Program-made: the position numbers and the translations under genes | The notes under the pieces: model-generated | Databases searched by the model: none | The model's input: only the letters and a program-made list of their open reading frames with translations | Told to the model about the DNA's origin: nothing | Shown here: positions 1 through 64,000 of the stretch, one piece after another | How the letters are laid out: the number at the start of each line of letters is the position of its first letter | Position numbering within the stretch: position 1 is the first letter of the stretch | NCBI GenBank assembly: GCA_964016885.1 | Contig: OZ024742.1 | Span: 320,292,001-320,356,000, forward strand | Source of the DNA: Eledone cirrhosa | Lineage: Eukaryota | Length of the DNA stretch: 64,000 nt | Reading direction: 5' to 3'

Positions 1-260
1 ACACTACTCCACACACAACTACACTACTCTACACACCACTACACTACTAAACACACCACTACACTACTCTACACACCACTACACTACTCTACACACCACT
101 CCACTACACACCACTCCACTACTCTACACACCACTACACTACTCTACACACCACTACACTACACAACGCACCATTACACTACACAACACACCACTACACT
201 ACTCTACACACCACTACAATACTCTACACACCACTACACTACTCTACACACCACTTCACA
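1..260. repeat. Degenerate ~20-bp tandem repeat (ACACTACTCTACACACCACT)
   Basis: Unit visibly repeated from the window start; runs off the left edge. Confidence 0.85.
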
Positions 261-399
261 TACGACACAGAACATTACCTTCCCCCACACGTCACCACAT
301 CACAACACGACGCACATACACAATAAACTACACACACATAGACACGTACGCACACAGACGTACGCACACACCCACACACCCACATATACACACATACAC

Positions 400-3300
400 A
401 CAATATTACCCTATTCCTCATCACTACCACCGCTACCACAATATTACCCTATTCCTTACCACCAGCATTACCACCATATTACCCTATTCCTCACCACCAC
501 CACCACCACCACCACCACCACACTGTTACTCTATTCCTCACCACCACCACTACCACACTGTTACCCTATTCCTCACCACCACCATTACCACACACAATAT
601 TACCCTATTCCTTACCACCACCACTACCACACTGTTACCCTATTCCTCACCACCACCACTACCACACACACTGTTACCCTATTCCTCACCACCACCATTA
701 CCACACACAATATTACCCTATTCCTCACTACCACCACTACCACACTGTTACCCTATTCCTCACCACCACCACTACCACACACACTGTTACCCTATTCCTC
801 ACCACCACCACTACCACACTGTTACCCTATTCCTCACCACCACCACTACCACACTGTTACCCTAATCCTCACCACCACCATTACCACACACAATATTACC
901 CTATTCCTCACTACCACCACTACCACACTGTTACCCTATTCCTCACCACCACCATTACCACACACAATATTACCCTATTCCTCACTACCACCACTACCAC
1001 ACTGTTACCCTATTCCTCACCACCACCATTACCACACACAATATTACCCTATTCCTCACCACCACCACTACCACACACAATATTACCCTATTCCTCACCA
1101 CCACCACTACCACACTGTTACCCTATTCCTCACCACCACCACTACCACACACAATATTACCCTATTCCTCACCACCACCACTACCACACACAATATTACC
1201 CTATTCCTCACCACCACCACTACCACACTGTTACCCTATTCCTCACCACCACCACTACCACACACAATATTACCCTATTCCTCACCACCACCACTACCAC
1301 ACTGTTACCCTATTCCTCACCACCACCATTACCACACACAATATTACCCTATTCCTCACCACCACCACTACCACACTGTTACCCTATTCCTCACCACCAC
1401 CACTACCACACACAATATTACCCTATTCCTCACTACCACCACTACCACACTGTTACCCTATTCCTCACCACCACCATTACCACACACAATATTACCCTAT
1501 TCCTCACTACCACCACTACCACACTGTTACCCTATTCCTCACCACCACCACTACCACACTGTTACCCTATTCCTCACCACCACCACTACCACACACAATA
1601 TTACCCTATTCCTCACCACCACCACTACCACACTGTTACCCCATTCCTCACCACCACCATTACCACACTGTTACCTTATTCCTCACCACCACCACTACCA
1701 CGCACAATATTACCCTATTCCTCACTACCACCACTACCACACACAATATTACCCTATTCCTCACCACCACCAATACCACACTGTTACCCTATTCCTCACC
1801 ACCACCACTACCACACACAATATTACCCTATTCCTCACCACCACCACTACCACACACAATATTACCCTATTCCTCACCACCACCACTACCACACACACTG
1901 TTACCCTATTCCTCACCACCACCACCACTACCACACACACTGTTACCCTATTCCTCACTACCACCACTACCACACACAATATTACCCTATTCCTCACTAC
2001 CACCACTACCACACACAATATTACCCTATTCCTCACCACCACCAATACCACAATATTACCCTATTCCTCACCACCACCACTACCACACACAACATTACCC
2101 TATTCCTCACCACCACCACTACCACACACACTGTTACCCTATTCCTCACCACCACCACTACCACACACACTGTTACCCTATTCCTCACCACCACCACTAC
2201 CACACACAATATTACCCTATTCCTCACCACCACCACTACCACACACACTGTTACCCTATTCCTCACCACCACCACTACCACACACAATATTACCCTATTC
2301 CTCACCACCACCACTACCACACTGTTACCCTATTCCTCACCACCACCATTACCACACACACTGTTACCCTATTCCTCACTACCACCACTACCACACACAA
2401 TATTACCCTATTCCTCACCACCACCACTACCACACTGTTACCCTATTCCTCACCACCACCATTACCACACACACTGTTACCCTATTCCTCACCACCACCA
2501 CTACCACACTGTTACCCTATTCCTCACTGCCACCACTACCACCAACAATATTACCCTATTCCTCACCACCACCACTACCACACACAATATTACCCTATTC
2601 CTCACCACCACCAATACCACACTGTTACCCTATTCCTCACCACCACAATTACCACACTGTTACCCTATTCCTCACCACCACCACTACCACACACAATATT
2701 ACCCTATTCCTCACCACCACCACTACCACACACACTGTTACCCTATTCCTCACCACCACCACTACCACACACAATATTACCCTATTCCTCACCACCACCA
2801 CTACCACACTGTTACCCTATTCCTCACCACCACCACTACCACACTGTTACCCTATTCCTCACCACCACCACTACCACACACAATATTACCCTATTCCTCA
2901 CCACCACCATTACCACACACACTGTTACCCTATTCCTCACCACCACCACTACCACACACAATATTACCCTATTCCTCACCACCACCACCACTACCACACT
3001 GTTACCCTATTCCTCACCACCACCATTACCACACACACTGTTACCCTATTCCTCACTACCACCACTACCACACACAATATTACCCTATTCCTCACCACCA
3101 CCACTACCACACACAATATTACCCTATTCCTCACCACCACCACTACCACACACACTGTTACCCTATTCCTCACCACCACCACTACCACACACAATATTAC
3201 CCTATTCCTCACCACCACCACTACCACACACACTGTTACCCTATTCCTCACCACCACCACTACCACACACAATATTACCCTATTCCTCACCACCACTACT

Positions 3301-6025
3301 ACCACACTGTTACCCTATTCATCACCACCACCATTACCACACACACTGTTACCCTATTCCTCACCACCACCACTACCACACACAATATTACCCTATTCCT
3401 CACCACCACCACTACCACACACACTGTTACCCTATTCCTCACCACCACCACTACCACACACAATATTACCCTATTCCTCACCACCACTACTACCACACTG
3501 TTACCCTATTCATCACCACCACCATTACCACACACACTGTTACCCTATTCCTCACCACCACCACTACCACACACAATATTACCCTATTCCTCACCACCAC
3601 TACCACACACAATATTACCCTATTCCTCACCACCACCACTACCACACACAATATTACCCTATTCCTCACCACCACCACTACCACACACAATATTACCCTA
3701 TTCCTCACCACCACCACTACCACACACAATATTACCCTATTCCTCACCACCACCACTACCACACACACTGTTACCCTATTCCTCACCACCACCACTACCA
3801 CACACAATATTACCCTATTCCTCACCACCACCAATACCACACACACTGTTACCCTATTCCTCACCACCACCACTACCACACACAATATTACCCTATTCCT
3901 CACCACCACTACTACCACACTGTTACCCTATTCATCACCACCACCATTACCACACACACTGTTACCCTATTCCTCACTACCACCACTACCACACACAATA
4001 TTACCCTATTCCTCACCACCACCACTACCACACACAATATTACCCTATTCCTCACCACCACCACTACCACACACAATATTACCCTATTCCTCACCACCAC
4101 CACCACTACCACACACAATATTACCCTATTCCTCACCACCACCACCACCACCACCACACACAATATTACCCTATTCCTCACCACCACCACTACCACACAC
4201 AATATTACCCTATTCCTCACCACCACCACTACCACACACACTGTTACCCTATTCCTCACCACCACCACTACCACACACAATATTACCCTATTCCTCACCA
4301 CCACCACTACCACACTGTTACCCTATTCCTCACCACCACCACTACAACACACACTGTTACCATATTCCTCACCACCACCACTACCACACACAATATTACC
4401 CTATTCCTCACCACCACCACTACCACACACAATATTACCCTATTCCTCACCACCACCACTACCACACACACTGTTACCCTATTCCTCACCACCACCACTA
4501 CCACACACAATATTACCCTATTCCTCACCACCACCACTACCACACTGTTACCCTATTCCTCACCACCACCACTACAACACACACTGTTACCATATTCCTC
4601 ACCACCACCACTACCACACACAATATTACCCTATTCCTCACCACCACCACTACCACACACAATATTACCCTATTCCTCACCACCACCACTACCACACTGT
4701 TACCCTATTCCTCACCACCACCACTACAACACACACTGTTACCCTATTCCTCACCACCACCACTACCACACACACTGTTACCCTATTCCTCACCACCACC
4801 ACTACCACACACAATATTACCCTATTCCTCACCACCACCACTACCACACTGTTACCCTATTCCTCACCACCACCACTACAACACACAATATTACCCTATT
4901 CTTCACCACCACCACTACCACACACAATATTACCCTATTCTTCACCACCACCACTACCACACACAATATTACCCTATTCCTCACCACCACCACTACAACA
5001 CACAATATTACCCTATTCCTCACCACCACCACTACCACACACAATATTACCCTATTCTTCACCACCACCACTACCACACACAATATTACCCTATTCCTCA
5101 CCACCACCACTACCACACTGTTACCCTATTCCTCACCACCACCATTACCACACACAATATTACCCTATTCCTCACTACCACCACTACCACACTGTTACCC
5201 TATTCCTCACTGCCACCACTACCACACACAATATTACCCTATTCTTCACCACCACCACTACCACACACAATATTACCCTATTCTTCACCACCACCACTAC
5301 CACACACAATATTACCCTATTCCTCACCACCACCACTACCACACTGTTACCCTATTCCTCACCACCACCATTACCACACACAATATTACCCTATTCCTCA
5401 CTACCACCACTACCACACTGTTACCCTATTCCTCACTGCCACCACTACCACACACAATATTACCCTATTCTTCACCACCACCACTACCACACACAATATT
5501 ACCCTATTCTTCACCACCACCACTACCACACACAATATTACCCTATTCCTCACTACCACCACTACCACACTGTTACCCTATTCCTCACCACCACCATTAT
5601 CACACTGTTACCCTATTCCTCACCACCACCACACACAATATTACCCTATTCCTCACTACCACCACTACCACACTGTTACCCTATTCCTCACTACCACCAC
5701 TACCACACACAATATTACCCTATTCCTCACTACCACCACTACCACACTGTTACCCTATTCCTCACCACCACCATTATCACACTGTTACCCTATTCCTCAC
5801 CACCACCACACACAATATTACCCTATTCCTCACTACCACCACTACCACACTGTTACCCTATTCCTCACTACCACCACTACCACACACAATATTACCCTAT
5901 TCCTCACTACCACCACTACCACACTGTTACCCTATTCCTCACCACCACCATTATCACACTGTTACCCTATTCCTCACCACCACCACACACAATATTACCT
6001 TATTCCTCACCACCACCACCACAAC
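400..6025. repeat. Minisatellite, 35/39-bp variant units TACCCTATTCCTCACCACCACCACTACCACAC(ACAATAT|TGT|ACACTGT)
   Basis: Well over 100 tandem units with three main tail variants; the VVVRNRV ORFs are its translations. Confidence 0.97.
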
Positions 6026-6170
6026 CACTACATACATCTGAAATATATGAAATTCCATTCAGAAATAATCCAGTTCACATATTTAGGATACAACATATTT
6101 GGGATAGCACAACAATAGATGTTAACAATCTTGCCCTTTTTCTACCTATAAAGTTTCGTCCTTTTCCTTT

Positions 6171-6387
6171 TCTTTCTTCTTCTTTCTCAATTCTTTCTTC
6201 TTCTTCTTCTTCTTCTTCTTCTTCTTCTTCCATTCTTTCTTCTTCTTCTTCTTCCATTCTTTCTTCTTCTTCTTCTTCTTCTTCCATTCTTTCTTCTTCT
6301 TCTTCTTCTTCCATTCTTTCTTCTTCTTCTTCTTCTTCTTCTTCTTCTTCTTCTTCTTCTTCTTCTTCTTCTTCTTCTTCTTCTTCT
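6171..6387. repeat. (TTC)n microsatellite with CATTCT interruptions
   Basis: Seen directly; gives the poly-E/K/R ORFs. Confidence 0.97.
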
Positions 6388-6852
6388 CCCCCACCCATCA
6401 ACTTGCTCTCCTATTTCTCCCACACCCCACTGTCAGTTTTCAGCTCATTTCTACCATGTAGGTATTTTCTCCTTTTTCTTTGTTTGTCAAACAATGTATT
6501 CTTATTCTCATTCGTGAGGTATTGTTGTAGTGTTTCCCGTTTGTCGTCCTTGTGGCAAAAAGAAAGAAAGAAAGAAAGAAAGAAAGAAATAAGATAACAC
6601 CTGTGAATTATCTGAGCCTCGGGCAAAAGGCTTTACGGTGTTTGTTTCTACTTTTTTACCTTCTGAGTTCAGATTCCACCGAGGTTAAAGAGTAATCACC
6701 GCATGATGTGGAAGTTGAGTATAAGTTGTATTAACAGTTTAACTAATTCATGCGTTACCACTAGTTTCATATACATAAACATTCTAACTCTTCAGATATA
6801 AATTAGATCTACATTACAGATGGTTTCAAAGACACAGAATCTCTCTCTCTCT

Positions 6853-6885
<33 letters not shown>

Positions 6886-6889
<4 letters not shown>

Positions 6890-7072
6890 AAAATGTTTAA
6901 CCCCGACGGCAGAGCTCAAGCCGTTTCGACGTCTGTCCAGAAATAGCCGTCGAACGGCTTGAGCTCTGCCGTCGGGGTTAAACATTTTCCTATTACCCAC
7001 TCTACTACCCTAAGTATTGAGTACTCTGGTGCGTTATGGTCCATCTGGTTCCTTACCACACCTCCTTCGTTA
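6886..7072 (+). mobile_element. Short fold-back (hairpin) element in (TA)n, probably a PLE terminal-repeat fragment; family H copy 1
   Basis: TAGGAAAATGTTTAACCCCGACGGCAGAGCTCAAGCCGTT...AACGGCTTGAGCTCTGCCGTCGGGGTTAAACATTTTCCTA palindrome plus ~80-bp tail shared with 21788, 36491 and 38687. Confidence 0.75.
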
Positions 7073-7620
7073 TATATATATATATATAATATTAATAATA
7101 CTAATAAATGGAAAATATCTTTATGACAACATATTTATTTTATTATACATATTTATGTAAATATACATACACACACACACACACACACATACACACACAC
7201 ACATATATATATGCATACACACGCACACACACACATATAATATTATTTTTGAGAGAGATTTTAACTGCTATTTCTAGTAAATCGAACCTCCATCTACGTT
7301 ACAACTACATTGTGAGTTCTTTTGGAAAAATAAATATATATTTAAGGGAGATTTTAACTGGGTTTTTTTGTCAAGCAGATTTAGATACCAACTACTTTGA
7401 AACTTCTTTATCAGCTCTTTTGAAAGAGAAATAAAATGCATTTGAGAAAGGCTGGTGTTTCTAGTAGTACGCAGAAGTTCTCTTATTGACTTCTTTGTAA
7501 GAGAAATAGATTGAATTGGAGTGAGAGTTTGGCTGTTATTTCTGTCAGCTGGCGCTACTTACTAGGTAAAAGCTTCCTTAAGGAGATTAATTAGCAGTAG
7601 CACTAACATAGTGTGATTCA

Positions 7621-7830
7621 TAATGGTTTCTGATTTAGGCACAAGTCCAACAATTTTTGGGAAGGGGAAAGTCGATTAAATCAACCCCAGTGCATTATTG
7701 GTACTTTATTTATCGACCCCGTAAGGATGAAAGGCAAAGCTGACCTCAGCGGGATTTGAACTCAAAACGTAAAGGGCCGTACGTAACTCTATGTCGCAAA
7801 GCATTTTGTTCGACGCTCTACCGATATTGG
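7621..7830 (-). mobile_element. tRNA-derived SINE (family S1)
   Basis: Reverse complement of GAGTTCAAATCCCGC.GAGGT..CTTTGCCTTTCATCCTTACGGGGTCGATAAA; B-box-like GTTCAAATCC; many copies in the window. Confidence 0.85.
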
Positions 7831-7946
7831 TGTATGATATGAAGGCATACACTATATGTTTATGTATAAAATACATATATAAATCTCGCTATGAATGTTT
7901 CAAACTGTGATAATGTCACATCATGAAACAGTCATAGCGAAACTTA

Positions 7947-8362
7947 TTGGCAGTGTCGGTAGAAGGTCGGACGCCATACTTTGACGCATAGAGTTACGGC
8001 CCTTGCCATTCTGTGTTCAAATCCCACCGAGGTTAACTTTGCCTTTCATCCTTACGGGGGCGATAAAATAAAGTACCAGTAATGCACTGGGTAATTGCTG
8101 GCCTTGTAACAAAAGTAGAAACAATTATATATAAATATATACGATCGAAAAAATAAAAATACCAGTAACGTGCTGGGGAAGATTAAATCGACTACCCCCG
8201 CCCCGGAAAAAGGTTGTTACTCTTGTGTCTAAATCAGAAACCATTATACATAAACATATACGGTCGATAAAATAAAAGTACCAGTAATGCACTGGAACCG
8301 ATTAAATTGACTTTCCTCTCCCCCAAAATTGTTGGTCTTGTGCCTATATCAGAAACCATTAT
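7947..8362 (+). mobile_element. SINE S1 followed by two tandem 3'-half copies
   Basis: TGGCAGTGTCGGTAGA head, GTTCAAATCC box, core, then CGATAAAATAAAAGTACCAGT...CAGAAACCATTAT repeated twice. Confidence 0.85.
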
Positions 8363-8599
8363 ACATAAACATATCGTGTATGTCTTCATATATACCTCTA
8401 TCTTAAGTAAATTGTATTAGTATGTAAAGAATTTATAGATGCAGAAAGGAGTTATTTGAAGCCCGGTATTCTAGGTCATAGCAACCCTCTTAACTACGAC
8501 AGCAGTAACTTTTTCTGCTTGGGGATTCGGCAAACAATATCGATCTGTCTGTCTAGTCAGAACAGACGGCTCATTGCCAGGGCATTCTTTCAACCAAGC

Positions 8600-8973
8600 A
8601 TCCCTTACTCCACCTCTCTCTCTCTCACTTTTTCTGCTTCTTTTACTCACTTCTCTCTCTTTCTCTCAGCTTTTCTCCTATTCTATATCTCTCCCCTTCT
8701 GTCTTTCACTATTTTACGCCCCTCTCTCCTTTCTCTTCCTCTTGCTCTCTCGTCTTTTCTAACCTCTCCGCCTTCTCTCATTGTCTCTCAACCTTTTGTC
8801 CCCCTCTCTGCTTTCTCTCATCCTATCTTTCCCCCTTTTTGCCTATCTCTCACCCCGTTCTTCCCCATCTTTCCTATCTCTTCTCCTTCTCTTCCCATAA
8901 CATATAATCTGCCTTCATTTACTCGTCTTTTGTTTTGTCCCTTTGCTTCATCTCTCCACTCCCACCTATGTGC

Positions 8974-9049
<76 letters not shown>

Positions 9050-9233
9050 GTCTCTACCTTTTTGTTTGTTTTCATTTTCTCGACACATTTCTTGTTTCCT
9101 TACTCTCCTTTTTCCTTGTTTCTGTGTCTGTCTGTCTCTTGTCTCTTTGTCACTGTCTGTCTGCCTGCCTATGTATGTATGTATGTATGTATGTATGTAT
9201 GTATGTATGTATGTATGTATGTATGTATGTATG
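8600..9233. repeat. Pyrimidine-rich low-complexity tract with (TC)n and (TATG)n
   Basis: Seen directly. Confidence 0.9.
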
Positions 9234-9315
9234 TTATCTCTTTCTCTTAATTTCGAGTATATTTTTTTTGATCGGCCACCTTCCTGGTGGCAAGGTTGTA
9301 AAAGAAAAGAAATTG

Positions 9316-9991
9316 TCATCCCTTGAATCGCAAGAATGTTTTGCAAATTTTGAAGGTGCCAGCTATCGCAGCCATTTGTAGACTATGAATTAGGGAGCTG
9401 CGCTTTTTGTCCGCAAATCCAAGTTCAGTCATACTTTGGTCCAAGCGGGTTGGTATATAACCCGTAGCTCCAATAATGATGGGTATGAAGCTAAAGGTGT
9501 ATCTTGGATACTGGATTTGTAAACTCCTCATCAATGGTCCGTAGATGTCCTCCTTCTCCTGTATTTTTCTTACAACGTTTACATCAAGTGGGCAGCTGAT
9601 CTCCACAACAGAACACGTTTTCAATGTGTGGTCCCAAACAACAATATCAGGCCGGTTGTGCTTTAATTTGGTGGCAGTTTTTATTTTCAGGTTCCACCAG
9701 TATTCCTTAGTGCCATCTGTCTCAATATATTCTTCCTCGTTTGTTGTTAATTTTGTTTTCCGAAGTGCGTTCCAGATGGTTCTAGCTATCCCATCGTGTC
9801 TCATGGGGGAGGTAGTAGCGAGATGACATTCTTTCGCAGCTGGCAACAATGTGGCTTACATCCTCGATCTTTGTTTTACATAGCCTACATTTATTGTCAG
9901 CTGCTGGTCCTCCTCTTTGGTGCAGCAGATATTTGGTAGGGAGTTCTTGTTCCTGTATTGCATAGAGATATCCCTCAAGGTGTGATGTCAT
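9316..9991 (-). pseudogene. CCHC knuckle and PD-(D/E)xK endonuclease of the R4/Dong element
   Basis: AIQEQ, CRLC, RHDGIAR, HNRPDIVV, VEISCP, IPIIIGATG across two frames. Confidence 0.88.
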
Positions 9992-10316
9992 AAACTTGTC
10001 GGAACTCCATGCCAGGCTTTTGAGTGGTTTATCCCCTCTATGGTCTGTGTTTTACGTCTCAAGTATCCATGCACAACTTTTTCTGTAAATTGGTAAATTT
10101 TTTATCTTGTTTGAACATTGAATAGGATCTTCCGATTTCTCTGGGTGAGAGATTTATATCAGGCTTTATTCCATATCTCTCCTCCAGATCAGTCGCTATT
10201 CTAATGATATTTTTTTTTTCATGCTCATAAACCTGGGCAAGAAGGTTGCCAACCTTTTTCCTCTGTTGAAGGTGTTGCTTCAGTGTTACTATCCGGGTCT
10301 CATATGTTGTTAATAT

Positions 10317-12698
10317 TTATTTTAGACCCCGGCCACCTTCCTTGCGTGAGAAGTATAGCCTATCCACATCACCATTGATGTTAAAGTTCCTAGTAACACT
10401 GAGAAGTTTGCGAGTTCTAACATCCATCTCACTTAGTTCTTGCAATGACCAGTTCAGCAGGCCAAACGTTGGCGTTAGAATTGGCACAGCATAAGTATTG
10501 TGGGCAATGTATTTGTTGTACGCTGACAGTTCTGATGACCATATTTTCTTTACTCTTCTGAGGTATTCAGTTCTGGTTCTCTCCTTATTTATGGGTCCAT
10601 CATATCTGACATTCTCATCCTGTCCAAGATATTTGTAGTTGTCACCTGACTGTAGAGGTTGTATTGTCAGGCCGTTCATCTCTAGATTTCTAGAGGAGAG
10701 AACAGCTCTTCCACGTTTTACTGCCAAATATGCACACTTGGACTCACCAAATTTCATTTTGATGTCGGTTGAAAATTGTGTAATGAGGTCCAATTGTTTC
10801 TTGATGTCATTGATATTTGGCCCATATAACTTCAGGTCATCAACAAAGAAAAGATGGGAGATACTTCTGGACCCATTTCTTTGTCCACCTTGTTTCCTGA
10901 GTAGGTAAGATAGTGGATTCAGTGAGAGAACGAAGAGTAGCACTGACAAGCTATCACCCTGAAAAATGCTCTTCTGGTAATGTATCTTATCAGTCTTAAT
11001 TTTCTCCTTCTCACCTCTAAGGATCAAATTGGTGTACCAGTTCTTGGTCAGGCGTTCAACAGCAGCTACCAATGGTTGTGGGACTTTGGCTAACTGTAAA
11101 GCCTTAATAATCCACCCATAAGGTACACTATCAAATGCTTTTTGATAGTCCAGCCACACAACAGTTATGTTTCTGCGATTCTTTGTTGTTTTTTCCTGAA
11201 TCATTTTGTTAGTTAGTAGGTGATCTGTGCAACCCCACACCTCCCTCTTTCCACCAGCTTGCTCAGGTGTCATGATGTTGTTGGTAGCACAGTGATCCTG
11301 TAAGAACAGGTTAAGGCACCCAGTATATAATTTATACATGATGTTTTGGCAGGCTATTGGGCGGTAATTTTTAGCAAGGGTGGTTTGGCTATTTTTGGGA
11401 ATGAGGAGAGTATTGGCAGTTGATAACCATCTGGGCAGATCTTGTGTGCCTTTAATGGTTTCTGTAAACAGCCGTATGAGATCTTGCCGATAGAAAGTGA
11501 ACTCCTTCAACCAGTATCCTGTAATGAAGTCTGGGCCTGGCGATTTCCTATTCGACATTTTCTGTAGAGCTGTTTCCAGTATTGACCCATCTATGTCATA
11601 TTGTTTTGTCTGGACATGTTGGCAGTAGTCCTGTTCCAGTTTTTTTAGCCAATTAGTTTGTCTGTTGAATCCGTCATCCGTTTCCCATACAGATCTCCAG
11701 TAGCTCTCAACCTGTTCTTTTGAAGGGGTGTCATTTACAGGGATTGAGCTTTTGCCACCGAAGCTGCGATAAACTGAGTTAGGATCTCTGGCAAACAATC
11801 TATTTAGCACTTGTCGTTTATGTGCTGTTGACTTATATTTTAGTCTTTCTGTTGTAACTGTGTGTTGTTGTTTCAACTGGTGTAATTTGGAGTTCAAAGT
11901 TTTAAATTTTGTATCTCCAAATCGTCTCTCTAACTTTTTTTTTAGGTCTTCCTGGTGTCGTGTGAAGTTGCTCTCTATGTTGCATTTCATAACGACTGCG
12001 ATGTGTGAGATACTTCGTCTCAGGGACAACATTTTGCTTTTTAAATTTCGCATCCACGCTGGTTCAGGCTTTCTGTTTGTATCTTGATTGTGTGGTTTTA
12101 GATGTGTGTTATATGATAGCAATGTGACAGCTGAAACACATAACAAAATATTAAGCGTTTCAAATGTCGTTTCTACACCTTTAGATCGTATAGCCTTCAG
12201 ATAATTGCCAGCTATTTCGTTCACCGCTTCCAATTCCAATTTAGTGGGTTCTTTACTGATTCTGATGTTGTATGGTCTGTCACTCACATTAAGGCTGTGT
12301 ATCTCTTGAAACATATCATTCCATATCACTTGTAAGGTGTCCACAAGTTTTTGGTGTTCTGTTTGTTCAGTAGAGTCATGGATTTCAGCCTCGTTGTTGA
12401 TGTGGTGACAATTACTACTAGAGTTAGCTGACCTTTCTCGCTGTTCTTCAGTGGAAGTGGGATGGATTTCAGCAAAATTGTTGGTGAGCTGTTCACTGTT
12501 AGATTTAGCTGGCCATTCTTTTTGTCTGTCAGTGGAGGTGGGGTGGTTGTGTACAAGGGCTGTATTTGTAGTATCACTCAATTCCGTTAGATGTATCAAT
12601 TTACATCTAATGATACGTTTTGCCTGTTCATTTAAATGCTTTGGAGAAAAGTCTAATTCTGGGTGTTTGGAGTTCCATAAAGTTTTTAGCCTTTGCAT
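10317..12698 (-). pseudogene. Reverse transcriptase ORF of the R4/Dong element (ends at a frameshift)
   Basis: 793-aa ORF with a full set of RT motifs; continues in other frames at 9782-9991 and 9316-9849. Confidence 0.9.
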
Positions 12699-12805
12699 AA
12701 AACCGAACTTTTGGGGGTTCAGATTGTATGTATGTATGTTTGTATGTATGTATATTCTTCTGGTTTTATAATTTCACAAATTTTTGTATGTATGCATGCG
12801 TGCAT

Positions 12806-12966
12806 GTATCTATCTATCTACCTAACCTACCTACCTACCTACCTACCTACCTATCTACCTACCTACCTACCTACCTACCTACCTACCTACCTACCTACCT
12901 ACCTACCTACCTACATACCTACCTACCTACATATCTATCTATCTACCTACCTACCTACCTACCTAC

Positions 12967-13001
<35 letters not shown>

Positions 13002-13061
13002 CCTACCTACCTACCTACCTACCTACCTACCTACCTACCTACCTACCTACCTACCTACCTA
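12806..13061. repeat. (TACC)n/(TATC)n microsatellite
   Basis: Seen directly. Confidence 0.97.
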
Positions 13062-16000
13062 GCCTACGGCCCTTTCGGGTCAATGCGGCCGGACTTCTTC
13101 CATCGTCTGGAGACTTTTCTAGGGACGTCTCTCTCCTTGCTATTAGCGGGGGACTGGAATGGTATTCTAGATGCACGTTGGGACTACGTAGGGGCCTGTC
13201 CTGATAGAGAGGGGTGTAATAGCCTCAAAGGGTTAATCGGTCGATTTCACCTGGCCGATAGATATCGACTAGATTTTCCGACTTCGCCAACCTGGACTTG
13301 GGCAAATCGCAGCGGATCATCTAGGTCGTACCTAGATAGGTTCTTAGTTAGAAATAAGGATAAGGACTTTTTAAGTTGTCCAAAAATGCGCATGGTTGGC
13401 TATTCAGACCACAAGTTAGTGAGCTGCATGGTCAACCTTGACAGAACGCATAGACAGGGACCCGGTTACTGGAAGCTCAACTTGTCCTTACCGGCAAGTA
13501 AGGCTTACAGGGACCGGATTAGCACTTTAGTTAAGGAGCGGTTGACGGGCGCCATCGTCAACAGCAGGTGGTGGGGATCTCTCAAAAGAGAGATTAGAGT
13601 AGTCTCTATAGAATTTAGTAAGGAGTTAGCCTCAAATAGAAATAGGAAGGAACGGGAGTTGGTAGATAGTGTAGAAGAGGCAATTAAAAGCGGCGACGTG
13701 GCCAGAGTGCTAGCGTCGAGAACGTCCCTGGGCCAGTTCTTCGACGCGAAACACGAAGGCTGCATCGTCCGAAGCAAAATACGTGCTCTGGGAAACGAGG
13801 GGACCAAAGCTGTTAGCTGGGCCCGCGTGACAGAAGCCAAAAGAGGGAGTAGATCCACTATCCAGTCTTTGCGAGACCAGGATGGACGGGTGATCTTTGA
13901 AACTAAGCAGATGTGCGAGGCTTTTCAAAAGCACTTTGCCGGATTGTTCGGAAGGGGCGGGGAGCCGGTTGAGGATGTGGACTTCGGTCCATACCTCGAC
14001 GGCCTGCCGCGTCTCTCGGACAGGGAGGCGAAGTCCTGCGAGGAGCCGATTTCAGCCGCTGTGATAGAGGACGTGCTGAGCCAATGCGGCAAACGCAAAT
14101 CCCCGGGTCTCGATGGTCTTCCATACGAACTATATCTAGCTATGCCGGACTTGTTCCTCGATCTCCTCGAGGCGGTCTACTGCAACTAGCAACAGAACGG
14201 GAGAATTCCCTGTGCTGTACCAAGGGCGTAGTCACGCTAGTGAGGAAGGACGGGAACAAGGGGGACGATATAAATAATTTCAGGCCCATAACTCTGCTAA
14301 ATACAGAGTTACAAATTTTGGCCAAGGTGCTAGCAAAGAGGTTGGCGCTTGTCGTGGGCAACCTGGTGGGAGATGCGCAGACATGTGCTATCCCGTCCAG
14401 GTCCATCCACGACAACCTCCACCTCATGCGATACATCATAGAGAGGGTTGGGAACGAACCCGGCTTTGGTGGGGCCCTGATCAACTTGGATCAATTTAAA
14501 GCGTTCGATAGGGTCGACCATGGTTACCTGGATGCGGTGCTAGCGGCGGCAGGCTTCGGACTCGTTTTCAGGGGCTGGATCAATGCCATACACAGCAGCC
14601 GCATCTGCTCTAGGGTCAAGGTGAACGGCTACCTCTCGGAGCCGTTCGAAATCGCACGGTCCATCCGACAAGGGTGCCCTCTCTCCTCCCTTCTGTATGT
14701 AATGACTTTAGAGCCACTGCTGCGGAAGTTGGAGTTGTTGCAGGGCATCCCGTTGGAACCGGGATTGCGGAAAGCGGTGTCGGCCTACGCCGACGACGTA
14801 ACAGTAATGATGTCGACGGCCTCGGAAATCGGGGCGATCGGCACCTTACTGGAGGAGTACGAAAGGTTTACAGGGGCTAAGCTGAACCGGGACAAGTCGA
14901 TCGGTCTGCAGCTCGGCACGTGGAGGGGCAGATCGATGCCCTCCGATGGCGTCGTCGGGCGCTGGACAGAGGGCCCGGTGAAGTTGCTCGGGGTCTGGTT
15001 CGGACCAGAACTCCAGGTGGAGAAGAACTGGGGTGAGGTAACGAACAGGGTGTTTGCACTGACCCAGAAGTGGGCCGAGTGCAAACTGTCCCTGAAAGGT
15101 CAGGCGGAGGTTGCGAACACTTATATAGCGTCCGTCATCTACTACCGCCTGACCGTTGTGCCTTGCCCAAGGGAAACGCTCGCCAAAATGGAGCGCGCAC
15201 TCTTCCAATTCCTTTGGAAGAAGCGGGCTCCTATGGTGAGGAGATCCATCTGCTGTCAACACCCTTCGAAAGGAGGGCTGGGGATGCCGTGGCTAATGAT
15301 ACGTAAACACGTATTAAGGCTACGGCACCTCCAGGTATTCCTCACCGGTCAACCGGTGTGGGCCCCGTTTGTGAGGCGAGCCTTTCCCAGACTCGTCTCA
15401 CTCACCGAGCTGCAATCCTGGGTCAAGCAAAGACCGAGAAAACTGGGCACCTAGCACACCGAGTGTCCCCAGGCGCTCACGGCTCTCTGGCAGGCGGACC
15501 GGCTGTCAGTGGAGAATCCACCTCGTCATTCTATAGAGGGCTGGTGGTTAGCAGGTGCGACGACGCCCTCGGAGAAGCCCTAGGCATGGAGGAAGACGAA
15601 CTGGCCAACCTGTTCGGTAGGACATTCAGCCCGGGACCCATGGATAACTTCCAGAGGTCCCTGGCCTGGCAGTGCTACAGAAGGGCTCTGCCCGTTCGAG
15701 AAAGGCTCTACAGACACGGGCGCCCGGGTAGGGACCCCTCGAAAAAGATCTGTCCCAGGTGCGTGTGCGACGAGGAAATCGTTGCACACGCATTGGTACA
15801 CTGCTCGGGCATTACCGATCTGTGGGGCTATGTCGAACAACTGCTGTCAAGGGTGGGACCGATCTGGTTGACCACCGAGTCTATTGTAACGATCAAGCCG
15901 CCTCCCCTCTTAAAAAACGAAGAAGAGGCGGTGTTTCTGTGCGTAATAGCCATGGCGAAAGAGGTTGTATGGTGGACGCGTCTGAAAGGACTGAGGTCAG

Positions 16001-16425
16001 ACACCTTTCTCTCTGGCCAACAACTGGTCCGTTTTTCCGATATCATTTAGGAAGAAGGATCAGGATGGAGAGAGAGGTGCTGCACCCCAGTCATTTTTAT
16101 GAAAGGTGGGTGAAAGTGGCGAGAATGGCCCGTGTGAATGGGCCTTCACTCTACATCAGACTATAGGTGAGGAAGATGAAAGACCAAGGGAGCACCCCCT
16201 CTCTGTGCTCCTGAGGAGGTTGCACACTTTTTTTCGGGGGTGTGTGCGACCCCCCAAGGCGCCTCCTCCCTATGGAGGATTTTGTTATAAATTTTATTTT
16301 GTTATATTTTATTTTATTTTTATATTTTGTTATTGCCTCCTCCTTATTGAGGACGCCTTGTTATGTAAACTCCCCCCATTGTACTTGTCCCACTTTTGAT
16401 GCCCTGGTGGCAAATAAAAAGAAAG
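13062..16425 (+). mobile_element. L1/Tx1-clade LINE copy A, 5'-truncated inside the APE domain, inactivated
   Basis: GDWN, SYLDRF, SDH, GPGYWKLN, KSPGLDG, FRPITLLN, KAFDRV, IRQGCPLS, YADD, CPRC..H..HC; TAG stops at ~14187 and ~15452; AATAAAAAGAAA end. Confidence 0.93.
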
Positions 16426-16812
16426 TTATCTATCTATCTACCTACCTACCTACGTACCTACCTATCTCTCTATCTACCTACCTACCTACCTACCTACCTA
16501 CCTACCTACCTACCTACCTACCTACCTACCTACCTACCTATCTCTCTATCTACCTACCTACCTACCTACCTACCTACCTATCTCTCTACCTACCTACCTA
16601 CCTACCTACCTACCTACCTACCTACCTACCTACCTACCTATCTCCCTACCTACCTACCTACCTACCTACCTACCTACCTACCTACCTACCTACCTACCTA
16701 CCTACCTACCTACCTACCTACCTACCTACCTACCTACATGCCTACCTACGTACCTATCTATCTATCTACCTACCTACCTACCTACCTACCTACCTACCTA
16801 CCTATCTATCTA
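16426..16812. repeat. (TACC)n microsatellite between the two Tx1 copies
   Basis: Seen directly. Confidence 0.97.
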
Positions 16813-19800
16813 CCCCGAAGGGAAAACTTTTTCGAACTGTGTAAACAAACCTAATTTAAAGATGATTAGGGTCCGTACGGACACCTAGAAGTCTTTAAAG
16901 GAAAACTTTCCTAAGGACGTGGATAATCCTTGTGTTAAACCCATTAACCGCGTCCTTTTAAAAAGTTTCCCCACCCTCACCCCAGACACCCCCACCCCAC
17001 CAAACATCTCCGTCCCCACCCCGCCGGAAACTACCACCCACCCAGACAACTCCTCTAACATCCCCATGGAAACCGTGCGGCCTGTTCCCCGGGAGACGAA
17101 GAGGTGAGTGTTTTCTTCTCCTCTTTTAACTTTTCAGAACCAACATGGCCAATATAAGAGTTGGGTATGTGAATGTACGCGGCCTGGGGATGCCCAGGAA
17201 ACAGGGCAAACTCTTAAACGACCTCAGGTCGCACAGTATTGATGTAGTAGCCATTTTCGAGTCCAGGATCCGCAGCGAGCGACAGCTGGCTCCCATCTTC
17301 GATGACTTTGAGATCTACGCATCTCTCTGTGAGCCGGGGGGTGGGGGCGGGGTTGCCGTTTTGCTGCGGAAAAACCTGGGCCTCGTAACACAGACGGTAC
17401 ATCTAGACCCGGAGGGTCGACTGGTGGTCCTAGACGTTGACGGTAGTGAAGGTGGAGACTTCAGGCTGGTGGCCGCATATGCCCCATCCGGGACAGCGCG
17501 GCTAGACTTCTTCAAACGTCTAGAGACTATTCTGGGAACGTCCCGCTCCTGGCTTTTAGTGGGGGACTGGAATGGAATCCTAGATGCACGTTGGGACTAT
17601 GTGGGAGCATGTCCCGATAAAGAGGGGTGTAACATCCTCAAACAGTTAATCGGCCGATTTGACCTGGCCGATAGATATCGACTAGATTTTCCGACTGTGC
17701 CACTGTGGACGTGGACTAATCGGAGCGGAACATCTAGATCATACCTAGATAGGGTTCTAGTTAGAAATAAGGATAGGGACATGTTAAGCTGTCCACATAT
17801 GTTCATGGTTGCCTATTCAGATCACAAACTAGTGAGCTGCATGGTCAACCTTCATAGAACCCATAGACAAGGACCCGGCTACTGGAAGCTGAACTTGTCG
17901 TTACCGACATGCAAAGCCTACAGTAGACGGATTAGCACTTTAGTTAAACAGCACTTGACAGGGGCCATTGTCAACAACAGATGGTGGTACGCTCTCAAGA
18001 GGGCAGTTAGATTAGACTCGTTAGTTTTTAGTAAAGAATTAGCGTTAGATAGAAATAGAACCGAGAAAGAACTGGTAGATAAAGTAGAAGAGGCAATTAG
18101 AAGTGGCAACGTAGCCAGCGTGCTAGCAACGAGAACGGCCTTGGACCAGTTCTTCGACGCAAAGCATGAGGGCTGCGTTGTCAGAAGCAAAATACGTGCT
18201 CTGGGAAACGAGGGAGCCAAAGCTGTTAGCTGCGCCCGGGTGACGGAGGCAAAAAGTGGCAACAAGTCCACGATTCGGTCTTTGAAGCACCAAAACGGAC
18301 GCGTAATACGTGAGCCGAAGCAGATGTGTGCGGCCTTTCAGCGGCACTTTGCTCAGCTGTTCGGGGGGAGCGGCGCGCCGGGAGGGGCTATGGATTTCGG
18401 TCCATACCTCGACGGCCTACCGCGACTCTCGGACACCGAGGCAAAGTTCTGCGAAAAGCCGATTTCAGCCGCTGAGATAGGGGACGCGCTGAGCCAATGC
18501 GGCAAACGCAAATCTCCAGGTCTCGACGGTCTACCCTACGAATTTTACGTAGTAATGCCGGACTTATTCTCCGGTCTCTTGGAAGCGGTCTACTGCAACT
18601 GGCAACAGAACGGGAGAATTCCCAGTTCTGTGACCGGGGGCGTAGTCACACTAGTTAGGAAGGACGAGAATAAGGGGGATGACATAGGCAACTTCCGGCC
18701 CATAACTCTGCTAAACACAGAGTTACAGATTTTGGCCAAGGTGTTGGCAAAGAGGCTGGCGCTTGTCGTCGAGAACCTGGTGGGAGAAGCGCAGACATGC
18801 GCAATCCCGACCAGGTCCATACACGACAACCTCTACCTCATGCGATACATCATAGAGAGGGTAGGGTGTAAACCCGGCTTCGGTGGGGCCCTGATCAACT
18901 TGGATCAATCTAAGGCTTTCGATAGGGTTGACCATCGTTACCTGGATGCGGTGCTCGAGGCGGCAGGCTTCGGACTCGTGTTCAGGGGCTGGATTGCTGC
19001 AATGCATAACAGCAACATCTGCTCAAGGGTTCCATATCACGCGATCCATTCGACAGGGATGTCCTCTCTCCTCCCTTCTGTACGTATTGACTCTCGAGCC
19101 ACTACTGCAGAAGTTGGAGCTATTGCAGGGCATCCTTCTGGAACCGGGACTGCGGAATGCGGCGTCGGCCTACGCCGACGACGTGACAGTAATGGTGTCG
19201 AGCGCCTCGCAAATCGAGGAAGTCGGCACCTTACTGAAGGAATACGAAAGGTTCACAGGAGCGAAGCTGAACCGGGACAAGTCCATCGGTTTGCAATTCG
19301 GATCGTGGAGAGGCAAACCGATGCCTCCCGATGGCGTCGTCGGACGCTGGACGGAAGGACCAGGAAAGCTGCTCGAGGTCTGGTTTGGTCCGGACCTCCA
19401 GGTGGAGAAGAACTGGAACGAGGTGTCGGCCAAGGTGTTTGCACTCACCCAGAAGTGGGCCGAGTGCAAACTATCCTTGAAAGGTCGAGCGGAGGTGGCG
19501 AACACTTTCATAGCGTCCGCCATCTAATACCGCTTGACCGTCGTGCCTTGTCCAGCCAAAACGCTCGCCAAAATGGAGCGCGCGCTCTTCCAATTCCTTT
19601 GGAAGAGGGGGGCTCCTCTGGTGAGAAGATCCATCTGCTGCCAACGCCCTTCCAACGGAGGGCTGGGGTTGCCGTGGCTGACGATGCGCAACCACGCACT
19701 CAGGCTGCGGCATCTCTACGTATTCCTCACCGGACAACCGGTGTGGGCCCCGTTCGTGAGGCGAGCCTTCCCACGACTCGTCTCGCTGACCGAGCTGTCC

Positions 19801-20786
19801 TGGGTCAAGCAAAGACCGAGGAAAATGGGCGACTGGCACATCGAATGTGCTCAGGCGCTCACAGCCCTCTGGCAGGCGGACCCGGCGATCAGTGGAGACT
19901 CCACTTCGTCATTCTATAGAGGGTTGATCCGCAGCAAGTGCGTCGACGTGCTAGGTGAAAGTCTGGGCGTAGAGGAAGACGAACTGGCCAGTCTGTTCGG
20001 TAGGACCTTCCGCCCGAGACCGATGAACAACTTCCAAAAATCCCTGGCCTGGCAGTGCTACCGAGGCGCTCTACCAGTTCGAGACAAGCTCTACAGACAT
20101 GGGCGCCCGAGCAGGGACCCTGCAAAAAAGATCTGTCCGAGGTGCGTGCGAGACGAAGAAACCGTCGCGCACGCATTCATACACTGCCCGGGCGTCACCG
20201 ACCTGTGGGGCTTTGTAGAACGACTATTGTCGCGGGTGGGACCAATCCGGTTGACCACCGAGTCCATTGTCATGATCAAACCGCCACCCTCCTTCAAAAA
20301 CGAAGGAGAGGCCGTTTTCCTTTGTGTGATAGCTATTGCGAAAGAGGTTGTATGTTGGACAAGGTTGAAAGGGCTGAGGTCAGACACCTTTCTCTCCGGC
20401 CAACAACTGATTCTTTTTTACAAATACCACTTTGGAAGAAGAATCAGGATGGAGAGAGAGGTGCTGTACCCCAGCAAGTTTTATGTAAGGTGGGTGAAAG
20501 TGGCGAGAATGGCCCGAGTGAATGGGCCTTCCTCTATATCAGCCTGTAGGTTGAGGAAAAGGAGGAGGAGAGGAAAGGAGTACAAACTCTTCGTACTCCT
20601 GGAGATGAGGGTTGCACACTTTTTCGAGGGTATGTGTTACCCATATGAACTGTCTCCCCCTATTGGGGAAAATCGACTAATTTTTAAATTACATTTGTGA
20701 TAATATTTTACACGTTTTTATTGTATGTAAATTTCCCCCTTCGTATTTGTCCCCTTCTTTTGTGCCCCTGTGGCTAATAAAGAAAC
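16813..20786 (+). mobile_element. L1/Tx1-clade LINE copy B: ORF1 tail plus complete but disrupted ORF2 (APE-RT-CCHC)
   Basis: Pro/Thr-rich ORF end at 17107; ORF2 ATG 17145 MANIRVGYVNVRGL; ~29-bp deletion near 19031 relative to copy A; TAA at ~19525; AATAAAGAAA end. Confidence 0.93.
17145..20700 (+). pseudogene. ORF2 (apurinic endonuclease plus reverse transcriptase) of Tx1 copy B
   Basis: Pieces 17145-~19030, 18928-19527 and 19534-20700 are collinear with copy A. Confidence 0.9.
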
Positions 20787-21743
20787 ATATCTATCTAGCT
20801 ATCTATCCACCCTCTCTCTCTTCCCACACACTCACGTATATATGTGTATGTATGTGTGTGTGTGAGTCCCGGGTTCAATCGGGGCTAACCATAGTAAGTT
20901 ATTCCGGGTTGAATCGGAGGTAACGACAGTAAGTAAGGTACTCAATACATAGCAGAGTATAAAAGTTTTAATATAGATGAGATTCTACAGGACTAGAACT
21001 GTTTCATTTTTGAGAAATCATCAGGATAATATTTTTTATTGGAGAAGGTAAGTTTTTTCCCCGCAAATTTTGATTGCACTGTTTTGTTTCCACTTATGTA
21101 CTTTTCGAAAATGTTATTTATTCATTATAAAAATTAAATGATAGCATTCTATTTCCTCTAGCCATGGGGCTTGGAGACATGAACCGAATGCTACCATTCT
21201 ATTTTATATCAATGTGAATTGCTATTTTTAGTGGCCATCTTTTCACCCCTTGATAATTTGTGTGTGAGACACGTTGGCTGAGGGCTTCTGACAGGAACGA
21301 AAAGATTGATTCTTTTTAGCTTCCCGTCCCCACGTAAAATTTGTAAATCAGTGGCTAGTTGAGAGATAGTCCTATCGGGTGCCAGTTGCTAATAGCTTTA
21401 CCGTGTCAGTCGTCACAAACAGTCATGGCCGGCATAGGCTGGTCTTAGGATTCTGTCGATCGATTGATTATTGATTAGGCGATACCCACTGATGAAGCTG
21501 CATAACCCGATTGTGCATTGTTGCATAATATATGCAGACAGATGGTGCAGTGCACCTTACTGCTGCATTGGTGCGGCAGAAACTCGAGACCGGGAACCTT
21601 ATAGGCACCCGTTTTACGTGTGTTGTGTTGAAGCAAATAACTATGTGTATACTCTGGCAATGTATCTTACATTACCCATGGAGTACGCTAAGATACAACC
21701 GGTACTGGCATTGATCAATATGGTGGGTCCGTCAACCCTTATT

Positions 21744-21787
<44 letters not shown>

Positions 21788-21790
<3 letters not shown>

Positions 21791-21972
21791 CAAAGGAAAT
21801 ATGGTAAGGAACCAGATGGACCATAACGCACCAGAGTACTCAATACTTAGGGTAGTAGAGTGGGAAATAGGAAAAAGTATGACCCCGACGGCAGAGCTCA
21901 AGCCGTTTCGACGGCTATTTCTGGAAATAGCCGTCGAAACGGCTTGAGCACTGCCGTCGGGGTCATACTTTT

Positions 21973-21977
<5 letters not shown>
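21788..21977 (-). mobile_element. Family H fold-back element, copy 2, in (TA)n
   Basis: GAAAAAGTATGACCCCGACGGCAG...CTGCCGTCGGGGTCATACTTTTTTC palindrome; tail is the reverse complement of 6993-7072. Confidence 0.75.
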
Positions 21978-22012
<35 letters not shown>

Positions 22013-22403
22013 CAAAATAACAGATTAAAGTTTAAGCAAAGAATCGCTGCTTTCACTCTTAACGGGTTCTTCTGAAACTAACAAAGTCAATCTGTGAACG
22101 CAGAAATAAATATTTAAAAAAACGTTGCAACCGAAAGAAGACAGGAAGACGATACTTTGGTTCGTGCAAACGTTCCCTGGCAAAGAACGGAAAAAAACGA
22201 AAATTATACGTCATTATTTGGTACGGTGAAAACAATTACACGCAAAGACAAAACCACGTGTATGGTATAAATGAAGTCGTAGACTAATATTCTATTAGGT
22301 GGTTCATGGAAACGTTCTCTGGCAATGAACGGAAAAAACGAAGATAATACGTCATTATGTGGATCAGTGAGAACGAATACACGCAAAGTTTTTCGAATAT
22401 TAA

Positions 22404-22692
22404 TAATGGTTTCTAGTATAGGCACAAGGCCAGTAATTTGGGGGGAGAGGAAAGTCCGACCCTCTACCGATACTAATAATAACATTCGATTCGTTTGCAA
22501 TTATGCAAACAAGCCTATTTTTAACGCCATGTCAGTAAAATAGCCCCTCATTCTTGCTCTTGTGTTGGCATATTCAGCCATGTAGTTCAAATCCCGCCGA
22601 GGTTAACTTTGCCTTTCATCCTTACGGGGTCGATAAAATAAAGTACCAGTAATGTACTGGGTAATTTCTGGCCTTGTGCCAATAGTAGAAAC

Positions 22693-22696
<4 letters not shown>
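22404..22696. mobile_element. Two partial SINE S1 copies in opposite orientations
   Basis: GGCACAAGGCCAG..CCGACCCTCTACCGATACT (-) at 22404-22475; GTTCAAATCCCGCCGAGG core (+) at 22580-22696. Confidence 0.8.
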
Positions 22697-22741
<45 letters not shown>

Positions 22742-22842
22742 GCCAATCATTGTAACTTTGAATCTAACTGACATGCAAAAACATATATATAGGAATAAGG
22801 TAATCCCAAATCATAGTAGATTCAAATATCACCGAGAAAAAG

Positions 22843-22910
<68 letters not shown>

Positions 22911-23005
22911 GAGGTGGAACAGAAATGAAACATGAATTACAGGTTAAAATGTAGTCTAGATAGATGAGAAAACAAAACGTAGTTTATGGAACACCCAAAT
23001 GATTT

Positions 23006-23452
23006 AGAAGTCGACCTTAAGTAGAAGTAGAAGCAATAACATTAAGAAAGACATGAATGACACCACATCATTCGTTTTGAAAATTTTAAAAGTAGGTTTA
23101 TATGTATGAATTTTCATAAGATTTTCGTAGTTGTCTCTAGCGGTAGGTACAATCTTGGTCAATCTTAGGTTCAATCCTGGTCAAGAGGTACATGTAACCT
23201 TTTTCAGTTTTTATTTTACAACCAATAGAAAAAACTGAAAAGGTTTACCGGGAACTCTACTCCCGACCAGGATCGAACTTCAGACCAGGATCACCACCGT
23301 CTATAATTCTCCCAACTAGGCCACCGAGACAGCTACAACAGTATGATGAAAATTCATAATTATAAACCTACTTTCAAAATCAAAGTTAAAAACATGTGGT
23401 GTCGTTCATGGCTTTCCTAGAGCTATTAGTAATATTTAGGGTTGACTTCTGG
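23006..23452. repeat. Diverged ~450-bp inverted repeat containing tRNA-like A/B boxes
   Basis: Complementary blocks e.g. CATGAATGACACCACAT / ATGTGGTGTCGTTCATG, AAAGTAGGTTTATA / TATAAACCTACTTT, GTTCAATCCTGGTC / GACCAGGATCGAAC. Confidence 0.75.
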
Positions 23453-24229
23453 TCATTATTGAAAGTTTCTGGATTTCGCAAAATACATAATATCCTAAGA
23501 CCTTGATTTCCGTCATCAGTAAGATTCGGTCTTCACTTTATATATTTCACACTGCACAAAAATACTAGTCATTACCCAGGGAATTAGTTTTTGAAAGGCT
23601 CTCCACGTGGTGCTAAAATAACGTTTAACAGAAGGGGAGAGATAATAAAGGAGTGCTAGAAAGAGCTCGGAGCAAGTCCTATTTAGACAACTCAAAGTAA
23701 TTTTAACACATTAGAAGTAGAAATATGCTAATTTTAGATTTAATCAATACATATAAAATATATATATAAACGTTTCTCAGTACAAAGCTCCATGAACATT
23801 AGTTCAGGGCATTATACAAGTTTAAACGAAATATAACAAGATATATCATTTGAGAAACAGCTAGTATTTTGTACATATATACTGAATAAATATGTCAATA
23901 AATATACATACTTCAAGACAGTATGATGGCCTAAATATCCACGAGGAGAACCTTTTCTGTTACTCCATTTTGAGTAGAGTGACAGAATAAGACCAGAAAG
24001 AAGGGGAGTCACAAAAGTGAACAATTAGCCATTAAGGAGGTCGCAGAATGTGTGACGAAAGAACTTTGATGAACTAACTATTAATTATAAATACAAATAA
24101 AGTGAAAAAGTGAAAATCATATGGGGCATTTTTTTATGGCAATACTACAATATGACCATCTCCAAATATAGCAATATCGGTTTCAACACACGATTCACAT
24201 CAAGAATCTTGCAAAACAGATGCATACAC

Positions 24230-24273
<44 letters not shown>

Positions 24274-24284
24274 CACAAAAATTG

Positions 24285-24512
24285 CGTATCTCCAATTGGG
24301 ACCTGGAACATCACAACCCTTGCAGGTAAGAAGTAGTGGAGGAGGCTAGATGGTATCAGCAAGATATACCCAGGATTTTCTCAATAAAGTTCCGTGGCTC
24401 TGATACAGTAGATTTGGATGGAGGATGGAAACTCCACTCTTCACGTGTGGACCCAGAAATGACTGCACAAGTGACAGTGGGAATACTCAAAATCCCCCGA
24501 CTGCCAGAACAC
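24285..24512 (+). pseudogene. Degenerate APE fragment of an RTE (Expander/Rex3-like) LINE
   Basis: IGTWNITTLAGK..EEARWYQQDI..GSDTVDLDGGWKLHSSRV..VTVGIL. Confidence 0.65.
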
Positions 24513-24514
24513 AA

Positions 24515-24611
<97 letters not shown>

Positions 24612-25046
24612 CTCCTGAGGCAGTCTATTTTCCATTGTTAGCTCAGAAACTGGCTTTAAACATGGAATTTCTCAACCGTCTTTCTGACTTGAGTACATGC
24701 CAAGTTCTTGGAGGAATGCCAACTAAACAACAGAGAAAAAAATAGCACATCTATTAATTTCCAATAGTTCAGATCAGGGTGATTTCAAATAGAATTAGAG
24801 AGAGAAAGAGAGGAAAAGAGGGGGAGAGGTGGGGTGGGGAAGATATAACCAGAGAGAAGAGAGAGAGAGAGAGGTGGGGTGGGGAAGATAGAACCAGGCA
24901 GAGAGAGAGAAATAGAGAGAGTGAAAGAGATGGAGAGAAAGAGAGAGAGAAAGAGATTATAAGCAAGCTATATATGTCTAATTTACATATATATGTTTTA
25001 GGTATATATCTTGTATATATGTATGTATGTATACACAAACGAGCAT

Positions 25047-25149
<103 letters not shown>

Positions 25150-25689
25150 AAGAAGGTATAGTTATCTTACTATGCCGGATTGTAAATATTGCAAAAAATA
25201 ATATTGGCGGCAATTACGACGGTGGTTGTTATAGTTGTTGTTGTGGTGGTGGTAATGGCGGTTGTGAAAGTGGGTAGTAGTGGTTGGTGTTGTTGTATAG
25301 GGAGTGTAAATGATGATAACTGTGGTTATGTCTGTCGGTACTGGGGTGGTGTTGAGAGAAGATGATGATGGCGACGACAACGATGATGATGGTAAAGAAT
25401 GTGATGTAATATGGTTATAATAATGAGACGGCACTGCAAATATTGAACCAGACTATGCAATGTACTGACAGTAAAACTGTAAAGGTTAAAAAGATTATAC
25501 ACACATATATACGCTACATATTACGACGGCTTCATCCTGATAACGTCCGTCACCAGTAATTAGTGCAGGCTGGTTGTTGTTATGCTGGGAGGGTTGGAGT
25601 ATATATATATACATATATATAATTCTTTTTCATTTTGCTGACTGGACCATTATTATTTAGTTGTTATTATGATAGTGATGAGTTGCGCC

Positions 25690-25818
25690 CCTTACCATTC
25701 TGAGTTCAAATCCCGCCGAGGTTAACTTTGCCTTTCATCCTTACGAGGTCGATAAAATAAAGTACCAGTAATACACTGGGGTAATAGCTGGCCTTGTGCC
25801 AAAAGTAGAAGCAATTAT
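25690..25818 (+). mobile_element. SINE S1, 5'-truncated
   Basis: Core sequence nearly identical to other copies. Confidence 0.85.
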
Positions 25819-26098
25819 GATAGTGATGCCAATGCTAATAATAATAATTATTATTACAATTATTGTTGTTGTTGTCAGTATTATTGTTATTCGGGCATAG
25901 CAGGAAACAAAACTACTAGTTACACACATTCACACACACAATTCCCCAACATCTGTTAGACGCGAGTTACAAGTTGGCATAGCCACACATCTCTCCGTCT
26001 CTCTTAACCTTTGAAAATCATGAAACCTGTGAAACCGGTAAACTTATAAATTATTGTAAATAAACCTTCTTAAAGACTCCATTTTGAACTTCTTTTTC

Positions 26099-26839
<741 letters not shown>

Positions 26840-26845
<6 letters not shown>

Positions 26846-27255
26846 TAAGATCAAAAGATGGTTAAAGGAGTTCCATGTATTTTATTATGCGCATTTCAAA
26901 AACAAACATCATCATGCAATAATATTTGTGTTTTCATCAGATAAAACAGGAGAACATGATATGAAGGCTAAAAAACACTTGTGCATAGTGCAGTTTTAAA
27001 TCAACATATAACTGCACTATCCACAAGTGATTTTTAGCCTTCATATCATGTTCTCCTGTTTTATCTGATGAAAACACAAATATTATTGCATGATGTTGTT
27101 TGTTTTTGAAATGCGCATAATAAAATACATGGAACTCCTTTAACCATCTTTTGATCTTATATATTATGTATACTCCAGTCCTACAAACTGTAGAGTGCTT
27201 CTTATCCGATATCTGCATTGCTTTATTGTACTACAATAAAACTCACCTCCAACAT
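26840..27255. mobile_element. Solo fold-back PLE terminal repeat (pLTR), with an HHR in each arm
   Basis: 26843-27008 is the reverse complement of 27011-27162; same family as 53491-53888 and 57218-57625. Confidence 0.9.
27057..27127 (+). ncRNA. Type I hammerhead ribozyme (pLTR family A)
   Basis: TGTTTTAT-CTGATGA-stem II-GAAA-TGCGCA-TA-ATAAAATA; stem I pairs, stem III palindromic ATGCGCAT, AUA cleavage triplet. Confidence 0.85.
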
Positions 27256-27276
27256 TAAATAAATATATATATATAT

Positions 27277-27350
<74 letters not shown>

Positions 27351-27641
27351 TATATATATAAATATATATATATAAATATATATATATAAATATATATATA
27401 TAAATATATATATATAAATATATATATATAAATATATATATATAAATATATATATATAAATATATATATATATAAATATATATATATATAAATATATATA
27501 TATATAAATATATATATATATAAATATATATAAATATATATATATATAAATATATATATATATAAATATATATATATATAAATATATATATATATAAATA
27601 TATATATATATAAATATATATAAATATATATATATATAAAT

Positions 27642-27691
<50 letters not shown>

Positions 27692-27700
27692 ATAAATATA

Positions 27701-27732
<32 letters not shown>

Positions 27733-28002
27733 AATATATATATATAAATATATATATATATAAATATAGTATTAAGGATACTATTTATGGTTATGTATGT
27801 AATAAAGCCTTTTATGGTTATATATTTTTTATACAAACCCTAAACAGTGAAAGATAGTCATTAATTACTCTCTTATTACCAGTAAGATAAATAGCTCAAT
27901 GTAGTAACATCTGTTGCTTTACAGAGCAGTTATATAGAGATTACAATAATCAAAGTTCAGTTTAAATCACCGTAAAACACTAATCACCTTTGAAGACCAA
28001 TT

Positions 28003-29535
28003 ATGGACCCGCAAGGATACGCAAAACAACTTACCATGGGGTCTAGTGACTCGGCGCAGGTCACTGATTTAGTCGGCCTATATTTACTTAACCAAATCCA
28101 TAAGGACCTTCCTTACCTCAGCGGTGGTTTGTATCGCGACGATGCTCTTCTACTTATAGATTATAAAAAATTCAATATAGAAAGAACTAGAAAACTATTG
28201 CACAAAGCATTCAAAAACTATAACCTTAGTATTACCATGGACAAAAACACCAAAAACGTCAACTTCCTAGACGCCACACTCTACCTAGACTCAATGATAT
28301 ATGCACCTTTCCACAAACCTAATGAAAAACTCATCTACGTAGATACCAAGTCTAACCACCCTAGATCTATATTAAACTCTATCTCTAAGGGAGTATCTAA
28401 TAGAATCTCTAATCTTTCCTATGACATAAACACATTTAACAATAACTCCCAATATTATAATCAAGCATTAGCTAGATCAGGCCATAATACAGGGATAGAG
28501 TTCCTACCTACAAAAACGCATAGCTACAACATTATTTCACACAGCATGTCCATGAGAAAATTTAATAATAGGAATAGCAACCACACACACACTAATAGAG
28601 ATGATAACAACAAAAGTAACCCACACTACAGAAATTACCATAGTAACATTAAAGGAAACAATTCACCAGACATAAAAAACAGAAATAGAAGAAGAAATAA
28701 TACATTTTTCAACCCTCCTTTCAATCTAAACGTTTCTACCAACCTACCTAGGGCTTTCTTCTCACTACTGGATAAACACTTCCCATCCGGCCACAAGTAC
28801 CATAGCCTTTTAAACAAAAACACTATTAAAATCTCATACTCCACTACGCCTAACTTGGCATACCACATAGCTAGTAGCAATAAAAGAAAAATTAATTCTT
28901 ACTTCCAACAAACTAAATAACAACAGACGATAAACCTTCAAAATAACATTCAAAATAACATTATAGCAACTAACCATAATATCAATAGAAATAATAGTAT
29001 TAGTGCTAGTGTAAACATTAACGCTGTGAACGACAACCCACATAACCATAACCCTATAGCTAACATCCAAACTTCTACACAGCATATTAACCGGCAGACT
29101 AACACCCAGAATAATTGTAACTGTAGATCAAATAGAACCTGCCCTTTAGATAGAAAAGGCTTAACCAAGGATATCATATACTCATGTACAGTCACAACTA
29201 ACAACTCTTCCGAAACCTATATAGGCTCTACTTCTAACTGCTTCAAAACTAGATACAATTCGCACCTCCACTCTTTCAAAAAACACAGTCCACTTCACTA
29301 TCTAGCTACATACACTATCTAAAAACTAAAAATAAAATATATACACTTAAATGGGAGATGGTAGGTAGTGCAACATCGTACAAACCACCTAATAAATTTT
29401 GTAACCTCTGTCTACTAGAGACCCATACTATCATCTTCTCTAACCATAATCTCCTTAATAAAAAATCAGAAGTGTTCGCATCTTGCCAACACCGCTTCCG
29501 ACACTCTTTCCAAAATTTTAAACCCTATATATAAC
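28003..29535 (+). pseudogene. PLE RT C-terminal half plus GIY-YIG endonuclease (frameshifted)
   Basis: MGSSDSAQVTDLVG, GLYRDD, VNFLD, SNHP, FFNPPF, KISYS; CNCRSNRTCP, IIY..YIGST..FKTRYNSH; later CNLCL. Confidence 0.88.
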
Positions 29536-31347
29536 AATGTCAGACTGGAACCGTCACCACCCCTAGCAAGTAGCATCAGTAGCACACCTTACACCTCATC
29601 TCCACACCCATTTATATACTCTAAAGGTAACAGTGGAAACATTATAGTAACATCTAACCTGGGGATACCCCCATGTACTTCTAATTCTGATACCTCGGCC
29701 GTGGATTACTTAAACTGCATTGCACAAATATATGATTAATATAAACTGTGGACACGGTATTGGTTGTGCTAACATAATCCTGTGCATGGAGTGCCACCAT
29801 GAGATAGATTGACGATTAAGTAAGTAATCTCATTATTATGTGACTATATATTCTATACGATGAGTACAATGAATTATGCACAGGTGATACATGAGTTAGG
29901 AGTTTCTGTTTTGCTTGATGACCTGATTAGTATCTTTTAATGAGAGAACGGGTCCCCGGACCACCGCGGTGATATTTGAATTTTACCGGGGATGCAGTCA
30001 TACAATGACCCGAAACTTACCGGGAGTCTTGTATGATAATAAGACCATTATTAGTAATAAGACCCTTATTAGTAGTGAGACCCATATAATTAATTTTGAA
30101 GTCCGAATCTTCTTATGGATTGTCCGGGTGTGGCACTCCATATTAGATTGTAACCATCATGATATGAACTCCTTTAGTACTTATTAGTAGACTCCACTCT
30201 AATTTGTAGATAAGAAACCTAATTTAATTTATATATGAGATGGGAGTTTATGTATTGCTTGATGACCAGACTGGTGTCTTTATATGGGAGATTTGATCTC
30301 CAGACCACCCTGGAGATATCCAAATTTGCCAGGGATTCGGACATACAATGACCCAGAGCTTACCGGGAGTCATATATAATAATAGGACCATGCCAGATCC
30401 TGCGGGTGGAATTACACTTACAAAGAACATTGATTTGTGAGTCTGACTCTTCTTATAGAATGTTCAGATATGACACCCCTTAATAGAAGGTAATCATCCT
30501 GGTATATACACCTTTAGTACTTCTTAATAGACAACACTGTAACCTATAGATAAGTAACATAAACTAGAAACTAGTTATAACACCATATGATAGGCACTTA
30601 TTTGAAACACGATTAGTGTAATTTAGGATAATAAATTTAACTAAGAAAAACAGCTAGTTACCTCCCCTTACGCATTAACTCCCCTTGGTCACACACACAC
30701 TTCCGGAATATAATATCATCACACAAAACAAAACAACATGATCTATTAATTAAGAATCGACAAGATATGGTTTATAACTTGGTTATATGCTGAACCATCG
30801 TGGATTATATGATAGACCCGTGATCTATATATTGCGACTCATGGATTATGTGAGTGGTGGTGTGCGCGAAGACAGTGATGCTGTTTTGCCTACGATATAA
30901 TATGTTTTATAATATGTTTGATATTTTTGATATTTTGGTGTTTCTCCACATTCGGGACTGTATATCATACAGGTGTATGCGAAAAAATGATTTAATAATT
31001 CAGCCCACATAATAATATCGATTGCCTGCTTCAACTGCCTGACCCTGCAAGTAACAATCTGACGCACTCTAATCCTGTATAAATAAGACACGAGTGCATG
31101 CTACACGTGAGATTGTTTCATACACTGACTACTCTAAACTTTCTTCTTGCTTTATCTTCATAAACTGCCAATGCTTCATTTTTATCTTTATTTTTATTTT
31201 TATTTTTATCCTTTAACCTTTATATGTAAATTGCCATGCTATATCATTTTGATGGATGTCATCCCACTGTGGGTCAATATGTGCATATGTTTTTATATGT
31301 CTCTTGTGTTGAAAAGGAGGTCAAGTATGTTATAGATCACTTAATAG

Positions 31348-31396
31348 TTGCTCCGAAGAATCCAAACCTCGGTTTGGAGGAAACAATTGTAAGCAA
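31348..31396 (+). ncRNA. Type I hammerhead ribozyme (family B) with variant core CCGAAGA
   Basis: TTGCT-CCGAAGA-A-TCCAAACC-TC-GGTTTGGA-G-GAAA-CAATTG-TA-AGCAA. Confidence 0.8.
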
Positions 31397-31690
31397 ATAA
31401 ATGATTTAAACTGAACTTTGATTATTGTAATCTCTCTATATATAAATATATAAATATATAAATGTATAAATGAAAGGTATAAGAAAGTATTGTACCAAGA
31501 AGCCAACAGTATTCCATAATATATAAGTGACTATATATATATAAATATATATATATATAAATATATATATAAATATATATATATATATAAATATATATAT
31601 AAATATATATATATATATAAATATATATATAAATATAAATATATATATATAAATATATATAAATATATATATAAATATATATATATATAA

Positions 31691-31739
<49 letters not shown>

Positions 31740-32045
31740 AATATATATATATATAAATATATATATATCTATATCCAAAATTAAGATAAATTAAATGAAT
31801 TTAATCTAAATCAAAATTATGGGTGTCATGCCAGAAAGGCATGCGCCATATCACCCGGAAAATAAGCTCCAAGATTCTATCGAGTAGGTCCGAGCATTTT
31901 ATAATAACTAGAAATTGATTAACATATATATAAACATGAATAATCACAGGAGATAATTTTTACAAGTGTGTAACCACACATAGCTAGGTAGGTAACTAAA
32001 TAAAGTTGACTAGAACTTCAAAAATAGATACCTTATAATATGATT

Positions 32046-32158
32046 AATTGTTTCTACTTTAGGCACAAGGCCAGCAAATACCCCGTGTATTACTAGTACT
32101 TTATTTTATCGACCCCGTAAGGATGAAAGGCAACGTCAACCTCGGCGGGATTTGAACT
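32046..32158 (-). mobile_element. SINE S1, partial
   Basis: Reverse-complement core. Confidence 0.8.
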
Positions 32159-32178
32159 ATATATATTGATATATATAT

Positions 32179-32285
<107 letters not shown>

Positions 32286-32462
32286 TAAATACAATATCGG
32301 AGAAAGCTTTTTAGCGATACTCCGGCCAAATTCCAATTCACTCAACAAACATTAGGAAATAAGTGATTATATTCCCAATTATGTGTTCGGGGTGCCAACT
32401 AAAAGTATTGCGTGGAAAATTGGCTGTAATATTTCAAATGAGACATATCTAATATATCTCTT

Positions 32463-32589
32463 CCCAGACGGACGTCTCGTTTCATTATAGGATTCCTACA
32501 ATTTGGGTGAAATTATACCAATTTATGTAGCAGCTTGTATACCATCAATAGATATATATTCAAGTGGGCTCCTATAATTCATCAGTGGG
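32463..32589 (-). ncRNA. Type I hammerhead ribozyme (family C) with long stem II insert
   Basis: Minus strand CCCA-CTGATGA-ATTATAGGA..~75 nt..TCCTATAAT-GAAA-CGAGACGTCCG-TC-TGGG. Confidence 0.75.
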
Positions 32590-32749
32590 TGCCCCAATAA
32601 TACTAATATTGATAATCTAACCAACATCAGCATTTAGCGATAATCACTTTCTGTGCCTGAGGTATCTGTCAGGTTGCCAGTCCAGCAGTTCTGAAAGAAG
32701 TGCTCGAACTGATTCAATAAATATATATATATATATATAAATATATATA

Positions 32750-32796
<47 letters not shown>

Positions 32797-33099
32797 TATA
32801 TATATATATAAACTATATATATATATATATATAAAATATATATATATATATATAAACTATATATATATATATATATAAAATATATATATATATGTATAAA
32901 ATATATATATATATGTATAATATATATATATATATGTATAATATATATATATATATATATATAATATATATATATATATATGTATAATATATATATATAT
33001 ATATGTATAATATATATATATATATATATAATATATATATATATATGTATAATATATATATATATATATAATATATATATATATATGTATAATATATAT

Positions 33100-33131
<32 letters not shown>

Positions 33132-33172
33132 ATATATATATATAATATATATATATAATATATATATATAAT

Positions 33173-33267
<95 letters not shown>

Positions 33268-33275
33268 TATATAAA

Positions 33276-33368
33276 AGACGATTTTAGATTTAATAGATAG
33301 ACATTTCCAGCTACAACATAGATACAGTAAAATATTCAATTGTAATTCTGTCAAGATATCCTATTCCT
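33276..33368 (+). pseudogene. Small remnant of a Hydra-type PLE ORF
   Basis: TILDLIDRHFQLQHRYSKIFNCNSVKISYS matches LLDKHFPSGHKYHSLLNKNTIKISYS of the 28003 ORF. Confidence 0.65.
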
Positions 33369-34539
33369 TTGGACCGTCTGTGAGATAAAAAATTGCCATA
33401 AAGAATATACACGACGTCAATCCAAGCTGCTCTTGTAGGATTAAAGAGAACTGTCCTCTCCAACAGAAATGTAATATCAAATCTGTTGAATATGAGGCAG
33501 AGATTACACATAACGACACGGAAAATTCTCAAGTTCGCGAAAGATGCGTCGGTATGTTGCAAGGTCGTTTTAAACAACGTTTTTATATTCATCTCCACCA
33601 CTTCAGGAATCCTGATATGTAAAACAGTACAGCCCTGGCGAAAAAAGTCTGGCAATTAAAGTAGAAAGGAGTCCCAGATAAGATTACTTGGAAGATACTT
33701 GAAATATCCATTTCCAAGAGATATCGTTTCTGTCTTAGTTTGAAATTTAGAAAATTACAAGGTCTCCGAACAATATTTATTTGACCTCACTACAGTCTCT
33801 ACTATAAACCTATTGGAGGAGAGCGACCGATACTTCGACGGTTTGCCTTCTTCGGCCTAACGAGCAGCAAAGGCTGGGTTAGTCACCAATGCACTAGGCT
33901 GCCACCGGAGAAGGTGTCGCTGCATGTAGCATCTCAGATGAGGGGCTTACCACCACGGAACGAGAAGATAGTGGTACCCTGACCTTTTACCGTTCCCTCT
34001 GTCCAACCATGCCATCTCAAGCTAGGAAGGGAATCATGCGGCATCCTAGCCATGCTTTATGTTCTTGATAGGTGCAGCATGGTGTGGGAGGCGGCAAGCA
34101 CTGTAATGGTATCACAGTGCGTGGAAACCAAAACAATCCACAATGGACCCGCAATTGCATTAGTGAGGCTCGCAGATCCGGAGGAAACACAGATACATAA
34201 ACAGTGGCTGTCCCATCCTATGTCAAATCCCGAGGGCCTCGAGAAAAAAAAAGTTCTGAGCATAGATTAATTGATAATAAGAAGAAAAAAGTAACATTAA
34301 CTGTTCCATTGCAAATGTAGTCGAAGAGATTTTGTTGGGTGTTGGGAAAGGAAAGGTTAGGTTATTATCAACATATTTAATGTATGAAACATTAAACTGA
34401 TGAAATAGATTAATAAATGCAATAAGAAACAAGAAAAACATTACAAAAAACAAAATAAAACAAAACAAAGCAATAGTAATCAATGTCTGTTATTACCTTT
34501 TTATTTTGTTTGTTATACATGGCCAGATGGAATAAAAAG

Positions 34540-35030
34540 GAGCCCGGTGGTTTCGACGTCGAATGTTCCAATTATTTGATCTAGGAACAACTTGTTCGTG
34601 AAAGTAATGTGCATGTGGCTGAAAATTCTACAGACAAGTGTGTATCTTTAATCCTTTAGTATTTAAACCGGCCAAATCCAACCAGAATTCTCTCACCACT
34701 TTCTGTTCAAACTGGCCGTAACCGACCACTCATATCACCGTAAAGGTATTGTTCTCAAGATAAATATCAAAATCTCAAAGATTCGATATTATGTGAGGTA
34801 AAGCCTTTACCACAAAAATACAATAGTAAATATAGAGTAATGTAAATGCTAAAGGGTTACGGTAATTTTCAGGGATATTCAGCGTGATACAATGTCTGAC
34901 AAGTCTGGCTCTTTGAATTACAGGTTCAGTCCAATACGGTCCTCTAAACAGTTCCCGTCTATTTTATTCCACTCACAACTCTTGGATCGACGCAAAGCTA
35001 TGGTAAAAGGCACTTTCCCAAAATGTTTAT
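34540..35030 (+). mobile_element. Degenerate SINE-like repeat interrupted by a MITE
   Basis: GTGCATGTGGCTGA..CAGACAAGTGTGTATC / GGGATATTCAGCGTGATACA..CTTTGAATTACAGG resembles a common octopus repeat (recalled, not searched). Confidence 0.5.
34648..34860. mobile_element. piggyBac-like TTAA MITE
   Basis: TTAA-TCCTTTAGTATTT ... AAATGCTAAAGGG-TTAC degenerate terminal inverted repeats (TIRs). Confidence 0.65.
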
Positions 35031-35248
35031 GTCTCGTAACTTAGCAGTTCAACAAAAAGACATCGATAAAATAAGTACCAGGCTGGAAAGAAATATGTAC
35101 GGGGATCGATATAATCCGTTTGGTGCCCGAGTGCGCGCACTAGGAGTTAGTGGCCCCTAGTTTTTGTTAGAGTCGGTTTCTAGCATAGAAACAAGACTGT
35201 TTCATTTGAATTTATTTAACATCGACTAGGTAAATACGTATGTATGTT

Positions 35249-35333
<85 letters not shown>

Positions 35334-35426
35334 GTATGGGTGTTATTGCATGTGTGGATCTGTAAGTTTTGAGTTTATAATGTGTACACGCGCTTATGTT
35401 TCTCTATCTATACATATATGCAATTA

Positions 35427-35615
35427 TTACATGCTGAATTTCTGAAATGTTTTAAATATTTTTACAGTTCCATTAATGGACTGTACTTGCAACTTTCTAA
35501 CTAGCCGTGCCGTTTGTTGTTCTGTGAAACCCAACTTCTCAAGTTTTGTAATGAGATAGATAGTAACGTATCCCAGAGCCCCAATTGACACACGTTCAAA
35601 TCTAAAGGTAGTCAG
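35427..35615 (-). pseudogene. C-terminal remnant of a second R4/Dong RLE element
   Basis: SIGALGYV..LEKLGF..LQVQSINGTVKIFKTF aligns with IIGATGYI..MTELGF..LQMAAIAGTFKICKTF at 9316. Confidence 0.75.
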
Positions 35616-35665
35616 TGGAGTATCTGTGGATGTCTCATTAGAGGTACGTAGGTACGTATGTATGT

Positions 35666-35882
35666 AATAATGATTTTTACTATAGACACAAGGCCAGCAA
35701 TTTTGGGGGAGGGGAAAGTCGATTAAATCGACCACAGTGCACGACTGGTACTTTATTTTATCGACTCCGTAAGGATGAAAGACAAAGCTAACCTCGGCGG
35801 GATTTGAACTAAGAACGTAAAGGACTCTATGTTGCAAAGCATGTTGTCTGACGCTCTGCCGATACTGCCAATCCACCGCCCT
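35666..35882 (-). mobile_element. SINE S1, full length
   Basis: GGCGGTGGATTGGCAGTATCGG head, B box, core and tail on the minus strand. Confidence 0.88.
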
Positions 35883-36109
35883 AACAATATGTAATAATAG
35901 AAATGAATTGTCATTTCACTGTATCATTTCAGCATTGTTATTGATATGAGAACATTTCCAGGCGTTTATCAACACCGATCGATTATATTATCTATAAATA
36001 CATCTTCCTGTACAGTTCATCTATTGTAATATACATATAATAATCATCATCATCACAATCATCAACACGAACAACATCATAGTAAAGGTTGATTTACGTA
36101 ACACTATTG

Positions 36110-36458
36110 GTTCTTGTGGCCTCGTAGTTAATGTGGTGGATTTACGATCATAAAGTCTTTGGTTCCATTCCTAGTCTGGACAGCACGATGTGTTCTTCAT
36201 CAACACGCTTCATTTCACATTACTTTTCATGATAGGATTTAGTCCTCTATCTTAACACCTCCGAAAAACTACCTATCAGATGCAACCTCGTAGACGGGCA
36301 GTTAAACCTGCATATGCGAGAGCTGTAAATTTTAGTTACATTTTTCTTTTGTTCACAAGCAACAAATGGACGTGGCATGACTGAGTGGTTAAAAAGTTAG
36401 CTTCACAAACGTGAGATTGCGGGTTGCATCCTCTTGTGTAGTATCTCGAGCAAGTATG

Positions 36459-36460
<2 letters not shown>
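36110..36460 (+). mobile_element. Two degenerate tRNA-derived SINE heads
   Basis: GTGGCCTCGTAGTTAA..GGTTCCATTCC and GGCATGACTGAGTGGTTAA..GGGTTGCATCC A/B-box-like motifs. Confidence 0.5.
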
Positions 36461-36490
<30 letters not shown>

Positions 36491-36493
<3 letters not shown>

Positions 36494-36606
36494 AATAGAG
36501 GCGTTAAAAACCAGTTAGACCATTACTCACCAGAGTGCTCGATACTTGGGGTAGTATCTAGCTGTTAAAACGGCTGGAGCTCAGTTGTGGAGGTCCCGAA
36601 TTTTTC
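36491..36606 (-). mobile_element. Degenerate family H copy in (TA)n
   Basis: ACCAG..GACCATTACTCACCAGAGTGCTCGATACTTGGGGTAGTA joined to AAACGGCTGGAGCTCAG. Confidence 0.6.
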
Positions 36607-36622
36607 ATATATATATATATAT

Positions 36623-36702
<80 letters not shown>

Positions 36703-38402
36703 TATAGTTTAGTATCCTCAACATGTTTCTGCTGCTACCATTGGTTTCCATTCTCGCATGTAGCTTAGTTTGTGCGATTGCACTTCCACATGCATAACTT
36801 TAGCTCAGGCAACTATATCAATATGTACGTACATGCATCTGTGAGGTTTATGTATGTGTAATGTGTGCGAGTATGTGTGGAAATGTGTGTTTGTGTGTGT
36901 GTATGTAAGATAATTTCTGATATAAAATTTCTAAATTATTCTTACATTTAAATAATTTATATAGGTTTTGTAAAAGATATTTTTTCATCTATAAAATCAA
37001 CTTCATATATAACAAACAATGATTTTGAACTTCAGTGGCCCGTCTTATCAGTGGTTTCCATTGGTTAAGACAATGCATATAGACTAGTCCGATAGCTGCT
37101 GTTACTGGGGACAATAGAATATTTTGAATATGTTCCGTGTCCTGAGAAGGCAACACGTCCTTCCTGATCGTTATATGCGATCGAATAAAACGTGGAAACT
37201 TCGAAATGATTGCTCTCAACAGAACATAATTAATATACCTTAGAAAAACACCCCCACCTACAACGAAAAAGTCCCCACACATAACGAAAACGTTTGAGAA
37301 CGAATAACTTCAAGAAGCCAGTAATATGAATTTGGCTGACAAAAATCGACACGGCTGTACTGTAAAACTTTCCTTAGCTTTCAATAAATAAATGAAATAA
37401 TGAAAACCCTAACGGCAATTTCGAAGGGCAGATAAGTTGAAGAACTGAAGAAATATTTACGATTGAATTAACATGTTTAAGAGAAATGGATAACTTTATC
37501 TTTAGTAGCACTAAGATAGCGTTAAGCGTCATAGGGGTGTATATAAAAGCATATATTATATGATTATGTACAATAAATACATGAGAGACTCGCTATTAAA
37601 AGAAAAATATTTATGCGTTATGAAAAAATTATTTTTCTCTCTTTTGCTCTGTGAACATTGCAGATATCTCAGTAGCAGTTGAGAATGTCAGACAGCGTAG
37701 TTTCAAGATTCGTTAATCTCTCATCAGTGACATTCACTCAACCAGTACTGAAAATGGCCTAGTGCCTATATAGAGTTTGTGAAATGAACATTTACTGAAG
37801 ATGTTCATTTGCATATACAAATAAAATACATCGGCTGGGAATACTCATTTCCATATACAATAAAAAAAAAAAAATAAAAAAATACAATATCGGCTGGAAA
37901 TGCTCACTTGCATATAGTGCGTCTTAAACAAATGTTTCTCTGTTTCCAAAAATTTCCAAATTGATATAACACTGGGGGCATAAAAAAATCCGCCTCTGCT
38001 ACCGAATATCAGTTTTAAAAAAATAAACATTTGCTGGGTTGGGTTAATAAAACTAATACTGAACTTTTTTGAGCAAAGTTTAAAAATATAGAGATCCTTT
38101 AAAGACATTACAAACTGTGCTGGTTCAACATTGATACTTCTTCGTTCTAAGTAGTAGCGAGAATAATGCTGAATTAAAGTTAAGTATGACAATGTAACTG
38201 AAGATTCTCAATGCTAACTTTAATAAGGCGTAATAAATTATGCTGCTATTATGAATTTCCTGATAAAACAAAATATTGGGAAAATATGTAACTAATGTAT
38301 GTATGGACGCGTAACTCCTGCAAGAGTCGTAGGGGATCCGTCGTGAAATACGGCGCCTTGGACACTTTAAAGTTGGCGCAAACCTGGCAAGTTGGCTTCC
38401 AC

Positions 38403-38582
38403 TGTGAATTGGCAGTATCGGTAGAGGGTCGGACGCCATGCTTTCCAGCATAGTTACGTCCCTTTACGGTCTGAGTTCAAATCCCGTCGAGGTTAACTTT
38501 GCCTTTCACCCTTACGAGGTCGATAAAATAAAGTACCAGTAATGTACTGTGTAATTGCCGGTCTTGTGCCAAAAGTAGAAAC

Positions 38583-38586
<4 letters not shown>
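38403..38586 (+). mobile_element. SINE S1
   Basis: TTGGCAGTATCGGTAGAG head, B box, core. Confidence 0.88.
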
Positions 38587-38623
<37 letters not shown>

Positions 38624-38636
38624 TACACACACACAC

Positions 38637-38686
<50 letters not shown>

Positions 38687-38687
<1 letters not shown>

Positions 38688-38834
38688 ACGAAGGAAGTGT
38701 GGTAAGGAACCAGGTGGACCATAACGCACCAGAGTACTCGATACTTAGGGTAGTAGAGTGGGTAATAGGAAAAGAGTCAGGACCCCGACGGCTGAGCTCC
38801 GGCCGTTTCGACAGCTAGATCTGAACTAACCCAG
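38687..38834 (-). mobile_element. Family H copy without fold-back arm
   Basis: Same tail and a single arm GACCCCGACGGCTGAGCTCCGGCCGTTTCGACAGCT; (TA)n flanks. Confidence 0.75.
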
Positions 38835-38961
38835 TATATATATATACATACACACACACATATATATATATATACATATATACATACATATTCATATGTA
38901 TTTATATATATGTCGCAGCTCTATCTCCGTAGTGCCAGTCTGCGGAAATTAATGTATGCTA

Positions 38962-39106
<145 letters not shown>

Positions 39107-39350
39107 GGACAGGGAGTGATGGGAACCATGTCTGAACAAATGATTAAAATCAATAGATTTTTTTTTCATACTCGTCATTCTGCTTTTCTTTACTTCTGTA
39201 TTAATTGTTAAAATCTTTTTTTGAGATAGTTTTCTTATTTATATACTTTTCCATTTTCATAAATTCCTATTTTTGTTCACATTGCCTCATGGAACATCTA
39301 CTCCATATTTCATTCTGTTATATTTTCTTTTATTATCTATTACTTCATAA

Positions 39351-39792
39351 AGGGCGGTGGATTGGCAGTATCGGTAGAGTGTCGGTCCCATGCATCACGT
39401 CATATAGTTACATCGCTTGAAGTTCTTAGTTCAAGTCCCGCCGAGGTTAGCATTGAGTTTCATCCATACGGGATCGATAAAATAAAGTACCAGTATGGCA
39501 CTGGGGTGGATTTAATCGAATTTCCTTTCCTCCAACTGTTGGCCCCGTGTCAATATCAGAAACCATTATGGAGTGGTGATTTGGCAGTATCAGTAGAGTG
39601 TCGGACATCATGCCTCGTGGCATAGAGTTACGTCCCTTTGCGTTCTGAGTTCATATCCCGCCGAGGTTAACATTGCCTTTCATCCTTACGGAGTCGATAA
39701 AATAGAGTACCAGTTACGCACTTGGAGTAGATTTAATCGACTTTCCTCTCACCTAAAATTGTTGGCCATGTGCCAAAATCAGAAACCATTAT
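39351..39792 (+). mobile_element. Head-to-tail dimer of SINE S1
   Basis: Two full units joined at CAGAAACCATTAT near 39570. Confidence 0.88.
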
Positions 39793-39974
39793 TTATTACT
39801 TCATAACGCCATAAGGTTTTAACTATTCTCTGTAACTCTTCATAATGCCTTCATTTAAACAATTATATATATATATATATAATGTTCTGTACTAATTGTT
39901 CATTGAGCTTTCTTTGTTGAGTAACTTAATCAATATGCATTATATATGTATAGATTTAATCTATATATATATAT

Positions 39975-40187
39975 AACATCGGCGTGGCTGCTTTGAATGA
40001 GACCAGGCTCGCTGAAAAAGGAAACATCAAAGAAACCGGATCCACCTATACGATCTTTTGGAAAGGAAAGGATGCAAGCGAGCAACGCATTCGTGGGGCC
40101 GGCTTTGCCGTGAAGACCAAACTCGTGGAGCAGTACAACCTCATCTCCACTACCATCAGCGAACGGTTGATGACCCTCCGCTTTTAG
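39975..40187 (+). pseudogene. RTE/BovB-like APE fragment
   Basis: VAALNETRLAEKGNIKE..YTIFWKG..GAGFAVK..ISERLMTLR. Confidence 0.85.
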
Positions 40188-40745
40188 CTTCCAGTTATCG
40201 GGTCCCCGCCTACGTGTTCTATCTAAGTCGATCATGCAGATCACAAATTTGTGGTCTGAATAGGTAACCGCTTGTAGTTGTGGACACCCTATGTTATCCC
40301 TATCTGCTAACACAATGAAAAACGTATCTAATTACGATCTAGATGACCCTATGCGATTGCCTCATGTCTACACTGGTTCATTTAGGAAATTTAGTCGGTA
40401 CCTGTCAGACAGTTGGAATTACCTGTCAGGTGCTTGAGGCTTTTGCACTCATTCGTACCTCTTTCCTAAACAGCACTGCCCCTCGCCTCTCATTCCAGGG
40501 CGACCAAGAGATGCGTAGATCTCTTAGTCCTAAAAAAAGGGGGCTAGTGCGTGCGTGTTGGAAATCTTGGTCTCACTGACAGCTGTCACATCTATCGTTA
40601 GTGATCTGAGGTCATTGAGTAAGCGACCCCAGGCCATGTGATTTATGCAACCTACTCTTAAAAATTGGCATGTGTGCCAGAAAGATTTAAAAGGAAAAAG
40701 GGGACTCCGCGTGCTATTGGAGATCGGGTGGTTCGCCCGCCACAT
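40186..40745 (-). pseudogene. Decayed, internally deleted Tx1-type APE fragment
   Basis: LRVGCIN..LLNDLRSLTIDVTAVSETK and CPQL..YSDHKFV..DLDRT..GPDNWKL match ORF2 at 17145. Confidence 0.8.
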
Positions 40746-40913
40746 TTGGTTAGGGCTCCTTTGGAAACTCCTTTAAAAGCATACTTGTGGCTTTTATATT
40801 ATGGGTTTTCAAGTTATGAAGGAAGCTCCCCCTCATGATTTTTTATTAATGATTGGGTACCTTCAATAACTGTGAAAGTATACGTAGACACACAAAGACA
40901 CTGAACAACTATA

Positions 40914-41419
40914 TCTCTATATATAAAGTTGTAGTTCCTGTCTGTTTTTTTGTTTGTTTGTTTGTTCACGAACTCCTATGGTTTTGGAGATAGACCCCCA
41001 TAACCATATATATTCTGAAACTACATTGCCCATGGTACTTGGATAAGTAAATTTCCTTTTAATCAAAGGGTTCTCTGGAGGCACAAACCCAGCTGAAAAT
41101 TTTTTCCCTTTGATTTATATGAAATTGAAACCATAGGTAAATGACAAGATATGATGCCTATTCACAAAAGTTTTGAATTGATATTTTGAAAAAAATGATT
41201 TACAAAAAACAAAATAAGAATAAGATTTAATAATGTAATTTTGATTTGATATATTACAAAAAATAATGTTTTCCAATTTTTCATGCATTACATTTTACAT
41301 TGAGCAATATTGAAATGCAGAGTTTTTCTCCATAAATTATATCACTGATTTAAAATCAATCATCATTTTCTCAGAAATAAAATGTGTGAAACGCAGCAAG
41401 GAGCGGGTAATTCGGCTAG
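40914..41419 (+). mobile_element. Non-autonomous Helitron-like element
   Basis: 5' TCTCTATATATAAA, (TTTG)n, subterminal CGCAGCAAGGAGCG imperfect hairpin, 3' CTAG, inserted between A and T. Confidence 0.7.
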
Positions 41420-41455
<36 letters not shown>

Positions 41456-41519
41456 ATATTATATATATATATATATAATATATATATATATAAATATATA
41501 TATAATATATATATATATA

Positions 41520-41975
41520 GGCATACGTCAAGACGGGCGGTCTCAAAAGTGAAACTAATTTTTGAAAGTTAGGATACACACGCAATTGTATGGATTTCTT
41601 AATATATATATATATGTGTGGGTGTGTATATGTGGGTGTGTATTTGTGTGTATATATATGTGTGTGTGTATGTATATATATATATATATGTGTTTGTATA
41701 TATATATGTGTTTGTGTCATCATCATCGTTTAACGTCTATCTTCCACGCAAGCATGGGTTTAGACGTATATATATGTTTGTGTGTATATATGTGTTTGTG
41801 TGTATATATATGTGTGTTTGTGTTTATATATATGTGTGTTTGTGTGTATATATATGTGTCTGTATATATATATATGTGTATGTATATATATATTTATGCA
41901 CACATACACATTTGTATGAATTGTAACTGTCACAAATTAGTTTCACTTTTGAGACCGCCCGTCTTGACGTATGCC
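41520..41975. mobile_element. MITE-like element with perfect 42-bp TIRs in (TA)n
   Basis: GGCATACGTCAAGACGGGCGGTCTCAAAAGTGAAACTAATTT and its exact reverse complement at 41934-41975. Confidence 0.8.
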
Positions 41976-43626
<1,651 letters not shown>

Positions 43627-43826
43627 NNNNNNNNNNNNNNNNNNNNNNNNNNNNNNNNNNNNNNNNNNNNNNNNNNNNNNNNNNNNNNNNNNNNNNNNNN
43701 NNNNNNNNNNNNNNNNNNNNNNNNNNNNNNNNNNNNNNNNNNNNNNNNNNNNNNNNNNNNNNNNNNNNNNNNNNNNNNNNNNNNNNNNNNNNNNNNNNNN
43801 NNNNNNNNNNNNNNNNNNNNNNNNNN
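43627..43826. other. Assembly gap (200 N)
   Basis: Run of N. Confidence 1.
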
Positions 43827-43918
43827 TATATGTATATGTATATGTATATGTATATATATGTATGTATATGTATATATATATATATGTATGTATATGTATA
43901 TATATATATATATGTATG

Positions 43919-43956
<38 letters not shown>

Positions 43957-43961
<5 letters not shown>

Positions 43962-44121
43962 ATTTAAAACTGCACTATCCACAAGTGTTTTTTAGCCTTC
44001 ATATCATGTTCTCCTGTTTTATCTGATGAAAACACAAATATTATTGCATGATGATGTTTGTTTTTGAAATGCGCATAATAAAATACATGGAACTCCTTTA
44101 ACCATCTTTTGATCTTATATT
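43957..44121 (+). mobile_element. PLE pLTR fragment with HHR family A (core 44023-44077)
   Basis: Matches ~57368-57535; CTGATGA..GAAATGCGCATA. Confidence 0.9.
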
Positions 44122-44179
44122 ATATATATTCATTTCATTCATTTTGTTCCATTCATTTCATTTCATTTCATTTCATTCA

Positions 44180-44523
44180 TTCATTTTGTTTCAATTTATC
44201 GTTTTCGGTATGCCTAACCGATTTAACTCACTCAATATGCAAATTAGGCTGCTCAGCCGTTAATTTTCATAAGGAAAGGAAAGTATATACTTTCGAACGT
44301 TCAACTATCTGGCAGATGGGTAAACGGTGCTGATGATAGCTAACAAGCTTGAAACTAGTACATCGTTCCTGTGTCAGTGTTGAACAAAAAGGTGACGTGG
44401 TTGCCTTAACACCGTATGGCATAAATTCAGGCTGTTCAGTTTGTTTACAAACGAACAAAGCGACGTTAGCGCCGCTAAACTGATACGTGCATATATGTAT
44501 GTGTACCTGTATGCATATGTATA

Positions 44524-44558
<35 letters not shown>

Positions 44559-44999
44559 GTGCATGCTACTGTACGTCTGTATACATATATGTATGTACGT
44601 ATACATGCATACTTACATTTAAGTAAGTGCCATACTAAGAGTGAGAAATGAAATTTCGTTTTCATTTTGTTTCAATTTATCGTTTTCGGTATGCCTAACC
44701 GATTTAACTCACTCAATATGCAAATTAGGCTGCTCAGCCGTTAATTTTCATAAGGAAAGTATATACTTTCGAACGTTCAACTATCTGGCAGATGGGTAAA
44801 CGGTGCTGATGATAGCTAACAAGCTTGAAACTAGTACATCGTTCCTGTGTCAGTGTTGAACAAAAAGGTGACGTGGTTGCCTTAACACCGTATGGCATAA
44901 ATTCAGGCTGTTCAGTTTGTTTACAAACGAACAAAGCGACGTTAGCGCCGCTAAACTGATACGTGCATATATGTATGTGTACCTGTATGCATATGTATA

Positions 45000-45034
<35 letters not shown>

Positions 45035-45475
45035 GTGCATGCTACTGTACGTCTGTATACATATATGTATGTACGTATACATGCATACTTACATTTAAGT
45101 AAGTGCCATACTAAGAGTGAGAAATGAAATTTCGTTTTCATTTTGTTTCAATTTATCGTTTTCGGTATGCCTAACCGATTTAACTCACTCAATATGCAAA
45201 TTAGGCTGCTCAGCCGTTAATTTTCATAAGGAAAGTATATACTTTCGAACGTTCAACTATCTGGCAGATGGGTAAACGGTGCTGATGATAGCTAACAAGC
45301 TTGAAACTAGTACATCGTTCCTGTGTCAGTGTTGAACAAAAAGGTGACGTGGTTGCCTTAACACCGTATGGCATAAATTCAGGCTGTTCAGTTTGTTTAC
45401 AAACGAACAAAGCGACGTTAGCGCCGCTAAACTGATACGTGCATATATGTATGTGTACCTGTATGCATATGTATA

Positions 45476-45510
<35 letters not shown>

Positions 45511-45951
45511 GTGCATGCTACTGTACGTCTGTATACATATATGTATGTACGTATACATGCATACTTACATTTAAGTAAGTGCCATACTAAGAGTGAGAAA
45601 TGAAATTTCGTTTTCATTTTGTTTCAATTTATCGTTTTCGGTATGCCTAACCGATTTAACTCACTCAATATGCAAATTAGGCTGCTCAGCCGTTAATTTT
45701 CATAAGGAAAGTATATACTTTCGAACGTTCAACTATCTGGCAGATGGGTAAACGGTGCTGATGATAGCTAACAAGCTTGAAACTAGTACATCGTTCCTGT
45801 GTCAGTGTTGAACAAAAAGGTGACGTGGTTGCCTTAACACCGTATGGCATAAATTCAGGCTGTTCAGTTTGTTTACAAACGAACAAAGCGACGTTAGCGC
45901 CGCTAAACTGATACGTGCATATATGTATGTGTACCTGTATGCATATGTATA

Positions 45952-45986
<35 letters not shown>

Positions 45987-46427
45987 GTGCATGCTACTGT
46001 ACGTCTGTATACATATATGTATGTACGTATACATGCATACTTACATTTAAGTAAGTGCCATACTAAGAGTGAGAAATGAAATTTCGTTTTCATTTTGTTT
46101 CAATTTATCGTTTTCGGTATGCCTAACCGATTTAACTCACTCAATATGCAAATTAGGCTGCTCAGCCGTTAATTTTCATAAGGAAAGTATATACTTTCGA
46201 ACGTTCAACTATCTGGCAGATGGGTAAACGGTGCTGATGATAGCTAACAAGCTTGAAACTAGTACATCGTTCCTGTGTCAGTGTTGAACAAAAAGGTGAC
46301 GTGGTTGCCTTAACACCGTATGGCATAAATTCAGGCTGTTCAGTTTGTTTACAAACGAACAAAGCGACGTTAGCGCCGCTAAACTGATACGTGCATATAT
46401 GTATGTGTACCTGTATGCATATGTATA

Positions 46428-46462
<35 letters not shown>

Positions 46463-46903
46463 GTGCATGCTACTGTACGTCTGTATACATATATGTATGT
46501 ACGTATACATGCATACTTACATTTAAGTAAGTGCCATACTAAGAGTGAGAAATGAAATTTCGTTTTCATTTTGTTTCAATTTATCGTTTTCGGTATGCCT
46601 AACCGATTTAACTCACTCAATATGCAAATTAGGCTGCTCAGCCGTTAATTTTCATAAGGAAAGTATATACTTTCGAACGTTCAACTATCTGGCAGATGGG
46701 TAAACGGTGCTGATGATAGCTAACAAGCTTGAAACTAGTACATCGTTCCTGTGTCAGTGTTGAACAAAAAGGTGACGTGGTTGCCTTAACACCGTATGGC
46801 ATAAATTCAGGCTGTTCAGTTTGTTTACAAACGAACAAAGCGACGTTAGCGCCGCTAAACTGATACGTGCATATATGTATGTGTACCTGTATGCATATGT
46901 ATA

Positions 46904-46938
<35 letters not shown>

Positions 46939-47379
46939 GTGCATGCTACTGTACGTCTGTATACATATATGTATGTACGTATACATGCATACTTACATTT
47001 AAGTAAGTGCCATACTAAGAGTGAGAAATGAAATTTCGTTTTCATTTTGTTTCAATTTATCGTTTTCGGTATGCCTAACCGATTTAACTCACTCAATATG
47101 CAAATTAGGCTGCTCAGCCGTTAATTTTCATAAGGAAAGTATATACTTTCGAACGTTCAACTATCTGGCAGATGGGTAAACGGTGCTGATGATAGCTAAC
47201 AAGCTTGAAACTAGTACATCGTTCCTGTGTCAGTGTTGAACAAAAAGGTGACGTGGTTGCCTTAACACCGTATGGCATAAATTCAGGCTGTTCAGTTTGT
47301 TTACAAACGAACAAAGCGACGTTAGCGCCGCTAAACTGATACGTGCATATATGTATGTGTACCTGTATGCATATGTATA

Positions 47380-47410
<31 letters not shown>

Positions 47411-47851
47411 GTGCATGCTACTGTACGTCTGTATACATATATGTATGTACGTATACATGCATACTTACATTTAAGTAAGTGCCATACTAAGAGTGAGAAA
47501 TGAAATTTCGTTTTCATTTTGTTTCAATTTATCGTTTTCGGTATGCCTAACCGATTTAACTCACTCAATATGCAAATTAGGCTGCTCAGCCGTTAATTTT
47601 CATAAGGAAAGTATATACTTTCGAACGTTCAACTATCTGGCAGATGGGTAAACGGTGCTGATGATAGCTAACAAGCTTGAAACTAGTACATCGTTCCTGT
47701 GTCAGTGTTGAACAAAAAGGTGACGTGGTTGCCTTAACACCGTATGGCATAAATTCAGGCTGTTCAGTTTGTTTACAAACGAACAAAGCGACGTTAGCGC
47801 CGCTAAACTGATACGTGCATATATGTATGTGTACCTGTATGCATATGTATA

Positions 47852-47886
<35 letters not shown>

Positions 47887-48327
47887 GTGCATGCTACTGT
47901 ACGTCTGTATACATATATGTATGTACGTATACATGCATACTTACATTTAAGTAAGTGCCATACTAAGAGTGAGAAATGAAATTTCGTTTTCATTTTGTTT
48001 CAATTTATCGTTTTCGGTATGCCTAACCGATTTAACTCACTCAATATGCAAATTAGGCTGCTCAGCCGTTAATTTTCATAAGGAAAGTATATACTTTCGA
48101 ACGTTCAACTATCTGGCAGATGGGTAAACGGTGCTGATGATAGCTAACAAGCTTGAAACTAGTACATCGTTCCTGTGTCAGTGTTGAACAAAAAGGTGAC
48201 GTGGTTGCCTTAACACCGTATGGCATAAATTCAGGCTGTTCAGTTTGTTTACAAACGAACAAAGCGACGTTAGCGCCGCTAAACTGATACGTGCATATAT
48301 GTATGTGTACCTGTATGCATATGTATA

Positions 48328-48362
<35 letters not shown>

Positions 48363-48803
48363 GTGCATGCTACTGTACGTCTGTATACATATATGTATGT
48401 ACGTATACATGCATACTTACATTTAAGTAAGTGCCATACTAAGAGTGAGAAATGAAATTTCGTTTTCATTTTGTTTCAATTTATCGTTTTCGGTATGCCT
48501 AACCGATTTAACTCACTTAATATGCAAATTAGGCTGCTCAGCCGTTAATTTTCATAAGGAAAGTATATACTTTCGAACGTTCAACTATCTGGCAGATGGG
48601 TAAACGGTGCTGATGATAGCTAACAAGCTTGAAACTAGTACATCGTTCCTGTGTCAGTGTTGAACAAAAAGGTGACGTGGTTGCCTTAACACCGTATGGC
48701 ATAAATTCAGGCTGTTCAGTTTGTTTACAAACGAACAAAGCGACGTTAGCGCCGCTAAACTGATACGTGCATATATGTATGTGTACCTGTATGCATATGT
48801 ATA

Positions 48804-48838
<35 letters not shown>

Positions 48839-49279
48839 GTGCATGCTACTGTACGTCTGTATACATATATGTATGTACGTATACATGCATACTTACATTT
48901 AAGTAAGTGCCATACTAAGAGTGAGAAATGAAATTTCGTTTTCATTTTGTTTCAATTTATCGTTTTCGGTATGCCTAACCGATTTAACTCACTCAATATG
49001 CAAATTAGGCTGCTCAGCCGTTAATTTTCATAAGGAAAGTATATACTTTCGAACGTTCAACTATCTGGCAGATGGGTAAACGGTGCTGATGATAGCTAAC
49101 AAGCTTGAAACTAGTACATCGTTCCTGTGTCAGTGTTGAACAAAAAGGTGACGTGGTTGCCTTAACACCGTATGGCATAAATTCAGGCTGTTCAGTTTGT
49201 TTACAAACGAACAAAGCGACGTTAGCGCCGCTAAACTGATACGTGCATATATGTATGTGTACCTGTATGCATATGTATA

Positions 49280-49314
<35 letters not shown>

Positions 49315-49755
49315 GTGCATGCTACTGTACGTCTGTATACATATATGTATGTACGTATACATGCATACTTACATTTAAGTAAGTGCCATACTAAGAGTGA
49401 GAAATGAAATTTCGTTTTCATTTTGTTTCAATTTATCGTTTTCGGTATGCCTAACCGATTTAACTCACTCAATATGCAAATTAGGCTGCTCAGCCGTTAA
49501 TTTTCATAAGGAAAGTATATACTTTCGAACGTTCAACTATCTGGCAGATGGGTAAACGGTGCTGATGATAGCTAACAAGCTTGAAACTAGTACATCGTTC
49601 CTGTGTCAGTGTTGAACAAAAAGGTGACGTGGTTGCCTTAACACCGTATGGCATAAATTCAGGCTGTTCAGTTTGTTTACAAACGAACAAAGCGACGTTA
49701 GCGCCGCTAAACTGATACGTGCATATATGTATGTGTACCTGTATGCATATGTATA

Positions 49756-49790
<35 letters not shown>

Positions 49791-50231
49791 GTGCATGCTA
49801 CTGTACGTCTGTATACATATATGTATGTACGTATACATGCATACTTACATTTAAGTAAGTGCCATACTAAGAGTGAGAAATGAAATTTCGTTTTCATTTT
49901 GTTTCAATTTATCGTTTTCGGTATGCCTAACCGATTTAACTCACTCAATATGCAAATTAGGCTGCTCAGCCGTTAATTTTCATAAGGAAAGTATATACTT
50001 TCGAACGTTCAACTATCTGGCAGATGGGTAAACGGTGCTGATGATAGCTAACAAGCTTGAAACTAGTACATCGTTCCTGTGTCAGTGTTGAACAAAAAGG
50101 TGACGTGGTTGCCTTAACACCGTATGGCATAAATTCAGGCTGTTCAGTTTGTTTACAAACGAACAAAGCGACGTTAGCGCCGCTAAACTGATACGTGCAT
50201 ATATGTATGTGTACCTGTATGCATATGTATA

Positions 50232-50266
<35 letters not shown>

Positions 50267-50707
50267 GTGCATGCTACTGTACGTCTGTATACATATATGC
50301 ATGTACGTATACATGCATACTTACATTTAAGTAAGTGCCATACTAAGAGTGAGAAATGAAATTTCGTTTTCATTTTGTTTCAATTTATCGTTTTCGGTAT
50401 GCCTAACCGATTTAACTCACTCAATATGCAAATTAGGCTGCTCAGCCGTTAATTTTCATAAGGAAAGTATATACTTTCGAACGTTCAACTATCTGGCAGA
50501 TGGGTAAACGGTGCTGATGATAGCTAACAAGCTTGAAACTAGTACATCGTTCCTGTGTCAGTGTTGAACAAAAAGGTGACGTGGTTGCCTTAACACCGTA
50601 TGGCATAAATTCAGGCTGTTCAGTTTGTTTACAAACGAACAAAGCGACGTTAGCGCCGCTAAACTGATACGTGCATATATGTATGTGTACCTGTATGCAT
50701 ATGTATA

Positions 50708-50742
<35 letters not shown>

Positions 50743-51183
50743 GTGCATGCTACTGTACGTCTGTATACATATATGTATGTACGTATACATGCATACTTAC
50801 ATTTAAGTAAGTGCCATACTAAGAGTGAGAAATGAAATTTCGTTTTCATTTTGTTTCAATTTATCGTTTTCGGTATGCCTAACCGATTTAACTCACTCAA
50901 TATGCAAATTAGGCTGCTCAGCCGTTAATTTTCATAAGGAAAGTATATACTTTCGAACGTTCAACTATCTGGCAGATGGGTAAACGGTGCTGATGATAGC
51001 TAACAAGCTTGAAACTAGTACATCGTTCCTGTGTCAGTGTTGAACAAAAAGGTGACGTGGTTGCCTTAACACCGTATGGCATAAATTCAGGCTGTTCAGT
51101 TTGTTTACAAACGAACAAAGCGACGTTAGCGCCGCTAAACTGATACGTGCATATATGTATGTGTACCTGTATGCATATGTATA

Positions 51184-51218
<35 letters not shown>

Positions 51219-51659
51219 GTGCATGCTACTGTACGTCTGTATACATATATGTATGTACGTATACATGCATACTTACATTTAAGTAAGTGCCATACTAAGA
51301 GTGAGAAATGAAATTTCGTTTTCATTTTGTTTCAATTTATCGTTTTCGGTATGCCTAACCGATTTAACTCACTCAATATGCAAATTAGGCTGCTCAGCCG
51401 TTAATTTTCATAAGGAAAGTATATACTTTCGAACGTTCAACTATCTGGCAGATGGGTAAACGGTGCTGATGATAGCTAACAAGCTTGAAACTAGTACATC
51501 GTTCCTGTGTCAGTGTTGAACAAAAAGGTGACGTGGTTGCCTTAACACCGTATGGCATAAATTCAGGCTGTTCAGTTTGTTTACAAACGAACAAAGCGAC
51601 GTTAGCGCCGCTAAACTGATACGTGCATATATGTATGTGTACCTGTATGCATATGTATA

Positions 51660-51694
<35 letters not shown>

Positions 51695-52135
51695 GTGCAT
51701 GCTACTGTACGTCTGTATACATATATGTATGTACGTATACATGCATACTTACATTTAAGTAAGTGCCATACTAAGAGTGAGAAATGAAATTTCGTTTTCA
51801 TTTTGTTTCAATTTATCGTTTTCGGTATGCCTAACCGATTTAACTCACTCAATATGCAAATTAGGCTGCTCAGCCGTTAATTTTCATAAGGAAAGTATAT
51901 ACTTTCGAACGTTCAACTATCTGGCAGATGGGTAAACGGTGCTGATGATAGCTAACAAGCTTGAAACTAGTACATCGTTCCTGTGTCAGTGTTGAACAAA
52001 AAGGTGACGTGGTTGCCTTAACACCGTATGGCATAAATTCAGGCTGTTCAGTTTGTTTACAAACGAACAAAGCGACGTTAGCGCCGCTAAACTGATACGT
52101 GCATATATGTATGTGTACCTGTATGCATATGTATA

Positions 52136-52170
<35 letters not shown>

Positions 52171-52611
52171 GTGCATGCTACTGTACGTCTGTATACATAT
52201 ATGTATGTACGTATACATGCATACTTACATTTAAGTAAGTGCCATACTAAGAGTGAGAAATGAAATTTCGTTTTCATTTTGTTTCAATTTATCGTTTTCG
52301 GTATGCCTAACCGATTTAACTCACTCAATATGCAAATTAGGCTGCTCAGCCGTTAATTTTCATAAGGAAAGTATATACTTTCGAACGTTCAACTATCTGG
52401 CAGATGGGTAAACGGTGCTGATGATAGCTAACAAGCTTGAAACTAGTACATCGTTCCTGTGTCAGTGTTGAACAAAAAGGTGACGTGGTTGCCTTAACAC
52501 CGTATGGCATAAATTCAGGCTGTTCAGTTTGTTTACAAACGAACAAAGCGACGTTAGCGCCGCTAAACTGATACGTGCATATATGTATGTGTACCTGTAT
52601 GCATATGTATA

Positions 52612-52653
<42 letters not shown>

Positions 52654-53091
52654 CATGCTACTGTACGTCTGTATACATATATGTATGTACGTATACATGC
52701 ATACTTACATTTAAGTAAGTGCCATACTAAGAGTGAGAAATGAAATTTCGTTTTCATTTTGTTTCAATTTATCGTTTTCGGTATGCCTAACCGATTTAAC
52801 TCACTCAATATGCAAATTAGGCTGCTCAGCCGTTAATTTTCATAAGGAAAGTATATACTTTCGAACGTTCAACTATCTGGCAGATGGGTAAACGGTGCTG
52901 ATGATAGCTAACAAGCTTGAAACTAGTACATCGTTCCTGTGTCAGTGTTGAACAAAAAGGTGACGTGGTTGCCTTAACACCGTATGGCATAAATTCAGGC
53001 TGTTCAGTTTGTTTACAAACGAACAAAGCGACGTTAGCGCCGCTAAACTGATACGTGCATATATGTATGTGTACCTGTATGCATATGTATA

Positions 53092-53126
<35 letters not shown>

Positions 53127-53242
53127 GTGCATGCTACTGTACGTCTGTATACATATATGTATGTACGTATACATGCATACTTACATTTAAGTAAGTGCCA
53201 TACTAAGAGTGAGAAATGAAATTTCGTTTTCATTTTGTTTCA

Positions 53243-53248
<6 letters not shown>
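44180..53248 (+). repeat. Tandem array of 19 x 476-bp monomers, each with an HHR (retrozyme-like satellite)
   Basis: ORF-track period 476 (472, 480 and 481 in three units); every unit has AACGGTG-CTGATGA-TAGCTAACAAGCTT-GAAA-CTAG-TA-CATCGTT. Confidence 0.95.
44299..44385 (+). ncRNA. Type I hammerhead ribozyme (family D), first monomer; recurs every ~476 bp
   Basis: Core CTGATGA 44330-36, GAAA 44351-54, GUA cleavage after 44360; stem I AACGGTG/CATCGTT extended by CTGGCA/TGTCAG and GTTCAAC/GTTGAAC; stem II AGCT/AGCT; palindromic ACTAGT stem III. Confidence 0.9.
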
Positions 53249-53322
<74 letters not shown>

Positions 53323-53377
53323 ATGTATATATATATGTATATATATATGTATATATATATATATATGTATGTATATG

Positions 53378-53452
<75 letters not shown>

Positions 53453-53457
53453 GTATG

Positions 53458-53489
<32 letters not shown>

Positions 53490-53614
53490 ATGTAGGAGGT
53501 GAGTTTTATTGTAGTACAATAAAGCAATGCAGATATCGGATAAGAAGCACTCTACAGTTTGTGGGACTGGAGTATGCATAATATAAGATCAAAAGATGGT
53601 TAAAGGAGTTCAAT

Positions 53615-53687
53615 ATATTTTATTATGCGCATTTCAAAAACAAACATCATCAAACAATAATATTTGTGTTTTCATCAGATAAAACAG
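53615..53687 (-). ncRNA. HHR family A in the 3' pLTR, sense to the PLE ORF
   Basis: TCATCAG at 53672-78 and TATGCGCATTTC upstream on the + strand. Confidence 0.85.
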
Positions 53688-54685
53688 GAGAACATGATAT
53701 GAAGGCTAAAAAAACACTTGTTGATAGTGCAGTTTTAAATCAACATATGAAAAGTGGTTTTAGATTGATGTGTGATATTGGGAAAAATATTTTAGAGGGG
53801 GGGAGAGAAAAGGATGAAAAGGGAAGGAGATGAGAGGGAGAGATGGGTGATAGAGAGAAAGAGATAGTTTTTATAACTGAGAGGAGATATATTTTATATA
53901 GAGGGGTTGAAAACCGTTGGAAGATACTGTATAAATTAAAAATTTTGAAAATTAACGAAGGGAGGATATGTGCGAGGAAAAAATATATTATATTTAGGGA
54001 GGGGGGGGTGGAAAGGATGAAAAAAAGGGGAGGAGATGAGAGTGAAAGTGGAAAGGGAGAGATGGGTGATAGAGAGAAAGAGATAGTTTTTATAACTGAG
54101 AAAAAGATATAATGTTTTAATATAGAGAGGTTGGGAACCGTTGGAAGATAATGTATAAATTAAAGGAATTTGAAAATTAACAAAGGGAAATTATGTATGG
54201 AGATAGAGAGAAAAAAAAAAAATAATTGTGGGTGAATATTCTAACGTCAAAAGAAGAAATGTAGGAATTTTAAAATTAGCAAAGAGAAAAAGTTTATGTG
54301 TAGAAGGATTTGAGAAAAATAATGTGAAGTTAAAGTTTGTATATTGAATTCATATGTATTAATAATGAGTTCGTTGATGGGGAGAAAAAAATAATAATAA
54401 ATTAAGGATGAAATTGAGATTAAAAAGATTTATGATAGAGAGAAAAAATAATAATGATTGCGGATGAATACTCAAAATGTCAAAAACAAATGTTATTGTT
54501 TTACGAGGAGATAGAATGAGGGTGATGAGTAAACGAGTATTATAGAGTGTATAATGCCCTTTAAAGTAAGGTAGATGGGTATATTTTAAAGAATATATGA
54601 GTATATATTAAAAAAATATATAATAATAAATTAAGGATGAAATTGAGATTAAAAAGATTTATGATAGAGGGAAAAAAATAATAAT

Positions 54686-54860
54686 TGTTTCTACTATTGG
54701 CACAAGGCCAGAAATTACCCAGTACATTACTGGTACTTTATTTTATCGACCCCGTAAGGATGAAAGGCAAAGTTAACCTCGGCGGGATTTGAACTCAGAA
54801 TAGCAAGGGCCGTAACTCTATGCATCAAAGCATGGCGTCCGACCCTCTACCGATACTGCC
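54686..54860 (-). mobile_element. SINE S1 inserted in the PLE 3' UTR
   Basis: Interrupts one copy of a duplicated UTR segment; empty site at ~54455. Confidence 0.92.
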
Positions 54861-55054
54861 ATGATTGCGGATGAATATTCAAAATGTCAAAAACAAATGT
54901 TATTGTTTTACGAGAAGATAGGATGAGGGTAATGAGTAAACGAGTATTATAGAGTGTATAATGCCCTTTAAAGTAAGGTAGATGGGTATATTTTAAAGAG
55001 GTGTATGTATATGTGCCTTTGAGAAAAGATTCTAAATTGATAAAGAATTGAATA

Positions 55055-57214
55055 TTAACTGTATACTTTGTGAAAAGTTCTATGGAATTTATGCAGGCAG
55101 ATGGAAAACAAATCCGAGCGTCTATTTATTATGGATTCTAGGTTAGAGATAATGGTAAATTTTTCATTTAGGCAGAGATTACAGATTTTAGATAGAGAGC
55201 TGTTCAAGTACGAGGATGCAGAAGAAATCTTTTTCCAAAAGATGTTATATTTAATGTTTTTGTCTTTTAAGGACCATATGAGTTCTGAGAGAGCAGTGTT
55301 AGTTCTTTTAAGTTTGTATTTGAAAGATGAATGATGATTATAGAGACGAGCTTTAAAAGAGGTGGAAGTGGAGCCAAAATAGGTGAAGGAATTGGTGCTA
55401 GTTATAATTTTACATTCATAAATTAAGTTTTTATCGAGGCAATGGTTGTTGAGAGGACATTTATTTTTAATGCGGCAGTTGCAATTAGAGAGATTATTAA
55501 TGAGTGATCTAGTGTTATCTATAGAAGGAATTGGATTGGAGAAGTTGTTTGCGATAGGAATAATAGGAATAATAGTTTCTTGATTTAGAGTTGGATTATG
55601 AACATTTAGCGAAGTTGTGTTTGACGTTGCATTTGGGTTTACAGAAGTTAGCCTAGGGTTTACAATGACGTCAGGAGTACTATTATTGTTATTATGAAAT
55701 TCAATATTGGAAGGAAGAGATTTAGTATTTAATATTTTGTTGTTGTGTTTAGAGATGATGTTGGAAATATTGGAGGATGTAGAATACGAAAATTTGATGG
55801 TGTGTTTGTTAAATATTTTACTATAGATATGTGAGGGAGGGAAGCATTTATTTAAGGCACTAAAAAATAATTTAGGAATATTGTTATTAATAGAGATGGA
55901 GAAAGGAGCATTATACCAGATTATGTTTTTGTATCTAGGTCTTTTATTAAAATTATTGGAATGGTTATGATTAAATATTCTACTGTAAGTTTTCCTAGAA
56001 TTTGTTTCTTTATTATATTTGATTTTATCTGGATAGCCGGCTTTAGAAAGTGCGTTATTATAGTAATTGGCGTTAGCATCAAAGATGTTTTTATTAGAAG
56101 ATATGTTAGATATTCTATTTCCAATATTATTAACTATAGCATTCTTGATATTGGTAGGATGGTTAGATTTAAAGTTAACATAATTAAGATTCTCATTGTT
56201 TTTATGGTAAGGGTAATATAGGCCAGTGTCAAGATTAAGAGATACATCCAAGAAATTAGCTAGTTTGGTACTATTATCAAATTCAATTTTTAGGTTATGT
56301 TGGTTAAAGAGATTACGTATATTGTTCTTAATAATATTAAGTTTAACTATATTGCAATTTAGGATAGTAAAGAGTTCATCGTCACGATAAATTCCACCGC
56401 GAAGTTGAGGAATTTTCCGACTCAAAGAGTTCAAAATGAAGATACCAATTAAATCAGTCAATTGGGATGAATCGGATGCTCCCATTGTGATGTCGAAGTT
56501 GTTAGAGGTATCGGCTCTGGTCCAATATTCGTTGTTGAACTCTAGGATGGTTTTACGTGCGGTGAGGATGATGTGAAGTTCATCTGTGGTGATGTCAGAA
56601 TATTTAAGTGCGAAAGATAGAGCATTATTGAGAAGTGAAGGCGAAATGGAGGAATAGTAGCTGGCAATATCGAATTGAATAAATTTTAGTTTGTTTTTAT
56701 TATCCAATTTGTTGAACCAGCCAATCACTTCAGAAGTACCAAACCATAAATTTAGGTTTAAAGAAGAGCAATTAGAACTAACCTGTGGGATAATCCTATC
56801 CAAGATGGCTTTACTAACAACCCCCAGATCAGATTTAGAGGGGGCGATTAATCTAACAGGTAGTTCAGTGCGAAAATTGTTTTTGTGATCCTTGAGATTT
56901 ATCCTCGGAGTTCTTGGGAGGAATGGTTCGGTCTTTTTTTCAATGCCAAGTTTTGACATAATCTCATAGGCTTCAAGGTTTATGCATTCTAAATTTTCAT
57001 GGTTGGTTTTACGATACTTTTTCCTAAGTTCCTTTAGGATAAGGTTGTTATAATTATCCTTGGAAATACCATATAGGTTATTGGTTTTGTCAGAGTGGAC
57101 TAAAACATTTTTTGAGGAATTTAGGTTAGAGATTGTGTTCTTGAGATTTACAAGGTGCTCTTGTCCTTTGTAAGGGTATCTCTTGAATTTAAGATTTTTT
57201 ATAATTTTAGTTAA
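55055..57214 (-). CDS. PLE reverse transcriptase plus GIY-YIG endonuclease, open frame, 5'-truncated
   Basis: 634-aa ORF extends upstream without stop (..VHSDKTNNLY..); KDHK, VRLI, FDIASYYSSI, MGASDS, GIYRDD, NFLDV, SNHP, CNCRIKNKCP, LIY..YFGST, CNLCL, CLH. Confidence 0.9.
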   Translation of the reverse strand, partial: LTKIIKNLKFKRYPYKGQEHLVNLKNTISNLNSSKNVLVHSDKTNNLYGISKDNYNNLILKELRKKYRKTNHENLECINLEAYEIMSKLGIEKKTEPFLPRTPRINLKDHKNNFRTELPVRLIAPSKSDLGVVSKAILDRIIPQVSSNCSSLNLNLWFGTSEVIGWFNKLDNKNKLKFIQFDIASYYSSISPSLLNNALSFALKYSDITTDELHIILTARKTILEFNNEYWTRADTSNNFDITMGASDSSQLTDLIGIFILNSLSRKIPQLRGGIYRDDELFTILNCNIVKLNIIKNNIRNLFNQHNLKIEFDNSTKLANFLDVSLNLDTGLYYPYHKNNENLNYVNFKSNHPTNIKNAIVNNIGNRISNISSNKNIFDANANYYNNALSKAGYPDKIKYNKETNSRKTYSRIFNHNHSNNFNKRPRYKNIIWYNAPFSISINNNIPKLFFSALNKCFPPSHIYSKIFNKHTIKFSYSTSSNISNIISKHNNKILNTKSLPSNIEFHNNNNSTPDVIVNPRLTSVNPNATSNTTSLNVHNPTLNQETIIPIIPIANNFSNPIPSIDNTRSLINNLSNCNCRIKNKCPLNNHCLDKNLIYECKIITSTNSFTYFGSTSTSFKARLYNHHSSFKYKLKRTNTALSELIWSLKDKNIKYNIFWKKISSASSYLNSSLSKICNLCLNEKFTIISNLESIINRRSDLFSICLHKFHRTFHKVYS

Positions 57215-57429
57215 TTAATCTCCTCTCAGTTATAAAAACTATCTCTTTCTCTCTATCACCCATCTCTCCCTCTCATCTCCTTCCCTTTTCATCCTTTTCT
57301 CCCCACCCCCCCTCTCTAAATAAAATATTTTTCCCAATATCACACATCAATCTAAAACCACTTTTCATATGTTGATTTAAAACTGCACTATCAACAAGTG
57401 TTTTTTTTAGCCTTCATATCATGTTCTCC

Positions 57430-57500
57430 TGTTTTATCTGATGAAAACACAAATATTATTGTTTGATGATGTTTGTTTTTGAAATGCGCATAATAAAATA
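57430..57500 (+). ncRNA. HHR family A in the inverted 5' pLTR
   Basis: CTGATGA 57438-44, GAAATGCGCATA 57481-92. Confidence 0.85.
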
Positions 57501-57621
57501 TATTGAACTCCTTTAACCATCTTTTGATCTTATATTATGCATACTCCAGTCCCACAAACTGTAGAGTGCTTCCTATCCGATATCTGCATTGCTTTATTGT
57601 ACTACAATAAAACTCACCTCC

Positions 57622-59527
<1,906 letters not shown>

Positions 59528-60782
59528 ACCTGGCTAAGACCAAAGTGCTAGTTTGTAGGAAAGAAAACAAGGCGGCGGTCCCTTCTGGGAAATGGTCGTG
59601 CTCGGTGTGTAGGAAAGGCGTAGGTAGAAACTCCATTTTATGTCCTAAATGCAAAGTATGGGTGCATAAAAGATGTAGTGGGATCACAGGTAAGCTAACT
59701 AAGAACATAGATTTTACATGTGGCCGGTGCTCTGGTGCAATAAGTAGCAGCAAGTGCCCACAAACTACTAGCTCTTTCAATTGCGCAGAGGGTTCTATAG
59801 AAATAGTGGACAGCTTCCGTTATCTGGGCGATAAAATCAGCAGTGGGGGAGGGTGCTCTGAAAGTACTGTAGCTAGAGTCAGAACTGGTTGGAAAAAGTT
59901 CAGAGAGCTTATACCACTATTAGCTGCTAAAGGGTTCTCACTAAAAATGAAAGGCAGGTTGTACGATGCCTGCATACGAACAGCAATGCTGCATGGCAGT
60001 GAGACCTGGGCATTGTGTGCAGAGGATATACGCAGACTAGAGAGGAACGAAGCTTGCATGCTCCGCTGGATGTGTAACAGTAATATACGTGAACGGCAAA
60101 GCATAAACGAACTAAGGAAAAAATTAGAGATAAGAGGGATCAGATGTTGTTTACTCGAGAGAAGGCTACGTTGGTATGGACACGTGATGCGCATGAAAGT
60201 CGATAGCTGTATAACAAAGTGCAGGGCAATAAAGATAGACGGTAGTCACGGAATAGGCAGACCTAGAAAAACCTGGGACGAGCTGATAAACTCCGACATC
60301 ACACACTTACACCTCTCCAAGACAATGTCACTGGACCGAGACCTTTGGCGGTACTCAGTAACAGAGAAGACCCGCCTTACCTAAATATATAGTAAAACCT
60401 ACTCCAGCCAGTAGGCATCTCTAACAAAATACACCCCGTCCCACCACCCCCACCCCCACCCGATCCACACCACCCCGTTCTATGTAAAGTTATGTTGGTG
60501 CCGCGCCTTCGAGGCCGAAACAAATGAGATCGTGTAGGTGTCACGACAAAAAAACACACAGTCCACGCTGTAATGTGGCCGTGTAGGCAACACGGTAAAA
60601 ACCTCCCAGACCCACACTGTAAATGTGGTTGGTGTTAGGAAGGGCATCCAACTGTAGAAAACCTGCCAGACAGTCCTATGCGAGCAAGACAATCACTCTT
60701 GCCTCAAGTGGGACTACCCCCGTCCAAACCCATGCAAGCGTGGAACACGGACGTTAAACGTTGATGATGATGATGATGATGA
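59528..60782 (+). mobile_element. 5'-truncated RTE-group LINE (RT C-terminus with PHD-like finger, 3' UTR, (GAT)n tail)
   Basis: [52 protein letters not shown]. Confidence 0.9.
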
Positions 60783-60792
60783 TATATATATG

Positions 60793-60870
<78 letters not shown>

Positions 60871-60872
60871 CG

Positions 60873-60963
<91 letters not shown>

Positions 60964-60968
60964 GTATA

Positions 60969-61055
<87 letters not shown>

Positions 61056-61222
61056 GTATATGTATATATATATATATGTATATACATATACATATATATA
61101 TATATACATATATGTATATGTATATATATATCTATATATATACATATATGTATATGTATATATACATACATATATGTATATATATATACATATATGTATA
61201 TATATATATATATATGTATATG

Positions 61223-61275
<53 letters not shown>

Positions 61276-61312
61276 GTGTGTATGTATGTATGTATATATA
61301 TATACATGTGTA

Positions 61313-61345
<33 letters not shown>

Positions 61346-61350
61346 GTATG
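60783..61350. repeat. (TA)n/(TATG)n/(TG)n compound microsatellite
   Basis: Seen directly. Confidence 0.95.
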
Positions 61351-61377
61351 TATGTATGTGTGCGCGCGTGCGTACGC

Positions 61378-61932
61378 GATCATCATGACTGTTTAACATT
61401 CATTTTTCCACGCTAGTATGGTTTAGATGAGTTGCCCTATTGTGAGTGAAGCCAGATCAGATGACCGTGTCTTGCTCATACAAGACTGATTTTGGCTTGG
61501 TTTCTATGGCTGGATGCCCTTCCTGATGCCAATCACATTTACTGAATGAACTGGGTGCTTTGTCATGACACCTACCTGACCACTTTATAGTGTGGACTGA
61601 GCACTTTTGTTGTCTTCAGGAGGACAACTTTATGGTGTAGGTTGAGGACTTGGGTGGGGAAGAATTGGGGAGGTAGGTATAGGGATGGGATGATTACAGC
61701 AAGGGAGGTGTATGAGAGGGGTGATGGCAGGGAAGGTGTGCATACTGGATATATACCTCAGCTCGTGCATATGGGAGGGAGAATCTTCTGTAATACTGCA
61801 TAGCGTCAGAGATCACCGTCCTATGACATTGCTTTAGCAAGGTCTAATTGTGCAAAGTCAGCTTTTATTACCTCATCCCAAGTCTTCCTAGGCCTGCCCA
61901 CTCCATGGCTTCCATCAACTTTGAGCGCTCTG
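61378..61932 (-). mobile_element. Diverged RTE 3' end, antisense to the 59528 copy
   Basis: CCCAAGTCTTCCTAGGCCTGCC (GRPRKTW on minus), GGATGCCCTTCCT, CATCAT tail. Confidence 0.8.
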
Positions 61933-62566
61933 CGTACGTGCGTGCGTGCGTATATGTATGTATATAAATGTATGTATGTATGTATGGTGATTTACTTACT
62001 TCTTACAACAGAAACAAAACACAGTACTACAGTCCCAACCACGTAGTTCCTGGCGATAGATCTCTGAATGAGGTGGGTCAGTACATTCATCTATAAATTC
62101 AAACAACTCACTGCGTGGGAAACCATTTTCATAATAATGCTAAAAAATAGAATAAAAGAACAAACAAAACTTATTGGAAGAGAATTTTATTGATTAAAAA
62201 CAAAAAAAAACAAAAAAAAAAAAAACATTTCTCCTGCTGGCAAGAGTTGGGTGGGTTTATGAATTTCTTACACTCTAAATTGGTTGCCATTAAGAAGGAC
62301 ATCCATATTTATATCAGATCATGACAACATATGGAATCTATGAGTATGGCATGGTCTTCAGAACCCATCTTGTTTCAGAACTTAACCCACCAAATCCCTG
62401 CGAGCATAGGAAATTAAAATATAACAAAGATTATGATGATGATAAAAAATGTGAATAATTTGGCCCCGAATGGGCTCTGATAGAGTAGATCCACAATCCA
62501 ATGTATTACAGCTTCTATTTTTAAAGTATAGTGTATTTATTATTAGATTATTGTGTCATTTACCTT

Positions 62567-63283
62567 TTAACCCTTTTCATCCTAACTCACCTAAAACCAC
62601 CCCAGATACAAATCTGCCCGTTTAAAAATGTTCATACTTATATTAATCATTTTAGTAGCATATTTCTTATGAAATACTTTGTATTTTAATTAATTAATGA
62701 AGAATTTGGGAAGTATTTACTAAAATTATAATTTCATGAAGATGACAATGAAAAAGTACCGAGTCCACGCTGTAAATGTGGTTGAAATTACGAAGGGCAT
62801 CCAGCCATAGAAACCAAGCCAGAAACAGTTCTGTATGAGCAAGACATGGTCACCTGATCTGACTCATCTCAGAACGGGACAATTCGTCTAACCCATGCTA
62901 GCATGGAAGATGGATGTTAAATGGTGCGAAACAAATGAGATCGTGTAGGTGTCACGACAAAAAACACACAGTCCACGCTGTAAATGTGGCCGTGTAGGTA
63001 ACACGGTAAAAACCTCCCAGCCCCACACTGTAAATGTGGTTGGTGTTAGGAAGGGCATCCAGCTGTAGAAAACCCGCCAGACAGTCCACGCTGTAATGTG
63101 GCCGTGTAGGCAACACGGTAAAAACCTCCCAGCCCCACACTGTAAATGTGGTTGGTGTTAGGAAGGGCATCCAACTGTAGAAAACCCGCCAGACAGTCCT
63201 ATGCGAGCAAGACAACCACTCTTGCCTCAAGTGGGAAAACCCCCATCCAAACCCATGCAAGCGTGGAACACGGACGCTAAACC

Positions 63284-63316
<33 letters not shown>

Positions 63317-63456
63317 CTATATGATATTCATAACAAAATATTCTAATATAAAATTATGTTGGAAGTTTTTCATTTAAGTAGGAACCCTTTAAAATGGGTG
63401 GCTTTATTTCATAGAATCAGAGCTAGTTTTGATCAGGTTGGTATCAAAAGGGTGAA
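62567..63456. mobile_element. TTAA MITE carrying nested RTE 3' tails (62760-63316)
   Basis: TTAACCCTTTTCAT ... ATCAAAAGGGTGAA termini; nested tails match 60517-60782 with an internal ~117-bp duplication. Confidence 0.6.
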
Positions 63457-63589
63457 GAAGATTGCTTCACAATTTCACTGCATAGCACCTTCAATCTCTC
63501 TCTCTCATGTATTTTAGTCCTCCACAATGGAATGTAAGGTTATAACTCCAGCAAAACCTGAACTCAAAACTGTAAAGTGATGAAGTAGA

Positions 63590-63880
63590 TATAGTCTAAC
63601 CCATGCTAGCATGGAAAATGCACGTTAAACGAATGATGATAGTTAGACATTCAATCCAACATCAGTTAGTCTATTTTTCCATGTTGAGATGGATTAGATA
63701 GGTGGTTAAAGACCATATCAGTACTTGATTGAAGCTACTGACCCCTCCAAATGGGCCAGGGACCATGTCTTGCTTACGCATGTTCTTATTTTGGCATAGT
63801 TTCTGTGGTTGAATACCCTTTCTATTACCAACTCCTTTACAGAGTGTACTGCGTGCATTATCTTGTACTAACACTAGGGA
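63590..63880. mobile_element. Short RTE/SINE 3' tail fragments in both orientations
   Basis: AACCCATGCTAGCATGGAAAA..GTTAAACG..GATGAT (+) and a degenerate reverse copy. Confidence 0.55.
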
Positions 63881-64000
63881 GGTTGTTATAATAATAATGA
63901 AATTATTGTGTAAAGTGCTCAGGTGCACTACAACTCGTCAATATAGTACATAGAATAATACACAAATGTCAGGGAAGTACATGTGTGTATGTGTTAGCTG

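What the first reader, a model, noticed from the sequence alone, without database searches (positions are those of the whole stretch)
43957..57625. Retrozyme array bracketed by pLTRs of a Hydra-type PLE with an open RT/GIY-YIG frame: possible helper-parasite pair
Seen: a + strand pLTR fragment ends at GATCTTATATTAT just before the array, and after a 240-bp TA tract the same pLTR family starts on the - strand, belonging to a PLE with an uninterrupted frame. Both elements end in (TA)n and both use palindromic-stem-III HHRs, but their sequences are unrelated. Known: PLEs are proposed but unproven partners of metazoan HHR repeats. Inference: this PLE family mobilises the 476-nt RNA in trans.
Basis: partly seen in the sequence, partly recalled or inferred. 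Interest (0 to 1): 0.8.

Follow-up and report, generated by a model that had tools for sequence, protein, structure and literature searches.

The report
Retrozyme array beside a Penelope element
A 19-copy repeat carrying a predicted self-cutting RNA has the insertion scars of Penelope-type jumping genes at about a thousand places in this animal genome, so such genes likely move it, but its position next to this particular Penelope element is likely a coincidence of both landing in TA repeats.

Summary
The parts are real: a 19 x 476-bp hammerhead array, pLTR pieces on both sides, and a Hydra-type PLE (family F1) with a 719-codon open frame. That copy is 5'-truncated. The bracket is not evidence of a pair. 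The two flanks come from different F1 subfamilies. F1 pLTRs lie across 1 of 124 array-bordering TA tracts, against 17 of 1,318 control tract sides (p=1). Other PLE families abut arrays too. The monomer shares no sequence with F1 and lacks the end hairpin that F1 and a sister family share. What holds up is genome-wide. At least 980 sites end at one fixed point, and 47 of 59 sampled insertions carry an inverted second arm ending about 60 nt upstream, both in (TA)n. That is the PLE 'tail' footprint, so a PLE very likely mobilises this retrozyme; which one is unknown, and F1 (young, many intact frames) is one candidate of many. Each unit also carries a U6-like promoter module. The scan noted the footprint and the promoter before on other DNA of this genome. 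Known class, new member.

The parts
41976..43957 (.). Long (TA)n target tract left of the cluster, with a 200-N assembly gap (about 43627-43826)
43954..44123 (+). Single arm of a short F1 pLTR subfamily (F1b), ending at the tail-less end (end B); hammerhead core at 44023
   Evidence: subfamily has 4,286 exact 64-mer matches, mostly short inverted pairs
44124..44179 (+). Junction: a few nt of TA, then a (TTCAT)n stutter built from the monomer's first bases; unique in the genome
44180..53248 (+). Retrozyme array, 19 x 476 bp, single-armed, ending at the family's fixed end A (monomer position 25)
44717..44765 (+). U6-like promoter module in unit 2 (12-mer with octamer ATGCAAAT, then a TATA box 43 nt on); repeated in every unit; also one arm of a predicted RNA hairpin
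44792..44854 (+). Type-I hammerhead of unit 2 (core at 44806, stem III CTAG, predicted cut after 44836), canonical type with a stem I internal loop
   Evidence: Rfam HH9 18.5 bits, below its gathering score
45092..45156 (+). 'Tail' between the two fixed insertion ends (end B at monomer position 436-442, end A at position 25), shown for units 2-3
53246..53489 (.). 244-bp (TA)n tract shared by the array end and the PLE end
53490..53888 (-). 3' pLTR of the F1 Hydra-type PLE, hammerhead core at 53678, ending at end A
53889..55054 (-). F1 3' UTR; 54685-54860 is an insertion of a dispersed repeat absent from the tandem copies L090/L091
55055..57214 (-). 5'-truncated open frame (residues 82-800 of the family protein): telomerase-like RT, CxCx5C linker, C-terminal GIY-YIG-type endonuclease (by motif)
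57218..57626 (+). Inverted 5' pLTR arm of the same insertion; hammerhead core at 57438; bulged end hairpin at about 57543-57569
57625..59527 (.). 1.9-kb (TA)n tract right of the PLE

Best explanation
The array is one insertion of a young, protein-free retrozyme family that a Penelope-like element likely copies into (TA)n in trans, and the two flanking pLTRs are likely separate insertions into the same long TA region, so they do not identify the helper. Shown: the fixed ends, the inverted arms, the TA targets and the background-level adjacency. Inferred steps: (1) each unit is transcribed from its own snRNA-type promoter just ahead of the hammerhead; (2) read-through multimers are cut by dimeric hammerheads and may circularise; (3) a PLE RT-endonuclease nicks both strands of a TA tract and starts two cDNAs at two fixed sites about 60 nt apart (end A, end B), each pairing a terminal TA or AT with the target; (4) each RT runs on through up to 20 units, on a circle or a long uncut multimer; (5) the two cDNAs join head to head by a few nt of microhomology. 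In the window only the end-A arm was kept, and its far end was patched to the edge of an earlier F1b end with a locally templated stutter. The helper is one of the genome's many TA-targeting PLE families and more likely not F1.
For: 980 exact matches to the end-A junction. All 6 arrays found by a DNA search that did not select for ends have end A on one arm and end B on an inverted arm, both in TA. 47 of 59 further insertions have an inverted end-B arm in TA at positions 433-443; this end was not selected by the search. F1 and family B copies show the same two-ended inverted build, which PMC11167929 ties to two RT start sites and calls unique to PLEs. 38 of 51 inversion junctions overlap by 1-9 nt. 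Inner arm ends are not enriched at the predicted cut (2 of 102, p=0.69) or the predicted start (4 of 102, p=0.30), which fits a circular or long uncut template. F1 pLTR across an array-bordering tract: 1 of 124, against 17 of 1,318 control sides, p=1; family B 3 of 124 against 26 of 1,318. The left junction occurs once in the genome. The same close abutment occurs with other families (L133, L142, L146, old copy in L150). Two junctions (L107, L126) hold exact copies of neighbouring DNA, so direct joints can arise by local repair. F1 and family B tails are homologous (score 62 against 23 +/- 4, 0 of 300 shuffles) and share a bulged hairpin downstream of both ends; the monomer scores at background against both and lacks the motif. 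RT fragments resembling other PLE clades lie beside arrays.
Against: Absence of adjacency cannot exclude F1, because trans-mobilisation does not need adjacency. F1 is the right age: the window frame is 99.5-99.8% identical to 29 of 29 compared copies, and the youngest monomers are identical over 301 bp at 6 other loci. The left junction joins two rare single arms in the same orientation with only 5-6 nt of TA, which also fits a template jump. The monomer has a looser ACT..AGTGC hairpin at end B, though at a different offset and not in the older subfamilies. No helper was found by homology in 1.41 Mb of fetched DNA, which is 0.05% of the genome (output partly cut). Cleavage, circles and transcription were not tested. 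The sampled arrays nearly all come from contig C1.
Confidence: 0.72

Rival explanations
1. F1 is the helper, but the bracket in this window is still a coincidence.
For: F1 is young and has many intact 821-codon frames among the 99 best matches; it targets TA and makes the same two-ended insertions; its age matches the youngest monomer subfamily; F1 has older subfamilies, as the monomer clan does.
Against: No shared end sequence, and the F1/family-B end hairpin is absent from the monomer; tail about 60 nt against 88 nt. Many other Hydra families and other PLE clades are present.
Confidence: 0.14
2. The window records one event: F1 RT started at monomer end A, rolled 19 units, stuttered, then jumped to an F1b RNA at that RNA's own start site (end B) and copied it to its 5' end. 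This would make it a true helper-parasite chimera.
For: Both pieces are single-armed and in the same orientation, the join falls exactly at F1 end B, only 5-6 nt of TA intervene, and the stutter was seen at no other array. F1b is abundant and fairly young (4,286 exact 64-mers), and its short arms usually start where this piece starts.
Against: End B is where F1 arms normally meet TA, so a prior insertion gives the same sequence. Short TA remnants at the 5' side of single arms are common (L053, L059, L133), and the same geometry occurs with other families. The junction is unique. The right-hand PLE is another subfamily and is separated by 244 bp of TA.
Confidence: 0.08
3. The repeat is not moved by a PLE: it is a satellite amplified at DNA level, or a parasite of a LINE, and TA ends reflect general microsatellite association.
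For: Units within one array are nearly identical (16 of 18 cores the same), as local amplification would give. LINEs are abundant in the window.
Against: About 1,000 dispersed sites with two fixed ends and a head-to-head inversion; the same ends in subfamilies only 70-77% identical; PMC8557442 says the tail and inverted build are not seen in LINE TPRT. No poly(A) end.
Confidence: 0.06

Closest known systems
Metazoan non-LTR retrozymes (Cervera and de la Pena 2020, PMC7229834, passages read; Li, Clavereau and Pollet 2026, bioRxiv 10.64898/2026.07.22.740005, parts 1-3 of 5 read)
   Same: Tandem non-coding units of a few hundred bp, low GC, one type-I hammerhead per unit, dispersed dimers to multimers, co-existence with PLEs; both papers propose PLEs as the mobiliser.
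   Different: Slightly longer unit (476 bp) with an internal TA palindrome. The monomer shows no homology to the neighbouring pLTR, unlike the 24 of 57 Xenopus families that match known elements. The evidence here is the insertion footprint, which the parts read do not use.
Hydra clade of C-terminal EN+ Penelope-like elements (Craig et al. 2021, PMC8557442, section 11 and passages read)
   Same: DKT motif, divergent RT motif 4, CxCx5C linker, no CCHH, CxxC and CxH motifs in the endonuclease, hammerhead in the pLTR, (TA)n targets, tandem and inverted copies.
   Different: Unit about 3.9 kb against 'generally <3 kb'; RW motif reads RWT; tail 88 nt against 30-40 nt quoted for other clades.
Poseidon PLE of Anolis (Frangieh et al. 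2024, PMC11167929, parts 1-2 of 4 read)
   Same: Two RT start sites inside the RNA that define a genomic tail; nicking of both strands in AT-rich DNA.
   Different: Shown there for an autonomous element on its own RNA; here the footprint is on a non-coding RNA unrelated to any pLTR found.
Non-autonomous Chlamys PLEs such as MRC1 (PMC8557442, passages read)
   Same: Non-coding, multicopy head-to-tail insertions attributed to PLE machinery.
   Different: Those resemble their autonomous partner at the 3' end; this monomer does not resemble F1 or family B.
Newt satellite 2 (Coats, Zhang and Epstein 1994; paper not held, seen only as cited in PMC2220036)
   Same: Hammerhead repeat with an internal snRNA-type promoter.
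   Different: Reported as Pol II; here the module matches host U6 upstream words best, with a spacing 4-6 nt shorter, and the polymerase is unknown.

Membership tests
Non-LTR retrozyme | Short tandem non-coding units, each with a type-I hammerhead | tested here: met
   19 of 19 units carry the core; stems kept across 8 subfamily copies, 5 of 76 predicted pairs with double changes; Rfam HH9 match only below cut-off
Non-LTR retrozyme | Dispersed copies from dimers to multimers, no LTR, PBS or ORF | tested here: met
   980 end junctions; 60 loci from partial units to about 20 units; no frame of 150 codons in the array
Non-LTR retrozyme | Self-cleavage and linear or circular monomer RNA in tissue | not testable with these tools
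   Needs RNA assays; see Tried and rejected for the run search
Non-autonomous PLE-mobilised element | Two fixed ends (tail) and inverted 5'-truncated arm in microsatellite targets | tested here: met
   6 of 6 and 47 of 59 insertions
Non-autonomous derivative of family F1 | Sequence or end-motif similarity to the F1 pLTR | tested here: not met
   Scores at shuffle level; end hairpin motif absent
   1 of 124 against 17 of 1,318; no young monomer joined to any of 68 PLE loci
Non-autonomous derivative of family F1 | F1 protein uses the monomer RNA as template | not testable with these tools
   Needs in vitro assay
Hydra clade PLE (right-hand element) | Telomerase-like RT | tested here: met
   Model pLDDT 74.6; top Foldseek hits are TERT, E 3e-9; VIA Z 17.9, rmsd 5.4, 354 aligned, to yeast telomerase
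Hydra clade PLE (right-hand element) | DKT in place of DKG, divergent RT motif 4, CxCx5C linker, no CCHH, CxxC and CxH | tested here: met
   Read in the translation against PMC8557442 section 11
Hydra clade PLE (right-hand element) | N-terminal RWK motif | tested here: inconclusive
   Intact copies read RWT, sister families RWR and RWK; the window copy has lost this part
Hydra clade PLE (right-hand element) | C-terminal GIY-YIG endonuclease | tested here: inconclusive
   Motif and strand-strand-helix pattern present, but no Pfam hit and the fold lists cover only the RT
Hydra clade PLE (right-hand element) | Hammerhead in pLTR and (TA)n insertion | tested here: met
Hydra clade PLE (right-hand element) | Phylogenetic placement with reference Hydra proteins | not tested
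   No named reference sequences were at hand; supplementary files of PMC8557442 were not opened
snRNA-type (U6-like) internal promoter | Host U6 upstream words at similar spacing | tested here: inconclusive
   12-mer identical to that at about -77 of U6 locus L186; octamer-to-TATA 43 against 47-49 nt; pattern found only in three hammerhead repeat families and U6 promoters in 1.41 Mb (pattern derived from them); also a hairpin arm

The most novel reading that the evidence does not exclude
F1 is the retrozyme's real helper and the left junction is a frozen template jump from the retrozyme RNA to an F1 RNA: a named, still-active PLE-retrozyme pair in which a sequence-unrelated circular RNA with its own U6-like promoter is recognised by structure alone.
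Probability: 0.1. Interest if true: 0.75.

Novelty: new member of a known kind. Interest (0 to 1): 0.4.

Why it matters
Which enzyme moves animal retrozymes is an open question; the papers read argue from co-occurrence and pLTR homology. Here the insertions themselves carry the PLE two-start footprint at about a thousand young sites, with nucleotide-level start points, and intact candidate proteins exist in the same genome. That makes the question directly testable in vitro. The window does not name the partner, and the scan has already recorded the footprint and the promoter on other DNA of this genome, so this finding adds mainly a measured negative: neighbours in TA tracts are not evidence of a helper.

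Tried and rejected
Cross-organism test. The monomer is held by 20 listed runs, 12 with half or more of its words, under 11 or more organism codes. Laying four of them on the F1 frame and pLTR gave cover in 28 and 29 of 30 bins for X6 and X7, but only short pieces under 90% alike in X4 and X5 (5 and 3 bins), although these hold 0.79 and 0.72 of the monomer's words. Contigs show presence, not absence, so this is a lead only. The matching test for family B in those runs was not obtained, so the comparison between candidate helpers stays open. No RNA holder was listed, which says nothing on expression. Pfam found nothing for F1 or family B; PDB sequence searches found nothing meaningful; the single-sequence fold was unusable (pLDDT 33.5). 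Rfam on the whole window gave only microRNA look-alikes of TA repeats among the 150 of 256 rows listed. A genome-wide count of short-tract adjacency was not obtained; the adjacency figure rests on 66 loci (740 kb). The first end-B count was faulty, since it matched forward arms, and was replaced. Of the 12 of 59 loci without an end-B call there, 2 have an inverted arm by BLAST (L119, L139), 3 run into a gap or off the fetched stretch (L155, L159, L161) and 7 are single-armed; L117 was left out for orientation. End A in TA (59 of 59) is partly selected by the search pattern. The fold z of -9.7 for the whole monomer is inflated by the TA palindrome; without it z is -4.4. L146, a family-B frame joined head to head with a monomer arm, was considered as a chimera naming family B; it is one case, its outer end is lost at a LINE, and local repair makes such joints elsewhere. 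A search for a parent pLTR homologous to the monomer found only related repeat families. A depletion of T runs as a Pol III sign was judged too weak and not computed.
Full report
Observation. The window is G000:C3:320292001-320356000 of a 3.0-Gb animal genome. The array at 44180-53248 has 19 units of 476 bp; 16 of 18 compared cores are identical. Every unit has a type-I hammerhead core with stem III CTAG, and five pLTR pieces in the window have one with stem III TGCGCA. The right-hand element is a pLTR at 53490-53888 (-), a 3' UTR, a 719-codon frame at 55055-57214 (-) and an inverted pLTR at 57218-57626 (+). The left piece ends at 44123 and is followed by a few TA and a TTCAT stutter before the array.

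The PLE. An alignment-based model of the frame (23 sequences, pLDDT 74.6) matches telomerase RT best. Its motifs fit the Hydra clade as described in PMC8557442 section 11: DKT, a divergent motif 4, CxCx5C, no CCHH, CxxC and CxH. The endonuclease is identified by motif only. The family (F1) is young: all 99 scored matches are 98-100% identical, many with 821-codon frames, and the window frame is 99.5-99.8% identical to 29 compared copies. The window copy lacks the first 81 residues and has an inverted pLTR upstream, so it is probably not itself a source. The pLTR end has 10,049 exact matches. The left piece belongs to another subfamily, F1b, with 4,286 exact 64-mer matches, mostly short inverted pairs.

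The repeat across the genome. The end-A junction has 980 exact matches. Six arrays found by a DNA search all have one arm ending at monomer position 25 and an inverted arm ending near 436-442, both running into TA. In 60 more loci of 10 kb, 47 of 59 scored have the inverted end-B arm in TA and 7 are single-armed. 38 of 51 inversion junctions overlap by 1-9 nt, and the 102 inner ends show no peak at the predicted cut or start. Older subfamilies, 70-77% identical, keep the same ends. F1 and family B copies are built the same way. PMC11167929 shows in vitro that a PLE starts at two internal sites that define such a tail, and PMC8557442 states that this build is not seen with LINEs. PLE mobilisation is therefore a strong inference, not a demonstration.

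Is F1 the partner? None of the six arrays has an F1 pLTR in 20-30 kb, and none of 30 end-A loci has one within 1.5 kb (three overlap the six). Nine of 60 loci hold an F1-type pLTR somewhere, but one shares a tract. Over 66 loci, F1 lies across 1 of 124 array-bordering tracts and 17 of 1,318 control tract sides (p=1); family B gives 3 of 124 and 26 of 1,318. At the control rate about 0.2 doubly bracketed arrays are expected for F1 alone (980 x 0.013 squared, my arithmetic), and more once long tracts and the many other families are allowed for. Of 68 PLE loci, 3 have a monomer-clan match within 1.5 kb and none is joined. The left junction occurs once. Single arms abut other families just as closely: a family-B-like pLTR in L133, another hammerhead element in L142, a family-B frame in L146. 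L107 and L126 have exact copies of neighbouring DNA at the joint. F1 and family B share homologous tails with a bulged hairpin after each end; the monomer does not. Fragments resembling Neptune, Nematis and other PLE types (clade names by my recall of their motifs) and many Hydra families lie next to arrays. Against my reading: trans-mobilisation needs no adjacency, F1 is the right age, and the left junction joins two rare single arms exactly at an F1 start site.

Promoter. Monomer positions 62-73 equal the 12-mer at about -77 of a host U6 gene, with near matches in two other U6 types; three of seven distinct U6 upstream sequences lack it at that place, and U1 and U2 genes lack it. A TATA box follows 43 nt on, against 47-49 in U6. 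Related modules sit 87-100 nt before the core in other hammerhead repeat families but not in F1 or family-B pLTRs. In 1.41 Mb the combined pattern hit only such repeats and U6 promoters. The predicted start, position 135-140, is at the base of stem I. The octamer is also a predicted hairpin arm, so RNA structure may explain part of its conservation. PMC2220036 cites an snRNA-type promoter for newt satellite 2.

Known and new. The class is known (PMC7229834), and a 2026 preprint argues for PLE origin from co-occurrence and pLTR homology. PMC4209133 describes palindromic stem III as common to most metazoan hammerheads, so that shared trait does not link the two elements. My paper searches listed no paper that, by title or the parts read, uses the tail-and-inversion footprint for retrozymes; subscription papers and supplements were not seen. 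The scan recorded the footprint, the end hairpins and the promoter before on other DNA of this genome; these notes are not independent support.

Verdict. Real parts, a known kind of element, good evidence for PLE mobilisation in general, and no support from this window for the named pair. Interest 0.4.

Noticed in passing
window 26843-27255: Short inverted F1b pLTR pair inside a 1.7-kb TA tract, one arm at end B and one at end A. Such pairs, with arms starting near pLTR position 150, are common (6 among 20 loci) and may be a non-autonomous mini-element of F1.
   Followed up: partly
window 27935-31440: Decayed copy of another Hydra-type family; its pLTR hammerhead has a variant core (CCGAAGA at 31353) with palindromic stem III.
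   Followed up: partly
window 37727 (-): Canonical type-I hammerhead of an unrelated repeat, preceded by three octamer-like words and a TATA box.
   Followed up: partly
L038:1550-2290, L144:1-470, L225:100-600: A distant relative of the monomer with the same stem III, promoter module, end architecture and inverted arms.
   Followed up: partly
L146 (G000:C1:252578788-252588787): Family-B Hydra frame joined head to head to a monomer arm through about 11 nt that resemble a common dispersed repeat; possible chimera.
   Followed up: partly
L187:150 and 1919: A second octamer-plus-TATA module in the tandem U6 repeat unit, with no Rfam family behind it at gathering score.
   Followed up: partly
window 396-6019: 5.6-kb degenerate 35-39-bp minisatellite giving long spurious frames.
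   Followed up: no
window 9316-20700 and 59528-60384: Several LINE-type frames and fragments.
   Followed up: no
runs X1-X14: The monomer is held at near identity under at least 11 organism codes, so the young subfamily spans several related organisms or samples.
   Followed up: partly

Follow-up and report, generated by a model that had tools for sequence, protein, structure and literature searches.

Structure of the array and its surroundings

The window, a 64,000-nucleotide stretch of Eledone cirrhosa DNA, contains a forward-strand tandem array with 19 unit starts, as assembled, between 44180 and 52753. TRF analysis of the window gave a period of 476 with 19.0 copies at 99%, which bears out the original prediction of 19 near-identical 476-bp monomers. 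The list of unit differences in that prediction also proved exact. Spacing is 476 bp except in unit 1 (481 bp, from a 5-nt AAGGA/GGAAA duplication) and in units 7 and 18 (472 and 480 bp, from length changes in the TA tract). Two units carry one substitution each, 48518 C>T and 50300 T>C, with no others in the array, and 14 of the 19 units are identical. The GC content of the 476-bp unit is 0.35. Its one 137-codon stop-to-stop frame had no match in Pfam, and an RT/GIY-YIG frame was absent both from the array and from the arm continuations at 100 loci of the same family. The features of the region are as follows.

43627..43826, no strand: assembly gap of 200 N, 350 bp left of the array
43954..44131, forward: pseudo-LTR (pLTR) fragment of Penelope-like family "X," a neighbor outside the element
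44128..44179, forward: 5'-junction stutter, TTCAT/TTCATTTTGTT, repeats of the unit's first bases
44180..53248, forward: putative retrozyme insertion, single-armed, 19 units of 472 to 481 bp plus ~19 nt of a 20th
44298..44384, forward: type I hammerhead of unit 1, core 44330-44360, predicted cut after GUA at 44360
44775-44861, forward: type I hammerhead of unit 2, a repeat of the unit 1 ribozyme (one per unit)
44959..45078, forward: long, self-complementary TA/TG hairpin of unit 2, unit positions ~299-418, predicted double-stranded RNA
53180..53189, forward: "short" 3' end site, unit positions 428-437, putative second RT start site
53188..53248, forward: ~60-nt "tail" between the two end sites, with predicted hairpins
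53246..53489, no strand: (TA)n tract at the 3' end of the array, probable target
53490..57620, reverse: neighboring Hydra-type Penelope-like element (PLE), 5'-truncated, candidate helper clade
53490-53888, reverse: 3' pLTR (terminal repeat) of the neighboring PLE
55055-57214, reverse: RT/GIY-YIG frame of the neighboring PLE, 719 aa
57218-57620, forward: inverted pLTR (terminal repeat) of the neighboring PLE

The tail terminates at the "long" 3' end site (unit position 476+15..18), and the "short" end site, which the inverted arm uses at other loci, is passed through in this array. A short TA run (~44117-44128) lies to the left. The original prediction overlooked this context of stutter and (TA)n end, and also that the terminal repeats on either side of the array come from a different PLE, which has a hammerhead of its own with a palindromic AUGCGCAU stem III and an AUA triplet. 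The neighboring PLE carries the Hydra motifs DKT, CxCX5C, CxxC, and CxH.

Given the 200-N gap 350 bp leftward and the identity of 14 of 19 units, the length of the array might be an assembly artifact. We give this explanation almost no weight, since loci elsewhere hold 17 to 20 units with clean unique ends, units bear locus-specific variants, and contigs of public run X1, which may be the assembly's own sample, cover the unit very deeply. Contig counts in the public runs were 4,834 for X1, 26 for X5, 3 for X6, and 0 for X3; the small counts do not show that the family has spread to other organisms.

A predicted hammerhead ribozyme in each unit

All 19 units have an exact copy of the 32-nt core (CUGAUGA-stem II-GAAA-CUAGUA^C), with a 4-bp stem II and a palindromic ACUAGU stem III. 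Folding of the 96-nt ribozyme reproduced stem II and the long bulged stem I that had been predicted (z = -3.1), and stem I pairing is kept between the young subfamily and older, 73%-identical ones, with one G-U/U-G flip. The description of the hammerhead as complete and intact in each monomer thus holds for the core, although stem II opens with a U-U at 10.1-11.1, where G-C is the usual pair, and stem III within a single unit amounts to 2 bp closing a 2-nt loop. U10.1-U11.1 is a natural hammerhead variant (PMC3088659).

Stem III is probably formed solely between two units. The double-hammerhead fold reaches -326.0 kcal/mol, better than the -322.0 kcal/mol of two single folds, but it sits 11 kcal/mol above the MFE, which counts against it. 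Amphibian non-LTR retrozymes are described as needing dimeric ribozymes (Cervera and de la Pena 2020, PMC7229834). The proposed Rfam hammerhead check gave no match in the window at the gathering score, including for hammerhead clan CL00010; the best ribozyme match below threshold was Hammerhead_HH9 (18.5 of 52 bits, E 0.079). The matches of the Rfam E-value scan were mostly to microRNAs, on the TA hairpin, and were taken as noise. A metagenome scan with a 30-nt core pattern returned 0 matches.

Dispersed insertions with two arms

The genome contains at least 7,868 units. Exact array ends followed by TA numbered 1,045 of the long and 685 of the short type, and reversed-pattern controls gave 0. 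The end patterns themselves required TA, but six loci picked out solely by their ribozyme region have (TA)n too, at 12 of 12 ends. The family comprises more than 1,000 dispersed insertions, and the "ribozyme satellite" of the original prediction is not a solitary one. The array in the window falls in the youngest sub-lineage.

At 69 of 100 long-end loci, a head-to-head inverted arm adjoins the first. These partner arms end short in 62 cases and long in none; 4 end otherwise and 3 run off the stretch. The outer ends of the arms thus lie at two fixed sites in (TA)n, one per arm, the second arm ending ~60 nt earlier in the 62 short-partner loci. The remaining 31 loci, the window's being of that kind, have no adjoining inverted arm. 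The part of C1 below 288 Mb has 66 short ends; for 37 of them a divergent long end is no more than 20 kb away (0.85 expected by chance), and no divergent long-long or short-short pairs occur there. Six of 100 long arms stop 44 to 60 nt from the end, beside the short start site. By analogy with Penelope, the ~60-nt offset is best read as the "tail," with two putative RT start sites, one for each DNA end. The rule of one long and one short end is not universal among the PLEs here, as the neighboring copy of PLE X has the long end on both arms.

Across insertions, 3' ends are fixed and 5' ends are random. Arm lengths are broadly spread and the two arms are uncorrelated (rho 0.02), and 38 of 100 arms of pure unit hold at least 2 units. 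The two-armed, Penelope-type architecture was the main point that the original prediction missed.

Variants shared between arms and growth of arrays

Mean differences per 284 nt were 0.49 within the same arm and 0.37 across arms, versus 2.86 between loci. TA-tract length is locus-specific in both arms, and locus-private variants are common to both. The TA/TG hairpin, too, has a length specific to the locus, and many A>G changes lie inside it.

Strict AB-AB dimer arrays occur at two loci; read on the ribozyme strand, every alternating difference is A>G. At one (L072+L189), 11 full units alternate between types A and B with 10 alternating differences outside the TA tract, and the type-A marks are present in the inverted arm too; at the other (L202), 8 units alternate with 13 differences. 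To judge from the sequences, it is as if one edited sense RNA had been copied 4 to 6 times. Without these two loci, A>G accounted for 7 of 22 shared variants versus 11 of 154 singletons (P = 0.002). A conservative spectrum test was made without L072 (hyper-edited) and without L046 and L048 (nested older copies). Two observations weigh the other way. Singletons show an excess of T>C (25, versus 11 A>G), and a mirror control at one GTAC site was weak (15 A>G versus 7 T>C loci, C1 and C2), 389G being also an allele of an older lineage. Taken together, the more than 1,000 insertions, the fixed 3' and random 5' ends, the arm-shared variants, and the period-2 A>G marks support the original prediction of a young non-coding retroelement made by repeated reverse transcription.

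A different history would start from PLE-type insertions barely longer than one unit, to which unequal crossover or slippage later added further units, as in an ordinary young minisatellite. Local amplification through unequal crossover is invoked, and is the model preferred, in the discussion of bioRxiv 10.64898/2026.07.22.740005, and at least one array has grown at the DNA level (C3, 12.27-12.31 Mb). L206 (at least 40 kb) has recurring variant blocks, and its units all carry a dead cut site, GUG; L122 has 6 of 8 units as a block with a common variant, and an inserted AB dimer could also be amplified in this way. However, inverted arms would have to expand separately and yet stay identical, while their lengths are uncorrelated. 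Variants confined to a subset of units are rare and singletons common, the reverse of what ongoing crossover would leave, and the 19 units in the window hold two SNPs, each in one unit. We regard crossover as a quite improbable general explanation.

Form of the RNA template

We also weighed double priming by a PLE on a linear template, either a multimer or a cleaved monomer or dimer with precise jumps, and no circle. In vitro, PAc accepts linear RNA that has not been processed, and mutating the ribozyme is described as leaving insertion unaffected (PMC11167929). A homogeneous young source array would, moreover, give homogeneous daughters too. Short-arm 5' ends also cluster at unit positions 177-202, 13 of 51 lying just 3' of the cut site (3.9 expected), and could reflect linear cleaved templates; this breakpoint test left out hairpin positions 290-425 (ambiguous), four more long-arm rows, and one short-arm row.

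On the other hand, L100 has five ribozymes without a cut site, with a 7-nt deletion ending there in 5 of 5 units, and yet stops at position 180, which favors an RT pause at stem I. A linear multimer would be expected to show unit-by-unit editing, whereas the singletons lack an A>G excess and edits recur at an exact period of 1 or 2. Template jumps usually leave scars, yet of 415 cores only 6 have indels near the cut site and the other 409 are seamless there. Overall, a linear template appears unlikely, though less so than growth by crossover.

A ligation scar at the cut site was considered. Deletion loci number 7 to 8 in the ribozyme and 3 in a control stretch, which is not clear enrichment, and of 8 such loci genome-wide only 2 to 3 reach the cut site, so the scar reading was rated weak.

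Search for an autonomous helper

Hydra-clade Penelope elements are abundant in the genome. Hydra-type endonuclease candidates numbered 53,191, and the flanks of 29 of these, 27 belonging to one family, were examined; 30 relatives turned up when the window's PLE was used as a protein query. No homology of the unit to pLTRs was found in the 29 flanks or in the window's PLE X, where the only matches were low-complexity TA/TG. No shared PLE body lies upstream of the 31 single-arm loci, and a PLE frame adjoins one of them, in the opposite orientation. One candidate in 31 for a chimeric PLE-retrozyme insertion (L060) was not persuasive.

These results bear on whether the unit is the pLTR of an unsampled autonomous PLE and the arrays are solo-pLTR by-products. 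The inverted arm, tail, TA target, and type I ribozyme with palindromic stem III are all those of PLE ends, and of 57 Xenopus retrozyme families, 24 have Repbase TE matches, almost always to PLEs (bioRxiv 10.64898/2026.07.22.740005); the sample of 29 flanks, mostly from one family, also leaves room for such an element. Against this, 0 of 31 single-arm loci run into a shared upstream body, the unit forms the 3' end of a PLE frame at 0 of 29 older-subfamily loci, and the multi-unit arms of pure unit require a unit-only template. We consider this reading very improbable, slightly more so than crossover growth. Likewise, the 31 single-arm loci and 29 flanks do not point to a PLE terminal repeat amplified by unequal crossover, the alternative raised with the original prediction. 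Descent of the unit from an ancient pLTR is likely. Since no PLE with the same tail or ribozyme was found in the samples, the helper is inferred from architecture only.

A model for retrozyme insertion

We consider it probable that the array in the window is one insertion of a non-coding retrozyme, trans-mobilized by a PLE, whose RNA, probably a circle, was copied repeatedly. Arrays would be transcribed into multimers, in which the ACUAGU palindromes of two neighboring hammerheads would pair and allow cleavage after GUA; a host ligase would then close 476-nt monomers, and sometimes 952-nt dimers, into circles. A lone circle would have no stem III partner and so would be spared from cleavage. 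The strand-biased A>G clusters suggest A-to-I editing of the long hairpins. At a (TA)n tract, cleavage by the PLE RT/endonuclease would leave two broken DNA ends, and from both of these the enzyme would copy the ribozyme-strand RNA, a dimeric protein priming one end at each site, for which PAc offers an in vitro precedent. Each RT would circle its template until drop-off, and the two cDNA ends would be joined by microhomology. The copy in the window would have kept the long arm alone, with 19 turns. The fuller proposition, that the arrays record rolling-circle reverse transcription by a dimeric Penelope enzyme of one ADAR-edited circle for up to 20 turns, seems to us somewhat better than an even bet.

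How animal retrozymes enter the genome has so far been proposed rather than shown, and the inverted ends and tail of PLEs are debated in terms of sense versus antisense template and of self-priming versus priming from both DNA ends. Both questions can be approached by counting in this family, given its more than 1,000 young insertions, two fixed start sites, one-long-one-short rule, and molecule-specific A>G marks that recur from turn to turn, and an in vitro assay now has its RNA, start sites, and target named. If true, the rolling-circle reading would explain the inverted ends and optional tail of Penelope in one model, the template would be shown to be the sense strand and an animal circular RNA to be integrated, and RNA editing would supply new heritable variants to the family. 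We found no such insertion-level evidence for a retrozyme mechanism in print.

Comparison with known systems

Newt satellite 2, Schistosoma SM-alpha, and cricket pDo500 are, like the array here, tandem hammerhead repeats of a few hundred bases. Neither a Pol III A box nor a B box was found on the sense strand of the unit, which has three T4 runs and in these respects differs from SM-alpha.

On its sequence features, the family is best classed as a non-LTR retrozyme. The original prediction overstated the novelty of the class, as non-LTR retrozymes and their link to PLEs have already been published (PMC7229834; bioRxiv 10.64898/2026.07.22.740005). The coral, mussel, and axolotl retrozymes described in PMC7229834 are likewise low-GC (35%), dispersed tandem arrays with one type I hammerhead per unit, and integration of tandem cDNA from circular RNA by PLEs is proposed there. 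The unit here is 476 nt, versus 170 to 400 nt for their RNAs, and RNA and cleavage were shown in that study, whereas those of the Eledone family are predicted. The words "inverted" and "target site" do not occur in the main text of PMC7229834, where two-armed insertions, a tail, and a (TA)n target are not described. The retrozymes of bioRxiv 10.64898/2026.07.22.740005, whose range of 51 to 972 bp includes 476, led to the same conclusion of PLE dependence. That conclusion came from vertebrate co-occurrence and pLTR homology; here it comes from insertion anatomy, with no pLTR homologue found. In its main text "tail" and "orientation" are absent and "inverted" appears in a reference only. Two-armed anatomy may prove common among other retrozymes once they are examined in this way.

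PLEs, as described in PMC11167929, PMC8557442, and PMC3846280, likewise have a head-to-head inverted 5'-truncated arm and a tail at one end. They share AT-rich or (TA)n targets, (TA)n being the target of Hydra PLEs (PMC8557442) and of the Naiad clade, as well as microhomology junctions and a palindromic minimal stem III. PAc is described as a predicted dimer that cuts and extends both strands, with two internal start sites that delimit the tail (PMC11167929). The retrozyme differs from PLEs in having no RT/EN frame, in its tail of ~60 nt versus 30 to 40 nt, and in its arms, which are many turns of one unit. Finally, the head-to-head Penelopes of Adineta are attributed to self-priming on an antisense template (PMC3846280), whereas here the A>G marks are on the sense strand in both arms.

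The hammerhead array and its family

The array of 19 tandem ~476-bp units claimed in the original prediction (44180-53248) was borne out by unit counting and TRF, 14 of the 19 being identical, and every claimed difference was found: substitutions at 48518 and 50300 (one unit each), two changes in TA-tract length and, in unit 1, a duplication of 5 nt. Each unit carries the following features, with unit positions (q) numbered from window position 44661:

q146-152, + strand: CUGAUGA of the hammerhead
between CUGAUGA and the palindrome, + strand: stem II (4 bp), then GAAA
q170-175, + strand: palindrome ACUAGU
after q176, + strand: predicted cut site

Folding of the hammerhead region gave a long bulged stem I (z = -3.1), and the natural dimer folded as a nested double hammerhead at -326.0 kcal/mol, versus -322.0 for two single folds and -337.2 for the minimum free energy structure. 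The Rfam scan that the original prediction had named as a check returned no hammerhead match in the array at the gathering score. Position 10.1-11.1 is U-U in the array units, a pairing reported by Perreault et al. (PMC3088659) to occur in natural hammerheads and to be the best tolerated mismatch.

Searching the 3.0-Gb, (TA)n-rich assembly with the unit yielded 497 candidates, and the 40 that were scored were all 100% identical over 305 bases. The assembly holds at least 7,868 units and, by exact-pattern counts, 1,045 "long" and 685 "short" ends, two fixed 3' end sites ~60 nt apart that abut (TA)n. The hammerhead repeats are a real, young and very abundant retrozyme family, showing every retrozyme feature that can be tested in DNA. 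When 30 ribozymes from this young family and from older subfamilies (whole-unit identity, ~73%) were compared, pairing held in 92.4% of cells. One stem I pair switches between G-U and U-G; since these ribozymes are related in sequence, the flip counts as one event and lends modest support.

An older 423-bp subfamily, ~74% identical to the window unit, forms a long array on sequence C28 (~36.056-36.074 Mb; L164, L166-L168, L170-L173), with the ribozyme and the "tail" between the end sites as in the window unit. A third subfamily (L043:1168-1255, - strand; C1 123.120 Mb, in L037) has the triplet GUU, and its position 10.1-11.1 is C-A. This position is non-Watson-Crick in every subfamily seen.

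Two-armed insertions with one end site per arm

All of the first six loci fetched (6/6) were head-to-head double arrays within (TA)n, one arm ending at q476+15 to +18 and the opposite arm at ~q428-434. The end sites listed for C1 below 288 Mb comprise 66 short and 100 long ends. A divergent long end lies within 20 kb of 37 of the short ones (0.85 expected by chance), and the same set holds one same-strand long-short pair, one convergent long-long pair and no divergent like pair (long-long or short-short). Based on 100 listed long-end loci out of 1,045, an inverted arm adjoined the long arm at 69, ending at the short site in 62, at the long site in none, elsewhere in 4 and beyond the fetched stretch in 3. 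Long arms had a median length of 692 bp (maximum, 6,930) and short arms 513 bp (maximum, 6,086), arm lengths were uncorrelated within loci, and most arm junctions had 1 to 5 bases of microhomology.

The window array is of the single-armed kind, like 31 of the 100 loci. Its 5' junction (44128-44179) is a TTCAT/TTCATTTTGTT stutter, as if the reverse transcriptase had copied the same few template bases again in a telomerase-like manner; comparable stutter was not evident in the 16 bases inspected at each of the other arrays' junctions.

Penelope insertions frequently have an inverted, 5'-truncated copy and a 30- to 40-bp tail at one end (PMC8557442; PMC3846280), and the double arrays resemble them in both respects. 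The purified Penelope protein PAc, a predicted dimer, is reported to cut and extend both strands of AT-rich DNA, with reverse transcription beginning at two internal sites that are the tail limits (PMC11167929). Priming of both DNA ends, with one start site each, would produce the one-site-per-arm pattern. Six of the 100 long arms stop 44 to 60 nt from their own end, beside the short site, compared with 4 in the following 60 nt, hinting that one RNA can carry both starts. In the window's own Penelope-like element (PLE), both arms carry the long end, which counts against the generality of the rule.

Shared and probably edited templates

In 415 complete 284-nt cores from 92 loci, the mean number of differences between units was 0.49 for the same arm, 0.37 for opposite arms and 2.86 for different loci. 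The commonest core type was common to both arms in 21 of the 30 loci with cores in both; in most of the other nine, an arm held no more than two cores.

In the long arm at C1:160.405 Mb, 11 full units alternate strictly between two types, A and B, at 10 positions outside the TA tract, and on the ribozyme strand each of these 10 changes is A>G. All units share one additional A>G, type-A marks recur in the inverted arm, and the full B pattern was confined to this locus among the first 100 of 169 matches. Eight alternating units at C2:69.56 Mb differ at 13 positions, 13/13 of them A>G. With the C1:160.405 Mb locus and two loci with nested older copies omitted, A>G accounted for 7 of 22 shared variants versus 11 of 154 singletons (P = 0.002), and the A>G to T>C ratio was 7:1 versus 11:25 (P = 0.005). 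A weaker mirror test at one site gave 15 A>G versus 7 T>C loci on C1 and C2; genome-wide, additional A>G changes were present in 5/15 versus 2/25.

We read these patterns as A-to-I editing of the sense RNA, which would then be reverse-transcribed again and again; the variant spectrum points to ADAR as the probable editor. An edited sense template counts, at least for the present element, against the antisense self-priming modeled for head-to-head ends in PMC3846280. The A>G changes are identical at two loci, L201 and L208, so new insertions may also arise from copies that are already edited.

A probable circular template and growth at the DNA level

Since the cut site was seamless in 409 of 415 cores and the edits have a period of 1 or 2 instead of varying from unit to unit, we favor a ligated circle as the template RNA. 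In one array, 5/5 units carry a deletion of 7 nt that ends at the cut site; such deletions show no clear enrichment. In an interval chosen after the data were seen (q177-202), 13 of 51 short arms had their 5' ends (3.9 expected), versus 6 of 67 long arms (5.1 expected); the short-arm excess could come from pausing at stem I or from run-off on a cleaved linear RNA.

Growth at the DNA level also occurs in the family. In a satellite-like array of at least 40 kb with recurring variant blocks (L206; C3, ~12.27-12.31 Mb), every sampled unit carries A>G both in stem II and at the cut site, changing it to GUG; the array is likely an edited, inactive retrozyme that expanded into a satellite.

Neighboring PLEs and the search for a helper

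PLE sequence adjoins the array on both sides:

53490-57620, - strand: 5'-truncated copy of the Hydra-clade family PLE X (719-aa frame and inverted terminal repeat), right of the array beyond the TA tract
directly left of the array: fragment of the same PLE X terminal repeat, with a different hammerhead

Pfam did not recognize the 719-aa frame and gave weak GIY-YIG only for a related PLE fragment at 28921. The frame carries DKT, CxCX5C, CxxC and CxH, motifs of the (TA)n-targeting Hydra clade (PMC8557442). The PLE X hammerhead has a long stem II and a palindromic AUGCGCAU stem III, and a solo head-to-head PLE X pair at ~27 kb (26520-27503 and 27994-29322) combines a short end with a long one. 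Elsewhere in the window are broken LINE-type reverse transcriptase/endonuclease frames (9316-12773, -; 13000-20700, +; 59820-60384), some flanked by (CTAC)n or (TA)n, and a C-rich 39-bp minisatellite of 5.6 kb with extreme strand skew (396-6019).

The retrozyme unit had no homology to PLE X in the window, and none of the 31 single-arm loci continued into a common body. The assembly gave 53,191 first-look candidates for Hydra-type endonucleases; 29 PLE endonuclease flanks (27 of one family) shared only low-complexity sequence with the unit. An abundant Hydra-type PLE family (27 of the 30 loci L209-L238) has some frames of 850 to 920 codons and, in its 3' region, a long TA/TG hairpin followed by a hammerhead with a palindromic stem III. 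At L060:4991-7711, a Hydra PLE frame truncated at its 5' end stands head-to-head with a retrozyme long arm; this may be a chimeric insertion built from two RNAs.

Comparison with known retrozymes

PMC7229834 describes non-LTR retrozymes with their circular RNAs and puts forward the PLE hypothesis, and a 2026 preprint (bioRxiv 10.64898/2026.07.22.740005) argues for a PLE origin from distribution and homology to PLE terminal repeats. Inverted arms, tails and edited arrays are not described in the available main text of either, or in the review PMC7761336, and searches of the openly accessible literature (main texts) yielded no publication on the present family or such insertion footprints. The family works like a non-autonomous Penelope passenger. 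The retrozyme class is already known, and the insertion anatomy is the part worth following up.
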